From a bacterium (GTDB lineage: Bacteria > CLD3 > SB21), in assembly GCA_019695335.1 (NCBI GenBank), contig JAIBAF010000003.1:51307-115306 (forward strand): a stretch of DNA of 64,000 bases, in the 5' to 3' direction. A program made the position numbers and the translations under genes. Shown here in pieces: positions 1 through 64,000 of the stretch. Numbering within the stretch: the first letter of the stretch is position 1; the number at the start of each line of letters is the position of its first letter. Below the pieces are notes generated by a model. That model was given only the letters and a program-made list of their open reading frames with translations, had not been told where the DNA came from and searched no databases.

Positions 1-2
1 AT

Positions 3-809
3 GCCGCGATCAATCCCGGTAATAGCGGTGGCGCTTTGGTCAATATGAGCGGTGAGTTGTTGGGAATTAATACAGCTATCTTATCCCGCAGTGGCGGTTA
101 TGAAGGAATCGGTTTTGCTATCCCGGCCAATACCGCCAAAAATATTTTGGAACAAATTGTCAAAAACGGAAAAGTTTCGAGAGGTTACGTTGGCGTCGGT
201 ATTCAAGATATCGATGAAAGCGTCGCCAAAGCTCTGAATCTCAAAGATGCCAAAGGCGCTGTCATCAACCAGATTGTCAAAGACAGTCCTGCCGACCGTG
301 CAAACTTAAAAACGGGCGATGTTATTTTGAAAGTGGACGGCAAAGTCATCGACGATGCGACAGCATTACGTAAAACGGTATCTCAAAAAAGACCGGGCTC
401 TGACGTCGAACTAACCGTTTTCCGCGATGGTAAGGAAATGAACGTTAAATTAACACTGGCCGAAGCGCCGGGAGAAGTTCCGACTATCAAAGAAGAAGAC
501 GTGCCTGCGAAGAACAGTTCAGTGAGGCTTGGAATAAACGCCTCAGGATTGAATGCAGATATTGCTAATAAATACGGCGTCAATCCGAATGAAAAAGGCG
601 TGATTATTACACAAGTAGACCAAAATGGTCCCGCTTATCGCGGCGGATTGCGCGAAGGCGATGTTGTCAAACGTATCGGTCGTAAAGATATTACAAGCAT
701 AAAAGATTTTAATGATGCGATCAGCGAAATCGGCAAAGGCGATACGGCGCTATTCCTGATCAATCGACGCGGCGGTTCGTTATTTATTGCCTTCAGCGTA
801 CCTAACTAA
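3..809 (+). CDS. htrA: HtrA/DegP-family periplasmic serine endoprotease, 5'-truncated at the window edge (end of the trypsin-like domain plus two PDZ domains)
   Basis: The frame is open from nt 3. The translation 'INPGNSGGALVNMSGELLGINTAI' carries the catalytic-Ser GNSGGAL motif. Two PDZ-like segments follow ('GVGIQDI...', 'GVIITQVDQNGPAYRGGLREGDVV'). Confidence 0.85.
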   Translation, partial: AAINPGNSGGALVNMSGELLGINTAILSRSGGYEGIGFAIPANTAKNILEQIVKNGKVSRGYVGVGIQDIDESVAKALNLKDAKGAVINQIVKDSPADRANLKTGDVILKVDGKVIDDATALRKTVSQKRPGSDVELTVFRDGKEMNVKLTLAEAPGEVPTIKEEDVPAKNSSVRLGINASGLNADIANKYGVNPNEKGVIITQVDQNGPAYRGGLREGDVVKRIGRKDITSIKDFNDAISEIGKGDTALFLINRRGGSLFIAFSVPN

Positions 810-853
810 CCGTAAACGTGCGATAAGTCTAATTAATAATTTGAAAGCAACTT

Positions 854-897
854 AAGAGCATCAATCCCGATGCCGGGGTTGGTGCTCTTCTTCTATA
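854..897 (+). terminator. Putative rho-independent terminator after htrA
   Basis: Inverted repeat aagagca(854-860)/tgctctt(884-890) with an inner cccg/cggg stem, followed by cttcttct. Confidence 0.4.
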
Positions 898-926
898 CAT
901 GATGCAGTGAATCTACAAAGGAATGA

Positions 927-3362
927 ATGATGACTAAAAATCTGGACGAGCAAATTTCGACCAAAGAAAAGAAAAAAAAGAATCAACTGCCTACATCGCT
1001 GCCAATCATACCGTTGCGTAATACCGTGCTTTTCCCGCAACAAATTATGCCTTTATCCATTGGTCGGGATAAGACGTTGAAGCTTGTTTCAGAACATTCC
1101 GATGCAAACCGGCTGGTGGGTGTCGTCGCGCAGATTGACAGCGGCGTCGAAAATCCATCTCCTAAAGACATGTATGAATACGGCGTTGCCGCGACGATCA
1201 TGCGAGTCTTCGACATGCCTGACGGCAGTAAAAGTGTAATTGTTCAGGGTGTTCAACGCGTCAAACTGACCGAATTTTTGCAAGATGATCCGTATTGGAT
1301 TGCTCAAATTGAAGAGCTTCACGAAATTCCCGTAGAAGCAAGTGATATTGAAGTAGACGCGTTGGTACTGAATATCAAAAATATTTTCCAAAAGATGGCT
1401 TCTTTGGCGCCCTATATAACGGCCGAACAGACGTCCATGATTCTCAATATTCAACAACCGGCGCGCGTGGCCGATGTCGCGATCGCATCGTTGAATATTT
1501 CAACATCCGAAAAGCAGGAATTGTTGCAAACCCTTAATGTCAAAGAACGTTTGGAAAAAGCCCATGTCGTTTTGAATCGTGTTCTCCAAACGCTGGAACT
1601 GGGTAATAAAATTCAATCTGATGTTCAGGATGAGATCAGTAAAACTCAAAGAGAATATTATCTTCGCGAACAATTGAAAGCAATTCAACGCGAACTTGGC
1701 GAGACAGAGTCGAGCAATCCGGAAATTCAGGAACTCCGTGAAAAGATTGAAAAAGCGAAAATGCCAAAAGAAGCTATGGAAGTCGCTAAGAAAGAAGTAG
1801 AACGGCTTTCCAGAATGTCACCGATGGCGGCAGAATATACTGTATCGCGAACATACATTGATTGGCTGATTGAGTTGCCATGGACGACTGCTACGGAAGA
1901 CAATCTTCAGATTAATGACGCCCATAAGCGTTTGGAGGCGGATCACTACGGTCTGGAAAAAGTCAAAAATCGCATTTTGGAATATCTAGCTGTTCGCAAA
2001 CTTAAAAATGACATGCGTGGTCCAATTCTTTGTTTCGTAGGACCTCCGGGAGTAGGTAAAACGTCATTAGGCCGATCGATTGCCAATGCCTTGGGAAGGA
2101 AATTCGTCCGGATGTCGCTTGGAGGCATTCGCGATGAAGCGGAAATTCGTGGGCATCGCCGGACGTACATCGGAGCTTTACCTGGCCGGGTTGTGCAGGG
2201 TTTACGCCGGGCCGGAACGATCAATCCTGTTTTTATGTTGGATGAAATTGACAAAGTCGGTATGGATTTTCGCGGCGATCCGTCCAGTGCTTTACTGGAA
2301 GTATTGGATCCCGAACAAAATAATTCTTTCAGTGATCACTATTTGGATGTTCCGGTCGATCTTTCAAAAGTACTGTTCATTGCAACAGCGAATCTCGCCG
2401 ATCCAATCTTACCGGCTTTGCGCGATCGCATGGAATTGATAGAGATTCCGGGGTATACTGAAGAAGAGAAAATGCATATCGTGAATAAATTTATTATTCC
2501 GAAACAAATTGCTGAACACGGATTGAAAGGAAATCAGGTTAGATTTAATGCCGATGCGATCAAGATGATTATTCATCAATATACACGTGAAGCAGGCTTG
2601 CGTAATCTTGAACGTGAAATAGCGGCCATTTGCCGTGCCGTTGCAAGAGAAGTGGCTGAAGGCAAGTTGACTAAAAAAACGGTGGATAAGAAGAGTGTTG
2701 ATCACTACCTCGGAAAAATAAAATTTTATTCTGAAGCAGCCGAACGAATCAAAAAGCCCGGTGTGGTTACCGGCTTGGCATGGACAGCCGCCGGCGGCGA
2801 TATCCTTTTTATTGAAGCGACCAAAATGAAAGGAAAGGGTAGCCTTACACTCACCGGACAACTCGGTGACGTTATGAAAGAATCTGCTGTAGCCGCGTTA
2901 AGCCAGATTCGCTCGCAAGCCGATGAACTGGGAATTCCCGACGACTTCGATAAAATTGACATTCATATTCACGTTCCGGCCGGAGGAATTCCAAAAGACG
3001 GACCGTCAGCCGGTATTACTATGTTCACAGCGATTTTATCGCTGTTGACAGACACTATTGTCCGTAAAGATATAGCGATGACCGGCGAGGTGACTTTACG
3101 AGGTGCAGTACTGCCGATAGGAGGCGTTAAAGAAAAAGTTTTGGCCGCACACCGGGCTGGAATCAAAACGGTTATTTTACCGGATAAAAATGAGAAAGAC
3201 GTCGACGAAGTGCCCAAACAGATCCGCAAAGAAATGAAATTTTTATTTGTCAACGAAGTGACTCAAGTCATGGAACATGCTCTGAACCTTCATTCGAAAA
3301 ATTCTAAAAACGGAACAGCGCGGAATAATGGCGCCAAAAGTAAGCTAAAAAGAAAAAATTGA
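927..3362 (+). CDS. lon: ATP-dependent Lon protease (La)
   Basis: 811 aa with an N-terminal LON substrate-binding domain, a Walker A 'GPPGVGKTS' and a proteolytic domain 'PKDGPSAGITMFTA' (catalytic Ser). Confidence 0.95.
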   Translation: MMTKNLDEQISTKEKKKKNQLPTSLPIIPLRNTVLFPQQIMPLSIGRDKTLKLVSEHSDANRLVGVVAQIDSGVENPSPKDMYEYGVAATIMRVFDMPDGSKSVIVQGVQRVKLTEFLQDDPYWIAQIEELHEIPVEASDIEVDALVLNIKNIFQKMASLAPYITAEQTSMILNIQQPARVADVAIASLNISTSEKQELLQTLNVKERLEKAHVVLNRVLQTLELGNKIQSDVQDEISKTQREYYLREQLKAIQRELGETESSNPEIQELREKIEKAKMPKEAMEVAKKEVERLSRMSPMAAEYTVSRTYIDWLIELPWTTATEDNLQINDAHKRLEADHYGLEKVKNRILEYLAVRKLKNDMRGPILCFVGPPGVGKTSLGRSIANALGRKFVRMSLGGIRDEAEIRGHRRTYIGALPGRVVQGLRRAGTINPVFMLDEIDKVGMDFRGDPSSALLEVLDPEQNNSFSDHYLDVPVDLSKVLFIATANLADPILPALRDRMELIEIPGYTEEEKMHIVNKFIIPKQIAEHGLKGNQVRFNADAIKMIIHQYTREAGLRNLEREIAAICRAVAREVAEGKLTKKTVDKKSVDHYLGKIKFYSEAAERIKKPGVVTGLAWTAAGGDILFIEATKMKGKGSLTLTGQLGDVMKESAVAALSQIRSQADELGIPDDFDKIDIHIHVPAGGIPKDGPSAGITMFTAILSLLTDTIVRKDIAMTGEVTLRGAVLPIGGVKEKVLAAHRAGIKTVILPDKNEKDVDEVPKQIRKEMKFLFVNEVTQVMEHALNLHSKNSKNGTARNNGAKSKLKRKN

Positions 3363-3393
3363 TTCACGCCTAACATTTTCCTGAAAGGAAAAT

Positions 3394-5334
3394 ATGGACA
3401 AACAGAAATTACAAATTCCGATTATTCTGGGTATTTTGCTTCTTTTCGTATTGCTCAACCCGATTTTATTTTCATCGCATCCGGACTTAGAAATCACTTA
3501 TAAAGAATTTCGCGATTATTTAAGCGCTGGCCAAATCGATGAAGTTCAGATTACCAATGAAAAAATTTACGGCAAATTCAAATTGCCTGACAGCCTTGCC
3601 GCAGTTCAGGATCAACAGACCGATGAAACGACCGATATAGTTGAGCGCATTCGCAGCGGTAATATTTTTGAAGCTTTCAAGAAAGATCTTCGAAAACCAT
3701 TTATCGTTACCACGCTTTCAGATGACAAATTGGTTGAAGATCTGCAAAAAGCCGGCGTTAATTATAAAGGAGTGATTGACAGTAATTGGCTGGAGAACAT
3801 TCTAATCTATTGGATTTTTCCGTTGCTGCTGCTTTTTATGTTGTGGGGATTCATATTTCGCCGAATGAGCGGCGGCGCTAACGTGATGAACATTGGAAAA
3901 AGTAAAGCAAAGATTTACGCTGCCGATCCGCGAAGCCGCGTGACATTTCAGGATGTGGCCGGAGTCGATGAAGTGATCGAAGAAGTGCGCGAAATTGTCG
4001 ATTTTCTTAAAAGCCCTAAAAAATATACCAAGCTTGGTGCAAAATTGCCTAAAGGCGTTTTATTAGTCGGGCCTCCGGGAACCGGCAAGACTTTATTGGC
4101 TAAGGCTGTAGCCGGCGAAGCTAATGTGCCTTTTTTCAATCTAAGCGGTTCGGATTTTGTTGAAATGTTCGTCGGTGTGGGTGCGGCGCGTGTGCGTGAT
4201 CTTTTCGGTGAAGCTAAATCCAAAGCGCCGTGTATCATTTTTATCGACGAAATTGACGCCATCGGACGCAGCCGTGCCAAAGGTTTCGTAATGGGCGGGC
4301 ATGATGAACGCGAAAATACGCTCAATCAATTATTGGTTGAAATGGATGGATTCAATTCGGACAAAGGTGTTATTATTATGGGCGCGACCAATCGTCCGGA
4401 TGTTCTTGATGCTGCATTATTACGTCCCGGACGTTTTGACCGCCAAATCGTCTTGGATCGCCCGGATTTGAATGCACGCGTTGAGATTTTTAAAGTTCAT
4501 ACCAAAGGCATGCCGCTCGCTGACGACATTGATTTGAAAGCTTTGGCCGCACAGACGCCCGGTTTTGCCGGTGCCGAAATTGCTAACGTATGCAATGAAG
4601 CCTCGTTACTCGCATCACGAAAAGATAAAGAACGTATTGCCATGACAGATTTCCAGGAAGCCATCGAACGCGTCATCGGCGGCTTGGAAAAGAAAAATAA
4701 GATCATTAGCCCGCGTGAACGTAATATTGTTGCTTATCACGAAGCAGGCCATGCGATAGTCGGGCACTATCTGAAAAATGCCGACCCTGTTCACAAAGTA
4801 TCGATTGTGCCTCGCGGAATCGGGGCTTTAGGGTATACGTTACAAACGCCATTAGAAGATCGCTATTTATTGTCGCGCGATGAATTGATTGAACGTTTGT
4901 GCAGTTTGCTCGGTGGACGGGCGGCAGAAGACATCGTATTTAATCAGATATCCACCGGAGCTTCCAATGATCTTGAACGAGTGACAGAAATCGCCACGCG
5001 TATGGTTACCACGTACGGCATGAGTGAAAAACTCGGCAACGTGTCTTTTACGGATAATAGCCAACAAAATTTCCTTGGCGGTGTCAATATGAAATCATAC
5101 AGCGAAGACACCGCGCGGCTTATTGATGCGGAAGTTAAACGCATTATCGATGAAGCCTATCAAAAAACCAAAGATCTTTTGAACGAAAAACGCAATAAGC
5201 TCGAAGAGTTGGCTAAACAATTGCTGGCCAAAGAAGTTCTCGATAAAAAAGCAATCGAGGAAATTTTAGGCGAAAAACCGGTCAGCGATAATGGTAAATT
5301 CGAACGGGAACTGATTAACGAATCCAATTCCTGA
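3394..5334 (+). CDS. ftsH: ATP-dependent zinc metalloprotease FtsH
   Basis: 646 aa with two TM segments, Walker A 'GPPGTGKT', a second region of homology, and the zinc motif 'HEAGHAIVG'. Confidence 0.95.
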
Positions 5335-5417
5335 TTGCATAAATTAAAGCCGTTTAGTATCTTCGCTCCGGTTAAACGAACCGATTTTCCGGAGCGATTT
5401 CATTTATAACTGTACTA

Positions 5418-7031
5418 TTGAACATGAAAATTTTAATCAGCGACGAAATGTCTTCGGCTTGCGTCGAAAAACTTCAAACAAACTTTGAGGTTGATTACAA
5501 AACCGGATTAACTCAAGAACAATTATTGGCCATTGTTCCGCAATATTCAGCATGGGTCGTTCGGAGTTCAACCAAAGTGACCGCTAAACTTATCGAAGCC
5601 GGAACGTCTCTTAAAATCATCGGCCGTGCCGGTGCCGGCGTCGATAATATCGACGTCGAAGCCGCTACTCAGCGCGGAATTGTCGTAATGAACACACCCG
5701 GCGGCAATACTATTTCAACAGCCGAACACACGATCGCAATGATCATGGCGTTGTCGCGGAATATTCCGCAAGCCGATCAAAGCGTGAAAAAAGGCGAATG
5801 GAAAAAATCAAAATTTACCGGAACTGAATTATTTGAAAAAACGCTGGGCGTGCTGGGCGTCGGCAAAGTAGGGCGCGAAGTGGCGATCCGCATGAAGTCA
5901 TTTGGTATGAATGTGATCGGTTACGATCCGATTTTTTCAAATGAAGAAGCCGAGAGAATTGGAATTCGTTTAGTTTCTTTAAATGAACTCTTTGCTTCGT
6001 CAGACTACATTACTATTCACACGCCGTTGAATAAAGCTACTGAAAATCTGATCAATCACGATACTTTAAAGCAGTGCAAAGACGGCGTTAAAATCGTTAA
6101 TTGTGCGCGGGGAGGAATTATAGACGAGACGGCTTTACAGGAAGCCTTGACATCCGGTAAAGTTTCAGGAGCAGCTTTGGACGTTTTTGCCGCTGAGCCG
6201 CCCGGCGATCATCCGCTGTTTAAATTGCCTAATGTCATTACAACGCCGCATCTTGGGGCTTCGACTGAAGAAGCACAGGAGAAAGTCGCTATTCAAATTG
6301 CCGAACAATTAATCAGCGCTCTTAACGGCAAAACCATTACCGGCGCGGTCAATTTGATGCCGATCGATCAGGATGTATTTTCCAAAAGCGCCGCGTATCT
6401 CCGGTTAACCAGCCGTATGGGACATTTTGCTTCGCAATGGATCAACAGTCCGATAAGCAAGATCAACGTTCATTATTTTGGCGATGTATTGCATCATCCA
6501 ACGAATCTGCTGACGCAAACACTGATTGCCGGACTTTTCAAAACGATGATCGAGCAAGTCAATATTGTCAATGCACCGGCGATTGCCAGAAAACAGGGCA
6601 TTGATATTTCAGAAACACGTAGTACGGAGCATCAGGATTTTACTCATTTGATAACGCTTGAGATAGTGACTAATGACCGGTCCCAGTTTTTATGGGGAAC
6701 ATTATACGGAAAGAATGATCCTCGTATTGTAGGTATCAATGGCTACATTTTTGATGCACACCTCGATGGCGCGATGTTGGTTTTATCTAATGAAGATAAA
6801 CCGGGTATGATCGGACGACTTGGCACCATTCTTGGAAATCATGGAATTAATATAGCCCAAATGTCGCTTGGGAGAAAAGGAGCGGGAGGCAAAGCCATGA
6901 CCATCCTTAATGTTGACGATGCATGCGCCGATAATGTTATCCGTGAACTGGAAAAGCAAGGATTCACAGACATTCGGTTTATCCAAATAACAAATGAATT
7001 TGAACCGTATCGTTTCAGAGTTTCAGAATAA
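5418..7031 (+). CDS. serA: D-3-phosphoglycerate dehydrogenase, long form with C-terminal ASB/ACT domains
   Basis: 537 aa with the NAD-binding motif 'GVLGVGKVGREVA', the 2-hydroxyacid dehydrogenase catalytic region 'CARGGIIDE', and a C-terminal ACT-like region. Confidence 0.9.
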   Translation: MNMKILISDEMSSACVEKLQTNFEVDYKTGLTQEQLLAIVPQYSAWVVRSSTKVTAKLIEAGTSLKIIGRAGAGVDNIDVEAATQRGIVVMNTPGGNTISTAEHTIAMIMALSRNIPQADQSVKKGEWKKSKFTGTELFEKTLGVLGVGKVGREVAIRMKSFGMNVIGYDPIFSNEEAERIGIRLVSLNELFASSDYITIHTPLNKATENLINHDTLKQCKDGVKIVNCARGGIIDETALQEALTSGKVSGAALDVFAAEPPGDHPLFKLPNVITTPHLGASTEEAQEKVAIQIAEQLISALNGKTITGAVNLMPIDQDVFSKSAAYLRLTSRMGHFASQWINSPISKINVHYFGDVLHHPTNLLTQTLIAGLFKTMIEQVNIVNAPAIARKQGIDISETRSTEHQDFTHLITLEIVTNDRSQFLWGTLYGKNDPRIVGINGYIFDAHLDGAMLVLSNEDKPGMIGRLGTILGNHGINIAQMSLGRKGAGGKAMTILNVDDACADNVIRELEKQGFTDIRFIQITNEFEPYRFRVSE

Positions 7032-7821
7032 TAACGTGACAAAGGCAGGTAAAATATTTCGTATTGCAGCGTTGACGCTAACGGTTGGCGCTTCTTTATT
7101 TCCATTGATCTGGATGCTCGGACAATCGTTGAAAGGCTACACTCAAGGATGGTCTTTTCAAAGTTACGTTGATGTGTGGAATTCTGGCCTTTTTGGGCGA
7201 TATTTTTTTAACAGCGTTTTAGTCGCATTGTGTGTCACGTGCGGCAATTTGCTTTTCTGTTCATTGACAGGTTATTTTTTTGCACGGCAAAAATTTCCTT
7301 ATAAAAACCTGATTTTTGCCAGCGTGCTATTGACGCTGATCATCCCGGCGCAAATTGTAATGGTTCCGATGTATGTGATGATGCATGCGTGGGGATGGCT
7401 AGATTCTTATTGGGCTTTGATTGTTCCATGGTTAGTCAATCCTTTTGGGATATTTTTGATGAAACAATACTTTGAAAGTTTGCCGGTGAGTATTGAGGAA
7501 TCGGCAAAATTAGATGGCGCCAACGACTGGTCAATCCTGTTTAAAATTGTCATGCCCATTGCCAAACCGGCCCTCGCTGTGCTCGGAATTTATATTTTTG
7601 TAAATAACTGGAATCAATTTTTATTTCCATTTTTGTTTGTTGATTCCGATACAATGAGGACGTTACCGGTCGGCTTGGCATTTTACAGCGGTTATCAGGA
7701 TATTGATATCCGTCATCTCATGGCCGGCGCATCCATCGCCTCGATTCCAATGATCTTGGTGTTCTTGATTTTTCAGCGACAAATAATTGCCGGATTGGTT
7801 GCAGGTTCGATTAAGGAGTAA
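6994..7821 (+). CDS. Carbohydrate ABC transporter permease (MalG/CUT1-like inner-membrane component). The start is uncertain: ATG at 6994 overlaps serA by 38 nt, and an alternative GTG lies at 7036.
   Basis: Six predicted TM helices. EAA loop 'EESAKLDGANDWSILFKIVMPIAKPAL'. No partner permease, solute-binding protein or ATPase is adjacent. Confidence 0.8.
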   Translation: MNLNRIVSEFQNNNVTKAGKIFRIAALTLTVGASLFPLIWMLGQSLKGYTQGWSFQSYVDVWNSGLFGRYFFNSVLVALCVTCGNLLFCSLTGYFFARQKFPYKNLIFASVLLTLIIPAQIVMVPMYVMMHAWGWLDSYWALIVPWLVNPFGIFLMKQYFESLPVSIEESAKLDGANDWSILFKIVMPIAKPALAVLGIYIFVNNWNQFLFPFLFVDSDTMRTLPVGLAFYSGYQDIDIRHLMAGASIASIPMILVFLIFQRQIIAGLVAGSIKE

Positions 7822-7831
7822 AATTCATAAA

Positions 7832-8533
7832 ATGGTTATTGCGGTTATTTCGGACATTCATGCTAATCTTGAAGCATTGACACGGGCGCTGGAAGTCATT
7901 GACGAATTGAAGGCAGATGAGATCATTTGCCTTGGGGATGTGGTCGGGTATGGACCCGATCCTGATGCCTGTGTAACTTTGATTCGTCAGCGTTGCAAAG
8001 TAGTACTTTTAGGCAATCATGATCATGCGGCGTTACATACGGATGCCGCGGCCAATTTCAACAATTTTGCAAAACAAGCTGTGTTATGGACAGCAGAACA
8101 TCTGAGCGCTGAGAGCAAAAATTATCTAAGTAATTTGCCTTATACATACAAACGCGATAATATTTTGTTCGTACATGCTACGCCGATGAATCCGGAAAAA
8201 TGGCATTATATTTTCACGTATGAAGAGGCTCAAAAGCACTTTATGCACTTCACTGAAAACATTTGTTTCGTAGGACATACTCATTTCCCGGGTATTTATA
8301 GTAATTCTCCCGAGGCAAAAAAGATTAACAAGGAAAATCAATTTATCATTAATGTTGGCAGTGTGGGGCAGCCACGCGACGGAAATTATCGTATTAGTTT
8401 TGGCTTATTTGATGATACCGAATGGAGTTATAAACACGTCCGTGCGGAATATGATGTAACGACAACTTTTAATAAAATCAAAAATAACGGACTGCCGGAT
8501 TACCTGGCCGAACGCTTAATCCAGGGACGATAA
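7832..8533 (+). CDS. Metallophosphoesterase (calcineurin-like phosphoesterase, YfcE/MJ0936 type)
   Basis: Motifs 'ISDIHAN', 'CLGDVVGYG', 'GNHDH' and 'GHTH'. An AAGGAG lies 12 nt upstream of the ATG at 7832. The longer ORF from 7787 would overlap the permease. Confidence 0.85.
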   Translation: MVIAVISDIHANLEALTRALEVIDELKADEIICLGDVVGYGPDPDACVTLIRQRCKVVLLGNHDHAALHTDAAANFNNFAKQAVLWTAEHLSAESKNYLSNLPYTYKRDNILFVHATPMNPEKWHYIFTYEEAQKHFMHFTENICFVGHTHFPGIYSNSPEAKKINKENQFIINVGSVGQPRDGNYRISFGLFDDTEWSYKHVRAEYDVTTTFNKIKNNGLPDYLAERLIQGR

Positions 8534-8556
8534 ATAATCAGGAGCATACGGATTTC

Positions 8557-11500
8557 ATGATCAATTTATTATTAAAAACGATTTTCGGAGACAAACATGT
8601 CCGCGATATTAAAAAGATATTGCCGCTCGTTGAAGAAATAAATCGTTATGACGCCGAATTTGAAAAGTTAAGCGATGACGAGTTAAAACAAAAAACGGCT
8701 GAGTTCAAAAAGAAAATCAAAGATAATACCGTAGAAGAAGCCGCCGAAGTAGAAAAAGTGCGTGAAACTATTCGGTCAAACGCCGACCCCAATAAAGCCA
8801 AAGACCTGATTGATTCGCTTAAGGCTGCAGAAAAACATTTAACGGATGTTGAGAGAGCTGTGCTGGACGATATTTTACCTGAAGCATTTGCATGCGTAAA
8901 ACAGGCGATGAAACGTTTGAAAGGGCAGTCATGGGATGTATGTGGGCGTCAAATCACCTGGGACATGGTTCCGTATGACGTTCAGTTGATAGGCGGAATC
9001 GTATTGCATCAGGGTAAGATTTCAGAAATGGCAACCGGCGAAGGTAAAACGCTGGTGGCTGTTGCTCCCATTTATCTGAATGCTCTTACGGGTCGCGGTG
9101 TACATCTTGTGACGGTCAATGATTACCTGGCGCTTCGCGATAAAGAATGGATGGGACGCGTGTACGAGTATATGGGACTGACTATTGGCGTCATTCTGAA
9201 TGATATGAATCCGCAACAGCGCAGGGTCGCTTATGGCTGCGATATTACGTACGGAACCAATAACGAATTCGGTTTTGATTATTTACGCGATAACATGGCG
9301 ACATCACCGGATGATGTTGTTCAGGTCCGAGGACATTATTATGCCATTGTGGACGAAGTAGACTCCGTACTTATCGATGAAGCTCGTACTCCTTTGATCA
9401 TCAGCGGCGCCGTCGATGCGCCAACCAATCAAAAATATGAGGAAATGAACGGCGCGGTCAAAAAGTTAGTTGATTTGCAAACCCGATTAGTGAATCAACT
9501 GGTTGCAGACGGCGAAAAGTTAGCCGAAGCCGGAGATGAAAAAGAAGCCGGAAAAAAATTCTTGATGGCAATGCGAGGAGCACCGAAAAACAAACGTTTG
9601 ATGAAAGCCATGAAGGAAGAGGGCATTGCCGCTTTAATTCAAGGAACCGAAAATGAATACCTTCGCGATAAGAAAATGCATGAGATCGACGAAGAGCTGT
9701 ATTTTGCTATCGACGAAAAAAATCATTCCATCGATCTCACTGAAAAAGGTCGAAACACGCTTTCACCATCGAATCCGGAAACGTTCGTGATCCCGGATCT
9801 TTCCGATGAAATCATCAAGATTGACACGAATTCAGGTTTGAGTGATCACGAAAAAGTTATCAAGAAAGACGAATTGGGAAAATTATATTCCGAACGCAGC
9901 GATCGTATCCATAGTATGGAGAAATTACTGACGGCATATTCACTTTATGAAAAAGACGTCGAATATGTTGTGCAGGACGGAAAAGTTCAAATCGTTGACG
10001 AATTTACAGGACGTATCCTTTCCGGCCGGCGTTACAGCGACGGTTTGCATCAGGCGATTGAAGCTAAAGAAGGCGTCAAAGTCGAACGCGATACTCAAAC
10101 GCTTGCGACAATTACGTTACAAAATTATTTTCGATTGTACAGCAAATTGGCCGGTATGACCGGTACGGCAGTGACTGAATCGACAGAATTCTGGGAAATA
10201 TACAAACTGGATGTCACGGTTATTCCGACCAATCGAAAAATTGTCCGTGGAGATCACGAAGACCAGATTTACCGTACCAAGCGCGAAAAATATAATGCTG
10301 TGGTTGATTTAGTATCGCAAAATTGTAAAGACGGTAAACCTACGCTCGTTGGAACTACATCGGTGGACGTTTCGGAAACGCTCAGCCGTATGTTGACCCG
10401 TAAAGGCGTCAAGCACGAAGTACTCAACGCAAAACAAAATCAGCGCGAAGCTGAAATTGTCGCTAACGCAGGCCGAAAATTTGCCGTCACCATTGCTACG
10501 AATATGGCCGGTCGTGGTACGGATATTAAATTAGGCGATGGCATTAAAGAATTAGGCGGTCTGCAGATTATCGGTACAGAACGGCATGAATCACGGCGAA
10601 TCGATCTACAGCTACGCGGGCGAAGCGGTCGGCAGGGCGATCCGGGTGCTTCAGTTTTCTTTATTTCCCTCGAAGATGATTTGATGCGTTTATTCGGATC
10701 GGAAAGAATTGCCCGCGTTATGGACCGGCTTGGAGCGGAAGAGGGGGAAGTCATTTCACACCGCTGGATTACGAAAGCGGTCGAACGCGCCCAAAAGAAA
10801 GTCGAAATGCGTAATTTCAGCATCCGTAAACGTTTGCTGGAATACGATAACGTAATGAATCAACAGCGCGAAATCATTTACTCACGCCGCCGTCGTGCGC
10901 TGATGAATGAAAACATTAAAACTGAATTTCTGGAAATCATGGATGAATTTATCGAGCTCTTGTTTGATAAATTTACCAATAAACAGCAACATCCGGAAGA
11001 CTGGGATCTGGATGGGTTACAGGAATTTTTACTTCGTACGTGCGGTATTCAAATAAGCAAAGAAGATTTTTATTCCATCCGGTTAGAACAATTCAGTGAA
11101 AAACTCCGTTCAATTCTGGATGGACGTTATGAAACACGTGAGCAAGTATGGACTTCTGAGAATATGCGGCGCATTGAACGCATTGCTATTCTTAAAACCA
11201 TCGATGAACGTTGGAAGGAACATTTGCGTGAAATGGAGGAATTCAAAGAAGGTATCCATTTACGCGGTTATGGTCAGAAAGATCCCCTGATCGAATATAA
11301 GACTGAAGGTTTTGACATGTTCATGCAACTGCTGGATCGGATCACAACCGAAGCGGTTGAATTTGTTTTCAGAGCAGAACCCGTTCAAGAGATGGAACAA
11401 CAAATGATCAAGCGCGCACGCGCCATGAAAACCGTGCATGCATCATCGGATGGAATGGGCTACAGCGGTGGAGGTGAACAGGCGCAGGAACAGAAAGCAC

Positions 11501-11598
11501 CCAGTCACACACCGGTCAAAGCTGAACAAAAAGTTGGCCGCAACGATCCATGCCCTTGCGGCAGCGGGAAAAAATATAAACATTGTCACGGCCGATAA
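8557..11598 (+). CDS. secA: Preprotein translocase ATPase SecA
   Basis: 1013 aa with DEAD-motor motifs ('MATGEGKTLVA', 'DEVDSVLIDEARTPLIISG') and a C-terminal zinc-binding tail 'CPCGSGKKYKHCHG'. Confidence 0.95.
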   Translation: MINLLLKTIFGDKHVRDIKKILPLVEEINRYDAEFEKLSDDELKQKTAEFKKKIKDNTVEEAAEVEKVRETIRSNADPNKAKDLIDSLKAAEKHLTDVERAVLDDILPEAFACVKQAMKRLKGQSWDVCGRQITWDMVPYDVQLIGGIVLHQGKISEMATGEGKTLVAVAPIYLNALTGRGVHLVTVNDYLALRDKEWMGRVYEYMGLTIGVILNDMNPQQRRVAYGCDITYGTNNEFGFDYLRDNMATSPDDVVQVRGHYYAIVDEVDSVLIDEARTPLIISGAVDAPTNQKYEEMNGAVKKLVDLQTRLVNQLVADGEKLAEAGDEKEAGKKFLMAMRGAPKNKRLMKAMKEEGIAALIQGTENEYLRDKKMHEIDEELYFAIDEKNHSIDLTEKGRNTLSPSNPETFVIPDLSDEIIKIDTNSGLSDHEKVIKKDELGKLYSERSDRIHSMEKLLTAYSLYEKDVEYVVQDGKVQIVDEFTGRILSGRRYSDGLHQAIEAKEGVKVERDTQTLATITLQNYFRLYSKLAGMTGTAVTESTEFWEIYKLDVTVIPTNRKIVRGDHEDQIYRTKREKYNAVVDLVSQNCKDGKPTLVGTTSVDVSETLSRMLTRKGVKHEVLNAKQNQREAEIVANAGRKFAVTIATNMAGRGTDIKLGDGIKELGGLQIIGTERHESRRIDLQLRGRSGRQGDPGASVFFISLEDDLMRLFGSERIARVMDRLGAEEGEVISHRWITKAVERAQKKVEMRNFSIRKRLLEYDNVMNQQREIIYSRRRRALMNENIKTEFLEIMDEFIELLFDKFTNKQQHPEDWDLDGLQEFLLRTCGIQISKEDFYSIRLEQFSEKLRSILDGRYETREQVWTSENMRRIERIAILKTIDERWKEHLREMEEFKEGIHLRGYGQKDPLIEYKTEGFDMFMQLLDRITTEAVEFVFRAEPVQEMEQQMIKRARAMKTVHASSDGMGYSGGGEQAQEQKAPSHTPVKAEQKVGRNDPCPCGSGKKYKHCHGR

Positions 11599-11616
11599 AA
11601 TTGCAATAAGAAAAAT

Positions 11617-12489
11617 ATGGTAATTCCAACAACGAACTTGAAAGAGTTCAAACTTTTTCGCCGAGGCAAGGTGCGGGATGTTTATGAAGTTGACGATAAA
11701 CTTCTCATTGTCGCAACCGATAGGATTTCTGCTTTTGACGTGATCATGCCGAATCCTGTTCCCCAGAAAGGCGAAATTCTGACTCAGATATCATTATATT
11801 GGTTCGGCCAAACCAAAGATATCGTGCCTAATCATCTGATAACTTCAGATGTCGAACAATATCCATCTGTATGTAAACCCTATTCGCAAATTTTGTCTCA
11901 GCGAAGTATGTTAGTTCACAAAACCAATCCACTTCCGGTTGAATGTATTGTTCGCGGCTACATTTCAGGCTCCGGCTGGAAAGAATATCAAAAAAATTCT
12001 ACGATTTGTGGAATTCCTCTGGGCAAAGGCTTAATGGAATCAGAAAAGCTGTCGGAACCGATTTTTACGCCATCAACAAAGGCGGAAAGTGGTCACGATC
12101 ATAATATTTCGTTTGAAAAGATAAAGCATTTGATTGGTCAGGAAACGGCTGAAAAAGTACGTGAGATGGCTTTAAAGATTTACGTCAGAGCGCAATCCAT
12201 TGCCGAGAAAAAGGGAATTATCATTGCCGACACAAAAATGGAATTCGGAATTAAAGATGGCGAAATTATTTTAATCGATGAACTGCTTACGCCTGACTCA
12301 TCCCGGTTCTGGCCGGCAGCTTTGTATAAGCCCGGAGGAAGTCAGCCGAGCTTTGATAAACAATTTTTGAGAGATTATCTGATCGCTATTCGTTGGGATA
12401 ATAATTCACCGGCGCCTCAATTACCCGACGAAATTATTATCAAAACTAAAGAGAAATATACAGAAGCTCTTCGTTTATTAACGCAATAA
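11617..12489 (+). CDS. purC: Phosphoribosylaminoimidazole-succinocarboxamide (SAICAR) synthase, long (~290 aa, yeast/Thermotoga-type) form
   Basis: '[27 protein letters not shown]' and 'ADTKMEFG' match long-form PurC. Confidence 0.85.
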
Positions 12490-12491
12490 AG

Positions 12492-12890
12492 CTATTCCAA
12501 TTTTTTCAGTAAAACCTTCCAAATAGCTTCCGGAACTGGGCCTACCGATAGCCGTGGCTGCCTCACAAGCTTCAGATCTTTAAATTGACTATCGGCCTTG
12601 ATCTCTTTTAATGTCACCGTTTTAGCAAATTTCTTTATCGCTTGGATCTCAATTACGGATAAATCAGCATGTTTGGGATCCGGATAGGCCGTAGAAACGG
12701 CTTCTGCCAAACCTACAATACATTTCTCGTCTCCGGTATGATAGATCATCAGTTGATCTCCTTTTTGCATGCTCCGAATATTGTGCAACGCATACGGATT
12801 TTTAACGCCATCCCATACAGTTTTTTTGTCACGAATGAGGTCATCAATAGAATAGGTCGATGGCTCGGTTTTTAATATCCAGTAATTCAT
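12492..12890 (-). CDS. EVE (PUA-like) domain protein
   Basis: 132 aa. 'MNYWILKTEPSTYSIDDL...VWDGVKNPYALHNIRSMQKGDQLMIYHTG...IVGLAEAVSTAYPDP' matches the EVE fold signature. Confidence 0.8.
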   Translation of the reverse strand: MNYWILKTEPSTYSIDDLIRDKKTVWDGVKNPYALHNIRSMQKGDQLMIYHTGDEKCIVGLAEAVSTAYPDPKHADLSVIEIQAIKKFAKTVTLKEIKADSQFKDLKLVRQPRLSVGPVPEAIWKVLLKKLE

Positions 12891-12908
12891 AAATTAACTC
12901 CATTTATT

Positions 12909-14474
12909 TTAAATAATAATATGTTTTAATGGTAACTGGATAAAGAAAGTTGTACCCAGATTCTGGACACTTTCAACATTGATTTGTCCGCGATGTTCTT
13001 CGATAATAGTTTTTACAATTGCAAGACCCAGCCCCATTCCGGTAGATTTAGTTGAGAAATGCGGCTCAAAAATCCGTCCAAGCAGGTCTTTTGGAATCCC
13101 TGTGCCATTATCGGCAACGGAGATATGAACGAACTCGCCTTTACAATACAACCGGATGACTATCTTACCATCATTTTTGGATGCTACTACCGAAGAAGCG
13201 TTTTCCAAAAGATTGATCAACACCCTTTTAATCGCTTCGATATCGGCTTCAATTGAAGGAATTTCATCCAACAATAGTTCTATAGGAATTTTTGCATATA
13301 GAGCTGAAACATCACGAACGACCTTTGTTAAATCTATCGATTTGAACGCCAAAACCGGCATTCTGGCAAATTCAGAGAATTCTTTGGTAAGATTTCTTAA
13401 ACTTTCAATTTCTTCTTGGACAATTTCATAACAATCGTTTAAAGTTTTCCTATAGCGCTCATCGTCGCCTTTATATGAATCTTTAAGCTGTTGAATAGTC
13501 AATTGAATAGGGGTGAGAGGGTTCTTGATTTCATGAGCCAGCCGTTGCGCGATTTCCCGCCATGTGGACATTTTTTCGAGAAAAAGCAGCCGCTGCTGTT
13601 GTTGTTTGATATCCAAAACCATGCGATTAAACGAATTCGTCAATTTTCCTATTTCATCTTGACGGGATTCTATAGCGATTTGGTAATCCCAATTACCTTT
13701 GGAAATTTGATCGGTACCATAAACCAGTTCTTGAATTGGCCGTGTCATCGTCGAAGAAAAAAACACGGCAATGCCGATTGAAACGGCTATAATCAGTAAA
13801 TAAACTGTTAAAAATGCGAATAAAAAGCTGCGTGTAATTGCATCACGCTCAAGTCCGAACGTTTTGTAGAACTGGAAAACCGCCAAGATATTCTCTGATT
13901 GTTTGGTAAAATCGGATTTAAGTTGGACCACACTCAATAAAATCCCTGGCTTTTGATTTGCCGTCAAAAAGGGCAGCCCGGTCAAAATAATCTGCCCATC
14001 TTCACGGTATTCCGATAGTATAATTTGACTTTCAAGTGCATCCTTAAACAATGCTCGGTCGTTTAATACTTGAGTAATACTATTGTCATTGGAATATATA
14101 AAAATTAACTGATCGGCATCTCGCACAGCAATCCCATCAAATTTAAAAGCGTTTGATTTTAATGATTCATAAAGCCGTCGAGATTCAGTTCGATTATCAA
14201 TTTTAGTGTTCGTAACGGTGACAAGAAACCGGCGTACGTCGGAAGCTTGCATAAGCTGACGTGTATTTTCCAGGCAAATTTTTTTTTCATTTTGCAGTAT
14301 AGTTCTGGAGAGTTTGACTCCGTCTTCTAACGCCAGTTCCATCCTTCGGCTAAAGCCAAGATTGAAAACCTTTTCCATCATGCTTTGGAACAAAAACGAG
14401 AGGGGAATCGCCGGAAAAAGGGAAAGAAAAATAAACGCGGCGATCAACCGGTTTTTGAGTTTTTGAAAAATCAT
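12909..14474 (-). CDS. Sensor histidine kinase (2 TM, periplasmic domain, HAMP, HisKA, HATPase_c)
   Basis: H-box 'AHEIKNPLTPIQL' and a C-terminal 'DNGTGIP...GMGLGLAIVKTII'. The start overlaps the upstream gene by 4 nt. Confidence 0.85.
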   Translation of the reverse strand: MIFQKLKNRLIAAFIFLSLFPAIPLSFLFQSMMEKVFNLGFSRRMELALEDGVKLSRTILQNEKKICLENTRQLMQASDVRRFLVTVTNTKIDNRTESRRLYESLKSNAFKFDGIAVRDADQLIFIYSNDNSITQVLNDRALFKDALESQIILSEYREDGQIILTGLPFLTANQKPGILLSVVQLKSDFTKQSENILAVFQFYKTFGLERDAITRSFLFAFLTVYLLIIAVSIGIAVFFSSTMTRPIQELVYGTDQISKGNWDYQIAIESRQDEIGKLTNSFNRMVLDIKQQQQRLLFLEKMSTWREIAQRLAHEIKNPLTPIQLTIQQLKDSYKGDDERYRKTLNDCYEIVQEEIESLRNLTKEFSEFARMPVLAFKSIDLTKVVRDVSALYAKIPIELLLDEIPSIEADIEAIKRVLINLLENASSVVASKNDGKIVIRLYCKGEFVHISVADNGTGIPKDLLGRIFEPHFSTKSTGMGLGLAIVKTIIEEHRGQINVESVQNLGTTFFIQLPLKHIII

Positions 14475-15109
14475 TGGCGAGGTAATTCAGATAATTTAAA
14501 ACTTTGAGAATTAAACCAGCCGCTCTTTTTAGATTTGCTTGAGCCGAAAAAGAACTGAAGCAGACCGGACAAACTAAAGTGAAGCTCTTTACCGGAATTT
14601 TCATCCAGTGAACTTTCTTCCGTATCGTTTAGCCATTCCCAGAATGTACGCTCCTGTTCCGATCCGATTTGTTTAATTAAAATTCGCAATCGAATCGTAT
14701 AAGTTCGTTCATAATTCAATGTTGCAGAATTAGTTATATCGATATTCTGCACCTGTCGCATGTATGACTGTAACGAATCAAACGATGGAAACTTTTTTTC
14801 AGATGTCTCATTATGTAATGAAAATACTTCATCCCAAACATCGTAATGAATCTTCAATGCGCGATCGCCTCGGAGAATGTCAGAGTTTCCATCAGTTAAT
14901 ACCCAGTTTAAAGACATATCCATAGGTAACCCGCTCAAAATAGTTCCAGTAACTTTTTCGTTGAAAAAATTGTCCAAGCTGACGTCAAACTGTAACCGGT
15001 CATTACGAAGAAACGGTTTGATAGCGTTGACTTGTCCGTATAGAAAAGTTGCCGTTATGTTAAGCGCGATAATAATCGAAAAATAAATTTTTGAATATGA
15101 TTTCATCAA
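14471..15109 (-). CDS. Hypothetical secreted protein, co-operonic with the kinase (possibly DUF4390-like)
   Basis: Has an N-terminal signal peptide. There are 4-nt overlaps with both neighbours. No catalytic motif was recognised. Confidence 0.6.
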   Translation of the reverse strand: MMKSYSKIYFSIIIALNITATFLYGQVNAIKPFLRNDRLQFDVSLDNFFNEKVTGTILSGLPMDMSLNWVLTDGNSDILRGDRALKIHYDVWDEVFSLHNETSEKKFPSFDSLQSYMRQVQNIDITNSATLNYERTYTIRLRILIKQIGSEQERTFWEWLNDTEESSLDENSGKELHFSLSGLLQFFFGSSKSKKSGWFNSQSFKLSELPRQ

Positions 15110-16524
15110 AAAGTATACCCAAGAAAAAAGTGTAAAGTAAAATCGTCAACCAGTTCTTTGCGGCTTGAGCGTGTCAAAGGAAATCCCATGTCGAGACCGA
15201 CGACATTGATCACAGGGATTTTCGCCCGAAACCCGAATCCAGTGCCAACAGCCACATGATTATTGAATTTAATTTCCTGATTGCTCGACCAATTATTACC
15301 GACATCCATGAAAATAATTCCTGTTAAAAAGTTTTGTGGGAATTTATTTCCAATTAGCGGAATCCGATACTCGCTATTGACGATATAAAATTTATTGGCG
15401 CCTTCGGCCGGTGAAAGACTGTAGTTTAAATATCCGCGTAAAGAGTTGGTTCCTCCTAGATAATAATTTTCGTAAAAAGGAACGCGCGTCAGGAAATCGG
15501 TTTTTTGCATGATGTAAGCACCGCGAAATCTCATAGCAAAAGTTTGTGCGCGATAAGTTCTAAAATAGCGGCGATAATCCAATTCGTATTTGATAAAACT
15601 ATAATCACTGCCAAATGCTTTAGACGAAATATCTACGCCAATTTTAGTCCATTTTCCTCGTGTTGGTTGAATGCGGTTGTCACGGGTATCTCGGTACCAA
15701 TACACATCAAAACTTGAGAAAAAATGTTTTTGAATGACGCGCTGAATGGCTCGGGGCAACAGTTCGTATGTCAAATCCAACCGATTGCTTGCAAATAATG
15801 CATTGGCGCCCGAATCGGCTTTGACGGAGGCCATTCTGAATTCTATAAATAAACCCCGTGTGATGATTTTTGAAAAATCGAAAGTAATAGAGCCACCGAG
15901 TCGCCGGAGTCCGTGAATATAACTTTGCAACTTTTTACGAGTTGTGTCAGGCGGAGTAGAGTAATACACTAATCCGCGTTTTTCAATAAAAGCTTTGACT
16001 GAATATGGAAGTCGACTGGTGTTAAAACCATTGTTGGCATATTCCATGTATAAGCCGCTCACGTTCCCACCAACAACACTTCCGATATGGCCTCCGATTC
16101 GAAAATCAAATTTCAGTTGTTCACCGCTACGACTAAAAACATTTTGCCGAATACCGATCGGCGTTACTGTCCATCCATCCATATCATATAAACCTGCCGC
16201 AAAAATCACATAAGGAAATTTCTGCTTTTCAGCATCGATAGTGAGAACCACTTGTCCTTTTCCGGATCCGGGTTGTGGCAAAATTTGAACGTTTTTAAAA
16301 AAACCACTGCTTTTTAGGCGAGATTGCGCGATTTGCAACTTTTCAACATCAAGCGGGGAATTGAGGCTCAGGCCTGTTAATTGGGCAAGCAATTGATCAG
16401 ACAAGTGACCTACCGCCGGAAATCGTATTGATTCGATTTTCAGGACACGTTCAGTCGTATCAAGCTGTGAAAAAACAGATTGGCCGCTGATCATCAGGAA
16501 AAAAAATAAAAAGATTTTTTTCAT
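15106..16524 (-). CDS. Omp85/BamA-superfamily outer-membrane beta-barrel protein (single POTRA plus surface-antigen barrel)
   Basis: Signal peptide, POTRA-like N-terminus, barrel region 'FYLGGTNSLRGY', and a C-terminal aromatic 'FFLGYTF'. Confidence 0.7.
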   Translation of the reverse strand: MKKIFLFFFLMISGQSVFSQLDTTERVLKIESIRFPAVGHLSDQLLAQLTGLSLNSPLDVEKLQIAQSRLKSSGFFKNVQILPQPGSGKGQVVLTIDAEKQKFPYVIFAAGLYDMDGWTVTPIGIRQNVFSRSGEQLKFDFRIGGHIGSVVGGNVSGLYMEYANNGFNTSRLPYSVKAFIEKRGLVYYSTPPDTTRKKLQSYIHGLRRLGGSITFDFSKIITRGLFIEFRMASVKADSGANALFASNRLDLTYELLPRAIQRVIQKHFFSSFDVYWYRDTRDNRIQPTRGKWTKIGVDISSKAFGSDYSFIKYELDYRRYFRTYRAQTFAMRFRGAYIMQKTDFLTRVPFYENYYLGGTNSLRGYLNYSLSPAEGANKFYIVNSEYRIPLIGNKFPQNFLTGIIFMDVGNNWSSNQEIKFNNHVAVGTGFGFRAKIPVINVVGLDMGFPLTRSSRKELVDDFTLHFFLGYTF

Positions 16525-16525
16525 T

Positions 16526-17185
16526 TTAACGTGAAATGGTTACACCTTTGCGCGCACAATATTTTTTTACTTTGCAATTACTGCATAGCGGGGACACGGG
16601 TTTACAATGATTTTGTCCGAAAGCAACGAGTAGATCGTTATATTTTAACCAATATTTTACCGGTAATTTTTTCCTTAATGCCATTTCGCTATCATCAGGA
16701 ATTTTGGTCTTAATATAGCCGAACCGGTTAGAAATTCGATGGACATGTGTATCAACGCACATGGCCGGCTTATTATAACCCAGAATCAACACGAGATTGG
16801 CCGTTTTCCGGCCCACACCTTTAAATTTTAATAATTCATCAATTGTATCCGGAACTCGTCCTTGATACTCGTCAAGAAGCTTCCTGCAAATATTCAAAAT
16901 TTCTTTGGATTTATTGCGATAAAAGGCAACAGGATAGATGAGTTTCTGAATTTCTTCTTCAGACAACTTCAGCATGTTTATGGGATTTCCTGCAATTTTA
17001 AATAGCCTTAGGCTAGCTTGTTCAGTCACTTGATCTTTAGTTCGCAAACTTAATACTGTGGAAATCAAAACGCGAAATGGCGATTGTTCGTCATTGGCAA
17101 TTACGCTGACCACCGGTAATTTCCATTTTGTTGCTTCTTTTTCAATGATCGACAATACACGGTTAATATTTGAATTTGTGACCAT
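16526..17185 (-). CDS. nth: Endonuclease III (DNA-(apurinic or apyrimidinic site) lyase)
   Basis: HhH-GPD motif '[13 protein letters not shown]' plus the 4Fe-4S cluster '[17 protein letters not shown]'. Confidence 0.9.
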
Positions 17186-17389
17186 TTTTGTTCTTTATTT
17201 GTGCGATTAGGTATTGCAAACGAGTAAATATTTAGTTATCATTTGCGGTTCACAAGATATTATTTTTTGAATGACAAAACAAGAAGTTTAAGTCGAAGAA
17301 AACTAATTTATTAGGAAATTTTTGCTGAATTTCTTGGGTTATTTAACTTGAATCTATATTCAAATTCCTGATCTTGGAGGTTGTATATC

Positions 17390-19399
17390 ATGTCTGAAAA
17401 TTCTGTTTCGAAAGTTTCGAAAACAGAAAGTACCTACGATCAAACGATCGCTATTACTCCTTCAAGTTCCTATGATCTTAGTGCCGCTGAACGACTCACG
17501 CCCAAAATAACTTACCCTACGGACATTCCTGCCAATGAACTCCTTTTATATCGTATAGGATTCTACACCGTTTTGATGTTAGGTTTGCTCATTTTAGCGT
17601 TCACACTCAATGGCTTTTACTTGTCGGAAAGGATGGTGTGGAACACATATATTGGCCCTGTTAATGTTGGTGGCAAAACAATTTCTGAAGCCCGGAACAT
17701 GCTTGAAGACTATTTAAATGAATTTAAGCAGGCCAATATACCTCTCCGTACTAATAAAGGCGTTTTTATTGTCAGCAATGCCGGTTTTGGGACAACTTAC
17801 GACATTGAATCGGCCTTGATCAAGGCATACAAAAAAGGACATGATGAACATTTCTGGCCAAACCAACGTAAACGACTCTCATCTTTTTTTTCTTCACAGA
17901 CCATTCAACCCCAACATTGGTTTGATATAAATCGTTTTACTCGACTGATTACCAATAGCATTCCGGCTTTAAAATATAACCAGCCAACGGATGCTACGGT
18001 CAGTTATGTTAATAAAGAATTTGTAGTTGTACCTGGAACGGATGGATTAGGGTTTGATGAAGAAGCGGCAGTCAAACAGTATGAACAAATGCTTTCAGCT
18101 ATCCAATCGGCGGATCTTAATATCGAAATTAAAGATCGGACAGCTGATATTGATGTTGAAATTGCCGAATCTGCCCGAAAACTTGTGAATTCTATGAGCC
18201 GCAGGCATTTAGTCATGATGTATTCGTACGACGGATACAATTATGACCGATGGTCTTTGTCGCTCAGAGAGTCTCGCGATTGGTTTGAATTCAAAAAAAT
18301 CAAAGAAATGGGCAATGCTAATCTCTATCCTGTTTTAAAAAATGACAAATTGCGCGCTCATTTGAATAAACGCATCGCTCCATACATGTATCTCGCTAAA
18401 GAAGACATTACAATAAAAAACGTAAACGGCAAACCTGTTGCTGAAGGGGTTGCCAAAGACGGTTATTATCTTGATGTAAGAAAATCAGTTAATGCTATCA
18501 ACGACTCTCTGATGGCCAACAGGATCGATACGGTTGGTAATTATGCTGTGATGCTTGAAGTTGCACATTTGATTGGCGGAGTATCTAATCCGGATAATGA
18601 ATTTAATATTTCAGACGTACTGGCAACTGGCGTAACGGATTTTTTTGGTTCGCCACAAAATCGAAAATTTAATATTGGTCATGCGGCGAAAAATTTTCAG
18701 AACTTAGTTCTGCATCCGGGTGAACGATTTTCGTTTATAAAACAAATGGGGATCGTCGATAGTACTACCGGTTATTTAAAAGAATTAGTCATCGTCAATG
18801 GAGATAGTACAGAACCCCAATATGGAGGCGGCATTTGTCAGGTTTCCAGTACACTTTTCAGGACTGTCTTTTTTGCAGGCTTAGATATTGTAAATCGCAT
18901 TAATCACTCGTTCGAAGTGAAGTATTATCGACCGGTTGGTCTAGATGCCACAATTTTTGATCCCTCACCAGATCTTATATTCAAAAATGATACGGAAAAC
19001 TTGATTTTAATACAGAACTATGTCGATATAAAACGTACTAAACTTTATTTTAAAATTTTTGGTAAAAAAGACGGACGTAAGGCCAGCTTTGAAGGACCTG
19101 TTTATGACGGTTTAGTTGGAGAAAAACAAGAACATTACCGTTACACATGGTTCCGTCACATCGAATATAAAGATGGAAAACAGATTACAGAAAAATATCC
19201 GTCCGTATATCGAAACAAAGATCTTGTCAAAAAACACAATCCTTCTGCCGATTCACTGGCAAAAGTAATGGCAGACTCATTAGCCAAAGTTTTTGCCGAT
19301 TCAGTATCAGCGGCTAGGGACGATTCGCTCAAATCTCAAATCGAAAAATCAAATGAGACGCCCGACGATGAAGAATTGGAGAATTCTCAAACGCCGTAG
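17390..19399 (+). CDS. VanW-family protein with an N-terminal membrane anchor
   Basis: VanW core 'FIKQMGIVDSTTGYLKELVIVNGDSTEPQYGGGICQVSSTLFRTVFFAGLDIVNRINHS'. GGAGG lies 9 nt upstream of the ATG at 17390; the track start at 17381 is a TTG. The C-terminus carries 'ADSLAKVMADSLAKVFADS' repeats. Confidence 0.8.
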   Translation: MSENSVSKVSKTESTYDQTIAITPSSSYDLSAAERLTPKITYPTDIPANELLLYRIGFYTVLMLGLLILAFTLNGFYLSERMVWNTYIGPVNVGGKTISEARNMLEDYLNEFKQANIPLRTNKGVFIVSNAGFGTTYDIESALIKAYKKGHDEHFWPNQRKRLSSFFSSQTIQPQHWFDINRFTRLITNSIPALKYNQPTDATVSYVNKEFVVVPGTDGLGFDEEAAVKQYEQMLSAIQSADLNIEIKDRTADIDVEIAESARKLVNSMSRRHLVMMYSYDGYNYDRWSLSLRESRDWFEFKKIKEMGNANLYPVLKNDKLRAHLNKRIAPYMYLAKEDITIKNVNGKPVAEGVAKDGYYLDVRKSVNAINDSLMANRIDTVGNYAVMLEVAHLIGGVSNPDNEFNISDVLATGVTDFFGSPQNRKFNIGHAAKNFQNLVLHPGERFSFIKQMGIVDSTTGYLKELVIVNGDSTEPQYGGGICQVSSTLFRTVFFAGLDIVNRINHSFEVKYYRPVGLDATIFDPSPDLIFKNDTENLILIQNYVDIKRTKLYFKIFGKKDGRKASFEGPVYDGLVGEKQEHYRYTWFRHIEYKDGKQITEKYPSVYRNKDLVKKHNPSADSLAKVMADSLAKVFADSVSAARDDSLKSQIEKSNETPDDEELENSQTP

Positions 19400-20493
19400 T
19401 CTTCAAATATGCGGGCAATTATCTGCTGATTGGCTTTAGGGAATGCAAAGCGTGTAAGCTCGCTGATCGATACCCACCTGAGTTTTGTTTCCTTCCGGTT
19501 TTTTAATTTTCCAAAAGTATGTCGTGCATAAAAAAAGTGCAGCATGATCGAATAATGGGAATAATGGTGTTTAAACGACACAATCGGCTTAGTTATTCGG
19601 ACGGTTATACCTGTTTCTTCTTCAACTTCACGAATACACGCTTGCTCGATAGATTCATCTTCCTTTTTTTTCCCTCCTGGAAACTCCCATAAATTGCCTA
19701 AAATAACATTATCGGGGCGTTTTGCGATCAGAATCTTACCGTTTTTTATAATAACAGCGACCGCAATGTGTTTGATTTCTCCTCTGATTTTCTTTTTCTT
19801 TTTTGGTAAAATTGAAGGATCGTCCATCTCTCTAAAAGCGCGACATTCAAGTTTCCAACAACATTTCGAACAAAGCGGTTTAGCCGGTTTACAAACTAAT
19901 GCACCCAATTCCATCAACGACTGATTGAAATCCGATGCTTTTCCTTCAGGGATCAATTCCTGAATAAAAGGTGTAATAACTTTTTTGACGATCGTTGAAT
20001 CCAATAATCTGGTTATTTTCAACAGGCGAGAAGCCACTCTGATGACATTCCCGTCAACGGCCGGATAAGATTTGTTATAGGCAATGCTCAATACAGAACC
20101 CGTAGTATAAGTGCCAAAACCAGGCAATTTGCTTAAAAGTTCATAATCATCCGGAATGTTCCCGTAATATTTTGCAACGATAATCTTGGCTGCATTATGA
20201 AGATATTTGGCGCGTCGGTAATATCCCATACCTTCCCAGATTTTCATGACGTCATCAAGTTCAGCATTAGCCAATGAATACACATCAGGAAAACGCTTTA
20301 AAAAGCGTTGATAATAGGGGATGACCTGATCGACCTGAGTTTGCTGCAACATTAGCTCAGAAATCCAAATGGCATACGGATCTCTTGTTTTACGCCAAGG
20401 CAAATCACGCTTATTAGATTTAAACCACGTTAAAATTTTTTTTTGGAGTGTTTTTCTTTTTTTAAGGATCTCCGACGTGTACTGTTTGCTCAT
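19387..20493 (-). CDS. mutY: A/G-specific adenine DNA glycosylase MutY with a C-terminal NUDIX-like domain
   Basis: 'LMLQQTQVDQVIPYYQRFLKRFP' and an Fe-S cluster 'CKPAKPLCSKCCWKLEC' (C-x6-C-x2-C-x5-C). It overlaps the vanW 3' end convergently by 13 nt. Confidence 0.9.
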   Translation of the reverse strand: MSKQYTSEILKKRKTLQKKILTWFKSNKRDLPWRKTRDPYAIWISELMLQQTQVDQVIPYYQRFLKRFPDVYSLANAELDDVMKIWEGMGYYRRAKYLHNAAKIIVAKYYGNIPDDYELLSKLPGFGTYTTGSVLSIAYNKSYPAVDGNVIRVASRLLKITRLLDSTIVKKVITPFIQELIPEGKASDFNQSLMELGALVCKPAKPLCSKCCWKLECRAFREMDDPSILPKKKKKIRGEIKHIAVAVIIKNGKILIAKRPDNVILGNLWEFPGGKKKEDESIEQACIREVEEETGITVRITKPIVSFKHHYSHYSIMLHFFYARHTFGKLKNRKETKLRWVSISELTRFAFPKANQQIIARIFEDYGV

Positions 20494-20654
20494 AATAAAA
20501 TTTGAATTTGATTGTACTTTTGCTGAACGAATTGGTACGACAGGTGACGTTTTAATATTGATATTGGAGGTGTGTTTGCCTATATTTTTTTAATTCGAAC
20601 ATTTTACAAATTCTAGACTAAGAATACCAATAAAAATCTTACCTATGGAATTTT

Positions 20655-21212
20655 ATGATCTTAACTGATGCTCAAATACTTTCGGAAATGGAGAAAAAAA
20701 GGATCCTTATCGAACCGTTTCGACGTGAATGCCTTGGCTCTAACAGTTATGATGTTCATCTCGGAAAGCATCTCGCTGTATATGAAGACGATGTTCTGGA
20801 TTGCAAAAAAGATAATGCCATTCGGCATTTTGAAATTCCGGAAGACGGTTTTTTGTTATTGCCTACCAAACTTTATCTGGGCGTGACCGAAGAATACACC
20901 GAAACTCACGCTCATGTTCCTTTTTTGGAAGGAAAATCCAGTATTGGAAGATTGGGAATTGATATTCATGCTACAGCTGGAAAGGGCGATGTTGGCTATT
21001 GCAATACTTGGACGCTTGAAATTTCGGTCCGCCAGCCGGTAAAAATATATGCCGGAATGCCCATTGGCCAATTAATCTATTTTGAAGTATCCGGCAATAT
21101 TGAAATGCCATATAACCGAAAAGATTCTGCTAAATACAATGAACGTACTGTGAAACCGATCAGCTCTAGGATGTTCAGGAATTTTAACCCACAATCCAAC
21201 CGATGGAAGTAA
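20655..21212 (+). CDS. dcd: dCTP deaminase
   Basis: 185 aa. 'GSNSYDVHLG' and 'GKSSIGRLGIDIH' align along the length with E. coli Dcd. Confidence 0.9.
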   Translation: MILTDAQILSEMEKKRILIEPFRRECLGSNSYDVHLGKHLAVYEDDVLDCKKDNAIRHFEIPEDGFLLLPTKLYLGVTEEYTETHAHVPFLEGKSSIGRLGIDIHATAGKGDVGYCNTWTLEISVRQPVKIYAGMPIGQLIYFEVSGNIEMPYNRKDSAKYNERTVKPISSRMFRNFNPQSNRWK

Positions 21213-21232
21213 TAACATAGAACAGCTCTGCT

Positions 21233-22777
21233 ATGCCGTTATCCAGCCAAATTTTTGTTCCGCTTTTCCGTGCATTAATTTCCCTTGAAAGTCAGAACTC
21301 TTTTTTAAAACTATTTGCTACTTCGTTATTTGAAAATATACCAGCCGAAGAACTGAGCGTGATAACATCAAGTTCTCATTCATCTTTTCACAGAACTTGG
21401 TGCGCCTGCTCTGGTCCATCCGGAATTATTGAGAACTATGATCGTGTAATCATAGAACAGAACAATAATTTTTATAAAACAGTCCTTTTGAAAGCAGAAA
21501 CTTTTCAAAAAAAACTTGAAGATAACGCGTTTCCGTGGTCGGTTTTTTCACGAAACGATCATTCTACTTTTGTATGTTTTCCTGTCACATCGCATGATTC
21601 AATAATCGGATCTCTCAATGTTGGCAGAACCAAACCTAATTTTAGCGATTCAGAACTTTATTTGATTCAGGCTTATACCGATTTGTTATCTCTGGCTTTA
21701 CTCATTCATAAATTTAAAGACGATTATCAAGCCCTCAATGATAAGCTGCAAGCTATTGAAAAAGAAACAAAAGAAAGCAAGGAGCGGTTCACTCAAACCG
21801 GTAACAACTTGGATGCGTGTAAATCAATGTTGCACCATTTCCACGAGATGTTAAACGTACTGAATCATAATTCTTCACACATTTCCAAATCTATTCTTCA
21901 ATCCTTACTGGTTATTTCTGATTCGATGAGTATTTCATTAAGTTCTTTGACTGCAGGGTCAGAGTTTCACGAAAAAAATGGAATGGCTGACTGTAAGAAA
22001 TTGATCAAGGAACTCAGCGATAATTTGAATGTGGATATTAAATCCGAGAATTTTTTTTCATTTCTTTTACCGGTCAATTATGACGTATTGCTTCAGTCGT
22101 TGACAACTATATTAAACCAATTAAAGAAAAGCGGATCAATCAGACTTAGTGTATTCGTTCAAAATAATCAGTCACATTTTTGTATGACTACAGGAACAAG
22201 CGCTCCGGATTATTTACTCCAGCAAGATTGTCATTCAATAGCTTCTGACATTGATGATCCGCTCATTCTGACAGAAATTATAAAATTACGTTTAATAAGC
22301 GCCAAAATAAAATCGAATAAAAAAGGAGACATCCTTGATTTGGACGTCGCCTTTGACATAGTACCTCATCCGGAACAAGTAGCTATGACGGAACAAACAG
22401 TTGCTGGTGATAATCAAATTTTAATTGTCGACGATGATGATGCATTACGTGAATTGCTTGCCGATATTCTGGAATCCAGAGGATATCATGTTATTGCATC
22501 GGCGGATGGTTTTAAAGCTCTTGAATTGATACAGCAGGAAAAGATTTCGTTGGTGATTTCTGATTTTGAAATGCCCAAAATTAACGGCGTTGAACTTGCC
22601 AAACAGATTAAAGCTCTTAAACCTAATCTTCCAATTGCTATTATTACAGGATGGGGAAATGATTTGAAAGAAAATTCGTCTTATTTTGATCAAATCCTTG
22701 CAAAACCATTTAATCTTACCGAAGTGCTAAAAATGGTTGAGAATTGTTTATCGATTAATCCAACGGACCGCCCATGA
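21233..22777 (+). CDS. Atypical hybrid signalling protein: GAF-like N-terminus, coiled coil, degenerate histidine-kinase-like core, C-terminal receiver (REC) domain
   Basis: C-terminal REC 'ILIVDDDDALRELLADILESRGYHVIASADGFKALELIQQEKISLVISDFEMPKINGVELAKQIK'. A middle region has a His-containing helix 'LHHFHEML' and an N-box-like 'LLQSLTTILNQLKKSG'. Its 3' end overlaps the next gene by 4 nt. Confidence 0.55.
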   Translation: MPLSSQIFVPLFRALISLESQNSFLKLFATSLFENIPAEELSVITSSSHSSFHRTWCACSGPSGIIENYDRVIIEQNNNFYKTVLLKAETFQKKLEDNAFPWSVFSRNDHSTFVCFPVTSHDSIIGSLNVGRTKPNFSDSELYLIQAYTDLLSLALLIHKFKDDYQALNDKLQAIEKETKESKERFTQTGNNLDACKSMLHHFHEMLNVLNHNSSHISKSILQSLLVISDSMSISLSSLTAGSEFHEKNGMADCKKLIKELSDNLNVDIKSENFFSFLLPVNYDVLLQSLTTILNQLKKSGSIRLSVFVQNNQSHFCMTTGTSAPDYLLQQDCHSIASDIDDPLILTEIIKLRLISAKIKSNKKGDILDLDVAFDIVPHPEQVAMTEQTVAGDNQILIVDDDDALRELLADILESRGYHVIASADGFKALELIQQEKISLVISDFEMPKINGVELAKQIKALKPNLPIAIITGWGNDLKENSSYFDQILAKPFNLTEVLKMVENCLSINPTDRP

Positions 22778-23910
22778 TACTATCGCGTTCTATTTTAATA
22801 GTCGACGACGAAGAAAAAGTCATCGATGTCTTAAAAAAAACTTTCGAAGATGATTATACTGTTTACACTTCACGCGGTGGAATAGAGGGGCTCAGTCAAC
22901 TTAGAGAACATTCTGTCCAGGTGATTATTACAGATGAACGTATGCCTAAAATGAGCGGGATGCAGTTCTTAAAAGAGGCTCAAACAATCAACCCTCGTAC
23001 TGTAAATATCATATTAACCGCTTATACGGATATTACCGTCGCTATCGATGCGATCAATAGCGGCAATGTGTACAGGTACATAATAAAACCTTGGGATACC
23101 GAGGAATTACGTTTAACTGTTCGTCAGGCTTTTGAATTATATTATCTTCAGACTGAAAATAAATCGTTGACGGACGAACTGCTTCAAAAAAATAAAATGC
23201 TGGAAAGTAAAATTATCGAACTCAAAACTGCTCAAGAAAAGTTATTACGCACTGAAAAATTCATGACTATAGGGCAACTCACAGCCAGCATTGGGCACGA
23301 GTTAAAAAATCCTCTATCACGGATCAAGTCATCGGCGGCCGTTCTTCAATCGGAAATTAATGAAGCATCGGATGAAGTAAGGGAATTATTGCGAATTATT
23401 GATAACGAAGTAATGATTTCGACAAAAATCATTAACGATTTATTGGATTTTTCCCGTGAACGTCAAGCTATTCTAAACAAAACGAATTTGGATAAAGTTA
23501 TTGATCAAACTTTGCAACGCTTAAAAATCCCGTCATACATCACTATTGAAAAAAATACCGGTAGTGACATACCTGATTTATTTTTGGATGAGGGTCAAAT
23601 CCAACAAATCTTAGTGAACGTTCTTCTTAATGCAATTCAAGCAATGGACGAAAATGGGGGAAAGCTATATATTCGGACATCTGTCAATGCTGATAAAGTA
23701 CAATTGTCCATTAAAGATACCGGGTGCGGAATGAATGCCGAGCAGATTAAAAAAATATTTGAACCGCTTTATACGACTAAGCCCAAAGGCATTGGATTGG
23801 GAATGTCGGTTGTCAAAATGCTGCTGGATAAACATAATGCAGAAATCAAGGTCGAAAGTAGAGAAAATATCGGTACGACCGTTACAATTTTATTTCCAAT
23901 GCAAAATTAA
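22774..23910 (+). CDS. REC-HisKA-HATPase_c hybrid histidine kinase (N-terminal receiver)
   Basis: N-terminal REC 'ILIVDDEEKVIDVLK...IITDERMPKMSGMQFL', H-box 'IGHELKNPLSRI', and ATP-binding 'DTGCGMNAEQIKKIFEPLYTTKPKGIGLGMSVV'. Confidence 0.85.
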   Translation: MILSRSILIVDDEEKVIDVLKKTFEDDYTVYTSRGGIEGLSQLREHSVQVIITDERMPKMSGMQFLKEAQTINPRTVNIILTAYTDITVAIDAINSGNVYRYIIKPWDTEELRLTVRQAFELYYLQTENKSLTDELLQKNKMLESKIIELKTAQEKLLRTEKFMTIGQLTASIGHELKNPLSRIKSSAAVLQSEINEASDEVRELLRIIDNEVMISTKIINDLLDFSRERQAILNKTNLDKVIDQTLQRLKIPSYITIEKNTGSDIPDLFLDEGQIQQILVNVLLNAIQAMDENGGKLYIRTSVNADKVQLSIKDTGCGMNAEQIKKIFEPLYTTKPKGIGLGMSVVKMLLDKHNAEIKVESRENIGTTVTILFPMQN

Positions 23911-23924
23911 CGATCGGAGACTTC

Positions 23925-25136
23925 ATGTTCAAACCTGTTACTGAACAGCTTGCTATCATCAAGCGTGGAGCTGTGGATATCATACCGGAAGAGGATCTCG
24001 TTAAGAAGCTTGAAAGGTCATACAGTCAAAATAAACCTCTCAAAATTAAATTAGGATGTGATCCTTCTAAGCCTGATTTACATATTGGCCACGCGGTTGT
24101 ATTGCGAAAATTGGCTCAATTTCAGGAACTCGGACATACGGCTATTTTGGTAATTGGAGATTTTACGGGCATGATTGGAGATCCAAGCGGCAAAAATAAA
24201 ACACGTCCACCCCTTACCATTGAAGAAACCCGGGAAAACGGTAAATCATATTTCGAGCAAGCTTCCAAGATTTTGCATAAAGAGAAGACGCAAATCGTAT
24301 ATAACTCCGATTGGCTTGGGAAAATGTCATTTGCCGATGTGGTTAAACTGACAAGCAAATATACTGTTGCAAGAATTCTTGAACGCGATGATTTCGAAAA
24401 AAGATATCATAATAATGAACCGATCAGTTTGCACGAATTTCTTTATCCAATGGCCCAGGCGATGGATTCCGTTGCTTTGGAAGCAGATGTTGAATTAGGC
24501 GGTACTGATCAACGATTTAATTTGTTGGTTGGAAGAGATATTCAGAGGGAATTTAATCAAGAGCCTCAGGTGATATTAACTATGCCTGTTTTAGAAGGTA
24601 CGGATGGCGTTCAGAAGATGAGCAAGTCTTTGAATAATTATATCGGATTTACCGATCCTGCTAAAGAAATGTTTGGGAAAGTGATGTCCATCCCGGATAC
24701 TATGATCTATAAATATTTTGAATTAGCCACTACTGTTTCACTCAACGAGCTGGATACAATTAAAACTGAATTGTCGGATGTTAAAACTAATCCTTCATTG
24801 TTAAAACGGCGATTGGCGCGCGAAATTATCACAATTTATTATTCACAAAAAGCGGCTGAAGATGCCGAGGCAGAATTTGACCTGATATTTAAGAATAAAA
24901 GTATCCCCGATGAAATACCGCTTTTCAAGGTACAATCTGACGACTTTTCGTTGGTTAAACTGCTCACTGAATCTAAATTGGTCGACTCAGGTAATGAAGC
25001 GCGACGCCAAATTCAACAAGGCGCCGTTAGTATCAACAATGAAAAAGTCAAAGATGAAAAATTAATTGTTCGTTTGGATGGAGCCGTAGTCATTAAGGTA
25101 GGGAAGCGAAAGTTTCTAAAAGTGGTGAAAGCCTGA
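23925..25136 (+). CDS. tyrS: Tyrosine--tRNA ligase
   Basis: HIGH motif 'PDLHIGHAV', KMSKS motif 'KMSKSLNNYI', and a C-terminal S4-like domain. Confidence 0.92.
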   Translation: MFKPVTEQLAIIKRGAVDIIPEEDLVKKLERSYSQNKPLKIKLGCDPSKPDLHIGHAVVLRKLAQFQELGHTAILVIGDFTGMIGDPSGKNKTRPPLTIEETRENGKSYFEQASKILHKEKTQIVYNSDWLGKMSFADVVKLTSKYTVARILERDDFEKRYHNNEPISLHEFLYPMAQAMDSVALEADVELGGTDQRFNLLVGRDIQREFNQEPQVILTMPVLEGTDGVQKMSKSLNNYIGFTDPAKEMFGKVMSIPDTMIYKYFELATTVSLNELDTIKTELSDVKTNPSLLKRRLAREIITIYYSQKAAEDAEAEFDLIFKNKSIPDEIPLFKVQSDDFSLVKLLTESKLVDSGNEARRQIQQGAVSINNEKVKDEKLIVRLDGAVVIKVGKRKFLKVVKA

Positions 25137-25139
25137 CAA

Positions 25140-25886
25140 TCACTCGATAGCCGGAATATCAGTGATATCTTCGCCGTCGTCGTGGTGTTTAAACAAATCG
25201 ATCAAAGCCCTCAACAATCCGGTCAATATAAATACCATCATTGCGGGAAAAATTAATTTAGCAGGAAAAAGAATCAAAAATGGCGTTGCTACGATCATGA
25301 TCAAAAGTTTAATGGTATCTTGATGTTTTCTGAATGAAAAATTAGGCATTGCATCATAGCGAATTTTACTGACCATCAGCGCAGAAACTAATACGGTAAT
25401 CCCCACCAGCACTTCTTTGTGATTAATTCCTCCAAACAATGAAAATTCAAACATGACAAAAGCGGCCAAGGATATGGCTGACGATGGAATCGGGAGCCCT
25501 TTAAAAAAACTGTCTTTTTCATGAATATCGGCCAGCTGTGAGTTGAAGCGCGCCAATCGAATTCCGCCAAATACAAGCGGGAGAAAGCTAATGAGAATAC
25601 CTGCAGCGCCCCAAGGCTCAAAATACGCTTTGTAAATCAAAATAGCCGGTGCAAAACCAAACGACGAAACATCTGCCAGCGAATCGAGTTCGACTCCGAA
25701 TTCTGAACTTGATTTGACTAACCGGGCGACTTTTCCATCCAAAACATCCATCACGGAGGCTATAACAATCAGCCATGCTGCCATTACGTAGTCTTCATGA
25801 ATGGAATGAATAACCGATAAAAATCCTGCAAGCAAATTGAGAGAAGTGACGAGAGATGGCAAATGCCGTTTGGGGGAACGTTTCAA
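25140..25886 (-). CDS. pssA: CDP-diacylglycerol--serine O-phosphatidyltransferase (CDP-alcohol phosphatidyltransferase family)
   Basis: 'DVLDGKVARL...GVELDSLAD' matches the D-x2-DG-x2-AR...G-x3-D-x3-D signature. It lies directly upstream of psd. Confidence 0.85.
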   Translation of the reverse strand: MKRSPKRHLPSLVTSLNLLAGFLSVIHSIHEDYVMAAWLIVIASVMDVLDGKVARLVKSSSEFGVELDSLADVSSFGFAPAILIYKAYFEPWGAAGILISFLPLVFGGIRLARFNSQLADIHEKDSFFKGLPIPSSAISLAAFVMFEFSLFGGINHKEVLVGITVLVSALMVSKIRYDAMPNFSFRKHQDTIKLLIMIVATPFLILFPAKLIFPAMMVFILTGLLRALIDLFKHHDDGEDITDIPAIE

Positions 25887-25889
25887 GCG

Positions 25890-26615
25890 TCAAACCTCGG
25901 CTTTTTCTTTGACAGATTTCGCAAGAGAATTTGTATTAAAACCGCCATCGCCGTTGGATGCGTTGGTATGGATAATTCCAATAACCGATGTACCACCGAT
26001 AACCCGATCGCCAACTTTTAACTTTATTTCAACATTTTTCGGCACTATAACGTCGACACGTGATCCAAATTTGATAATTCCAAAACGGTCTCCTTTAACG
26101 ACGCGTTCATTTTCACGTGGAATACATACGATACGTCGTGCCAGCAAGCCCGCAATTTGTTTGAATAGGATTTTACACTGTGGGGATTGTATTCCAATGA
26201 TCGTTTGTTCATTAAGACGAGACGCGGTTTCCTTAAAAGCTGCCAGAAATTGGCCCTTCATGTATTCAAAATATTTTACGGTACCGGAGACTGGAATTCG
26301 ATTGACATGTACGTTAAAAACCGATAAAAAAATACTGATTTGGATGGCTTCATCTTTTAAAAACTTATTTTCCCGAACGGGTTGAATCAATACGACACGG
26401 CCGTCAGCAGGGGAAACAATTACGTTTTCGTCTTCAGGAATTGTTCTATCCGGATCTCTGAAAAAATATATTATCAATGCTTCAATGGCCAAAAGAGGTA
26501 TCATCACACTGTAAGTCAGTGTAGGTTTTTGAAGGAAGAATAGTAAAATAAAAGTTACTATCACAACTGAACTTACGATGGCAATGGTCGCATACCCTTC
26601 TTTAGAAACTCTCAA
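25890..26615 (-). CDS. psd: Phosphatidylserine decarboxylase proenzyme (short form)
   Basis: 241 aa with an N-terminal TM and the autocleavage motif 'FGSRVDV' (G-S). Confidence 0.85.
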   Translation of the reverse strand: MRVSKEGYATIAIVSSVVIVTFILLFFLQKPTLTYSVMIPLLAIEALIIYFFRDPDRTIPEDENVIVSPADGRVVLIQPVRENKFLKDEAIQISIFLSVFNVHVNRIPVSGTVKYFEYMKGQFLAAFKETASRLNEQTIIGIQSPQCKILFKQIAGLLARRIVCIPRENERVVKGDRFGIIKFGSRVDVIVPKNVEIKLKVGDRVIGGTSVIGIIHTNASNGDGGFNTNSLAKSVKEKAEV

Positions 26616-26645
26616 AATTTTCTCCTCACATTGATGAAAAAAATA

Positions 26646-27401
26646 TTAAGTGCGATTTTTTTCTTCTTTATTCTTTGGATGTATTAATTTTTGTTTAATT
26701 TCCGCATAGAGCTTACCAACTTCAGTTTCTTTACCATGTGCGATTTCTTTTTCAATTTTTCTATCAGAAGTGACTTCCCATAAACGAACGGTGTCCAGAC
26801 TGATCTCATCCGCAAGATAAATATTATTTCGTGAACGTCCAAATTCTAATTTGAAATCAACTAGTTTAAAATTCCTTCTTTCAAAGAAGTTTCTCAAAAC
26901 GGCATTGACTTTGGCTGCAAGCCGCTGAATTGTCCGGACTTCATCTTGATTGGAATAGCCAAAGGCGTACAAGTGATATTCATTGATCATCGGGTTGCCA
27001 AGTTTGTCATTCTTAAAATAAAATTCTATGACAGGTGCGGGTAAGACCTGGCCTTCATCGAGTTTATAATTTTTCGCAAAACTTCCGGCTGCAATATTGC
27101 GGATAACCACGTTGATAGGAATGATATCGACTCTTTTTACCACGCAGCTTTTTTCATCAAGTCGGCCTACGTAGTGATTAGGAATATGATAGCTGTCCAA
27201 AAACTGAAAAACATGCGAGGATACTTCATTATTGATTTGCGATTTTCCGCGCACTTTAATGATTTTTTTTCCATCCGGTACAACCAAGTCATTCTTATAT
27301 TCCATGAACAGATAATCTGGATTATTCGTTTGGTAAAGCTTTTTAGTTTTACCATCAAGGAATAATGACTCTTTTTCGAGTTTTTTAATATTGACTTCCA
27401 A
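26646..27401 (-). CDS. purC: SAICAR synthase, short E. coli-type form (second purC paralog in the window)
   Basis: Full-length colinear similarity to E. coli PurC: 'GKTKKLY', 'VVIRNIAAGSFAK', 'NDKLGNPMINE', 'LVDFKLEFG'. It is adjacent to purB. Confidence 0.88.
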   Translation of the reverse strand: MEVNIKKLEKESLFLDGKTKKLYQTNNPDYLFMEYKNDLVVPDGKKIIKVRGKSQINNEVSSHVFQFLDSYHIPNHYVGRLDEKSCVVKRVDIIPINVVIRNIAAGSFAKNYKLDEGQVLPAPVIEFYFKNDKLGNPMINEYHLYAFGYSNQDEVRTIQRLAAKVNAVLRNFFERRNFKLVDFKLEFGRSRNNIYLADEISLDTVRLWEVTSDRKIEKEIAHGKETEVGKLYAEIKQKLIHPKNKEEKNRT

Positions 27402-27436
27402 GGTTGCCTCCTGCCAATCCGGTTTCAGTTGGAAAA

Positions 27437-28732
27437 TTAGTTAAGACCTACGCGTTTAAATAAATAATCAACGTGAACTATACTCTGCTGAAGATCAAAA
27501 CAGCGATCGATTTCTGCGAGGGATAAAACGTTTTTAACTTTTTCATGATTGACGATCAATGTTCTGAAGTCATCGTTTTCATTCTCCCATACACGCATGG
27601 CACAGGATTGAACGGTCTTGTAGGCATCTTCACGGAGCATACCTTTACGGGTCAGTGCAAGGAGTACCGGTTGACTAAAGATAAGTCCTCGGGTTCGATG
27701 GATGTTCTTCAACATATTTTCAGGATAAACGATCAGTGAATCCATAATATCAATAAATTGACCCAGCATATAATCGAGTAGAGTAGTACTGTCGGCAATG
27801 ATTACCCGTTCAACGGAAGAATGCGTAATATCTCGTTCGTGCCATAATGCTACATTCTCAATAGCGGCCAAAGCGTTCGCTCGAATAATTCTGGCAAGCC
27901 CGGCGACGCGTTCACTGCGAATTGGATTCCTCTTATGCGGCATTGCCGACGAGCCCTTTTGCCCTTTTGAAAAATATTCTTCAGCTTCCAGAATTTCCGT
28001 TCGTTGTAAATTCCGGATTTCCGTGGCAAATTTTTCAAGCGACGCCGCTAATAATGCCAGGGTCATCATAAATTCCGCATGTAGATCTCTGGGCACAACT
28101 TGTGTGGAATTAATAGGGCGTAATTTTAAAATACGTGCTGTAATTTCTTCGACTTTAGGATCTAAATGTTCAAATGTACCAACAGCACCGGATATTTTTG
28201 CTACGGATATATTGGCTACAGATCTCTGAAGGCGATCGAGGTTTCGATTGATTTCATCGTACCATAATGCCAGTTTCAAACCAAATGTAACCGGTTCGGC
28301 GTGAACGCCGTGTGTACGTCCGATGCAGGGCGTTAACTTAAATTCTTGAGCGCGTCGGGCAATTACATTGCGCAGTTTTTCAAAGCTATCTATTAACTGT
28401 TGTCCGGCTTCACGCATTAATAACGAAAGGGAAGTATCCAGCACATCATTGGAAGTCATGCCTAAATGAATGTACCGTGAGTCGTCACCGACGTGTTCGG
28501 CCACATTCGTCAAAAAAGCGATTACATCGTGCTTGACTTCGCCTTCGATTTGCAGAACACGGTCCACATCAAAAGCGGCATTACTTTTGATCGTTTGCAG
28601 AGCTTTTTGTGGTATTGCACCTAATTCCGTCTGAGCCTCGCACACAGCCAATTCAACTTCCAACCATTTCTGAAATTTATTTTCGTCAGACCATATCTTC
28701 TTAAAAATCGGTCGTGTATAACGGTCAATCAT
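27437..28732 (-). CDS. purB: Adenylosuccinate lyase
   Basis: 431 aa. 'MIDRYTRPIFKKIWSDENKFQKWLEVELAV' is a typical PurB N-terminus, and the fumarate-lyase signature 'GSSAMPHKRNP' is present. Confidence 0.93.
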   Translation of the reverse strand: MIDRYTRPIFKKIWSDENKFQKWLEVELAVCEAQTELGAIPQKALQTIKSNAAFDVDRVLQIEGEVKHDVIAFLTNVAEHVGDDSRYIHLGMTSNDVLDTSLSLLMREAGQQLIDSFEKLRNVIARRAQEFKLTPCIGRTHGVHAEPVTFGLKLALWYDEINRNLDRLQRSVANISVAKISGAVGTFEHLDPKVEEITARILKLRPINSTQVVPRDLHAEFMMTLALLAASLEKFATEIRNLQRTEILEAEEYFSKGQKGSSAMPHKRNPIRSERVAGLARIIRANALAAIENVALWHERDITHSSVERVIIADSTTLLDYMLGQFIDIMDSLIVYPENMLKNIHRTRGLIFSQPVLLALTRKGMLREDAYKTVQSCAMRVWENENDDFRTLIVNHEKVKNVLSLAEIDRCFDLQQSIVHVDYLFKRVGLN

Positions 28733-28739
28733 AAATTCA

Positions 28740-30227
28740 TTATTTCAGTTTGCTGAAATTCTCCATCGCTTTTTGCGCTTCCGCCTTCATTTGCAAATTG
28801 GTATAAGCGACTAACAATAAATTCCATGCATTTTTATGATCATTTTTCAACTCAACAGTTTTTTTCAAAAACGGCAACGATTTTTCAAAGAAAGGCTTTT
28901 GCAACTTGACCTTTTCTTTGTTTTCCAAATTATATCCTAAATCACCCTGAAGCTGTGCAATATAGGTATAGCATTTTCCAATTCGGTAATTATATTCCAA
29001 TTGGTCAACTGCAGTAGGTAAGTTTAGTTCAAGAACACGGAGAGCTTCTTCTAAATTTTTAATTACATTTTCGATTTGTGGTTTGAGTGCGTCAGTCACT
29101 TTTTTCATATCGGCTTTATCACCACCCATTTTCTCAATAGTAGAACTGCGCTCACGCGAGTATACAGTGTAGGTTTCATCCGCAACCTGGTAATTTGATT
29201 CAACATCATCCGGTTTCAGTCGTTTGATGGTCTTAAACTCATCCAGGGCTTTATCCATTTCTTTTCTGAGAATGTATAAACGGGCCAAGTTAAAATGGAG
29301 ATCGGCATTATTTGGATCGGATTTAATGGCTTCCTGATAAACTTTCAAAGCTTCATCGGGCTTATTCATAACGTCAAGAATAAATGCCTTTTGGGCAATT
29401 AGTTGTGTTTTAAGCACAATAGAGGCACTGTCAGTTACTTGAACCTGCAAAGCTTTGTCAATCCACTCTAATGATTTTTCCTGATTTTTTGCCTGATCGT
29501 ATAACATATAGATATTGTAATAAATCGACAGATTATTTTTATCAATCTCAGTTAGCTTTTCCAGATTGGCTAACGCTTTATTGCGCAATTCGTCTTTTTG
29601 TGCTTCGTCTTTTTCATTGTTCAGCAATTGAAAATAACAATTGACAATCGTTCCGTAGACACCGGCCGCATAGCTTTGTTCATTAATGAAAACTTTCGGA
29701 TCCCATGACAAAATAGTTTCAAATTTTGAAATGGCATCGTTGATCAATAATTTCATGCTGTCCGGATTCACCGCAGCCATCTTTTGAGCTTCATTGAACG
29801 CACGATTGGCTTTATTAAAAGTTTTCAGTTTCATGTCATTAAGGGCAGCTTTAATGGAAAAAAGAGGCGTTCCACCGGATAATTTTTCTTCTTTATCCCA
29901 ATATTTCTTGCCAAAACTTAAAGCGTTTTGAAATGCTTCAAATGCTTTAGAAAATTCGTTTTGGCGATAATATACATTGCCTAAATAGAAATACGTTTCC
30001 TCTTTATCTTTTTCTTTTGTATCACGAATAACATTGTTATTGAGTAAAAGATCAATTGCTTGTTGAAGTTGGGCGTCTTTTTCGGATGGTTTAGCTTCCG
30101 AGTTAATAAGTCTTTGTTTTACGCCATTGATCACAGCGGAATGGGTGAGTTTTTGAGCATAAGAAACTTGAAATCCTATCATCAATAATATGATCAACCA
30201 TCCTATTTTCGCAGGAAATAAACGCAT
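28740..30227 (-). CDS. TPR-repeat protein, secreted or membrane-anchored
   Basis: Has an N-terminal hydrophobic segment and multiple TPR-like 34-aa repeats ('YYRQNEFSKAFEAFQNAL', 'YQEAIKSDPNNADLHFNLARLY'). Confidence 0.7.
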   Translation of the reverse strand: MRLFPAKIGWLIILLMIGFQVSYAQKLTHSAVINGVKQRLINSEAKPSEKDAQLQQAIDLLLNNNVIRDTKEKDKEETYFYLGNVYYRQNEFSKAFEAFQNALSFGKKYWDKEEKLSGGTPLFSIKAALNDMKLKTFNKANRAFNEAQKMAAVNPDSMKLLINDAISKFETILSWDPKVFINEQSYAAGVYGTIVNCYFQLLNNEKDEAQKDELRNKALANLEKLTEIDKNNLSIYYNIYMLYDQAKNQEKSLEWIDKALQVQVTDSASIVLKTQLIAQKAFILDVMNKPDEALKVYQEAIKSDPNNADLHFNLARLYILRKEMDKALDEFKTIKRLKPDDVESNYQVADETYTVYSRERSSTIEKMGGDKADMKKVTDALKPQIENVIKNLEEALRVLELNLPTAVDQLEYNYRIGKCYTYIAQLQGDLGYNLENKEKVKLQKPFFEKSLPFLKKTVELKNDHKNAWNLLLVAYTNLQMKAEAQKAMENFSKLK

Positions 30228-30254
30228 ATAGAGCCTCCAAATGATATAATGATG

Positions 30255-31286
30255 TTAGTTATTGCGAACGTCTGAGAAATTGTAACGAGGGCCTTTATAA
30301 ATTTGTTTTTCAGTAATAATCGCAGAAATAAGCTCTGCGGGAGTCACATCAAAAGCTGGATTGTAAACCGTAGTTTCCAATGGAGCAACGCTCCGTCCAA
30401 AGCCATTCGTAATTTCTTCCGCAGGTCTTTCTTCGATTACGATTGTCTTTCCGCTTGTTATTTTTGTGTCAATGGTCGATGATGGAGCTGCAATATAAAA
30501 AGGAATTTTATGTTTTTCACATAAAACAGCCAATGTATAAGTACCGATTTTATTGGCCGTATCGCCATTCATCGCGATACGATCTGCTCCAACAATGACA
30601 CAATCAACTTTTTTTTGCTGCATTAGATAACCAGCCATGTTGTCACAGACTAACGTATGAGGGATGCCCTCTTTTTTTAACTCCCACGCTGTTAGACGCG
30701 CACCTTGCAAAAGCGGTCTAGTCTCATCAACATAAACATGAATATTTTTGCCTTTGTTATGAGCCGTAACCAAAACACCTAGTGCGGTGCCAAATCCACC
30801 TGTTGCCAAACCGCCAGTATTACAATGCGTGAGAACGGAAGCTGAATCACGGATAAGCTGTTCGCCATGGTTTCCTACAGCTATACACATGGATATATCA
30901 TTTTCTAAAATATTCATAGCTTCACTCGATATCAATTCAATGCATTTGGTTACAGATTCTGATGAATCCTTTACAATATTCATTATCCGTTCCACGCCCC
31001 ACTTCAAGTTAACGGCAGTTGGCCTAGAGTCAATGAGACGTTTAGAAGTGTATATCAATTGAGATTTAAAATGTGGATAACTTGCATTTTTTAAACTATT
31101 GGAGACGAGATATAGTCCAAAGGCACCCGCAATCCCAAGCGCCGGAGCACCGCGCACACGAAGTTTCTGAATAGCTTCAATTAGCTGATCAATTGTTGTT
31201 AAGTCAATATATTTTTCTTCAATCGGTAAAGAAGATTGATCTAAAATACGAATGCAATTGTCAATCCAACGAATAGTTTCGACCAT
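30255..31286 (-). CDS. mtnA: S-methyl-5-thioribose-1-phosphate isomerase (eIF-2B alpha/beta/delta family)
   Basis: 'LTHCNTGGLAT' (active-site Cys) and 'VGADRIAMNGDTANKIGTYTLAVL...IPFYIAAP'. Confidence 0.8.
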   Translation of the reverse strand: MVETIRWIDNCIRILDQSSLPIEEKYIDLTTIDQLIEAIQKLRVRGAPALGIAGAFGLYLVSNSLKNASYPHFKSQLIYTSKRLIDSRPTAVNLKWGVERIMNIVKDSSESVTKCIELISSEAMNILENDISMCIAVGNHGEQLIRDSASVLTHCNTGGLATGGFGTALGVLVTAHNKGKNIHVYVDETRPLLQGARLTAWELKKEGIPHTLVCDNMAGYLMQQKKVDCVIVGADRIAMNGDTANKIGTYTLAVLCEKHKIPFYIAAPSSTIDTKITSGKTIVIEERPAEEITNGFGRSVAPLETTVYNPAFDVTPAELISAIITEKQIYKGPRYNFSDVRNN

Positions 31287-31513
31287 TTACAGGTTAACTT
31301 ATAAATTCATAAAAAACAATAAAGACAAAATGTTGAGTAATATATTCAATGGAGCGTAAAAAATCAAGTTCATTCTATCCTCCAAAACATTTATTTCCAT
31401 GCTTTTGTTTATCGTAAATGAATAACAAAGGATAGATTGCATCATGTAAATAATTTATGATTGCATTTGAACAATACTGGATATATATTCAAAAAAATAA
31501 AGAGGAGTCTATA

Positions 31514-33679
31514 ATGAACACGCAAGTAAAGGGGGGAGTGGTTTGTTTTTTCATAATGGTGCTCATTGTCACTAATAGCCATTCATTAATGAGCCAAAAG
31601 CAGCTTGATACTCAAGATTCATCATTGATTTCATTGAAAAACGCTGCAGTTTTAGAATTAAAAAGTTATGAAGAACTTACTGGTGCTTTAAAATTTCTTG
31701 CAAAGTTGTTTGGAGATAAGTTAAAAAATGCAGATAAAAACCTTAAAATTGTTTTAGAAAAGAACTCTGAAGATATTGAAGGCTTGTTTTTAAAAGGTAT
31801 TCTTCTGCGATTTAAAGGTGATTTAGATGAATCTGAAAATTTATTTAAACGAGTGATTTCCAAGGATGATCGTTATGTGGCTTTTGATTTTCCCAATGTC
31901 TGGCTTCAATTAGGGTATCTTTATAAAGAGGAAAAAAAATATGAATTGGCTGTGGATGCCTTTAAGCAGGGCGCAATCATTAATCTACAAGATACATGGC
32001 CTCTGATTGAATTATCGTTAGTTTTTATTGAAATGAATCGTCCAGAAGAAGCCAGTGAGGCTTTCAATGCAGGGCTGAATGAGATTAAAAATATTAAATT
32101 AATTAATAAATTATTCATTGATGTGCAAGATATAGCAACGAAATTTGAGTTGGCTCAATGGGATAGTTTAAATTCAGACAATGAGAAACTCCAATTTCTA
32201 AAAACCTTTTGGAAGAAGAGGGACCCCAATCCAATCGATCCCGTCAATCAGAGATTGATCGAGCATTATAAACGCTTGACTTATGCCCGTCAAAGTTATG
32301 GACGTCCTTTGAAACCATGGTATGATGATCGAGGATTGGTTTATGTAAGATTAGGTAAACCAGATCGTGTTTATTTTGGTAAACCAAAACAAGATGTTAG
32401 AGAGAATGAGTCTTGGTTGTACGATAATATCAAGGCTGGATTGCACTTTGATTTCGTTGAGTTTAACGGTAATTATGAGTTAAGATCTTTATTGGACGCA
32501 GCTGAAAAATCGGCTAGTATGGAAGAAATCATCAGTATCTTTGAAGAACGTTCAATGTTGCATTCCTATTATCAGGAAATGTACCAAAAAATAAGGACAC
32601 AGGCCGATGTACAAAGAGGACGAGCTGAGGAACAACTAAATAACTTTTCTTATGGTGGTGGCGGGAATTTAAACTCAGCTTTTGAAAGGCTTGAACAATC
32701 GCAAATGGGGGTTCAATTTCTTGGAAATAATACTTATCAACAGGATTATATCGGTAATCAGGTATTTGCTCAGCAGAATCAACATTTTGTTTTTGATTTT
32801 GGCGCGCCACATTTGCCGATGAATGTCAATTTTGCATCCTTTAAAGGATCAACAAAGAACTCACGTCTCGAATTTTATTTTATCGTTCCTTTCGAAAAAC
32901 TCAGTTTTATACCCGATAAAAATCAGTTCGAAAAATACTCATCAAATTTAAAACTAAACCTCAAGATATATGACACTAAATACAATGAGATTACATCGAC
33001 CGAACGCGAAGTGACCGTTAATTCAAATGCAACGGAATTAAAAACTCATTTTTATTTAGATCAGATCGAACATGAACTCTCGCCTGGCAAATATGTCATG
33101 GCCGTTGAGGTACGGAATAATGAAAAAGATCGTGTTGGGATTTATCAGTTCGTAGTGTCAGTTCGAGATTATAGCGCCGATACTCTGACGGTAAGCGATA
33201 TTGAGTTAGCCCAGTATGTTGACAATACTCTGGTAAAAGATAAATTTGTAAAACCACAAAGTACCTTAAAAGTAGTTCCTAATCCTGCCGCAGGAATCCT
33301 AAAAAATAAACCTCTAACCGTTTATTATGAGGTTTACAATCTCACGGTGAACAACGAAGGCAAAAGTTCATACCAGGTTTCTTATTCAATCAAAATGCTC
33401 GATACCGATCAAAGCTTTTTAAGTTCAATCGCTGGTATTTTTTCTTCAAGCAAAGATGCTTCCACAACGTCCGTTACAGTGAAAGAAGGTAAATCGACTT
33501 CCGAAAAAGAATATATTGGATTTGACATCAGTGAATTGCCTAAAGGTGTCGCTAGACTAGAAATTAAAGTAAAAGATTTATTATCCAATAAAGAAACGGT
33601 CAGTGGCATCAACTTGACAATTGTTGAAGACGAAAAAGCCACTTCTATTTCCAAATCGAATGAAGAAAATCAAAATTAA
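31514..33679 (+). CDS. Secreted GWxTD-domain protein (N-terminal TPR-like region)
   Basis: Signal peptide after the ATG at 31514, with AAGAGGAG upstream. GWxTD-like core 'KPWYDDRGLVYVRLGKPDRVYFG...WLYDN...LHFDFVEFNG'. Its stop overlaps the next start (TAATG). Confidence 0.6.
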   Translation: MNTQVKGGVVCFFIMVLIVTNSHSLMSQKQLDTQDSSLISLKNAAVLELKSYEELTGALKFLAKLFGDKLKNADKNLKIVLEKNSEDIEGLFLKGILLRFKGDLDESENLFKRVISKDDRYVAFDFPNVWLQLGYLYKEEKKYELAVDAFKQGAIINLQDTWPLIELSLVFIEMNRPEEASEAFNAGLNEIKNIKLINKLFIDVQDIATKFELAQWDSLNSDNEKLQFLKTFWKKRDPNPIDPVNQRLIEHYKRLTYARQSYGRPLKPWYDDRGLVYVRLGKPDRVYFGKPKQDVRENESWLYDNIKAGLHFDFVEFNGNYELRSLLDAAEKSASMEEIISIFEERSMLHSYYQEMYQKIRTQADVQRGRAEEQLNNFSYGGGGNLNSAFERLEQSQMGVQFLGNNTYQQDYIGNQVFAQQNQHFVFDFGAPHLPMNVNFASFKGSTKNSRLEFYFIVPFEKLSFIPDKNQFEKYSSNLKLNLKIYDTKYNEITSTEREVTVNSNATELKTHFYLDQIEHELSPGKYVMAVEVRNNEKDRVGIYQFVVSVRDYSADTLTVSDIELAQYVDNTLVKDKFVKPQSTLKVVPNPAAGILKNKPLTVYYEVYNLTVNNEGKSSYQVSYSIKMLDTDQSFLSSIAGIFSSSKDASTTSVTVKEGKSTSEKEYIGFDISELPKGVARLEIKVKDLLSNKETVSGINLTIVEDEKATSISKSNEENQN

Positions 33680-34596
33680 TGAAAATTTTATTTTCGATAG
33701 GTTGGTTTTTGTACATTAGTTTTAACGTTTATGGGGGCGATGAAAAATCAGATTCTCCAACGACATTTTTTGTAGCCGGAGAATCATTTTCAACTCAATT
33801 GTGGTATAACGTTTACAACTTACAAACCTCATCGAGCGTAGTATCAACTCAGCCAAAATCAGTAAAGGCAGCTCTTGGACTCTCGCTGTTATTTCCGGGT
33901 GCAGGAGAAATTTATGCCGAAAATGGACGTGAAAGTCTAATTAAAGGCGCTGCATTTGCTGCAATCGAAATTACAGGCTGGCTGCTTTATTTTCACTATA
34001 AGGATAAGGGAAATTCTCTTGAGAAGAAATATAAGCGTTATGCTGATGAAAATTGGGATATCAACGATTATCTTGATTTTCTGGAGCGAACTTTATCCAA
34101 CTATGATGCCGGAGAATTAGGACGTTGGAATGGCAATTATGTCAACGGCCAATTTGATGGTATTGATTTCGATAAATTAGTAGCAGCTGAAAATGAATGG
34201 CATGAATTGACCAATGGAGCCCATTCGATACCTCATTCAAAAACCCAGCAATATTATGAAATGATTTACAAATATCCTGTTCAATTTGGTCAGGGATGGT
34301 CGGATGCCGATCCCAATGCTATTACCGCTGAAGGTTTGTCAGGATATGATTATACTAACCTAACTTCCAATATGCTGTACTACCGTGGACTGCGAAACAG
34401 AAGTAATTCCAACTTGCAGAACGCCACAACTATGACCAGTCTTTTTCTGGCTAATCGTTTTCTAAGTATGATCGATGCAGTCTGGACAGTCAAACGCAAA
34501 AACAAAGAATCAAAAGTGGAAATAGGATTTCGCGTCAGGAACGGTTGGATCAATGAGCAATTCGTGATGATGCCGACGGTACAATTTACTTTCTAA
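33679..34596 (+). CDS. Hypothetical secreted protein, possibly an outer-membrane beta-barrel
   Basis: Has a signal peptide and a C-terminal 'TVQFTF' with a terminal aromatic. It is translationally coupled to the GWxTD gene. Confidence 0.55.
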
Positions 34597-34610
34597 CTTT
34601 AAGGTGTTTT

Positions 34611-35072
34611 ATGACGATCGAAGGAAATTACTCAGCCGCGAATCATAAATTTGCAATTATAGTAAGCCGATTCAATAATTTCATCACTGATAAGCTCTTA
34701 GAAGGCGCTATCGATTGTATTACACGTCATGATGGCACGGCCGATAAAATTGATATCATCAAAGTACCCGGTTCATTTGAAATTCCAGTAACAGCGCATA
34801 AGATCGCTCTCTCAAAAAAATACGATGCCATCATATGTCTGGGAGCCGTTATTCGTGGACAGACATCGCATTTTGATTATGTTGCAGGCGAGGCGGCGAA
34901 AGGCGTGGGTCAAGTGGGTTTGTTGACAGGAATCCCGACAATTTTTGGAATTCTTACGACGGATTCCATCGAAGAAGCAATCGAAAGGGCAGGCACTAAG
35001 AGCGGTAACAAAGGCTGGGATGCAGCTTTGTCGGCGATAGAAATGGCCAACCTTTTCAAAAAATTGTCATAG
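34611..35072 (+). CDS. ribH: 6,7-dimethyl-8-ribityllumazine synthase
   Basis: 153 aa. '[21 protein letters not shown]...VPGSFEIPV...[14 protein letters not shown]' matches RibH. Confidence 0.92.
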
Positions 35073-35137
35073 ATTTTATTCATTTTCTTTGTAAATTCTC
35101 ACCGAAATTTTTCCATCCTTCAGCTTTCTGTCGAGCA

Positions 35138-36838
35138 ATGCTAACATTGTTGTACATAAAAAATTTTGCGCTTATTGAAGAAGCGGAAATAACTTTTGAA
35201 AACGGATTAAACATCATTACCGGCGAGACAGGTGCCGGAAAATCGATTTTAATCGGCGCTTTATCGTTGATTTTAGGCGAACGGGCGAGTACAGACTCTA
35301 TTCGAACCGGTTCAGAGCGTGCAATCATTGAAGGTCATTTTCAAATTACAAAAAATGCCAAGCTAAAAAAATTCATACGCGAACAGGATATTGAGATTTC
35401 AGATGACTCCATCGTGCTTCGGAGGGAAATTTCGGCTAAAGGACAAAGCCGTTGTTTTGTCAATGATAATTTGATCACCAATAGCGTTTTAAATTCAATC
35501 GGAGACCTTTTGGTTGATCTCCACGGCCAACATGAGCATCAATACTTACTTCGCCAGGAAGTACATATTGACATTCTGGATGAATTTGCCCGCCTGGAAG
35601 TTTCAGCGAATGAAGTTGCGGATCAGTACAAGAAAATCTCAGACCTCAATAAGAAAATTCAGGAAATCAGCTCTCAAAAAGAATCCTATAAAGAAAAGCA
35701 TGAGATTTATTCTCATCAGTTAAAAGAAATTACAGATGTAGCGCCTGAACCAAACGAGGATGAACAATTGCTGCAGGAAGAAAAGATATCAGGTAATTCT
35801 GAAAGACTATTTGAACTGACGAAAAAAATTTTTGATATCTTATATGAAGCCGAAAATGCAATGATTGGTAATCTGGCAAGTATCGAAAATGATTTTAACG
35901 AACTCAAATCCATTGACAGCAAATTTTCAGACGTTGCAGAACAATTTCAAACAGCCAAAATTACTATTGAAGAAACTGCCCGTTGGATAGGTGATTACAA
36001 TCATCATATAAGCTTTGATCCGGAAAGATTGGAAGCTATTCGTGAACGATTATCTAAAATTCAAAGATTAAAGAAGAAATACGGATCAATTGAAGATGTT
36101 CTTTTGAAAAAAACGGAATTGGAAGAACAGATCAACCTATCGGAAAATTTTGACGCCGAATTACAGAAACTAATGCAACAACTCCAAAAAGACGTTCAAC
36201 TTTATATCGAAAAAGCTTTAGACATTTCCCAAGCACGCAAAAAAGCCGCAAATAAATTAGAAAAGCTTGTGGTTGATGAAATGAAAAAGCTTGGAATGGA
36301 AAACGCTGTATTTAATGTTCACATTGATACAATTACCGATTCTCAAAGTATTGTAAAGATAAAAGGGGAACCCATCAAAGCAACTTCTAAAGGGATCGAT
36401 CATGTTGAATTTTTCTTGAGCACCAATTTAGGAGAAAATCCTAAACCTTTAATAAAAGTTGCATCCGGCGGGGAAATTTCGAGAATTATGTTAAGTTTGA
36501 AAACGGCATTGGCAGAATCGGATCAAATTCCTACCCTCATATTCGATGAAATCGATGTCGGAATATCGGGAAGAGTTGCCCAATCGGTCGGTAAAGCTTT
36601 ATATGCGCTGGCTCAATCCCACCAGACCATTTGTATAACGCATCTGCCACAAATCGCCAGTATGTCTCAATGTCATTTCTCAGTTCATAAATCCACTCAT
36701 GGTAACAAAACGCAGACCCGTATCACTAAATTGAACGCTGAACAGAAAATTCATGAAGTAGCTAAGCTTCTAGGCGGGGAAACAGTAACTGAAGCAACTT
36801 TGGAAAATGCCAGAGAGTTGGTTGATGCTGTAAAGTAA
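35138..36838 (+). CDS. recN: DNA repair protein RecN
   Basis: 566 aa with Walker A 'GETGAGKSIL', a coiled-coil middle, and a C-terminal signature/Walker B 'LIFDEIDVGISG'. Confidence 0.92.
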   Translation: MLTLLYIKNFALIEEAEITFENGLNIITGETGAGKSILIGALSLILGERASTDSIRTGSERAIIEGHFQITKNAKLKKFIREQDIEISDDSIVLRREISAKGQSRCFVNDNLITNSVLNSIGDLLVDLHGQHEHQYLLRQEVHIDILDEFARLEVSANEVADQYKKISDLNKKIQEISSQKESYKEKHEIYSHQLKEITDVAPEPNEDEQLLQEEKISGNSERLFELTKKIFDILYEAENAMIGNLASIENDFNELKSIDSKFSDVAEQFQTAKITIEETARWIGDYNHHISFDPERLEAIRERLSKIQRLKKKYGSIEDVLLKKTELEEQINLSENFDAELQKLMQQLQKDVQLYIEKALDISQARKKAANKLEKLVVDEMKKLGMENAVFNVHIDTITDSQSIVKIKGEPIKATSKGIDHVEFFLSTNLGENPKPLIKVASGGEISRIMLSLKTALAESDQIPTLIFDEIDVGISGRVAQSVGKALYALAQSHQTICITHLPQIASMSQCHFSVHKSTHGNKTQTRITKLNAEQKIHEVAKLLGGETVTEATLENARELVDAVK

Positions 36839-36876
36839 TTACTCTACATCAATTTTTTAATATTTTTAGAATTATC

Positions 36877-37518
36877 ATGATCCAGTTAAAGTTTTTGTTT
36901 AAAAACCTGAAGTTATTGATTCAACCAATAATTCTATGCATTGCAATTCTGATTGGATGTCAGAAGGTAATGACGACTGTGCCACCTACTGAAATTGAAG
37001 ATCTTTTAAAAAGACGTACCGAGAAAGACGCCTATTTTTTAGGCGCGGAATCGCCGTTAAGTGACAGTCTAAAAAAACATTTTCACGGATTGAATTATTT
37101 CCCCGAAGATTCTACATATCGTTTTTGGATTAAACTGAATAAATATGACAACCCCCGTGAGCTTGAAATGTTGACGTCAAAGGGAAAACGAAAACACTAT
37201 ATTGAATACGGCTATTTTGAATTTGAGTTAAACGGAACTGTCAATCGGCTGAATGTGTTTAAGGCCAACCCTCCTATTGAAGGCCATGAAAATTATCTGT
37301 TCATTCCTTTTAAAGATGCAACTACGGGAAAAGAAACATACGATGCAGGTCGTTATTTGGATTTAGAAGAAAAGCCCGATGATAGGTACGTTTTGGATTT
37401 TAATCTGGCCTATAATCCGTGGTGTGCATACAGTAATAACTACAACTGTCCTTACCCTCCTAAAGAAAACCTACTTTCAATTGAGATCCGCGCCGGTGAA
37501 AAGCGTTTTGAACATTAG
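36877..37518 (+). CDS. DUF1684-family lipoprotein
   Basis: Lipobox 'LIGC'. It carries the conserved DUF1684 C-terminal motif 'AYNPWCAYSNNYNCPYPPKEN'. Confidence 0.7.
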   Translation: MIQLKFLFKNLKLLIQPIILCIAILIGCQKVMTTVPPTEIEDLLKRRTEKDAYFLGAESPLSDSLKKHFHGLNYFPEDSTYRFWIKLNKYDNPRELEMLTSKGKRKHYIEYGYFEFELNGTVNRLNVFKANPPIEGHENYLFIPFKDATTGKETYDAGRYLDLEEKPDDRYVLDFNLAYNPWCAYSNNYNCPYPPKENLLSIEIRAGEKRFEH

Positions 37519-38762
37519 TTTTGTTTGTTCTTTTCTATGCACCGTACGGTGTCGCGAGCGATTAAAAGTTCTTCATTTGTCGGGATCACCCAAAGTGTAA
37601 CTTTTGATTCGGATGCAGAGAATTTGCCTTCTTTTCCGGCATTGAGATTCTTATTGGCATTTTGATCCGGTTTCACTCCAAACCAATCCAGGCCTTCACA
37701 TATTTTTTGACGTATCCTGTCTGAATTTTCACCGATGCCGCCCGTAAAAACTATCCCATCAATCCCGCCCATTGTTGCTGCATATGCGCCAATGTATTTT
37801 CTGACACGATAACAGAAAATTTCAATGGCGAGTTTTGCACGGCGATCATCATGTTCATCGGCTTCAGCTATTAATTCTCGCATATCATTAGTTAAACCCG
37901 AAATACCCAAAAGCCCCGATTGTTTGTTAAAAATTGTTTCGACCTCGGCAAGCGAATAACCTTCTTTCAATGTTAAAAATTGAATGATTGCCGGATCCAA
38001 ATCACCGGATCGTGTACCCATAACCAATCCCTCAAGCGGCGTCATACCCATGGATGTATCAAAAGATTTTCCGTTTTTAATCGCACAAATCGAACAGCCA
38101 TTTCCAAGATGCAATGTGATGAGATTAACTTTGTCTTTTTCAATGTGATTGATAGTGCGGTAGCGATAGGCGACGTACCGGTGAGAAGTACCGTGAAATC
38201 CATAGCGACGTATTTTATAACGGCGATACAATTGGTAGGGAATGGCGTACAGATATGCATAATCGGGAATTGTATGATGAAATGCCGTATCAAATACTGC
38301 AACTTGCTTGATACCTTTACCGAAAATTTCCTGAACGGCATAGATGCCTTTCAGATTCGCTGGATTGTGTAATGGAGCCAGTTCAATACAATCTTCAATT
38401 TCTCTGATCACAGCATCGTCGAGCAAAACCGATGCGGTTAAAGTTTCACCTCCGTGAACGACTCTATGCCCGACGGCGTGGATATCGGTGAGGGATTTGA
38501 TCGTACTGAGATTAGCTTCTTTTGAAACGATCCACTTGATAATTTTGTCGACGGCGATTTTATGATCGCGGATTGGAGCGGTTTGTTTATAAGTTGCTTC
38601 CGTCTCATGAACACGAAATGTAATAATTGATTCACTGCCTATCCGATCAATTAAACCGGAAGCGATTTTCCGATCGGCATTTTTTTCGATAAGCTCTAGA
38701 TTCGTTTCGATAACTTGAAATTTCACCGAAGAACTACCCGTATTCAATACAAGAATATTCAT
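37515..38762 (-). CDS. ackA: Acetate kinase
   Basis: 'MNILVLNTGSSSVKFQV' and 'AVGHRVVHGG' are acetokinase signatures. Confidence 0.92.
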   Translation of the reverse strand: MNILVLNTGSSSVKFQVIETNLELIEKNADRKIASGLIDRIGSESIITFRVHETEATYKQTAPIRDHKIAVDKIIKWIVSKEANLSTIKSLTDIHAVGHRVVHGGETLTASVLLDDAVIREIEDCIELAPLHNPANLKGIYAVQEIFGKGIKQVAVFDTAFHHTIPDYAYLYAIPYQLYRRYKIRRYGFHGTSHRYVAYRYRTINHIEKDKVNLITLHLGNGCSICAIKNGKSFDTSMGMTPLEGLVMGTRSGDLDPAIIQFLTLKEGYSLAEVETIFNKQSGLLGISGLTNDMRELIAEADEHDDRRAKLAIEIFCYRVRKYIGAYAATMGGIDGIVFTGGIGENSDRIRQKICEGLDWFGVKPDQNANKNLNAGKEGKFSASESKVTLWVIPTNEELLIARDTVRCIEKNKQN

Positions 38763-38790
38763 AACTCACCCGTAGGATTTTATTGTAGGA

Positions 38791-40002
38791 CTAGTCTTTA
38801 TAAGGATCAAACACATCTTCACCGGCCATAGCTACACCGATGGGGCGAAGAACATATAAAATTTTGATAGAATTCTGGTGTTCATTGAGGACTTCATTCA
38901 ATCGTCGGTAGCAATGGGGAGATTCATCTACACCGGCGCCGCGTAACTCCACGCCTTTTTCTTTAATCCACGAAAGCATCATACCATCGCTTACTTCACC
39001 GCCACTGCGCACACGGTGGCCTCTTTTGTTTTTGTGCCATTTACCGGCAGCAGCGCGACGGCTCATGACACGGCCGGCCCCATGCACCGTCGAATAAAAT
39101 GATAACTGGCTTTCCTGATGTTCAATTCCTTCAATAATAACCGAATTATCGCCCATAGAACCGCCAATAAAGCCTTTTTGACCGGGAAATGCCGGCGTTG
39201 CGCCTTTACGTACGACAATTAGTTTCTCGCCATTATGGCTTTCTTCCCATGCGAAATTATGGTGATTATGAATTTGTTCGAGTGGCTTTGCGCCAAGAAT
39301 TTTTAAAACCCGATCACACACCCAATCGCGTCCGGCATAAGCATAACGTCCCGCAAGTTCCATACATTGCCAATAATCCTGGCCGAGCTGTGACCGCAAA
39401 TCGAGAACAGTTGCCGGTGCATCCATATTTTCACCACGAGGTGAATCTTCAAATTTCCTTCCGTGCGCGAGATTCATAAAACCTGTTGCAATTCTGTGTC
39501 CTAAACCTCTCGATCCAAAATGATCAGCTACCCAAATCTGATCGTCTTGGTCCACCAAAATATCGATAAAATGATTGCCGCTACCAACCGTTCCTAATTG
39601 GGCTTCAGCCAGACTTCTAAACTTCTTGAGATAAGGAATTTCACGCCAGACAGGCAAGTCAAACAACGGATCATCGACTTTTTCTTCATTCACCCTGCCA
39701 ATTCCAAAACTGATTCGACTGAATATCTCATCCATGATGGATTTGATATTATGACGAATATCACTGTGCGTCAGATCAGTTTTAATTGCTTTGTTTCCAC
39801 AGGAAATGTCATAACCGACGCCCGATGGAGATACTTTGTTACGGTACGCCACAACGCCGCCGATCGGCATTGAATAACCTTTATGATGATCGGCCATCAA
39901 AGCTGCGCCGGCAACACTCTCATCTTTGGCGCACGTCAGAATTTGTCTTAAGGCGTTTTCATCAGGAGTGTTCCAGACAGGTATTTTATTAATAATTTTC
40001 AT
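38791..40002 (-). CDS. rtcB: RtcB-family RNA-splicing ligase
   Basis: 'VRKGATPAF...GSMGDNS' and 'HGAGRVMSR' are RtcB motifs. The start at M 'MKIINKIP' (40002) is preferred over the track start at 40062. Confidence 0.8.
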   Translation of the reverse strand: MKIINKIPVWNTPDENALRQILTCAKDESVAGAALMADHHKGYSMPIGGVVAYRNKVSPSGVGYDISCGNKAIKTDLTHSDIRHNIKSIMDEIFSRISFGIGRVNEEKVDDPLFDLPVWREIPYLKKFRSLAEAQLGTVGSGNHFIDILVDQDDQIWVADHFGSRGLGHRIATGFMNLAHGRKFEDSPRGENMDAPATVLDLRSQLGQDYWQCMELAGRYAYAGRDWVCDRVLKILGAKPLEQIHNHHNFAWEESHNGEKLIVVRKGATPAFPGQKGFIGGSMGDNSVIIEGIEHQESQLSFYSTVHGAGRVMSRRAAAGKWHKNKRGHRVRSGGEVSDGMMLSWIKEKGVELRGAGVDESPHCYRRLNEVLNEHQNSIKILYVLRPIGVAMAGEDVFDPYKD

Positions 40003-40137
40003 TGTATTTTTTTCAATCAAAAGAAAATACGCAATTAATCTTTGAAATACAATCGGGCGCATGCTGGTAAACTCTCAACTTGATTAAATAATGAACCAGA
40101 CATATCTTGTTATTAATAATAATCTAACGAGTACTAC

Positions 40138-41574
40138 GTGAATATTTCCTTTATAGACAACTTGATTCATTATAATGTGCATGAGATTGATGCATTTTAT
40201 AAAGAGACACCCGATGCAGTTGAAGAATTTACAGTACAACAAAATCGATTAAATTTACGCAATGCTATAGTCTTTATCTGGATAGTAATTATCAGCCAAA
40301 TGATTGTGGGTATAGGGAGATTGGTCGGTGAGTGGGGATTTCCATACTATAATACTGCCTTGATTGGATTGTGTTTCTTGCTGTTGTGGCTTATTCGGGT
40401 TCCTTTTTTTATAAAAAACATTACTAACGTTGCTTTGATCCTTTTTTGCAGTTGGGCAATTACTTTTCCTTTTTTTATTATTCGATTGGGTGGATATAAT
40501 GCGCCCACATATCCAATTTATTGGCTGATGATCGTCTATATTCTTGTATTTTTTTATTTTTCAATTAAGCATTATCTCTTGTTGTTCGGAATTATTTTTC
40601 TGTCAAACATATCGATTTTTTTTCTGCACGCTGATTTCTCATTGGACGAATTTTTATACAGACAAGTTGTAATGTTATTGTTCGTTTCAGTCGGAATTGC
40701 CGGATCCTACATCAATGTTCATTTGCGAAAAAAAGATTTTTACAATCAATTTGTTCTCAAAAGTCAGAAGCAGCAATTACAGACAGCATATAAGCAACTG
40801 GAAGAAAAAGAACTTCAATTGATTCAATCTGAAAAAATGGCTTCGTTGGGGAAAATGACGGCAGGATTAGCTCATGAAATCAACAATCCATTGGGGTTTA
40901 TACATGGTAATCTACAAACAATCAACGACTATCTGAACGATATTAAAAAGCTTTTGGAGCTTTATGAACGACCTGGAAGCCGGAATGAAATCGAGGAATT
41001 TAAAAAAAGCATTCAATACGATTTTTTGCTAGACGATTTACATAAAACTGTTGAATCGTGTGAACGAGGATCTTCCAGAATCGCGACTATCGTAAATAAT
41101 TTAAAAAGCTTTTCACGACTTGATGAAGCCGAACAAAAAAAAGCTAATGTTGCTGACTGTGTTGAATCAGCATTGAACCAGGCATTAAGTAAAGATGCGG
41201 GAATAAAAATTTCCCGTAATTTTGACAAATTGCCTGAAATAGAATGTTATCCTTCACAATTGAATCAGGCTTTTTTTGCATTAATTCAAAATGCTGTTGA
41301 TGCAATAGGTTCGGCTGAAAACGGGCAAATTATACTTAAAGGATCTCTTGATAAGGATCGCCTTGTTATTGAAATTTCGGACAACGGCTTCGGAATTCCT
41401 GATGGCATACGTGAAAAAATATTTGATCCATTCTTCACGACCAAAAGCGTTGGCAAAGGCACGGGATTGGGTTTGTCAATGGCTTACGGCATTATCCAAA
41501 GACATCAGGGTCAAATCCACTTTACAAGTGTCACCGGAAAAGGGACTTCTTTTTTTGTAGAACTGCCTGTTTGA
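40138..41574 (+). CDS. Sensor histidine kinase with a polytopic (7TM-like) N-terminal membrane domain
   Basis: Multiple hydrophobic helices, then H-box '[10 protein letters not shown]' and the ATP-binding '[39 protein letters not shown]'. The start codon is GTG. Confidence 0.85.
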
Positions 41575-41669
41575 AGCTTTTACAGCCTGTTTTCAATTTG
41601 ATTTAAGAGTTTTTCTTCTCTATATTAGCGCCATTCAAGTTCATTATATCTTAATTTGGAGAACATTCC

Positions 41670-44273
41670 TTGCCAGGCGCAACTTCACAACAAATTCGTT
41701 CTGATTTTATCAAATTTTTTGAAAAACATGGGCACAAATTCGTAACGTCCAGTTCCGTTGTACCATTAGATGATCCGACCTTATTATTTACCAATGCCGG
41801 AATGAATCAGTTTAAGCCGATTTTTCTCGGTTCTACAAAATCCGACTATACGCGTGCGGTTAATTCACAAAAATGTATTCGTGTCAGTGGAAAACATAAT
41901 GACTTGGAAGAAGTTGGCCACGATACGTATCACCACACTTTTTTTGAGATGCTGGGTAATTGGTCATTCGGAGACTATTATAAAAAAGAAGCGATTACTT
42001 GGGCGTGGGAACTTTTTACTAAAGAGTGGGGATTACCCAAAGAGCGGCTCTATGCAACCGTTTACAAGGATGATACGGAAGCGGAAGAGCTTTGGAAACA
42101 GGTAACCGATATCAATCCATCCCATGTGATGCGGTTTGGCGAAAAGGATAATTTCTGGGAAATGGGTGAAACCGGGCCGTGCGGCCCATGCTCGGAAATT
42201 CATATTGATCTTACTCCGAATGGAGATGGCGGTAGACTAGTGAATGCCGGCTCATCGGATGTCATCGAATTATGGAACTTGGTCTTTATACAATACAACC
42301 GTAATGCCGATCGTAGCTTGACACCATTACCATCGAAGCATGTAGATACAGGCGCCGGATTTGAGCGCGTAGTGCGAGTTCTGCAGAATAAACAGTCCAA
42401 CTATGATATTGACATATTTACCGATATCATTCACGGCATTGAATCACGCACTAAAAAATCGTACGAGACAGCCGTTACACAGCCGTCGTTTCGCGTTATT
42501 GCTGATCATCTTAGAATGTTGACTTTTTCAATTACGGATGGCGCCGTACCGGGCAATGATGGACGCGGATATGTATTACGTCGAATTCTGCGACGCGCTT
42601 CGATGTACGGACGCAAATTGGATATGCGCGAACCTTTTATACATGATCTTGTAAAATACGTCGTACAATCAATGGGCGATGCTTTTCCGGAAATTAAATC
42701 CCGCCAATCCTTTGTAGAAAAAGTAATTAAAACTGAAGAAGAAAATTTTAATCGTACACTGGATAGAGGAATCGAAGTTTTCGAAGATGTTGTCCGGCAG
42801 GTGGAGAAAAAAGGCTTCAAAATGATTGCGGGCGACGATGTATTTAAATTATATGATACTTACGGCTTTCCATTCGATTTAACACGCGTCATGGCTGCGG
42901 AAAGAGGATTAAGCGTTGATGAAAATCAGTTTACCGAAGCAATGACGAAACAAAAAGAACGTTCACGCGAGGAAGGCAAAAAGAAATTCGTTGCAGCCGA
43001 CATTAAATGGAAACAAGTCAATCAGGATGTTAAAACTAAATTCCTTGGTTACGATACATTGGCTTCAGAAGCACACCTGATCAAGTACCATCGCGATGGA
43101 CATCAATTACAATTAATATTAGATCAGACGCCGTTTTATGCAGAATCGGGAGGACAAGTTGGAGACAAAGGCGTGATTGAATTCAATGGCACAAAATTGG
43201 AAGTGTGGGATACTCAAAAAATAAACGATGTGACTATTCATTTCGTTGATGATCCGGAAGATTTGAACATTGAAAATTATTCGGCTGTACAGTTAAAAGT
43301 ATTACCAGAGCACAGGAATCCTACGATCAAAAACCATTCGGCGACGCATCTTTTACACGCAGCGTTGCGCTCTGTATTGGGAGATCATGTGCACCAAGCC
43401 GGAAGCGTTGTCGAACCTAGCCGCTTGCGGTTTGACTTTTCACATTTTGAAAAGCTTTCGGTCGAACAAATCGAGCAGATTGAGCGAATTGTTAATCAAA
43501 AAATTCGTGAAAACATCCCGTTACAGCATCATCGGAATATTCCGATTAGTCAAGCCAAACAAATGGGAGCGTTATCATTTTTCGGCGATAAATATGGCGA
43601 ATGGGTTAATGTCGTACAATTTGGGGAATTTAGTAAAGAATTCTGTGGTGGAACCCATGTGCCATCAACCGGTTTTATAGGCTTTTTCAAAATAATATCC
43701 GAATCAAGTATTGCATCGGGAGTACGCCGAATTGAGGCGGTGACCGGAGAATTAGCAGAAAAAATGATCCATGAGGCTTTAGAAATTTCTGACAAATTGC
43801 AAGCTTTACTGACCTGTAAATCGAATGAGATTATTGATCGCGTAGGCCATTTGATTACCGAACGAAAAAATCTTGAAAAAGAATTAGGACAAGTGAATCT
43901 AAAAATAGCGGCATTGGAGATCGATACTTTGATCAAAAATGCACGCGAAATCAACGGTTTCAAAGTCGTCTCAGAGAAAGTCGATTTGCCGCAAGGGGTT
44001 GAACTTAAATCGATGGGAGACAGTCTTCGTGAAAAACTGAAATCCGGCGTGGGGGTTCTAGCCGCATCAAACAACGGAAATATTGCTTTCGTGTGTGTAG
44101 TTACTGACGATCTGATCAAATCGAAAAATTTGAACGCCGGTAACTTAATCAAAGAAATTGCCAAAATAGCCGGTGGAAGCGGCGGGGGACGTCCACATCT
44201 GGCAACGGCCGGAGGAAAAGAAGTCGATAAGCTGAAAGAAGCTTTGAATAAATTATTTGAGCTAGTGAAATAG
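41670..44273 (+). CDS. alaS: Alanine--tRNA ligase
   Basis: 867 aa. 'FTNAGMNQFKP', a class II core, an editing-domain 'HSATHLLH', and a C-terminal DHHA1-like region. The start is TTG with GGAG upstream. Confidence 0.93.
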   Translation: MPGATSQQIRSDFIKFFEKHGHKFVTSSSVVPLDDPTLLFTNAGMNQFKPIFLGSTKSDYTRAVNSQKCIRVSGKHNDLEEVGHDTYHHTFFEMLGNWSFGDYYKKEAITWAWELFTKEWGLPKERLYATVYKDDTEAEELWKQVTDINPSHVMRFGEKDNFWEMGETGPCGPCSEIHIDLTPNGDGGRLVNAGSSDVIELWNLVFIQYNRNADRSLTPLPSKHVDTGAGFERVVRVLQNKQSNYDIDIFTDIIHGIESRTKKSYETAVTQPSFRVIADHLRMLTFSITDGAVPGNDGRGYVLRRILRRASMYGRKLDMREPFIHDLVKYVVQSMGDAFPEIKSRQSFVEKVIKTEEENFNRTLDRGIEVFEDVVRQVEKKGFKMIAGDDVFKLYDTYGFPFDLTRVMAAERGLSVDENQFTEAMTKQKERSREEGKKKFVAADIKWKQVNQDVKTKFLGYDTLASEAHLIKYHRDGHQLQLILDQTPFYAESGGQVGDKGVIEFNGTKLEVWDTQKINDVTIHFVDDPEDLNIENYSAVQLKVLPEHRNPTIKNHSATHLLHAALRSVLGDHVHQAGSVVEPSRLRFDFSHFEKLSVEQIEQIERIVNQKIRENIPLQHHRNIPISQAKQMGALSFFGDKYGEWVNVVQFGEFSKEFCGGTHVPSTGFIGFFKIISESSIASGVRRIEAVTGELAEKMIHEALEISDKLQALLTCKSNEIIDRVGHLITERKNLEKELGQVNLKIAALEIDTLIKNAREINGFKVVSEKVDLPQGVELKSMGDSLREKLKSGVGVLAASNNGNIAFVCVVTDDLIKSKNLNAGNLIKEIAKIAGGSGGGRPHLATAGGKEVDKLKEALNKLFELVK

Positions 44274-44290
44274 TTACTGAAACAATTATT

Positions 44291-45787
44291 ATGAAAACTA
44301 AAAAAAATAAAATCGAAAAAACAAAAGCCCACACGACAAAAGATTCAGCTGTTGTAAAAATCTCTTCAAAAGGTCGCGTAAAAAAACTCATAACCAAGAA
44401 AAATACTGTTGCTAGACAGCAAGAACCCATTCATGCTGTTCCTGAATCTAACCTTATGATTAGTGTTTCAGGAATCCGCGGAATTGTCGGCGAAGGCCTC
44501 ACTCCCGAAATAATAACAAAGTATGCTTCGGCGTTTGGAACATGGGCAAACGGCGGAAAAATTGTAATCGGTCGTGATTCACGGGTCAGTGGCGAAATGG
44601 TACGCATGGCGGTCGTCGCCGGATTATTGGCAACCGGTTGCCGTGTTATCGATATCGGAATTGTTTCAACGCCTACCACTGAAATTGCCGTAAAAAACCT
44701 TAAAGCTTATGGTGGAATTGCTATTACAGCCAGTCATAATCCGGTAAACTGGAACGCCTTAAAACTGATCGGTCCTAAAGGACTCTTCCTCGATCAAGCT
44801 CAGGGCAATGAAGTTATTGAATTGGCTTTGAAAGAGAATATACTGTATCAACATTGGGACCGGCTTGGAAAAATTGAATATTATGATTACGCGATTCAAA
44901 ATCATATCGATCAAATACTTGAACTGGAGTATTTAAATGTCACACAGATAAAAGATCGCAAATTTAAAGTTGCCGTTGATTGCGTCAATGGAGCCGGTGG
45001 AATTTTTATTCCTAAACTTCTGCAGGAACTGGGATGCGATGTTGTAATTTTAAATGAAGAGCCACACGGAATTTTTCCAAGAAACCCGGAACCGGTCGTC
45101 GAAAATCTCGGCCAATTATCCAATGCTGTTCTTGAGTTCAAAGCGGATATAGGATTGGCCGTCGATCCTGATGTTGACCGGCTGGCAATTGTAGATGAAA
45201 ATGGTCAGCCTATCGGAGAGGAATATACATTGGCATTAGCAACCGATTTTATATTGTCGAAACAATCCGGTTCTGTAGTTATCAATGCTTCCACTAGCAT
45301 GGTCATTGATGATATCGCACAAAAATATGGTAGTACCGTATTTCGTACTAAAATTGGCGAGATCAATGTTTCTACTAAAATGCAAGAAAAGAATGCCGTC
45401 ATCGGAGGAGAAGGCAATGGAGGGGTTATTTTGCCCGAAATCCATTTCGGACGTGACGCGGCAACGGGAATTGCTCTCATATTACAGCATCTCTGTTCCA
45501 CAGGAAAAAAAGTTAGTGAACTGAAGCAAACATTACCTCAGTACGCAATGATCAAAACAAAAATTGAATTAAGTAAAGTTAACGCTGACGAAGTTTTGCA
45601 GCGAATTACGCATAAAAATAATGCTCAAAAAGTAGATAAAACTGACGGAGTCAAACTGATTTACGACCATTCATGGATTCATTTTAGAAAATCGAATACT
45701 GAGCCCATCCTTCGAACGATTGTAGAGGCACGTACGCCGCAAGAAGCCGAAGCGCTATTGTCGTCGTTTACCTCATTTTTTAAATAA
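44291..45787 (+). CDS. Phosphoglucomutase/phosphomannomutase-family enzyme (GlmM-like). It may start at M 44456 if the 55-aa Lys-rich N-terminal extension is not translated.
   Basis: 'SGIRGIVG', the phosphoserine loop 'TASHNP', and 'GGEGNGG'. The N-terminus 'MKTKKNKIEKTKAHTTKD...' is lysine-rich. Confidence 0.8.
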   Translation: MKTKKNKIEKTKAHTTKDSAVVKISSKGRVKKLITKKNTVARQQEPIHAVPESNLMISVSGIRGIVGEGLTPEIITKYASAFGTWANGGKIVIGRDSRVSGEMVRMAVVAGLLATGCRVIDIGIVSTPTTEIAVKNLKAYGGIAITASHNPVNWNALKLIGPKGLFLDQAQGNEVIELALKENILYQHWDRLGKIEYYDYAIQNHIDQILELEYLNVTQIKDRKFKVAVDCVNGAGGIFIPKLLQELGCDVVILNEEPHGIFPRNPEPVVENLGQLSNAVLEFKADIGLAVDPDVDRLAIVDENGQPIGEEYTLALATDFILSKQSGSVVINASTSMVIDDIAQKYGSTVFRTKIGEINVSTKMQEKNAVIGGEGNGGVILPEIHFGRDAATGIALILQHLCSTGKKVSELKQTLPQYAMIKTKIELSKVNADEVLQRITHKNNAQKVDKTDGVKLIYDHSWIHFRKSNTEPILRTIVEARTPQEAEALLSSFTSFFK

Positions 45788-45836
45788 TGATACATGCGCG
45801 TTCTCAATAAAACTTAAGTGAGAGGAGTGCAGCCTT

Positions 45837-46982
45837 ATGAGAATGGTGTTATTATCTCTTGTAATTGCGGGAAGCCTTTTGGCTCAAAAACCCGATTGGG
45901 TAAACAACCCCGGTACATTTGCCGCTGAAAATTTCGTAGCCGTAGGTGTTGCAAAAAATGATAAACTCGATAAAGCAAAAGAAAAAGCCGAAAGCAAAGC
46001 GATGAAGGGCATTGAAAAAATGCTCAAAAATAAATACAAAAACAAAGACATCAAACCGGCCTTAGCCTCTATGCGTATTCATGCAACGTGGCAGGATCCA
46101 GCGACAAAATATTTTTATGCTTTAGCTCTATTACCAATTGAAGCCATTGACAAAGATTATGCCGGACAGAAAAAATTAGATAAAGCAAAATCCAGCGCCA
46201 TGAGCGCAACCAAAATGCTCATGGGAATGACGAATGATCCGGATGTCGTAATCATCAAAGCCGAAGAAGGTAACGATGAAATAGCCGAATCTTCGGATAA
46301 TGACGAAGAATCCGGTGTCGAGACAAAATCCGAAGAACAAAACGAAGACCAAGCGGTTCAAACCGAAAGTAAGAGCGAGAAAAAGGAAATGATGACGACC
46401 GTTTCAGGCAATGGAAACCAGACAGATTTTAAAAATAAATCTCTTGGCAACTTTAAATGGATTGATCAAGACGGTAACTCGAAGAGTTCGTTCTTAGGAG
46501 AAAACTTGACCGCGACAGTTGCCGGTTACGAAAATTTCAAACCTGAAGAGGGTAATAAAAAAGCTCCACGTTTAGAGTATCCTAATGTAACAGGAGATTT
46601 TTCCATTGAAACTAAATTCCGTTATGATTGGGCTAAATACTATAGTTTTGGTGTGGGTTTATATGCATTGAACGGCAAGCAATATGTGAGAACGTATGTT
46701 GAATACCACGGCGAATATGTTTATTTAAACGGTTATGCTAACGATATTACTTTACCGCAAACCGAAAAAAGAATTGAACATTTAAAAACGCCGGTCTATT
46801 TTAAATTAGAACGAAAAGGTTATACATTTACGGCATATTACAGCACAATAGACGGAGATTGGATTGAAATAGCGAACGTGGAAACTGAATTTCCTGAAAC
46901 GGCCGGTGTTGGAATATTTTTTATGAATGATGACAACGATACGGCCCAGTGCAAAGTTGAATATGTCAAGTTAAAACAATAA
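45837..46982 (+). CDS. Hypothetical secreted protein: LPP20-like N-terminal region, acidic low-complexity linker, C-terminal beta-sandwich-like domain
   Basis: Signal peptide 'MRMVLLSLVIAGSLLAQ'. The acidic stretch is 'EEGNDEIAESSDNDEESGVETKSEEQNEDQ'. No catalytic motif was recognised. Confidence 0.6.
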   Translation: MRMVLLSLVIAGSLLAQKPDWVNNPGTFAAENFVAVGVAKNDKLDKAKEKAESKAMKGIEKMLKNKYKNKDIKPALASMRIHATWQDPATKYFYALALLPIEAIDKDYAGQKKLDKAKSSAMSATKMLMGMTNDPDVVIIKAEEGNDEIAESSDNDEESGVETKSEEQNEDQAVQTESKSEKKEMMTTVSGNGNQTDFKNKSLGNFKWIDQDGNSKSSFLGENLTATVAGYENFKPEEGNKKAPRLEYPNVTGDFSIETKFRYDWAKYYSFGVGLYALNGKQYVRTYVEYHGEYVYLNGYANDITLPQTEKRIEHLKTPVYFKLERKGYTFTAYYSTIDGDWIEIANVETEFPETAGVGIFFMNDDNDTAQCKVEYVKLKQ

Positions 46983-47004
46983 GTCATAAAATAATTTCAA
47001 ATAA

Positions 47005-47036
47005 AAAGCGAGTCTATAGCTCGCTTTTTATTTTTT
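47005..47036 (+). terminator. Rho-independent terminator
   Basis: aaagcgag(47005-47012) and ctcgcttt(47020-47027) form the stem, with a 7-nt loop, followed by ttattttttcc. Confidence 0.7.
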
Positions 47037-47092
47037 CCTTAAGTTAGCTATACTACACTATAAATTTCACCTTTAACAAAATTGATAACTAT

Positions 47093-47839
47093 ATGAAATT
47101 AAAATATCCCAATTATCCTGTTGCGCTTGTAACGGGCTCGGGAAGGCGATTAGGAAGGAAAATAGCCGTTGCCTTAGCTAAAAATGGATTCGATATCGTT
47201 ATTAATTATAATTCAGCCGATAGTGGTGCTAAGAAGGCCGTTGATGAAATTCATTCTCTCGGTCGTAAATGTATTTGTATTAAAGCGGATGTCTCAAAAA
47301 AGCTGCAGGTTCAAAAAATGTTTCGGTCATTATATACAAAATTTGGGCGTTTAGATTTGTTGGTCAATAATGCAGCAATCTTCCCTAAAGCCTTTGTGTT
47401 GGAGAAAACGCCTGAAGAAGTATGGGACCAAGTTATCGATATCAATTTGAAAGGTACCTTTTTGTGCGCGCAAGAAGCTGCGAAAATCATGCTTAAACAG
47501 AAATCCGGCCATATCATTAATTTAGCATCATTGGGAGGATACTTAGCGTGGACCCAGCATATTCCTTATAACGTGTCCAAAGCGGGAGTGATCATGTTGA
47601 CTAAATCCATGGCCAAAGCGCTTGCACCTGATATCCGCGTCAATGCTGTAGCTCCAGGTACGATTATTATTCCAAATGAGGAAACCGGTATCGATCATCA
47701 GCCTTCCATTGAACGAATACCACTTAAAAAATATGGCAAACCGTCCGATATTACCGACATGATTATTTTTCTCGCACATTCATCTGATTATATAACCGGT
47801 CAAGTCTTTTCTATCGATGGGGGAGTTACGGTTTTATAA
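47093..47839 (+). CDS. SDR-family NAD(P)-dependent oxidoreductase
   Basis: Rossmann 'VTGSGRRLGRKIA', 'NNAA', and the catalytic 'Y...K' region 'YNVSKAG'. Confidence 0.85.
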   Translation: MKLKYPNYPVALVTGSGRRLGRKIAVALAKNGFDIVINYNSADSGAKKAVDEIHSLGRKCICIKADVSKKLQVQKMFRSLYTKFGRLDLLVNNAAIFPKAFVLEKTPEEVWDQVIDINLKGTFLCAQEAAKIMLKQKSGHIINLASLGGYLAWTQHIPYNVSKAGVIMLTKSMAKALAPDIRVNAVAPGTIIIPNEETGIDHQPSIERIPLKKYGKPSDITDMIIFLAHSSDYITGQVFSIDGGVTVL

Positions 47840-47893
47840 TCTGCACCTCTGCCAATCTGCCGGAATTCTTAGATAACTTAGAACCAAAACAAA

Positions 47894-47925
47894 AAAGCAT
47901 CGCTGAAAAACGATGCTTTAATATT
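47894..47925. terminator. Bidirectional rho-independent terminator between the SDR gene and tRNA-Thr
   Basis: aaagcatcg(47894-47902) pairs with cgatgcttt(47911-47919). It is flanked by an A-tract upstream and aatattt downstream. Confidence 0.6.
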
Positions 47926-47933
47926 TAAAAGTG

Positions 47934-48005
47934 AGCCACAAGCGGGATTTGAACCTGCGACCTGCTGTTTACGAAACAGCTGCTCTACCGCTGAGCTATT
48001 GTGGC
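47934..48005 (-). tRNA. tRNA-Thr (anticodon CGU)
   Basis: Reverse complement: GCCACAA-TA-GCTC-AGCGGTA-GAGC-A-GCTGT-TTCGTAA-ACAGC-AGGTC-GCAGG-TTCAAAT-CCCGC-TTGTGGC-T. It folds as a cloverleaf with a 7-nt anticodon loop UUCGUAA, GTTC in the T-loop, and one A-C mismatch in the T-stem. CCA is not encoded. Confidence 0.8.
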
Positions 48006-48175
48006 GATATTCGTGTTCTTAAAAATGCGGGTCAAATATAGACGAATCGAAATGAAAAATCAAATATTTTTTGTCAATTGTTCTAAGTCCTGTTTGGCTT
48101 GCATATCAGTAATGAGTTATCTATATTTTTTTGCATATCAAAATTATCCAATACTATTTTTTTCTTCAGTCAGCC

Positions 48176-48547
48176 ATGCAGATCGATGACCGATACAGAA
48201 CCGGGGTTTTATTACAAAAAGCCGATGAAACCCTAGGTCATGCGGAATTACATATTCAGGCAGAACGCTTTGAGGATGCAATTCTAAGTTGCTACCATAG
48301 CGTTTTTTTTACATTGCGTGCTTTTCTGAAAAAAAATCATACTGAACCCGAAAAAACGTCCGATTCAATCCTGATTTTCAAACAGAACTACATCGATAAT
48401 AACATCATTCCGATACGCTATTATGAACTACTACTTACTATCGTAAAAAAAATTCAAACTGACAATGACGTGGCTGACGTGCATGATGCTCAAAAAATTT
48501 TTAACGATTCGGAATCTTTTTACAATTACATTACCGATAAAATATGA
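48176..48547 (+). CDS. Small HEPN-like helical protein (alternative start 48131)
   Basis: 123 aa. 'ADETLGHAELHIQAERFEDAILSCYHSVFFTLRAFLKKNHTEPEKTSDSILIF' resembles the HEPN (PF05168-type) two-helix core. No nucleotidyltransferase partner is adjacent. Confidence 0.45.
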   Translation: MQIDDRYRTGVLLQKADETLGHAELHIQAERFEDAILSCYHSVFFTLRAFLKKNHTEPEKTSDSILIFKQNYIDNNIIPIRYYELLLTIVKKIQTDNDVADVHDAQKIFNDSESFYNYITDKI

Positions 48548-48559
48548 GGATACTGTTGT

Positions 48560-49564
48560 ATGAGCAAAAAATTGAAAATTGGAGTTTTGAGAGGAATGGA
48601 GACTACGTTTCCGGATGCGTTGGTTGCCAATATTAACAAAATAGCTGCGGAAAAAAAATTAAATATCGAAGCGGACTTTATCATGCTGAGCGGAACTAAG
48701 ATGGCTGAACCAACCGGCTATAAACTAATCATCGATCGAATTTCTCACGAAGTAGCTTATTATCGCGCATTCTTGAAAAATGCGATGCTCAATGGTACCG
48801 AAGTCATCAATAATCCATTTTGGTGGTCAGCGGATGATAAATTTTTTAATTATTCCCTGGCTGAAAAAATGGGAATTCCTGTCCCCAAGACAGTCATATT
48901 GCCGCATCATTCACATCCGCCTAATACGACGGATCAATCGTTTCGTAATTTAGTTTACCCGCTGCCGTGGGATCAATTGTTTGAATACGTTGGTTTTCCG
49001 GCTTTTCTAAAACCCTTTGATGGCGGTGGTTGGAGACACGTTTATAAAGTAACTTCACCCAAAGACTTTTTTGAAAAATACGACTTGACTGAAAGTCTGT
49101 GCATGGTGTTACAAGAAGGAATAGAATTCGAAGAATATTATCGTTGCTACTGTATCGGAAAAAAAGATGTCCGAATTATGCAATATGATCCCGGCGCCGA
49201 ACCTCATGAACGCTACGTAAAAAATCCAAAACCATTGGCTCCAAAGATGGAGAAACAAATTACTCAATTTTGCATTGATTTGTGCAAAGCCCTTGGATAT
49301 GATATAAATACCCTTGAATTTGCTGTCCGGAATGGAGTCCCTTACGCCATTGACTATATGAATCCTGCCCCAGATTGTGATTATCATTCGGTTACACCGC
49401 CTAATTTTGAGTGGGTACTAAGCAAAGTCACAGCAATGGCCATAGAAAGAGTATTAGACAAAAGCAGGGAAGTCAATCAGTATCGCTGGTCTGAATTTCT
49501 TAAAGGATTGGATCATTCGACGCCTTCAAAGACGTCCAAAGTAAAAAAGAAATCAAAAGCATGA
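48560..49564 (+). CDS. ATP-grasp amidoligase (RimK/GshB-like fold)
   Basis: 'FPAFLKPFDGGGWRHVYKV' (phosphate-binding loop), 'MVLQEGIEFEEYYRCYCIG', and 'GYDINTLEFAVRNGVPYAIDYMNPAPD'. A 12-nt gap separates it from the HEPN-like ORF, and a 4-nt overlap joins it to the next gene. Confidence 0.65.
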   Translation: MSKKLKIGVLRGMETTFPDALVANINKIAAEKKLNIEADFIMLSGTKMAEPTGYKLIIDRISHEVAYYRAFLKNAMLNGTEVINNPFWWSADDKFFNYSLAEKMGIPVPKTVILPHHSHPPNTTDQSFRNLVYPLPWDQLFEYVGFPAFLKPFDGGGWRHVYKVTSPKDFFEKYDLTESLCMVLQEGIEFEEYYRCYCIGKKDVRIMQYDPGAEPHERYVKNPKPLAPKMEKQITQFCIDLCKALGYDINTLEFAVRNGVPYAIDYMNPAPDCDYHSVTPPNFEWVLSKVTAMAIERVLDKSREVNQYRWSEFLKGLDHSTPSKTSKVKKKSKA

Positions 49565-51057
49565 CCACCAATATCCCTGAAGCAATCCGTTTTTATAATA
49601 GCAGTTTAGAGACGTACGCGCAATCCATTCCGGAAATTTATCAACAGTTTTCCAAAGATTGTGAAAAGAGAAAATTGACTTTCGGTGGTCGTTCCATGTT
49701 CAATTTTTTACGGCCGAACTTTGTCAGCATCGAGCAATACCAGTATATTCGTCACGTTTGCAAGATACTGAGAAATGCCGTTACTAAATTCAAGCAAGCC
49801 GCTCTCTCTGATGAAAAATATTTGCGTCAAGCAGGATTGATCGATAAAGAACGATCGTTGGTTATGATCCACCCCGGATATGATCGGCTCTCTATAACGG
49901 CACGATGGGATTCTTTTTTGAGTGATGAAGAGTTTTGTTTTGTCGAATTGAACGCGGAATGTCCTGCGGGGATTGCTTATTCTGAAATTGCAGCCGATGT
50001 TTATAGCCGGTTGCCATTTGTCCAAGATTTTAAGAAACGCTTCAGGGTACATAAATTCAAAATCCGACAGACATTACTTGACGGGCTATTAAAAACCTAT
50101 AACGAATATCGCGGAAATAATAAATCTAAAAAACCGACTATAGCGATCGTCGATTGGAGAGAAGTACCGACTTATACTGAGTTTGAACTATTCAAAGAAT
50201 TTTTTGAAAGTAAAGGCTTGAACTGTGTTATCGCCGATCCAAGGGATTTAGAGTATTCAAATGGTCGATTGAAACACAACGGCACTGCCATTGATTTGGT
50301 GTATAAACGAATTCTTACCAATGATTGTGTTGAAAAGCCCGATGAAACCAAGGCATTGGTCGATGCCTATCGTAATCACGATGTTTGTATGATTAATCCA
50401 TTTCGTGCAAAACTTGTCCACAAGAAATCTTTATTTGCAGTCTTGACTCATGAACAAAATCGGAACTTATTTAATTCTGATGAACTTTCTGTTATTGCTA
50501 AACATATACCTTGGACGCGATTGATTTGTAATGAGAATACGATTTTCAATGGGAGAAAAATTGATTTAGTGAATTACATCTCTATTAACAAAAATCAATT
50601 TGTGATTAAACCTAATGACGAATATGGTGGAAAAGGGGTATATCTCGGAAAAGAAACGAATGAAACTGAGTGGAATCAAATTATCAATGACGCAGTAAAT
50701 GGCGAACCTTATGTGGTTCAAGAAATAGTAAAAATTCCCCGAGCTGCATTCCCAATTGTTGACAACCATTCTATCAAGTACGTCAATATGGTTGTAGACT
50801 TGGATCCGTATGTGTTTGGATCAAAAACTGAAGGTCTTTTGACTCGTTTATCTTCCTCATCTTTAGCGAATGTAACAGCCGGTGGTGGAACTACTCCCAC
50901 ATTTGTGATTGAAAGAATAGCAACAAAAAAATCTCGAATCAGCGCTAAAGTAACACTTAAAACCAAATCATCTAACAAAATTAAAAATAAAGTATTTAAA
51001 CGCTCTAAAAACAAAAAAGTATCAAATCGTAAAAAAGGGAAACGCAATGCCCGATAA
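49561..51057 (+). CDS. Glutathionylspermidine-synthase-like / circularly-permuted ATP-grasp-family amidoligase with a polybasic C-terminal tail
   Basis: 498 aa. 'FVIKPNDEYGGKGVYLG' and 'EPYVVQEIVKIP' are ATP-grasp-type motifs in a ~450-aa core. The last ~45 aa are 'KKSRISAKVTLKTKSSNKIKNKVFKRSKNKKVSNRKKGKRNAR'. It overlaps the next gene by 11 nt. Confidence 0.5.
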   Translation: MTTNIPEAIRFYNSSLETYAQSIPEIYQQFSKDCEKRKLTFGGRSMFNFLRPNFVSIEQYQYIRHVCKILRNAVTKFKQAALSDEKYLRQAGLIDKERSLVMIHPGYDRLSITARWDSFLSDEEFCFVELNAECPAGIAYSEIAADVYSRLPFVQDFKKRFRVHKFKIRQTLLDGLLKTYNEYRGNNKSKKPTIAIVDWREVPTYTEFELFKEFFESKGLNCVIADPRDLEYSNGRLKHNGTAIDLVYKRILTNDCVEKPDETKALVDAYRNHDVCMINPFRAKLVHKKSLFAVLTHEQNRNLFNSDELSVIAKHIPWTRLICNENTIFNGRKIDLVNYISINKNQFVIKPNDEYGGKGVYLGKETNETEWNQIINDAVNGEPYVVQEIVKIPRAAFPIVDNHSIKYVNMVVDLDPYVFGSKTEGLLTRLSSSSLANVTAGGGTTPTFVIERIATKKSRISAKVTLKTKSSNKIKNKVFKRSKNKKVSNRKKGKRNAR

Positions 51058-52165
51058 ACACTCTTTTACGCTCGGCATTGAAGAAGAATATCAAATAGTT
51101 GATGCTCAGACAAAAGAATTACGTTCACATGTAAGTACCCAGCTACTCGAGGAAGGTAAGATGATTTTGGCTGAGCAAATCAAAATGGAAATGCACCAAT
51201 CAGTCGTGGAAGCAGGGACTCACATCTGCCACACAATTCAAGAGGCAAAAAAGGATGTGGTAAAACTCCGGAGCACGCTGTCAAAACTGGCCGAAAAAAG
51301 GGGGTTGAAGATTGTGGCAGCAAGCACACATCCATTCAGCGATTGGAAAACACAGGAAATCAGTGAACATGAGCATTATAAGCAAATAGTTGAAAATATG
51401 CAGGATTTAGCCAGGGCTAACCTGATTTTTGGCTTGCACATTCATATCGGAATGCCCGATAATGAATCATGCATTGCTATTCTAAATCAAATTCGATACT
51501 TTTTACCACATATTTTGGCCTTGTCAACAAGTTCACCATTTTGGATAGGGCGGAATACTGGTTTAAAGTCAATAAGAACAAAGATTTTTAAGAGATTTCC
51601 ACGAACAGATCTTCCTCCATATTTTGAATCCTGGTCTGAATTCGATAATTATGTAAATTTATTACTCAAAACGAATTGTATTGACAACCGCAAGAAAATT
51701 TGGTGGGATGCCAGGCCTCATCCAAGTTTTGGTACATTAGAAATTCGCGTTTGTGATTTACCAACTCGTGCGGATGAAACAATAGCCATCGCTGCGTTAG
51801 TACAGGCACTGATGCATACGTTGTATCACAAATTGTATAAGCAAAACCTTAGTTGGAGAAATTATTCCAATGCTTTAATATCAGAAAACAAATGGAGGGC
51901 GAGCCGATATGGTTTGAATGGCAAACTAGTCGATTTTGGTAAGCAAGAAGAAGTTCACGTTAAAGATCTGATTTACGAGCTTATAAGGTTAATCGATGAA
52001 TCTGTTGATGAATTGGGGAGCCGGAATGAGATCAATTATATTTATAAGATACTTGATGAAGGCAGTAGTGCCGATAGACAACTTAAAGTATTTGAACAAA
52101 GCGGCAAAAATTTACACGCAGTAGTTGATTATTTAATACAAGATACAGTTACTAATTTGAGTTAA
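51047..52165 (+). CDS. Carboxylate-amine ligase, GCS2 family (YbdK-like; glutamate-cysteine-ligase/glutamine-synthetase superfamily)
   Basis: The N-terminus 'FTLGIEEEYQIVDAQTKELR' is the GCS2 signature. It also has 'GLHIHIGM' and 'WWDARPHPSFGTLEIRVCD'. Confidence 0.8.
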   Translation: MPDKHSFTLGIEEEYQIVDAQTKELRSHVSTQLLEEGKMILAEQIKMEMHQSVVEAGTHICHTIQEAKKDVVKLRSTLSKLAEKRGLKIVAASTHPFSDWKTQEISEHEHYKQIVENMQDLARANLIFGLHIHIGMPDNESCIAILNQIRYFLPHILALSTSSPFWIGRNTGLKSIRTKIFKRFPRTDLPPYFESWSEFDNYVNLLLKTNCIDNRKKIWWDARPHPSFGTLEIRVCDLPTRADETIAIAALVQALMHTLYHKLYKQNLSWRNYSNALISENKWRASRYGLNGKLVDFGKQEEVHVKDLIYELIRLIDESVDELGSRNEINYIYKILDEGSSADRQLKVFEQSGKNLHAVVDYLIQDTVTNLS

Positions 52166-52215
52166 ATCATTAAAATATATAAAATTACATTTAACCTAAA
52201 TTCACGGAGGTAAAT

Positions 52216-52878
52216 ATGGGCATCTTCGCACGTATGACAGACATTATGAAAGCAAATATTAATGATTTTCTGGATAAAGCCGAAGATCCGGAAAAGATGA
52301 TTAAACAAATGGTCATTGAAATGGAAGAAGCCGTCAATAAGGCAACAACGGCTGTTGGCTCGGCTATAGCGAATCAAAAGAGATTGGAAAAACAGTATAA
52401 TGAAAACAAAAAATCAGCCGATGAATGGCAAAATAAGGCCATTCAAGCTGTTAATGCCGGCCGGGACGACTTGGCAGGTCAGGCATTAACTAAGAAGCAA
52501 TCGTATATGACAGCTGCCAACTCATTGGAATCGACATTGGCTGAGGCCACTAAAACGGCTGAACAAATGAAACTTCAATTGACACAATTAAAAGCCAAGC
52601 TTGACGAGGCCCGCGTTCGACAAAATACCTTAATAGCACGTCATCAGGCCGCAAAAGCCAAGAAAATGATTGCTCAACAAATGAGCGGCGTTGGTGGAAA
52701 TGCTTTTGCGAATTTTGACAAATTTGAGAAGAAAGTTGAAGATGTTGAAGCCGAGGCCGATGCTCATTCAGAACTTGCCGGTGAATCGACATCGTTAGAT
52801 GATGAATTTAAAAAACTAACTTCAGACTCCAATGTTGATTCAGAACTCGCAGCTTTAAAGGCACAACTTGGCAAATAG
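52216..52878 (+). CDS. pspA: PspA/IM30/Vipp1-family protein (phage shock protein A-like)
   Basis: 220 aa, all coiled-coil. 'MGIFARMTDIMKANINDFLDKAEDPEKMIKQMVIEMEE' is a canonical PspA N-terminus. Confidence 0.88.
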   Translation: MGIFARMTDIMKANINDFLDKAEDPEKMIKQMVIEMEEAVNKATTAVGSAIANQKRLEKQYNENKKSADEWQNKAIQAVNAGRDDLAGQALTKKQSYMTAANSLESTLAEATKTAEQMKLQLTQLKAKLDEARVRQNTLIARHQAAKAKKMIAQQMSGVGGNAFANFDKFEKKVEDVEAEADAHSELAGESTSLDDEFKKLTSDSNVDSELAALKAQLGK

Positions 52879-52941
52879 CCTATACCGTCAATTGATATAT
52901 AATATATATTATGTAAACCATAATTCGCCTGACATAGAAAT

Positions 52942-52986
52942 AAAAAAACCTGTTAGATTCTACTCTAACAGGTTTTTAATTTTTTC
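52942..52986. terminator. Bidirectional rho-independent terminator (pspA, plus the convergent SLT-like gene)
   Basis: aacctgttag(52947-52956) pairs with ctaacaggtt(52965-52974). It is flanked by aaaaaaa upstream and ttttaatttttt downstream. Confidence 0.7.
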
Positions 52987-52993
52987 TTATTTC

Positions 52994-53617
52994 TTACTTT
53001 TGTGCAACAGATTGAAATCCAGTATTCCAATCCTTCCATTCCAGACGTTTCTTCTTTTGACGCATATCTAAAAATAATACGTAAGCCCATTCGGTATTAG
53101 TCTTGAGGTCCCGATAATCTTCAATATTAATTTGGCTTTCATCAACTCCAAATATTCTCAGATAATGCGCCAAAGTGCTGGGCAATATCTGATAACCGCC
53201 AACTTCCCCAAGCGCCCCATCCGTGAATTGCCATAATGAGCTTTCAGTTTTCAAAACATTAATAACAAAATCATCGCTAATGTTCATTTCACGGGATTTT
53301 CGCTGAATATAACGAATCAAAAGCTTATCAGGTAAAAATCCATTACTTTTCAAATTAGCAATTCTCTGATCGATTTCGTCAACCTCAGATTTATACTTCT
53401 GCAATATTGAATTATCAATCTTCAATTGACGATTTTCATCACGCAATTTTTCGATTTCTTTACGTTGCTGGTCGATAACTGAATCACCTCCAATGTATCC
53501 GGTTATCAACGAAGTTACCAAAAACACACCTAACAAACTAAAAACAATAGAAACAGAGACTTTCAACGTGTTTTTTACTCTTTGACTCACTATTACTTTC
53601 CTTCCATTTGGTTGCAA
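52994..53617 (-). CDS. Membrane-anchored coiled-coil protein with a C-terminal lytic-transglycosylase (SLT)-like domain
   Basis: N-terminal TM 'VSIVFSLLGVFLVTSLITGYIG' and a coiled coil. 'LKTESSLWQF...GEVGGYQILPSTLAHYL' resembles the SLT catalytic Glu/GLMQ region. Confidence 0.45.
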   Translation of the reverse strand: MQPNGRKVIVSQRVKNTLKVSVSIVFSLLGVFLVTSLITGYIGGDSVIDQQRKEIEKLRDENRQLKIDNSILQKYKSEVDEIDQRIANLKSNGFLPDKLLIRYIQRKSREMNISDDFVINVLKTESSLWQFTDGALGEVGGYQILPSTLAHYLRIFGVDESQINIEDYRDLKTNTEWAYVLFLDMRQKKKRLEWKDWNTGFQSVAQK

Positions 53618-53779
53618 GATATGCCTAACTCTAGGCTTGTTTACCTATTACTTTAAAATAAACAAAAGGTTAATGACAATACCTTATAAAAGGCAGTTAT
53701 TATAAATTATTTTCCTCTTGAAAACAAGTATTTTTTTAAAAAAGTGTGTACTGTAAAATAATAAAAAACAAATAATTAA

Positions 53780-53832
53780 ATTAACTAAATAAAAAAGTGA
53801 TGCCCAAAACCTATGATTTGAACATCACTTTT
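53780..53832 (-). terminator. Rho-independent terminator downstream of rpoC
   Basis: On the minus strand, aaaagtgatg...catcactttt forms a stem (53793-53832) followed by a U-rich 'ttttatttagtt'. Confidence 0.6.
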
Positions 53833-53859
53833 CGTTAAAACGTACTTTATTTCACTAAT

Positions 53860-56800
53860 CTATTTGGCGACTTCTTTCTTGGATCGCTTGGATCCGTTTC
53901 CATTTTTTCCTTCTTCGGCTAAAGTTTTTGAAGTAACACGGATGTCTTGATACTGTTTTAATCCTGTTCCAGCAGGTATAAGACGTCCCATGATCACGTT
54001 CTCTTTCAGACCTAGCAAATAGTCAGTTTTGCAACTAATTGCAGCATCAGCCAAAACTTTAGTCGTTTCTTGGAAAGAAGCAGCTGATATGAAACTTTCA
54101 GTACTCAATGAAGCTTGCGTAATTCCCAATAACAGCGGTTCAGCAGTCGCCGGCATTGCTTCTCTGAATTCCGGCCCCTTTTTCTTCTCATATTTCTTGA
54201 GAATCTTATCCAACTCGGCCTTAGTGAGAATCTGGCCATCTTTTAGGCTTGAGTCCCCTTTATTGGTAATAACGACTTTTTCACGAATCTTCTGGTTTTC
54301 GTCTAAAAATCTTAAACGATCAACCTGATCATCTTGTAAGAAAATCGTATCGCCCGGATCCAGAATGCGAACACGTTGCAGCATCTGTCGAACGATAATC
54401 TCAATGTGCTTATCGTTGATTTTAACGCCTTGCGTACGGTACACTTCCTGAATTTCGTTGACAAGATAACGCTGTACTTCCGAAGGACCTTTGATGCGAA
54501 GAATATCGTGTGGAGCGACCGAACCGTCACACAATTGTTCACCGGCGTACACGTAATCGCCATCATGAACAATAAGGTGTTTTCCAAACGGAATTTTATA
54601 AGATTTCGCTTCGCCTTCTTTTCCTTCAACGCTTACTTCACGATATCCGCGAGAGATCTTACCGACCTTTATATAGCCGTCGATTTCACTGACGATGGCG
54701 GAATCACGCGGCCTGCGGGCTTCAAACAATTCTTGCACACGCGGTAGACCGCCGGTAATATCTTTAGTTTTGGACATCTCTCGTGGAATTTTCGCAATCG
54801 GATCTCCTGAAACTACATCGTCACCATCCTTCACCACAAGATACGCACGGGTCGGAAGAATGTGTGATTCCAGCGTTTCTCTGCCTTTCTTCAGGACGAG
54901 TGTTGGAGTAATTTTTTTATCGCGGGAATCAATAATCACTAAGTGCTTCATACCGGTTGCTTCATCGGCTTCTTCACGGCAGGTCACACCTTCTTTGATT
55001 CCTTCAAATTGCACCACGCCATCATTTTCAGCAATTATTGGCGTATTGTACGGATCCCATGTCATGATGAGATCATCTTTTTTCACAGTCTGACTGTCAC
55101 GAACAGCCACAGTCGCACCGTAAGGAACTTTGTATGCATAAACCAATCGTCCGTCTTCGTGCAATTCAATACGTGCGTTACGACTCAAACAAATACGCGA
55201 GTTATCTGATTTTCTTTCAAGGAATTTGATTCCCTGTCCGAATGTGATCTTGCCGTTTGATTTGGCCAATGCCTGCGGTTGTTCACCAATACGTGAAGCA
55301 ACGCCACCGATGTGAAAGGTACGCAAAGTTAACTGAGTTCCAGGTTCACCGATTGATTGCGCTGCCATAACACCGACGGCCTCACCCATATCAACTATTG
55401 TTCCGGTTGCAAGATTACGTCCGTAGCATTTCGAACATACTCCGCGTTTGGATTCACATGTTAATACGGAACGAATAACAACAGTTTCAATAGCAGAATT
55501 GGATAACATCTCGGCTTTATCTTCATCGACCAACTCTCCTGCTTCGATCACAACGTCTCCGGAAGAAGGATCGACAACGTCGTCGGCAGCTACACGACCT
55601 AAACATCGTTCACCCAACGACTCCTTAATTTCTTCACCTTCTTTGATTGCACTTGTACTGACGCCTAAAATAGTACCGCAATCAACCTCAGTGATGATAA
55701 CGTCCTGTGCAACGTCCACTAATCGACGAGTCAAATAACCGGCATCAGCCGTTTTCAAAGCCGTATCGGCCAGACCTTTACGCGCGCCGTGGGTTGAAAT
55801 GAAATACTCCCACACCGAAAGGCCTTCTTTGAAACTAGAAGTAATCGGGTGTTCGATAATTTCTCCGACTTGGCCTGTCATTGATTTTTGCGGTTTCGAC
55901 ATCAGACCGCGCATACCACCAAGCTGTTTGATCTGATCACGGGATCCACGAGCGCCGGAATCCATCATCATGAAAATGGGATTAAAACCGTCGCGGGAGA
56001 CTGTAATCGCTTTATACATGGCCGCTGCAACATCATTCGATGCATGCGTCCAGATATCGATAATTTTATTGTAACGTTCACCGTCCGTCATCAAGCCCAT
56101 TCGATAAGTTTTTTGAACTTTTTCGACTTGTTGTTTGGCTTCTTTGAGAACGTCTTCTTTATTCGGAGGTGACAATACATCGTCAATACCGATGGATGAA
56201 CCTGATCGCATAGCAAATGTGAACCCGAGCATTTTTAAATTATCAAGAAATTCAACGGTTTTGAGATTTCCAATTATCGAATGCATCTTGGAAACGATCT
56301 CTTCCATCTTTTTCTTGGTAAGTAATTCATTCAAATACCCCATTCCCTTCGGAACGATTTCGTTAAAAATGGCTCGGCCGACACTCGTATCGATATATTT
56401 AAAAACCGGTTTCTTACTGTTAGCATTCGGATCTTCGATACGCAATTTGATCTTTGAATGAAGTTCAACCGAACCGGCATCGAATGCCATACGTACTTGT
56501 TCGATGGAAGCAAATTTACTTCCTTCAGCCAAGCCACCTTTTTTCTCTTTGGTAAGGTAATAACATCCCAACACAATATCCTGTGACGGTATCGCAATTG
56601 GACGACCGCTGGAAGGCTGAATAACGTTATGGCTTGAGAGCATCAGCAACCGGGTTTCAATTTGAGCCTCATATGACAATGGAATGTGAACGGCCATCTG
56701 ATCGCCGTCAAAGTCAGCATTGAATGCGGCACAAACTAACGGATGCACTTGAATGGCACGGCCTTCAATTAAGACAGGCTGGAATGCCTGGATACCCAGA

Positions 56801-58134
56801 CGGTGCAACGTAGGAGCGCGATTGAGCATGACCGGATGATCTTCAACAATCTTTTCAAGGATTTCCCAAACTTCCGGTCCGTGTTTGTCCACCATGCGTT
56901 TTGCACTCTTGACCGTCTTGACGTAACCGCGTTCAACCAATTTGCGGATAATAAACGGCTTGAATAACTCAACGGCCATTTCTTTTGGTAATCCGCATTC
57001 ATGAAGTTTTAATTCCGGACCAACAACAATCACTGAACGGCCGGAATAATCTACACGTTTACCCAAAAGGTTTTGACGAAAACGTCCTTGTTTACCTTTG
57101 AGCATATCTGATAACGATTTCAGAGGACGATTGCTGTCGCTGCGTACAGCGGCTGTTTTCCTTGAATTGTCAAATAAGGAGTCGACCGCTTCCTGCAACA
57201 TGCGTTTTTCATTACGCAAAATCACTTCAGGCGCTTTGATCTCGATTAATTTGCGAAGCCGATTATTACGAATGATCACACGGCGATACAAATCATTAAG
57301 ATCGCTGGTAGCGAAACGCCCGCCTTCCAAAGGCACTAAGGGACGTAATTCAGGCGGAATAACCGGAATCACATCAAGTACCATCCATTCCGGCATGTTG
57401 TAGGTATCACCTTCGCGATTGCGAAATGCGTCCGCAACACGGAGTTGTTTCAGAACGTCCGTACGTTTTTGCATAGAAGTTGAAGGATCGCGAAGAATTC
57501 TACGGGCGTCGATCGACATCTGTTCGACATCGCAACGTTTGAGCAATTCTTTGACGGCTTCTCCACCGATCAATGCAATAAATTTGTCCGGATCGGTGTT
57601 AGGCAACAATTCATTTTCAACGCCTAATTCTTCTTTGATACGGTATAATTCTTCTTCCGGAATAATGTCTTTGTATTTCAATCCACTCTTGCCGGGCTGA
57701 ACCACAACATAATTTTCGTAATAAATTATTTTGTCTAATTGCTTAATGCTCAATCCCAGCAAGCTGCCGATTTTTGATGGCAACGAGCGGAAAAACCAAA
57801 TATGAACAACGGGCACGGCTAAAGCAATGTGCCCCATCCGTTCGCGGCGCACCGCTTTCAACGTCACTTCGACGCCGCAACGGTCACAAATAATACCTTT
57901 ATAACGGATGCGTTTGTACTTTCCACAATGGCATTCCCAATCTTTGACGGGACCGAAAATCTTTTCGCAAAACAAACCGTCTTTTTCCGGTTTAAAACTG
58001 CGGTAATTAATCGTTTCGGCCTTTGTCACTTCTCCGTACGAACGGCTAAGAATTGCGTCCGGGGAAGAAATTCCGATGGTAATACTGGAAAAGTTTTTTG
58101 CTAAACTGGTATTCGATAAATACGATGATGTCAC
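53860..58134 (-). CDS. rpoC: DNA-directed RNA polymerase subunit beta-prime
   Basis: 1424 aa with the zinc-binding '[23 protein letters not shown]' and the catalytic '[12 protein letters not shown]'. Confidence 0.97.
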
Positions 58135-58194
58135 TGTAAACCTCCTTAGGCGGAAGTATTATTAAATTTTAAATTAGTTGACGGTTGGTGAAAA

Positions 58195-61100
58195 TCACTC
58201 GATTTTCACTTCAAGACCAAGTCCTTGCAATTCACGAACAAGTACGTTGAAAGATTCCGGAATTCCAGCCTCAGGCAAATTGTCGCCTTTAACAATGGAT
58301 TCGTATACTTTCGCACGTCCCGTAACGTCATCCGACTTATACGTCAGGATTTCTTGTAAGGTGTGAGCGGCGCCGTACGCTTCAAGCGCCCACACTTCCA
58401 TTTCACCAAAACGCTGGCCTCCGAATTGCGCTTTACCGCCCAACGGCTGCTGCGTAATCAGCGAATAAGGTCCGATCGACCGGGCGTGAATCTTATCATC
58501 GACCAAGTGGTTCAGTTTCATAATGTAGATATAACCTACCATGACTTCTTGATCGAATTTTTCACCGGTACGTCCGTCTGTCAGCCAAACTTTGCCGTGC
58601 TCAGGCAATCCTGCTCCACGAAGTTCGTTTTTAACATCCTCGATTTTGGCTCCGTCAAACACATTTGTCTCATAATGTTTGCCGAGAATTTTTCCAGCCC
58701 AACCAAGTGATGTTTCGAAGATCTGGCCAAGATTCATACGCGAAGGCACGCCCAATGGATTAAGAATGACTTGAACCGGCATTCCGTTGCTGAGAAAAGG
58801 CATATCTTCTTCCGGAACGATTTTGGAAACGACGCCTTTGTTACCGTGGCGTCCGGCCATTTTATCGCCGACCGAAATCTTACGTTTTTTGGCAACTTGA
58901 ACTTTAGCTAACTGAACGATTCCCGGGGGTAACTCATCACCGACCTGGAGTTTGTATTTTTCTGAATTGTATTCAGTTTCTACTTCTTCCATATTACGTT
59001 CGAAGTTATCAAAGAGGAAATTAGCCATTTCATTTGTTTCTTCGTCGTCGCTCCACTTGCTTTCCTGCAGATTGATTTCCGAAGGATCAAGATTTTTAAA
59101 GCTGTCTTCAGTGAATTTCTTTCCTTTTTTGAGGAACTCAGAACCGTCCGTGTAAGAAACTCCTGCCGATACTTTGCCAACCAAAAGTTTGGTTAATTCG
59201 TCGCGTAAATTGGATTTAAGCCGGCGAACTTGTTTCTTGTATTCGTTCTCAAGCTCTTCCAATTTCTTTTTATCTTCTTTCTTGGATTCCGAATCCTTTT
59301 TCTTGCGGCTGAAAAGTTTTGTCGAAACGACAATTCCTTTCATGCCCGGAGGTGCTTTCAAAGACGCATCCTTTACATCGCCGGCTTTATCACCGAAGAT
59401 TGCTTTCAGGAGTTTTTCTTCCGGCGTTGGATCGGTTTCACCTTTAGGAGTAACTTTACCAACGAGAATATCACCTGCTTGCACTTCAGCTCCGACACGA
59501 ATGATACCGTTTTCATCCAGATCTTTGGTAGCATCTTCACTAACGTTCGGAATTTCACGGGTCAATTCCTCTTCACCGCGTTTGGTATCGCGAACTTGAA
59601 TTTCATATTCTTCAATATGAATTGACGTGAAAAGGTCTTCTTTAATCAATTTTTCACTCAGAATGATCGCGTCCTCAAAGTTATACCCACGCCACGGCAT
59701 GAAAGCTACAAGCACGTTACGACCGAGCGCTAAATCACCACGTTCAGTCGCACAACCATCGGCAATGATTTGTCCTGCTTTTACTTCGTCGCCGATACGA
59801 ACTATCGGACGCTGATTGATACATGTGTCCTGATTCGTTCTGAAAAATTTCATCAATCGATAAGTGACCGTATCGGACACTTCCGATTTCTGTTTCTTAA
59901 CATTTCCTTTTTTACGAATTGTAATCTCGTTGGCTGAAACATCTTCGACTACGCCATCGATTTCTGAAATCAAGACGGCACGCGAATCAACAGCAACAAT
60001 ACGTTCCAATCCTGTTCCTACAAGCGGCGCTTCCGGCATCAGCAACGGAACAGCCTGACGTTGCATGTTGGAACCCATCAGCGCGCGGTTCGCATCATCG
60101 TGTTCCAAGAATGGAATCAATGCGGCGGCGGGACTTACGATTTGTGCCGGTGAAACATCCATATAGTCCACTTCATCCGGAGGCACAATCGGGAAATCAC
60201 CTTTTTGGCGCGATTTGACAAATTCGTTTAAGTAATTTCCTTTTTTATCGTACTGTTCATTTGCTTGCGCAATGATTTTATCGTCTTCGTCCCCTGCTGT
60301 CAAAAATTCAACACCGGGTTGAACCTTTGAATTCGTGACTTTTTTATAAGGCGTTTCGATAAATCCGTAACGGTTGATGCGTGCGAATAGACATAACGAT
60401 GAAATCAAACCGATATTCGGTCCTTCCGGTGTTTCAACCGGGCAAAGACGTCCGTAATGTGTATAGTGTACGTCACGAACTTCGAATCCGGCACGTTCAC
60501 GCGTAAGACCGCCGGGTCCGAGAGCAGAAAGACGACGCTTGTGTGTCAATTCTGACAACGGATTGGTTTGATCCATGAATTGGGATAACTGGCTCGTACC
60601 AAAAAACGTATTGATTACGCTGGAAATCGTTCTGGCGTTCACCAGATCCTGTGGCGTTAAATTCTCATTATCACGCAAATTCATACGTTCTTTGATCGTA
60701 CGTGTCATTCTTGACAACGCAACGCTGAATTGTGAAGCCAGTTGTTCTCCGACCGTTTTCACACGGCGATTTCCAAGATGGTCGATATCATCGGTAGAAC
60801 GAGTGCCGTTGCGAAGCTCGATCAAAGCTTTGATGATCGCAACAATATCGTCTTTAGTCAGGACTGTCACAGCTTCCGGTATATTCAAGCCCAATTTTTT
60901 ATTAATACGATTACGGCCGACATCTCCCAAGTCATAACGCTTGGCATTAAAGAACTGACGTTCAAGCAGACCGCGTGCAGTCTCCAGATCCGGAGCATCA
61001 CCCGAGCGCAACTGACGATAAATTTGTTCCAGAGCTTCTTGTTCGCTCTTTGTGATATCTTTACGAATGGTATTAGCGATCACTTCCGGAATAACATCTT

Positions 61101-61947
61101 CCGTTTTGATCAAATCAATTTTTTTGATTTTATTTTTCTTCAGCTTCGCTACTAATTCATCATTAATTTCAGATTCTTTTTCGGCAATAATTTCGCCTGT
61201 TTCTTCATTGACAATATCTAATGCAAGTTTACGTCCCATGATAGCATCACCGGAACGCGATAATTCAACCTCATCAATGACTCCAAACAGTTTCAACATG
61301 TCACGATCTGAAGAATATCCGAGTGCTCTTAAAAATGTCGTGACAGGAAATTTTTTCTTACGATCTATAAAAACATACATTACATCATTAACATCGGTGG
61401 TGAATTCAATCCAAGATCCGCGAAATGGTATCACGCGGGCCGAAAACATTTTAGTGCCGTTCGGATGGATTGATTCATCAAAAAATACTCCGGGTGAACG
61501 GTGTAATTGACTGACGACTACACGTTCGGCGCCATTGATAACGAACGTACCTTTGTCAGTAATGTATGGCAAATTACCTAAATAAACGTCCTGCTCGATG
61601 AGTTCGGGATGCTTATCATCTACCGACTTTTTGCTCGAGAGGCGCAAAGTTGCTTTAAGTGGTACCGAATAAGTAACACCACGTTCCTGACATTCACGGA
61701 CATCGTATTTCGGACGCTCAACAAAATACTTCAGGAATTCTAACTTAAAGAGTTCTTTCGCGTCTTCAACGGGAAAAGAACTGACAAAAACAGATTGTAA
61801 ACCGGTATTAGTGCGTTTTTCGGAAAGAGTATCTTGTTGGAGGAACTCGCGGTATGATTCGATCTGGATCTCAAGTAAATCAGGCATTTTGAGAGAACTG
61901 GCGTTTCTAGCGAAATTAACACGCTCGATCACTTTTTTCGTATTCAA
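58195..61947 (-). CDS. rpoB: DNA-directed RNA polymerase subunit beta
   Basis: 1250 aa. Conserved rpoB blocks are present throughout (rifampicin-region 'FGTSQLSQFMDQTNPLSE', 'GDKMAGRHGNKGV'). Confidence 0.97.
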   Translation of the reverse strand: MNTKKVIERVNFARNASSLKMPDLLEIQIESYREFLQQDTLSEKRTNTGLQSVFVSSFPVEDAKELFKLEFLKYFVERPKYDVRECQERGVTYSVPLKATLRLSSKKSVDDKHPELIEQDVYLGNLPYITDKGTFVINGAERVVVSQLHRSPGVFFDESIHPNGTKMFSARVIPFRGSWIEFTTDVNDVMYVFIDRKKKFPVTTFLRALGYSSDRDMLKLFGVIDEVELSRSGDAIMGRKLALDIVNEETGEIIAEKESEINDELVAKLKKNKIKKIDLIKTEDVIPEVIANTIRKDITKSEQEALEQIYRQLRSGDAPDLETARGLLERQFFNAKRYDLGDVGRNRINKKLGLNIPEAVTVLTKDDIVAIIKALIELRNGTRSTDDIDHLGNRRVKTVGEQLASQFSVALSRMTRTIKERMNLRDNENLTPQDLVNARTISSVINTFFGTSQLSQFMDQTNPLSELTHKRRLSALGPGGLTRERAGFEVRDVHYTHYGRLCPVETPEGPNIGLISSLCLFARINRYGFIETPYKKVTNSKVQPGVEFLTAGDEDDKIIAQANEQYDKKGNYLNEFVKSRQKGDFPIVPPDEVDYMDVSPAQIVSPAAALIPFLEHDDANRALMGSNMQRQAVPLLMPEAPLVGTGLERIVAVDSRAVLISEIDGVVEDVSANEITIRKKGNVKKQKSEVSDTVTYRLMKFFRTNQDTCINQRPIVRIGDEVKAGQIIADGCATERGDLALGRNVLVAFMPWRGYNFEDAIILSEKLIKEDLFTSIHIEEYEIQVRDTKRGEEELTREIPNVSEDATKDLDENGIIRVGAEVQAGDILVGKVTPKGETDPTPEEKLLKAIFGDKAGDVKDASLKAPPGMKGIVVSTKLFSRKKKDSESKKEDKKKLEELENEYKKQVRRLKSNLRDELTKLLVGKVSAGVSYTDGSEFLKKGKKFTEDSFKNLDPSEINLQESKWSDDEETNEMANFLFDNFERNMEEVETEYNSEKYKLQVGDELPPGIVQLAKVQVAKKRKISVGDKMAGRHGNKGVVSKIVPEEDMPFLSNGMPVQVILNPLGVPSRMNLGQIFETSLGWAGKILGKHYETNVFDGAKIEDVKNELRGAGLPEHGKVWLTDGRTGEKFDQEVMVGYIYIMKLNHLVDDKIHARSIGPYSLITQQPLGGKAQFGGQRFGEMEVWALEAYGAAHTLQEILTYKSDDVTGRAKVYESIVKGDNLPEAGIPESFNVLVRELQGLGLEVKIE

Positions 61948-62065
61948 AGGGACCTGCCTTTTTTTTAAATTAGATTTAAAAAAATTGATAATGAACTAAT
62001 TTAAGTGCAAGGCATCTGCACTTGAACATTCGAAAATCCATATTCTCGCCTGGATTTTTATAATA

Positions 62066-62097
62066 GAGGAAGGCGATTCGTGCAGAACCGCCTTCTC
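62066..62097 (-). promoter_or_regulatory. Stem-loop in the rplL-rpoB intergenic region (possible attenuator or processing site)
   Basis: gaggaaggcg(62066-62075) pairs with cgccttctc(62089-62097). No clear U-tract follows on the minus strand. By analogy, the E. coli rplL-rpoB spacer holds an attenuator and an RNase III site. Confidence 0.3.
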
Positions 62098-62135
62098 TAT
62101 GCTACCAATTAACAAAGAACGAGTGTCGAACCGGA

Positions 62136-62528
62136 TTATACGATGTCAATCGTTGCACCGACTTCGGCAAATTTAGCTTTGATTTTCTCAGCTTCGTCTT
62201 TTGAAACACCTTCTTTGACAACCGCCGGAGCGCCGTCCACGAGGTCTTTCGCTTCTTTCAGGCCGAGGTTAGTCAATTCACGAAGAACTTTGATGACCTG
62301 AATTTTCTTATCGCCTGCGTTAGTTAATTTTGCAGTAAATTCTGTTTTTTCTTCAGCTGCAGCAGCCGTACCACCGCCTGCAGGCGCTCCGCCGCCAACC
62401 GCAGCTACCGCAACCGGTGCAGCGATTTCTACGCCGAATTTACTCTTAATGTCTTTGACGAGCTCGCCGATTTCGATCATATTGGCATTGGCCAAATAGT
62501 CGAGCACATCTTCTCTTGAAACTGCCAT
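62136..62528 (-). CDS. rplL: 50S ribosomal protein L7/L12
   Basis: 130 aa. 'MAVSREDVLDYLANANMIEIGELVKDIKSKFGV' is the N-terminus, a poly-Ala/Gly hinge follows, and the C-terminus is 'KEAKDLVDGAP...EAEKIKAKFAEVGA'. Confidence 0.95.
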   Translation of the reverse strand: MAVSREDVLDYLANANMIEIGELVKDIKSKFGVEIAAPVAVAAVGGGAPAGGGTAAAAEEKTEFTAKLTNAGDKKIQVIKVLRELTNLGLKEAKDLVDGAPAVVKEGVSKDEAEKIKAKFAEVGATIDIV

Positions 62529-62622
62529 GGGAGATACTCCTTCGATTTGTTATCGCCAGTCACTCGCAACATTTATACGAATGATAAATTAAGGCGATAA
62601 ACGGTTAATATGATAAATAGTA

Positions 62623-63150
62623 TTAAGCTGCTTTTTGATTTTTTAACGATTCCAATATTCCAACCAGATTTTGCATCGGTGTATTGAGCAACATGACAAC
62701 ATTCTGCATCGGCGAATTCAATAAGCCCATCAATTGCGCCAACAAATCTTTCTTCGTCGGCATCTTGGCTATATCACCTAATTTTGATGCTTCAAAAAGT
62801 TGTTTTTCAATAACACAAATCTTCAGTTTGAGCTTATCATTTTCCTTGTCTTTAAGGAATTCAGACAAAGTTTTAGCCGGCGCGATCGGATCTTCATAAC
62901 CAAACGCAATGCCGGTCGGACCTTCCAAAAATTTATCCAAACCGCCATCGTATCCGGCGCGATTCAGCGCAATTTTGGCCAGTGTGTTTTTGACAACTTT
63001 AAATTCCGATTTGTTTTCACGGAACTTGTTGCGAAGGTCTTCCATCTTCTTAACATCGATTCCGCTAAAATCGGTTAGATAGATTCCCGATGCTTTCTGC
63101 AACTTCTCAGCAAGCTCGGCAATCAATTCGTTTTTATTTTCTTTTTTCAT
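62623..63150 (-). CDS. rplJ: 50S ribosomal protein L10
   Basis: 175 aa. Position in the rplA-rplJ-rplL order, with 'IAELAEKLQKASGIYLTDFSGIDVKKMEDLR'. Confidence 0.9.
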   Translation of the reverse strand: MKKENKNELIAELAEKLQKASGIYLTDFSGIDVKKMEDLRNKFRENKSEFKVVKNTLAKIALNRAGYDGGLDKFLEGPTGIAFGYEDPIAPAKTLSEFLKDKENDKLKLKICVIEKQLFEASKLGDIAKMPTKKDLLAQLMGLLNSPMQNVVMLLNTPMQNLVGILESLKNQKAA

Positions 63151-63190
63151 TGCTGCCTCTATTCGATAAACTTTTAATGAATTCGATTAA

Positions 63191-63895
63191 TTAGTGAATA
63201 GTCAGAGCGCCAACTTCCTGGCTGTTGACTTTGATGCCGGGTCCCATAGTTGTAGATACGAAAACGCTCTTCAGATATTGACCTTTGGCTGATGCCGGTT
63301 TCATCCGCATAATCGTTGTCATGAAACTTCTAAAATTATCGGCCAATTGTTTGGCATCAAAATTTGCTTTCCCGATGGCAACGTGAACCGTTCCTTGTTT
63401 ATCTACTCTGAACTCCACACGTCCGGCTTTAACTTCACCAATAGCTTTGGTAACGTCTTGAGTGACCGTTCCACTTTTCGGATTAGGCATTAGACCTTTA
63501 GGTCCCAATACTTTTCCTAATTTACCCAATTCAATCATAGCTTCCGGGGTCGCGATAATGACGTCGATATCCGTCCACCCATCTTTGATTTTTTGCAAAT
63601 ACTCATCGAATCCGACAAAATCAGCGCCTGCTTCTTTGGCTTCTTTGTCTTTGGTTTTAGTAATAACTAAAACTTTCACTGTTTTACCTGAGCCATGCGG
63701 TAATAAAACAGTACCGCGTAACGCCTGATCGGCATATTTCGGATCGACCCCAAGGTTAACGGCAACATCGACCGACTCAGTGAATTTTGCACTTGATGTT
63801 TCTTTGATAAGAGTAAAAGCTTCGTCGATCGAATACTCTTTCTTCTTATCGACTTTCTTGTCGATGCCTTGGAAACGTTTACTTCTCTTTTTCAT
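63191..63895 (-). CDS. rplA: 50S ribosomal protein L1
   Basis: 234 aa with 'KFTESVDVAVNLGVDPKYADQALRG' and 'PKGLMPNPKSGTVT'. Confidence 0.95.
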   Translation of the reverse strand: MKKRSKRFQGIDKKVDKKKEYSIDEAFTLIKETSSAKFTESVDVAVNLGVDPKYADQALRGTVLLPHGSGKTVKVLVITKTKDKEAKEAGADFVGFDEYLQKIKDGWTDIDVIIATPEAMIELGKLGKVLGPKGLMPNPKSGTVTQDVTKAIGEVKAGRVEFRVDKQGTVHVAIGKANFDAKQLADNFRSFMTTIMRMKPASAKGQYLKSVFVSTTMGPGIKVNSQEVGALTIH

Positions 63896-63975
63896 AATAC
63901 TCCTTGTAACGAATTTTCACGCGCGTTGTAAATACGGTGATTATTCTCCCACCATGGGTGGTATGGTTTAACAAC

Positions 63976-64000
63976 TTAATCGATGACTTCGACGCCTAAG
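63976..64000 (-). CDS. rplK: 50S ribosomal protein L11, extreme 3' end only (stop plus 7 codons; the gene continues beyond the window)
   Basis: The minus-strand frame reads '...LGVEVID*' with the TAA complement at 63976-63978. That matches L11 C-termini and sits upstream of rplA in the conserved order. Confidence 0.5.

Follow-up and report, generated by a model that had tools for sequence, protein, structure and literature searches.

The closest described counterparts of the locus analysed here are clustered amidoligase systems, including those with CP_ATPgrasp_2 (PF14403), which Iyer, Abhiman, Burroughs and Aravind 2009 (Mol Biosyst 5:1636) are said to have predicted by comparative genomics. 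The locus resembles this prediction in that its third gene (g3) encodes a PF14403 member that is linked to a COOH-NH2 ligase of the GCS2 type (g4) and elsewhere to peptidases and a protein with alpha/beta-hydrolase fold. The Pfam entry on PF14403 presumably describes a neighbourhood of this kind and predicts small-peptide biosynthesis for it, and the 2009 prediction reportedly contains neither the RimK/LysX-like family of the second gene (g2) nor the M29-like peptidase nor the basic/AT-hook-like tails that are discussed below. The g2 family is the tightest-linked partner of g4. According to a later paper by the same group, ATP-grasp and COOH-NH2 ligases that are distinct but share an operon usually carry out successive ligations (PMC4431377). 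A literature search returned no experimental work on the three-ligase cassette; systems of its kind have been predicted by computation but are orphans as regards experiment. We favour the reading, to which we give about an even chance, that the three ligases form a module for the stepwise making of a small gamma-glutamyl-type peptide or peptide-amine conjugate.

Several characterised systems share individual components with the locus. It differs from the E. coli GshA/GshB/GspS pathway and the paralogues YgiC and YjfC in that g4 is of the YbdK type and not of the GshA type, g2 is closer to RimK/LysX, and g3 has neither a CHAP amidase domain nor PF03738. Likeness to the RimK-RimB-RimA system of S6 glutamylation is found in RimK as the best structural match of g2, in the combination of ligase and protease, and in a link to c-di-GMP via a PilZ gene in one clade. 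However, g2 is linked to a GCS2 and a CP-ATP-grasp ligase, and its score of 37.3 bits with TIGR00768 (rimK_fam; cut-off 143.4) excludes it from the RimK family alpha-L-glutamate ligases as defined by that model; no rpsF, RimA-like or RimB-like gene was present among the genes adjacent to the cassette in the window and the annotated related loci. The LysX/ArgX-LysW system was likewise rejected for g2 (TIGR02144, 29.7 bits against a cut-off of 275.6), and among the neighbours of the ligases we found neither a gene for a LysW-like small zinc-ribbon carrier nor genes of lysine or arginine biosynthesis. The g4 protein is a full-length homologue (E 1e-53) of the orphan GCS2 ligase YbdK of E. coli (PDB 1r8g) and carries the GhExE motif, although it falls into the distinct NCBIfam group NF010039. 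We take E. coli ybdK to stand alone, without partner ligases. The Pup ligase and depupylase PafA/Dop are glutamine-synthetase-fold enzymes thought to be derived from GCS2 ancestors, with a gamma-glutamyl isopeptide bond and a hydrolase counterpart; the present locus differs from them in having neither a Pup-like small ORF nor proteasome genes nearby, and in g4 being of the GCS2/YbdK and not of the PafA type.

Gene layout and transcription unit

The window, i.e. the whole stretch of 64,000 nucleotides that was analysed, contains four co-directional ORFs on the plus strand at 48131-52165, and the ORF listing agrees in this respect with an earlier note on this DNA. Direct reading of the junctions gave the same tight packing as the note had described: a 12-nt gap between g1 and g2 that contains a GAGG Shine-Dalgarno-like element, an ATGA overlap of g2 and g3 at 49561-49564, and an 11-nt overlap of g3 and g4, in which the g4 ATG starts at 51047 and the g3 TAA occupies 51055-51057. 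The peptide motifs quoted in the note are all present in the ORF translations. We regard g2, g3 and g4 as real genes and not as chance ORFs, because g2 and g3 have thousands of homologues each and g4 scores 215 bits against PF04107.

The upstream boundary of the operon is formed by a tRNA-Thr gene (anticodon CGT; 47933..48005, minus strand; 69.1 bits with the Rfam tRNA model, in agreement with ARAGORN), which lies outside the ligase system and is accompanied by a terminator-like hairpin on the minus strand at 47919-47894. Since the tRNA gene bounds the operon on this side, the promoter is presumably located in the intergenic region between it and g1 (48006..48175, plus strand), a placement by position; no confident promoter motif was found, and a sigma-70 scan gave fewer matches (13) than shuffled controls (mean 18.3). 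Downstream of g4 follows pspA (PspA/IM30; 52216..52878, plus strand; PF04012, E 1e-50), which has its own GGAGG ribosome-binding site and is preceded by a 50-nt AT-rich spacer. A terminator scan found no terminator between g4 and pspA, and pspA may be co-transcribed with the ligase genes. The only strong terminator hairpin, a bidirectional intrinsic-terminator-like structure with a 14-bp stem (52944..52977, no strand assigned), lies beyond pspA, where the transcription unit probably ends. A pspA gene is also found 3' of g4 in L007, L087 and L090, an arrangement conserved in the window's lineage only.

The three ligases

The g4 gene (51047..52165, plus strand, 372 aa) encodes a GCS2/YbdK-type carboxylate-amine ligase with glutamine-synthetase fold. 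It matches PF04107 over profile positions 1-291 of 291 (E 2e-63, 214.9 bits, gathering score 21), passes the curated NCBIfam equivalog NF010039 'carboxylate-amine ligase' with 546.4 bits (cut-off 371), and finds the YbdK entries 1r8g and 1tt4 in the PDB at E 1e-53 to 3e-55. The GhExE Mg/ATP-site signature, a motif defined for GCS2-type ligases (PMC2588565), is present as GIEEE at residues 11-15, and the GCS2/YbdK-like assignment proposed earlier is thereby confirmed. By the curated models g4 is not a bona fide GshA: all seven NCBIfam 'glutamate--cysteine ligase' models remained below their cut-offs, the best being NF010043 with 386 bits against 409, and gshA_cyano scored 90 against 249.

The product of g3 (49561..51057, plus strand, 498 aa) is a circularly permuted ATP-grasp ligase of type 2, and its fold is shared by GspS, YgiC and eukaryotic glutathione synthetase. 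It matches PF14403 at residues 121-425 (41.8 bits, gathering score 32), and the E-x-N Mg motif lies N-terminal to the Lys/Gly-loop module, as the circular permutation demands; the catalytic signatures are conserved in 36-sequence alignments. The Pfam match and the GspS fold uphold the earlier view of gene 3 as a GspS-like, circularly permuted ATP-grasp enzyme. GspS proper was rejected, as neither PF03738 nor a CHAP amidase domain was matched. All characterised members of this fold, namely GSH/hGSH synthetases, GspS, TryS, the peptide-spermidine ligases YgiC/YjfC and Cp1B, use small molecules. In the window's lineage the protein ends in a Lys/Arg-rich tail of 46 aa (residues 453-498) with a net charge of +20.

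The g2 protein (48560..49564, plus strand, 334 aa) is a classical, though divergent, ATP-grasp ligase that folds like RimK and LysX; its family is covered by no Pfam model. Its best structural matches are RimK, at the top, ArgX and LysX/ArgX, and it shows the three-domain ATP-grasp fold of RimK. An alignment of 36 g2 sequences revealed K151, G155-G157, Q185, E253, D265 and N268 as invariant, which gives the ATP-binding Lys followed by a Gly-rich loop and the acidic/Asn Mg ligands in the C-domain; the core of the family profile aligns to Ddl (5.5e-5) and to biotin carboxylase. Invariant residues, fold and the alignment to Ddl bear out the earlier designation of gene 2 as ATP-grasp. Prokaryotic GshB was rejected for g2, as it gave neither a match to the curated model nor the closest fold, g2 being nearer to RimK and LysX. 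The protein carries a disordered, basic C-terminal tail (residues 313-334), and basic C-terminal tails are present in 114 of 199 g2 homologues, some of which show as many as 12 AT-hook-like PKRRGRPAK repeats, or else H1-like AKP repeats or HhH-like ends.

Cyanophycin synthetase, Mur ligases and Ddl were rejected for the locus, as no such Pfam or NCBIfam match was obtained and Ddl is a remote ATP-grasp relative only. Together with the missed cut-offs of the curated GshA and GshB models, this agrees with the claim that the cassette does not look like gshA/gshB, cphA, the mur ligases or ddl; none of the genes reached the curated GshA, GshB, RimK or LysX cut-offs. Another reading is a non-canonical glutathione-type thiol pathway: g4 would make gamma-Glu-Cys, the role of g3 would be that of a glutathione synthetase of eukaryotic type or of a polyamine ligase similar to GspS, and g2 would add a further residue, with glutathione, glutathionylspermidine or a new low-molecular-weight thiol as product. 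We consider this quite improbable.

Gene linkage and the proposed product

The pairwise associations among g2, g3 and g4 persist in Acidobacteriota, KSB1, Bacteroidota and unclassified lineages, with differing gene orders. The g2 gene is directly followed by g4 in 67 of 76 genome loci, and g3 has g4 on its downstream side in 54 of 55 metagenome loci as well as in L003, L007, L026 and L087-L090. The complete order g2-g3-g4 recurs in KSB1 and in the window's own unclassified lineage and is found in L007, L026, L088 and L090, while L001 and L005 have the g2-g3 pair and L003 and L087 the g3-g4 pair; many Acidobacteriota loci combine an esterase-like hydrolase, g2, g4, an M29-like peptidase and a probable distant relative of g3. 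The earlier note would have given up its proposal if the neighbourhood were conserved in no related genome, and this outcome did not occur: the linkage of the ligases extends across phyla, although the order of all four genes does not, as the HEPN gene g1 accompanies them in close relatives only.

Hydrolases are frequent companions of the ligases, with an esterase-like alpha/beta hydrolase in 55 of 78 loci, an M29-like peptidase in 64, a GATase1/C26-like protein in 21, and M42/M20 hydrolases in L005; the window has no linked peptidase or hydrolase beside the ligases. Pairing with peptidase-type hydrolases would suit the synthesis of a poly-amino-acid polymer comparable to cyanophycin or poly-Glu, with the ligases as polymerases and the M29, alpha/beta-hydrolase and C26-like enzymes as depolymerases. 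RimK synthesises poly-alpha-glutamate in vitro (PMC10375531), and the basic tails could hold an acidic polymer. We nevertheless regard a polymer as very unlikely: a Mur-ligase domain and a CphA-like architecture are absent, three distinct ligase classes suit a defined hetero-oligopeptide better than a homopolymer, and the window lacks the hydrolase.

Protein or peptide tailing, although rather unlikely, is a serious alternative because basic tails are widespread among g2 homologues. In this case g2, possibly with g3 and g4, would extend a ribosome- or nucleoid-associated protein, at its C-terminus or on side chains, by amino acids such as Glu, and the linked peptidases would take the tail off again, in the part that RimB plays beside RimK. 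The enzymes that g2 matches best in structure act on protein C-termini, the basic tails of g2 homologues and of g3 in the window's lineage are consistent with such a location, PafA is a precedent for protein tagging by a glutamine-synthetase-fold ligase, and the pairing of ligase and protease, together with a gene for PilZ, a c-di-GMP receptor, between g3 and g4 in one clade, echoes rimK-rimB-rimA, where c-di-GMP stimulates RimK. However, g2 lies far under the RimK and LysX family cut-offs, characterised g3-fold and GCS2 enzymes take small-molecule substrates, and an acidic product, polyphosphate or membranes are equally conceivable binding partners of the basic tails. Furthermore, clustering of ORFs of at least 70 aa in 86 loci, and of at least 90 aa in a later set, revealed no conserved small precursor, carrier or target gene beside the ligases, and the HEPN protein is neither conserved nor provided with an acidic C-terminus.

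The tails also permit a macromolecule-tethered modification system without a free metabolite, which we think unlikely. The family-wide tail of g2 and the tail of g3 in the window's lineage would anchor the enzymes to the nucleoid or ribosome. There they would attach gamma-glutamyl tails, poly-amino-acid tails or peptide-polyamine adducts to bound polyamines or to a protein associated with DNA or RNA, with the peptidases as erasers. If true, bacteria would have here their own version of polyglutamylation or of tagging of the pupylation type, and one that brings three ligase classes together.

Our preferred explanation is that the cassette makes a small peptide of the gamma-glutamyl type or a conjugate of peptide and amine. 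It is favoured by the use of small molecules throughout the characterised g3 fold class, by the linked hydrolases, and by the tight packing of the cassette with no conserved gene for a precursor or carrier. Family and fold assignments, intact catalytic motifs and gene linkage across phyla are observed, and they support the earlier suggestion of a candidate system for a small gamma-glutamyl or peptide metabolite or for protein extension; the substrates, the product and, from what relatives do, the order of the steps we infer. According to this model, g2, g3 and g4 would be three active ATP-dependent amide-bond ligases that operate via acyl-phosphate intermediates in one pathway and yield a short non-ribosomal peptide or peptide-amine conjugate. 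In a first step g4 would activate a carboxylate, most likely the gamma-carboxyl group of glutamate, and couple it to an amine, which would yield a gamma-glutamyl compound. The gamma-Glu-Cys activity reported for YbdK is weak, and this step is uncertain for that reason. Next, g3 would activate the free carboxylate of the g4 intermediate and add a further amine, either an amino acid or a polyamine; we propose this step because its fold is that of glutathione synthetase, glutathionylspermidine synthetase and peptide-spermidine ligases. The RimK/LysX-like g2 may extend a carboxylate by at least one amino acid, probably Glu, and in other lineages the peptidase-type hydrolases of the module may trim or recycle the product. 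Three observations count against a small peptide: the closest folds of g2 use protein C-termini and not free metabolites, the basic tails would be expected on an enzyme bound to a polyanionic macromolecule rather than on a soluble biosynthetic one, and the linked peptidase is missing from the window.

The HEPN gene

A HEPN gene heads the operon, and one related locus, L089, has toxin-antitoxin modules scattered through it. That the four genes are unrelated neighbours, or part of a HEPN-based toxin or defence locus, is nonetheless hardly probable and we disfavour it: linkage of the ligases persists over several phyla in varying orders, PADLOC returned no match for any of the four genes, and no cognate nucleotidyltransferase gene as in HEPN-MNT systems is adjacent to g1, which has the tRNA gene upstream and g2 downstream. 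The HEPN gene adjoins the ligases in the window, L007 and L087 only and is missing from nearly all related loci. As it is restricted to close relatives it is not a conserved partner, and the earlier idea that the small upstream ORF might be a substrate or partner of the ligases finds no support; g1 is a lineage-specific passenger or accessory gene outside the conserved ligase module and its mechanism.

The label HEPN-like for the first gene proved correct, with PF05168 matched at E 1.3e-9 and 38.7 bits (gathering score 22). The mechanically called ORF comprises 138 aa with a TTG start (48131-48547). Most probably, however, the protein starts at the ATG at 48176 and has 123 aa (48176..48547, plus strand), since the only three homologues detected are all of 123 aa and cover 89% of the longer ORF. 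Judged from sequence alone, the R-x6-H string RAFLKKNH fits the R-x4-6-H motif of HEPN proteins.

Layout of the operon and identity of its products

The four co-directional ORFs that an earlier note had read as an operon of three ligases led by a small ORF are all present in the ORF list of the window. On the plus strand these are a HEPN gene (g1, 48131-48547 as called mechanically from a TTG start), an ATP-grasp ligase gene (g2, 48560-49564), a CP_ATPgrasp_2 ligase gene (g3, 49561-51057) and a GCS2/YbdK ligase gene (g4, 51047-52165). Reading of the raw sequence confirmed their tight packing: a gap of 12 nt lies between g1 and g2, the g2 start being preceded by GAGG; g2 and g3 overlap by ATGA (49561-49564); and g4, which opens with ATG at 51047, shares its first 11 nt with the end of g3 (TAA at 51055-51057). 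The peptide motifs quoted in the note were all found in the translations. Upstream, a minus-strand tRNA-Thr(CGT) gene (47933-48005), located between an SDR gene and g1, bounds the operon, and the promoter must therefore sit within ~170 nt. This tRNA gene, absent from the earlier note, has its own terminator-like hairpin (47919-47894). An Rfam scan at gathering thresholds upstream of the operon gave the tRNA alone and no riboswitch or leader RNA, and a promoter scan was uninformative, with fewer matches than in shuffled controls.

The gene directly after g4 is pspA (PspA/IM30; 52216-52878). No terminator lies between the two in the window, and the sole strong terminator hairpin (52944-52977) is found 3' of pspA. 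A GGAGG ribosome-binding site of its own and an AT-rich spacer of 50 nt precede pspA, so that co-transcription with the ligase genes is possible. The same gene directly follows g4 in three related genomes (L007, 11587-12246; L087, 8685-9347; L090, 8688-9350), and in a more distant relative a gene with a PspC domain lies immediately 5' of g2, on the other strand (L088, 3505-4605); these neighbours may reflect a connection with the membrane-stress response or be a matter of plain synteny. The GC content of the operon (0.37-0.39) is like that of the surrounding sequence, and its flanks consist of ordinary chromosomal genes (alaS, phosphohexomutase, SDR, pspA, rpoC, rpoB, rplA, ackA, rtcB and recN-like).

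The assignment of g4 to the GCS2/YbdK ligases is borne out by a full-length match to PF04107 (E 2e-63), by 546 bits against the curated NCBIfam model NF010039 (cut-off 371) and by matches in the PDB to the YbdK entries 1r8g and 1tt4 (E 1e-53 to 3e-55). Its GhExE signature reads GIEEE, and it falls below the cut-off for every NCBIfam model named 'glutamate--cysteine ligase'. Likewise, g3 is a circularly permuted ATP-grasp protein as suspected (CP_ATPgrasp_2, PF14403, 41.8 bits vs 32); its invariant E129-L-N131 motif lies N-terminal to the invariant K350, G356-G357 and Q387, the order expected from circular permutation. No Pfam match was obtained for g2, which is sub-threshold for both RimK (37 bits vs 143) and LysX (30 vs 276). 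The ATP-grasp core of its family profile aligns to Ddl and biotin carboxylase, and no variation occurs among the aligned sequences at the ATP-binding Lys, in the Gly loop or at the acidic and Asn positions. A Rosetta-stone search for fusions of g2 to another enzyme found none, the long homologues carrying only low-complexity, AT-hook-like or HhH-like tails. Judged by these family matches and intact motifs, all three ligases look catalytically intact, and none falls in a characterised orthologous group.

The small leading gene g1 encodes a HEPN domain (PF05168, E 1.3e-9). The TTG start of this gene was assigned mechanically; all three homologues that could be detected have 123 aa and match from ATG 48176, and the start was corrected accordingly. 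The suggestion that this ORF is a substrate or partner of the ligases could not be upheld, as its distribution is too narrow: g1-like genes stand beside ligase genes in the window, in L007 and in L087 only, plus two short contigs of close relatives. A HEPN gene is present in L087 where g2 is absent, and L090, a close relative that shares the g2-g3-g4-pspA...rpoC synteny, lacks one. No nucleotidyltransferase partner adjoins g1, PADLOC gave no match for it and its C-terminus is not acidic. We therefore treat g1 as a lineage-specific neighbour, neither substrate nor core partner.

Linkage of the ligase genes across phyla

Thousands of homologues exist for each of g2 and g3. The g2 protein is unusually conserved, with 57-61% identity between the lineage of the window and Acidobacteriota, KSB1 and Chlorobiales-type sequences, and its family is compact (308 clusters at 50% identity and E <= 1e-30, among 1.84 billion representatives). 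Among 80 g2-centred loci from named genomes, 76 offered enough room downstream; a g4 orthologue (55-61% identity) lies immediately 3' of g2 in 67 of these, g3 takes this position in two, and neither follows in seven. These loci stem mainly from Terriglobia and Bryobacterales, with some from KSB1, Vicinamibacterales, Chitinophagales and other Bacteroidota, Chthonomonadaceae and Armatimonas. A second set was centred on g3 and comprised 80 metagenome loci (41-46% identity) that probably represent one clade, so that their counts are not independent: room sufficed in 55 loci, of which 54 have g4 downstream of g3 (adjacent in 11, ~1 kb off in 43), and g2 adjoins g3 upstream in 11/49, while in many others g2 is located ~4.6 kb upstream on the opposite strand. 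The arrangement g2-g3-g4 recurs in L007, L026 (KSB1), L088 and L090; g2-g3 occurs without g4 in L001 and L005, g3-g4 without g2 in L003 and L087, and g3 alone in L002. In L001, the genes for 68 and 290 aa that lie 3' of g3 have no relatives among the other loci.

The check on neighbourhood conservation that had been proposed thus shows ligase linkage kept across several phyla, and its persistence through heavy rearrangement is strong evidence that g2, g3 and g4 share a function. The most constant pair is g2-g4, which goes beyond the three-gene view of the earlier note. That the genes are merely adjacent, or belong to a defence locus, is very unlikely in the light of this linkage; a known defence system was ruled out, PADLOC being without match.

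Most sampled Acidobacteriota loci carry, in this order, genes for an esterase-like alpha/beta hydrolase, g2, g4, an M29-like peptidase and a protein family termed fam6 (for example L021, 7169-12552, and L022, 7088-12657; range L008-L086). This extended five-gene module is likewise an addition to the earlier account. The esterase-like protein (~237 aa, PF00756, E 4e-10, with a GCSFG nucleophile elbow) is encoded next to g2 on its upstream side in 55/78 loci, the M29-like peptidase (~347 aa, PF02073, E 1e-13) occurs in 64 loci and fam6 (~398 aa, no Pfam match) in 55; room sufficed for all three downstream genes in 68 loci, and 52 of these have g4, the M29-like gene and fam6 together. In profile-profile comparison fam6 aligns with g3 over 213-255 columns covering the VELQ/VELN, KP..GG.GV and YI.QE motifs; the scores (E 5e-5 to 7e-4, probability 26-68%) are suggestive, not conclusive. 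The E-x-N motif reads E-L-Q in fam6, and no sequence match was present in the PDB. These alignments make fam6 a probable, though very divergent, member of the circularly permuted ATP-grasp proteins and the probable third ligase of the cassette.

Other accessory genes vary between lineages. L089 combines a true g3 with esterase-like and M29-like genes in one neighbourhood. In that locus the g2-g3 pair is set apart from the GCS2-M29 pair by insertions (3021-4740 and 9344-9962) of toxin-antitoxin-like genes (DUF4258, PIN and small partner ORFs) and of DinB and NUDIX genes; the module thus tolerates splitting. An M42/M20 peptidase gene adjoins g2 in L005. A clade of soil metagenome loci (L091-L170) carries between g3 and g4 a gene for PilZ, a c-di-GMP receptor (L119, 1544-1879), and one for an uncharacterised 181-aa protein (L148, 3369-3914), with a GATase1/peptidase-C26-like gene downstream (L092, 10142-11089, minus strand) and ECF sigma and PDZ-protease genes upstream. 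This arrangement may be functional or mere clade synteny. By tblastn, the 64-kb window lacks esterase-like, M29-like, fam6, PilZ, 181-aa and GATase-like genes alike.

Basic tails and a candidate ligation pathway

Structural models of g2 and g3 feature disordered C-terminal tails, a basic one in g2 (residues 313-334, window 49496-49561) and a Lys/Arg-rich one with a net charge of +20 in g3 (residues 453-498, window 50917-51054). The latter is confined to the lineage of the window (15-18 of 120 homologues). Basic tails are family-wide in g2, a further point beyond the earlier note: in 199 homologues in which the domain end was covered, the tail has at least 10 aa in 143 and a net charge of at least +3 in 114, and a charge of -3 or below was found in only five. 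AT-hook-like [KR]GRP motifs are present in four homologues; P0248 has 12 PKRRGRPAK repeats and another member five. Several carry histone-H1-like Ala/Lys/Pro tails and two end in helix-hairpin-helix-like segments (tailed examples: P0248, P0260, P0249, P0263, P0250, P0314, P0389, P0245 and P0348). Their composition points to association with a polyanion, be it DNA, RNA, the ribosome or polyphosphate, and a simple soluble biosynthetic pathway would not predict such tails.

The tails belong to the case for the main rival explanation, in which a protein associated with the ribosome or the nucleoid would be tailed. The resemblance of g2 to RimK and LysX/ArgX, the pairing of ligases with peptidases and the PilZ gene, which recalls the c-di-GMP-regulated rimK-rimB-rimA system, also argue for it. 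However, a conserved target or carrier gene was looked for and none was found, and enzymes like g3 and g4 are known for small-molecule substrates; every characterised member of the fold class of g3 couples a small-molecule carboxylate with an amine, YgiC and YjfC being peptide-spermidine ligases. We consider protein tailing rather doubtful.

The best-supported explanation, which we hold to be about evenly poised between right and wrong, is a stepwise acyl-phosphate pathway. It builds on the observed folds, motifs and gene linkage, and models substrates, step order and product on the nearest characterised relatives. In such a pathway g4 would make a gamma-glutamyl-amine bond, g3 would attach a further amine (an amino acid or polyamine) to the free carboxylate of the product, g2 would extend a carboxylate by at least one amino acid and the linked peptidases, where present, would trim or recycle the product. 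Two further readings are narrower versions of the pathway and tailing ideas: a glutathione-like thiol pathway, which we regard as improbable, and a storage polymer, which appears quite improbable.

Relation to known systems and further observations

In its presumed successive ligations, which would build a gamma-glutamyl peptide-amine conjugate, the cassette may be likened to GshA-GshB-GspS. It fails every membership test for the GshA, GshB and GspS families, in line with the previous view that it is not of the gshA/gshB type. The cassette can be placed among the clustered amidoligase systems, for which comparative genomics has predicted novel peptides or peptide tags as products (principle in PMC4431377, PMC2588565). 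It thus belongs to a known kind, computationally defined and experimentally orphan, and its existence in itself will not surprise a specialist. The Pfam description of PF14403 presumably cites GCS2, alpha/beta-hydrolase and peptidase neighbours. Literature searches on PF14403, YbdK, carboxylate-amine ligases with ATP-grasp and Acidobacteria found no experimental characterisation of the cassette and no physiological role for YbdK.

Two kinds of abundant orphan enzyme, the GCS2/YbdK-type ligases and the CP_ATPgrasp_2 proteins, thus form one module with a Pfam-less and highly conserved ATP-grasp family. The module is kept in most sampled Terriglobia/Bryobacterales genomes and several other phyla, often with two peptidase-type hydrolases. 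This gives a very widespread, well-defined and clonable target for assigning functions to the YbdK and CP_ATPgrasp_2 families, and a gene set with which to search soil-dominant bacteria for a peptide metabolite or protein modification that is probably abundant. The product could be a low-molecular-weight thiol or a peptide-polyamine conjugate, either of them new; if the basic or AT-hook-like tails do tether the enzymes to nucleic acid, the module would represent a new type of bacterial macromolecule modification.

Elsewhere in the window, the GC content falls near 12 kb from ~0.42-0.45 (1-12000) to ~0.36-0.39 (14000-37000) and rises again over rpoB and rpoC. The mechanical ORF list contains long antisense ORFs over alaS, rpoC and the ligase genes (e.g. 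43550-44332, minus strand), and in the comparison of loci such 'shadow' ORFs gave rise to spurious conserved families; these are artefacts, not genes. A predicted secreted protein (45837-46982) has an N-terminal signal-like segment, an acidic low-complexity middle and a C-terminal DUF1349-like domain just under the Pfam cut-off (30.7 bits vs 32.4).
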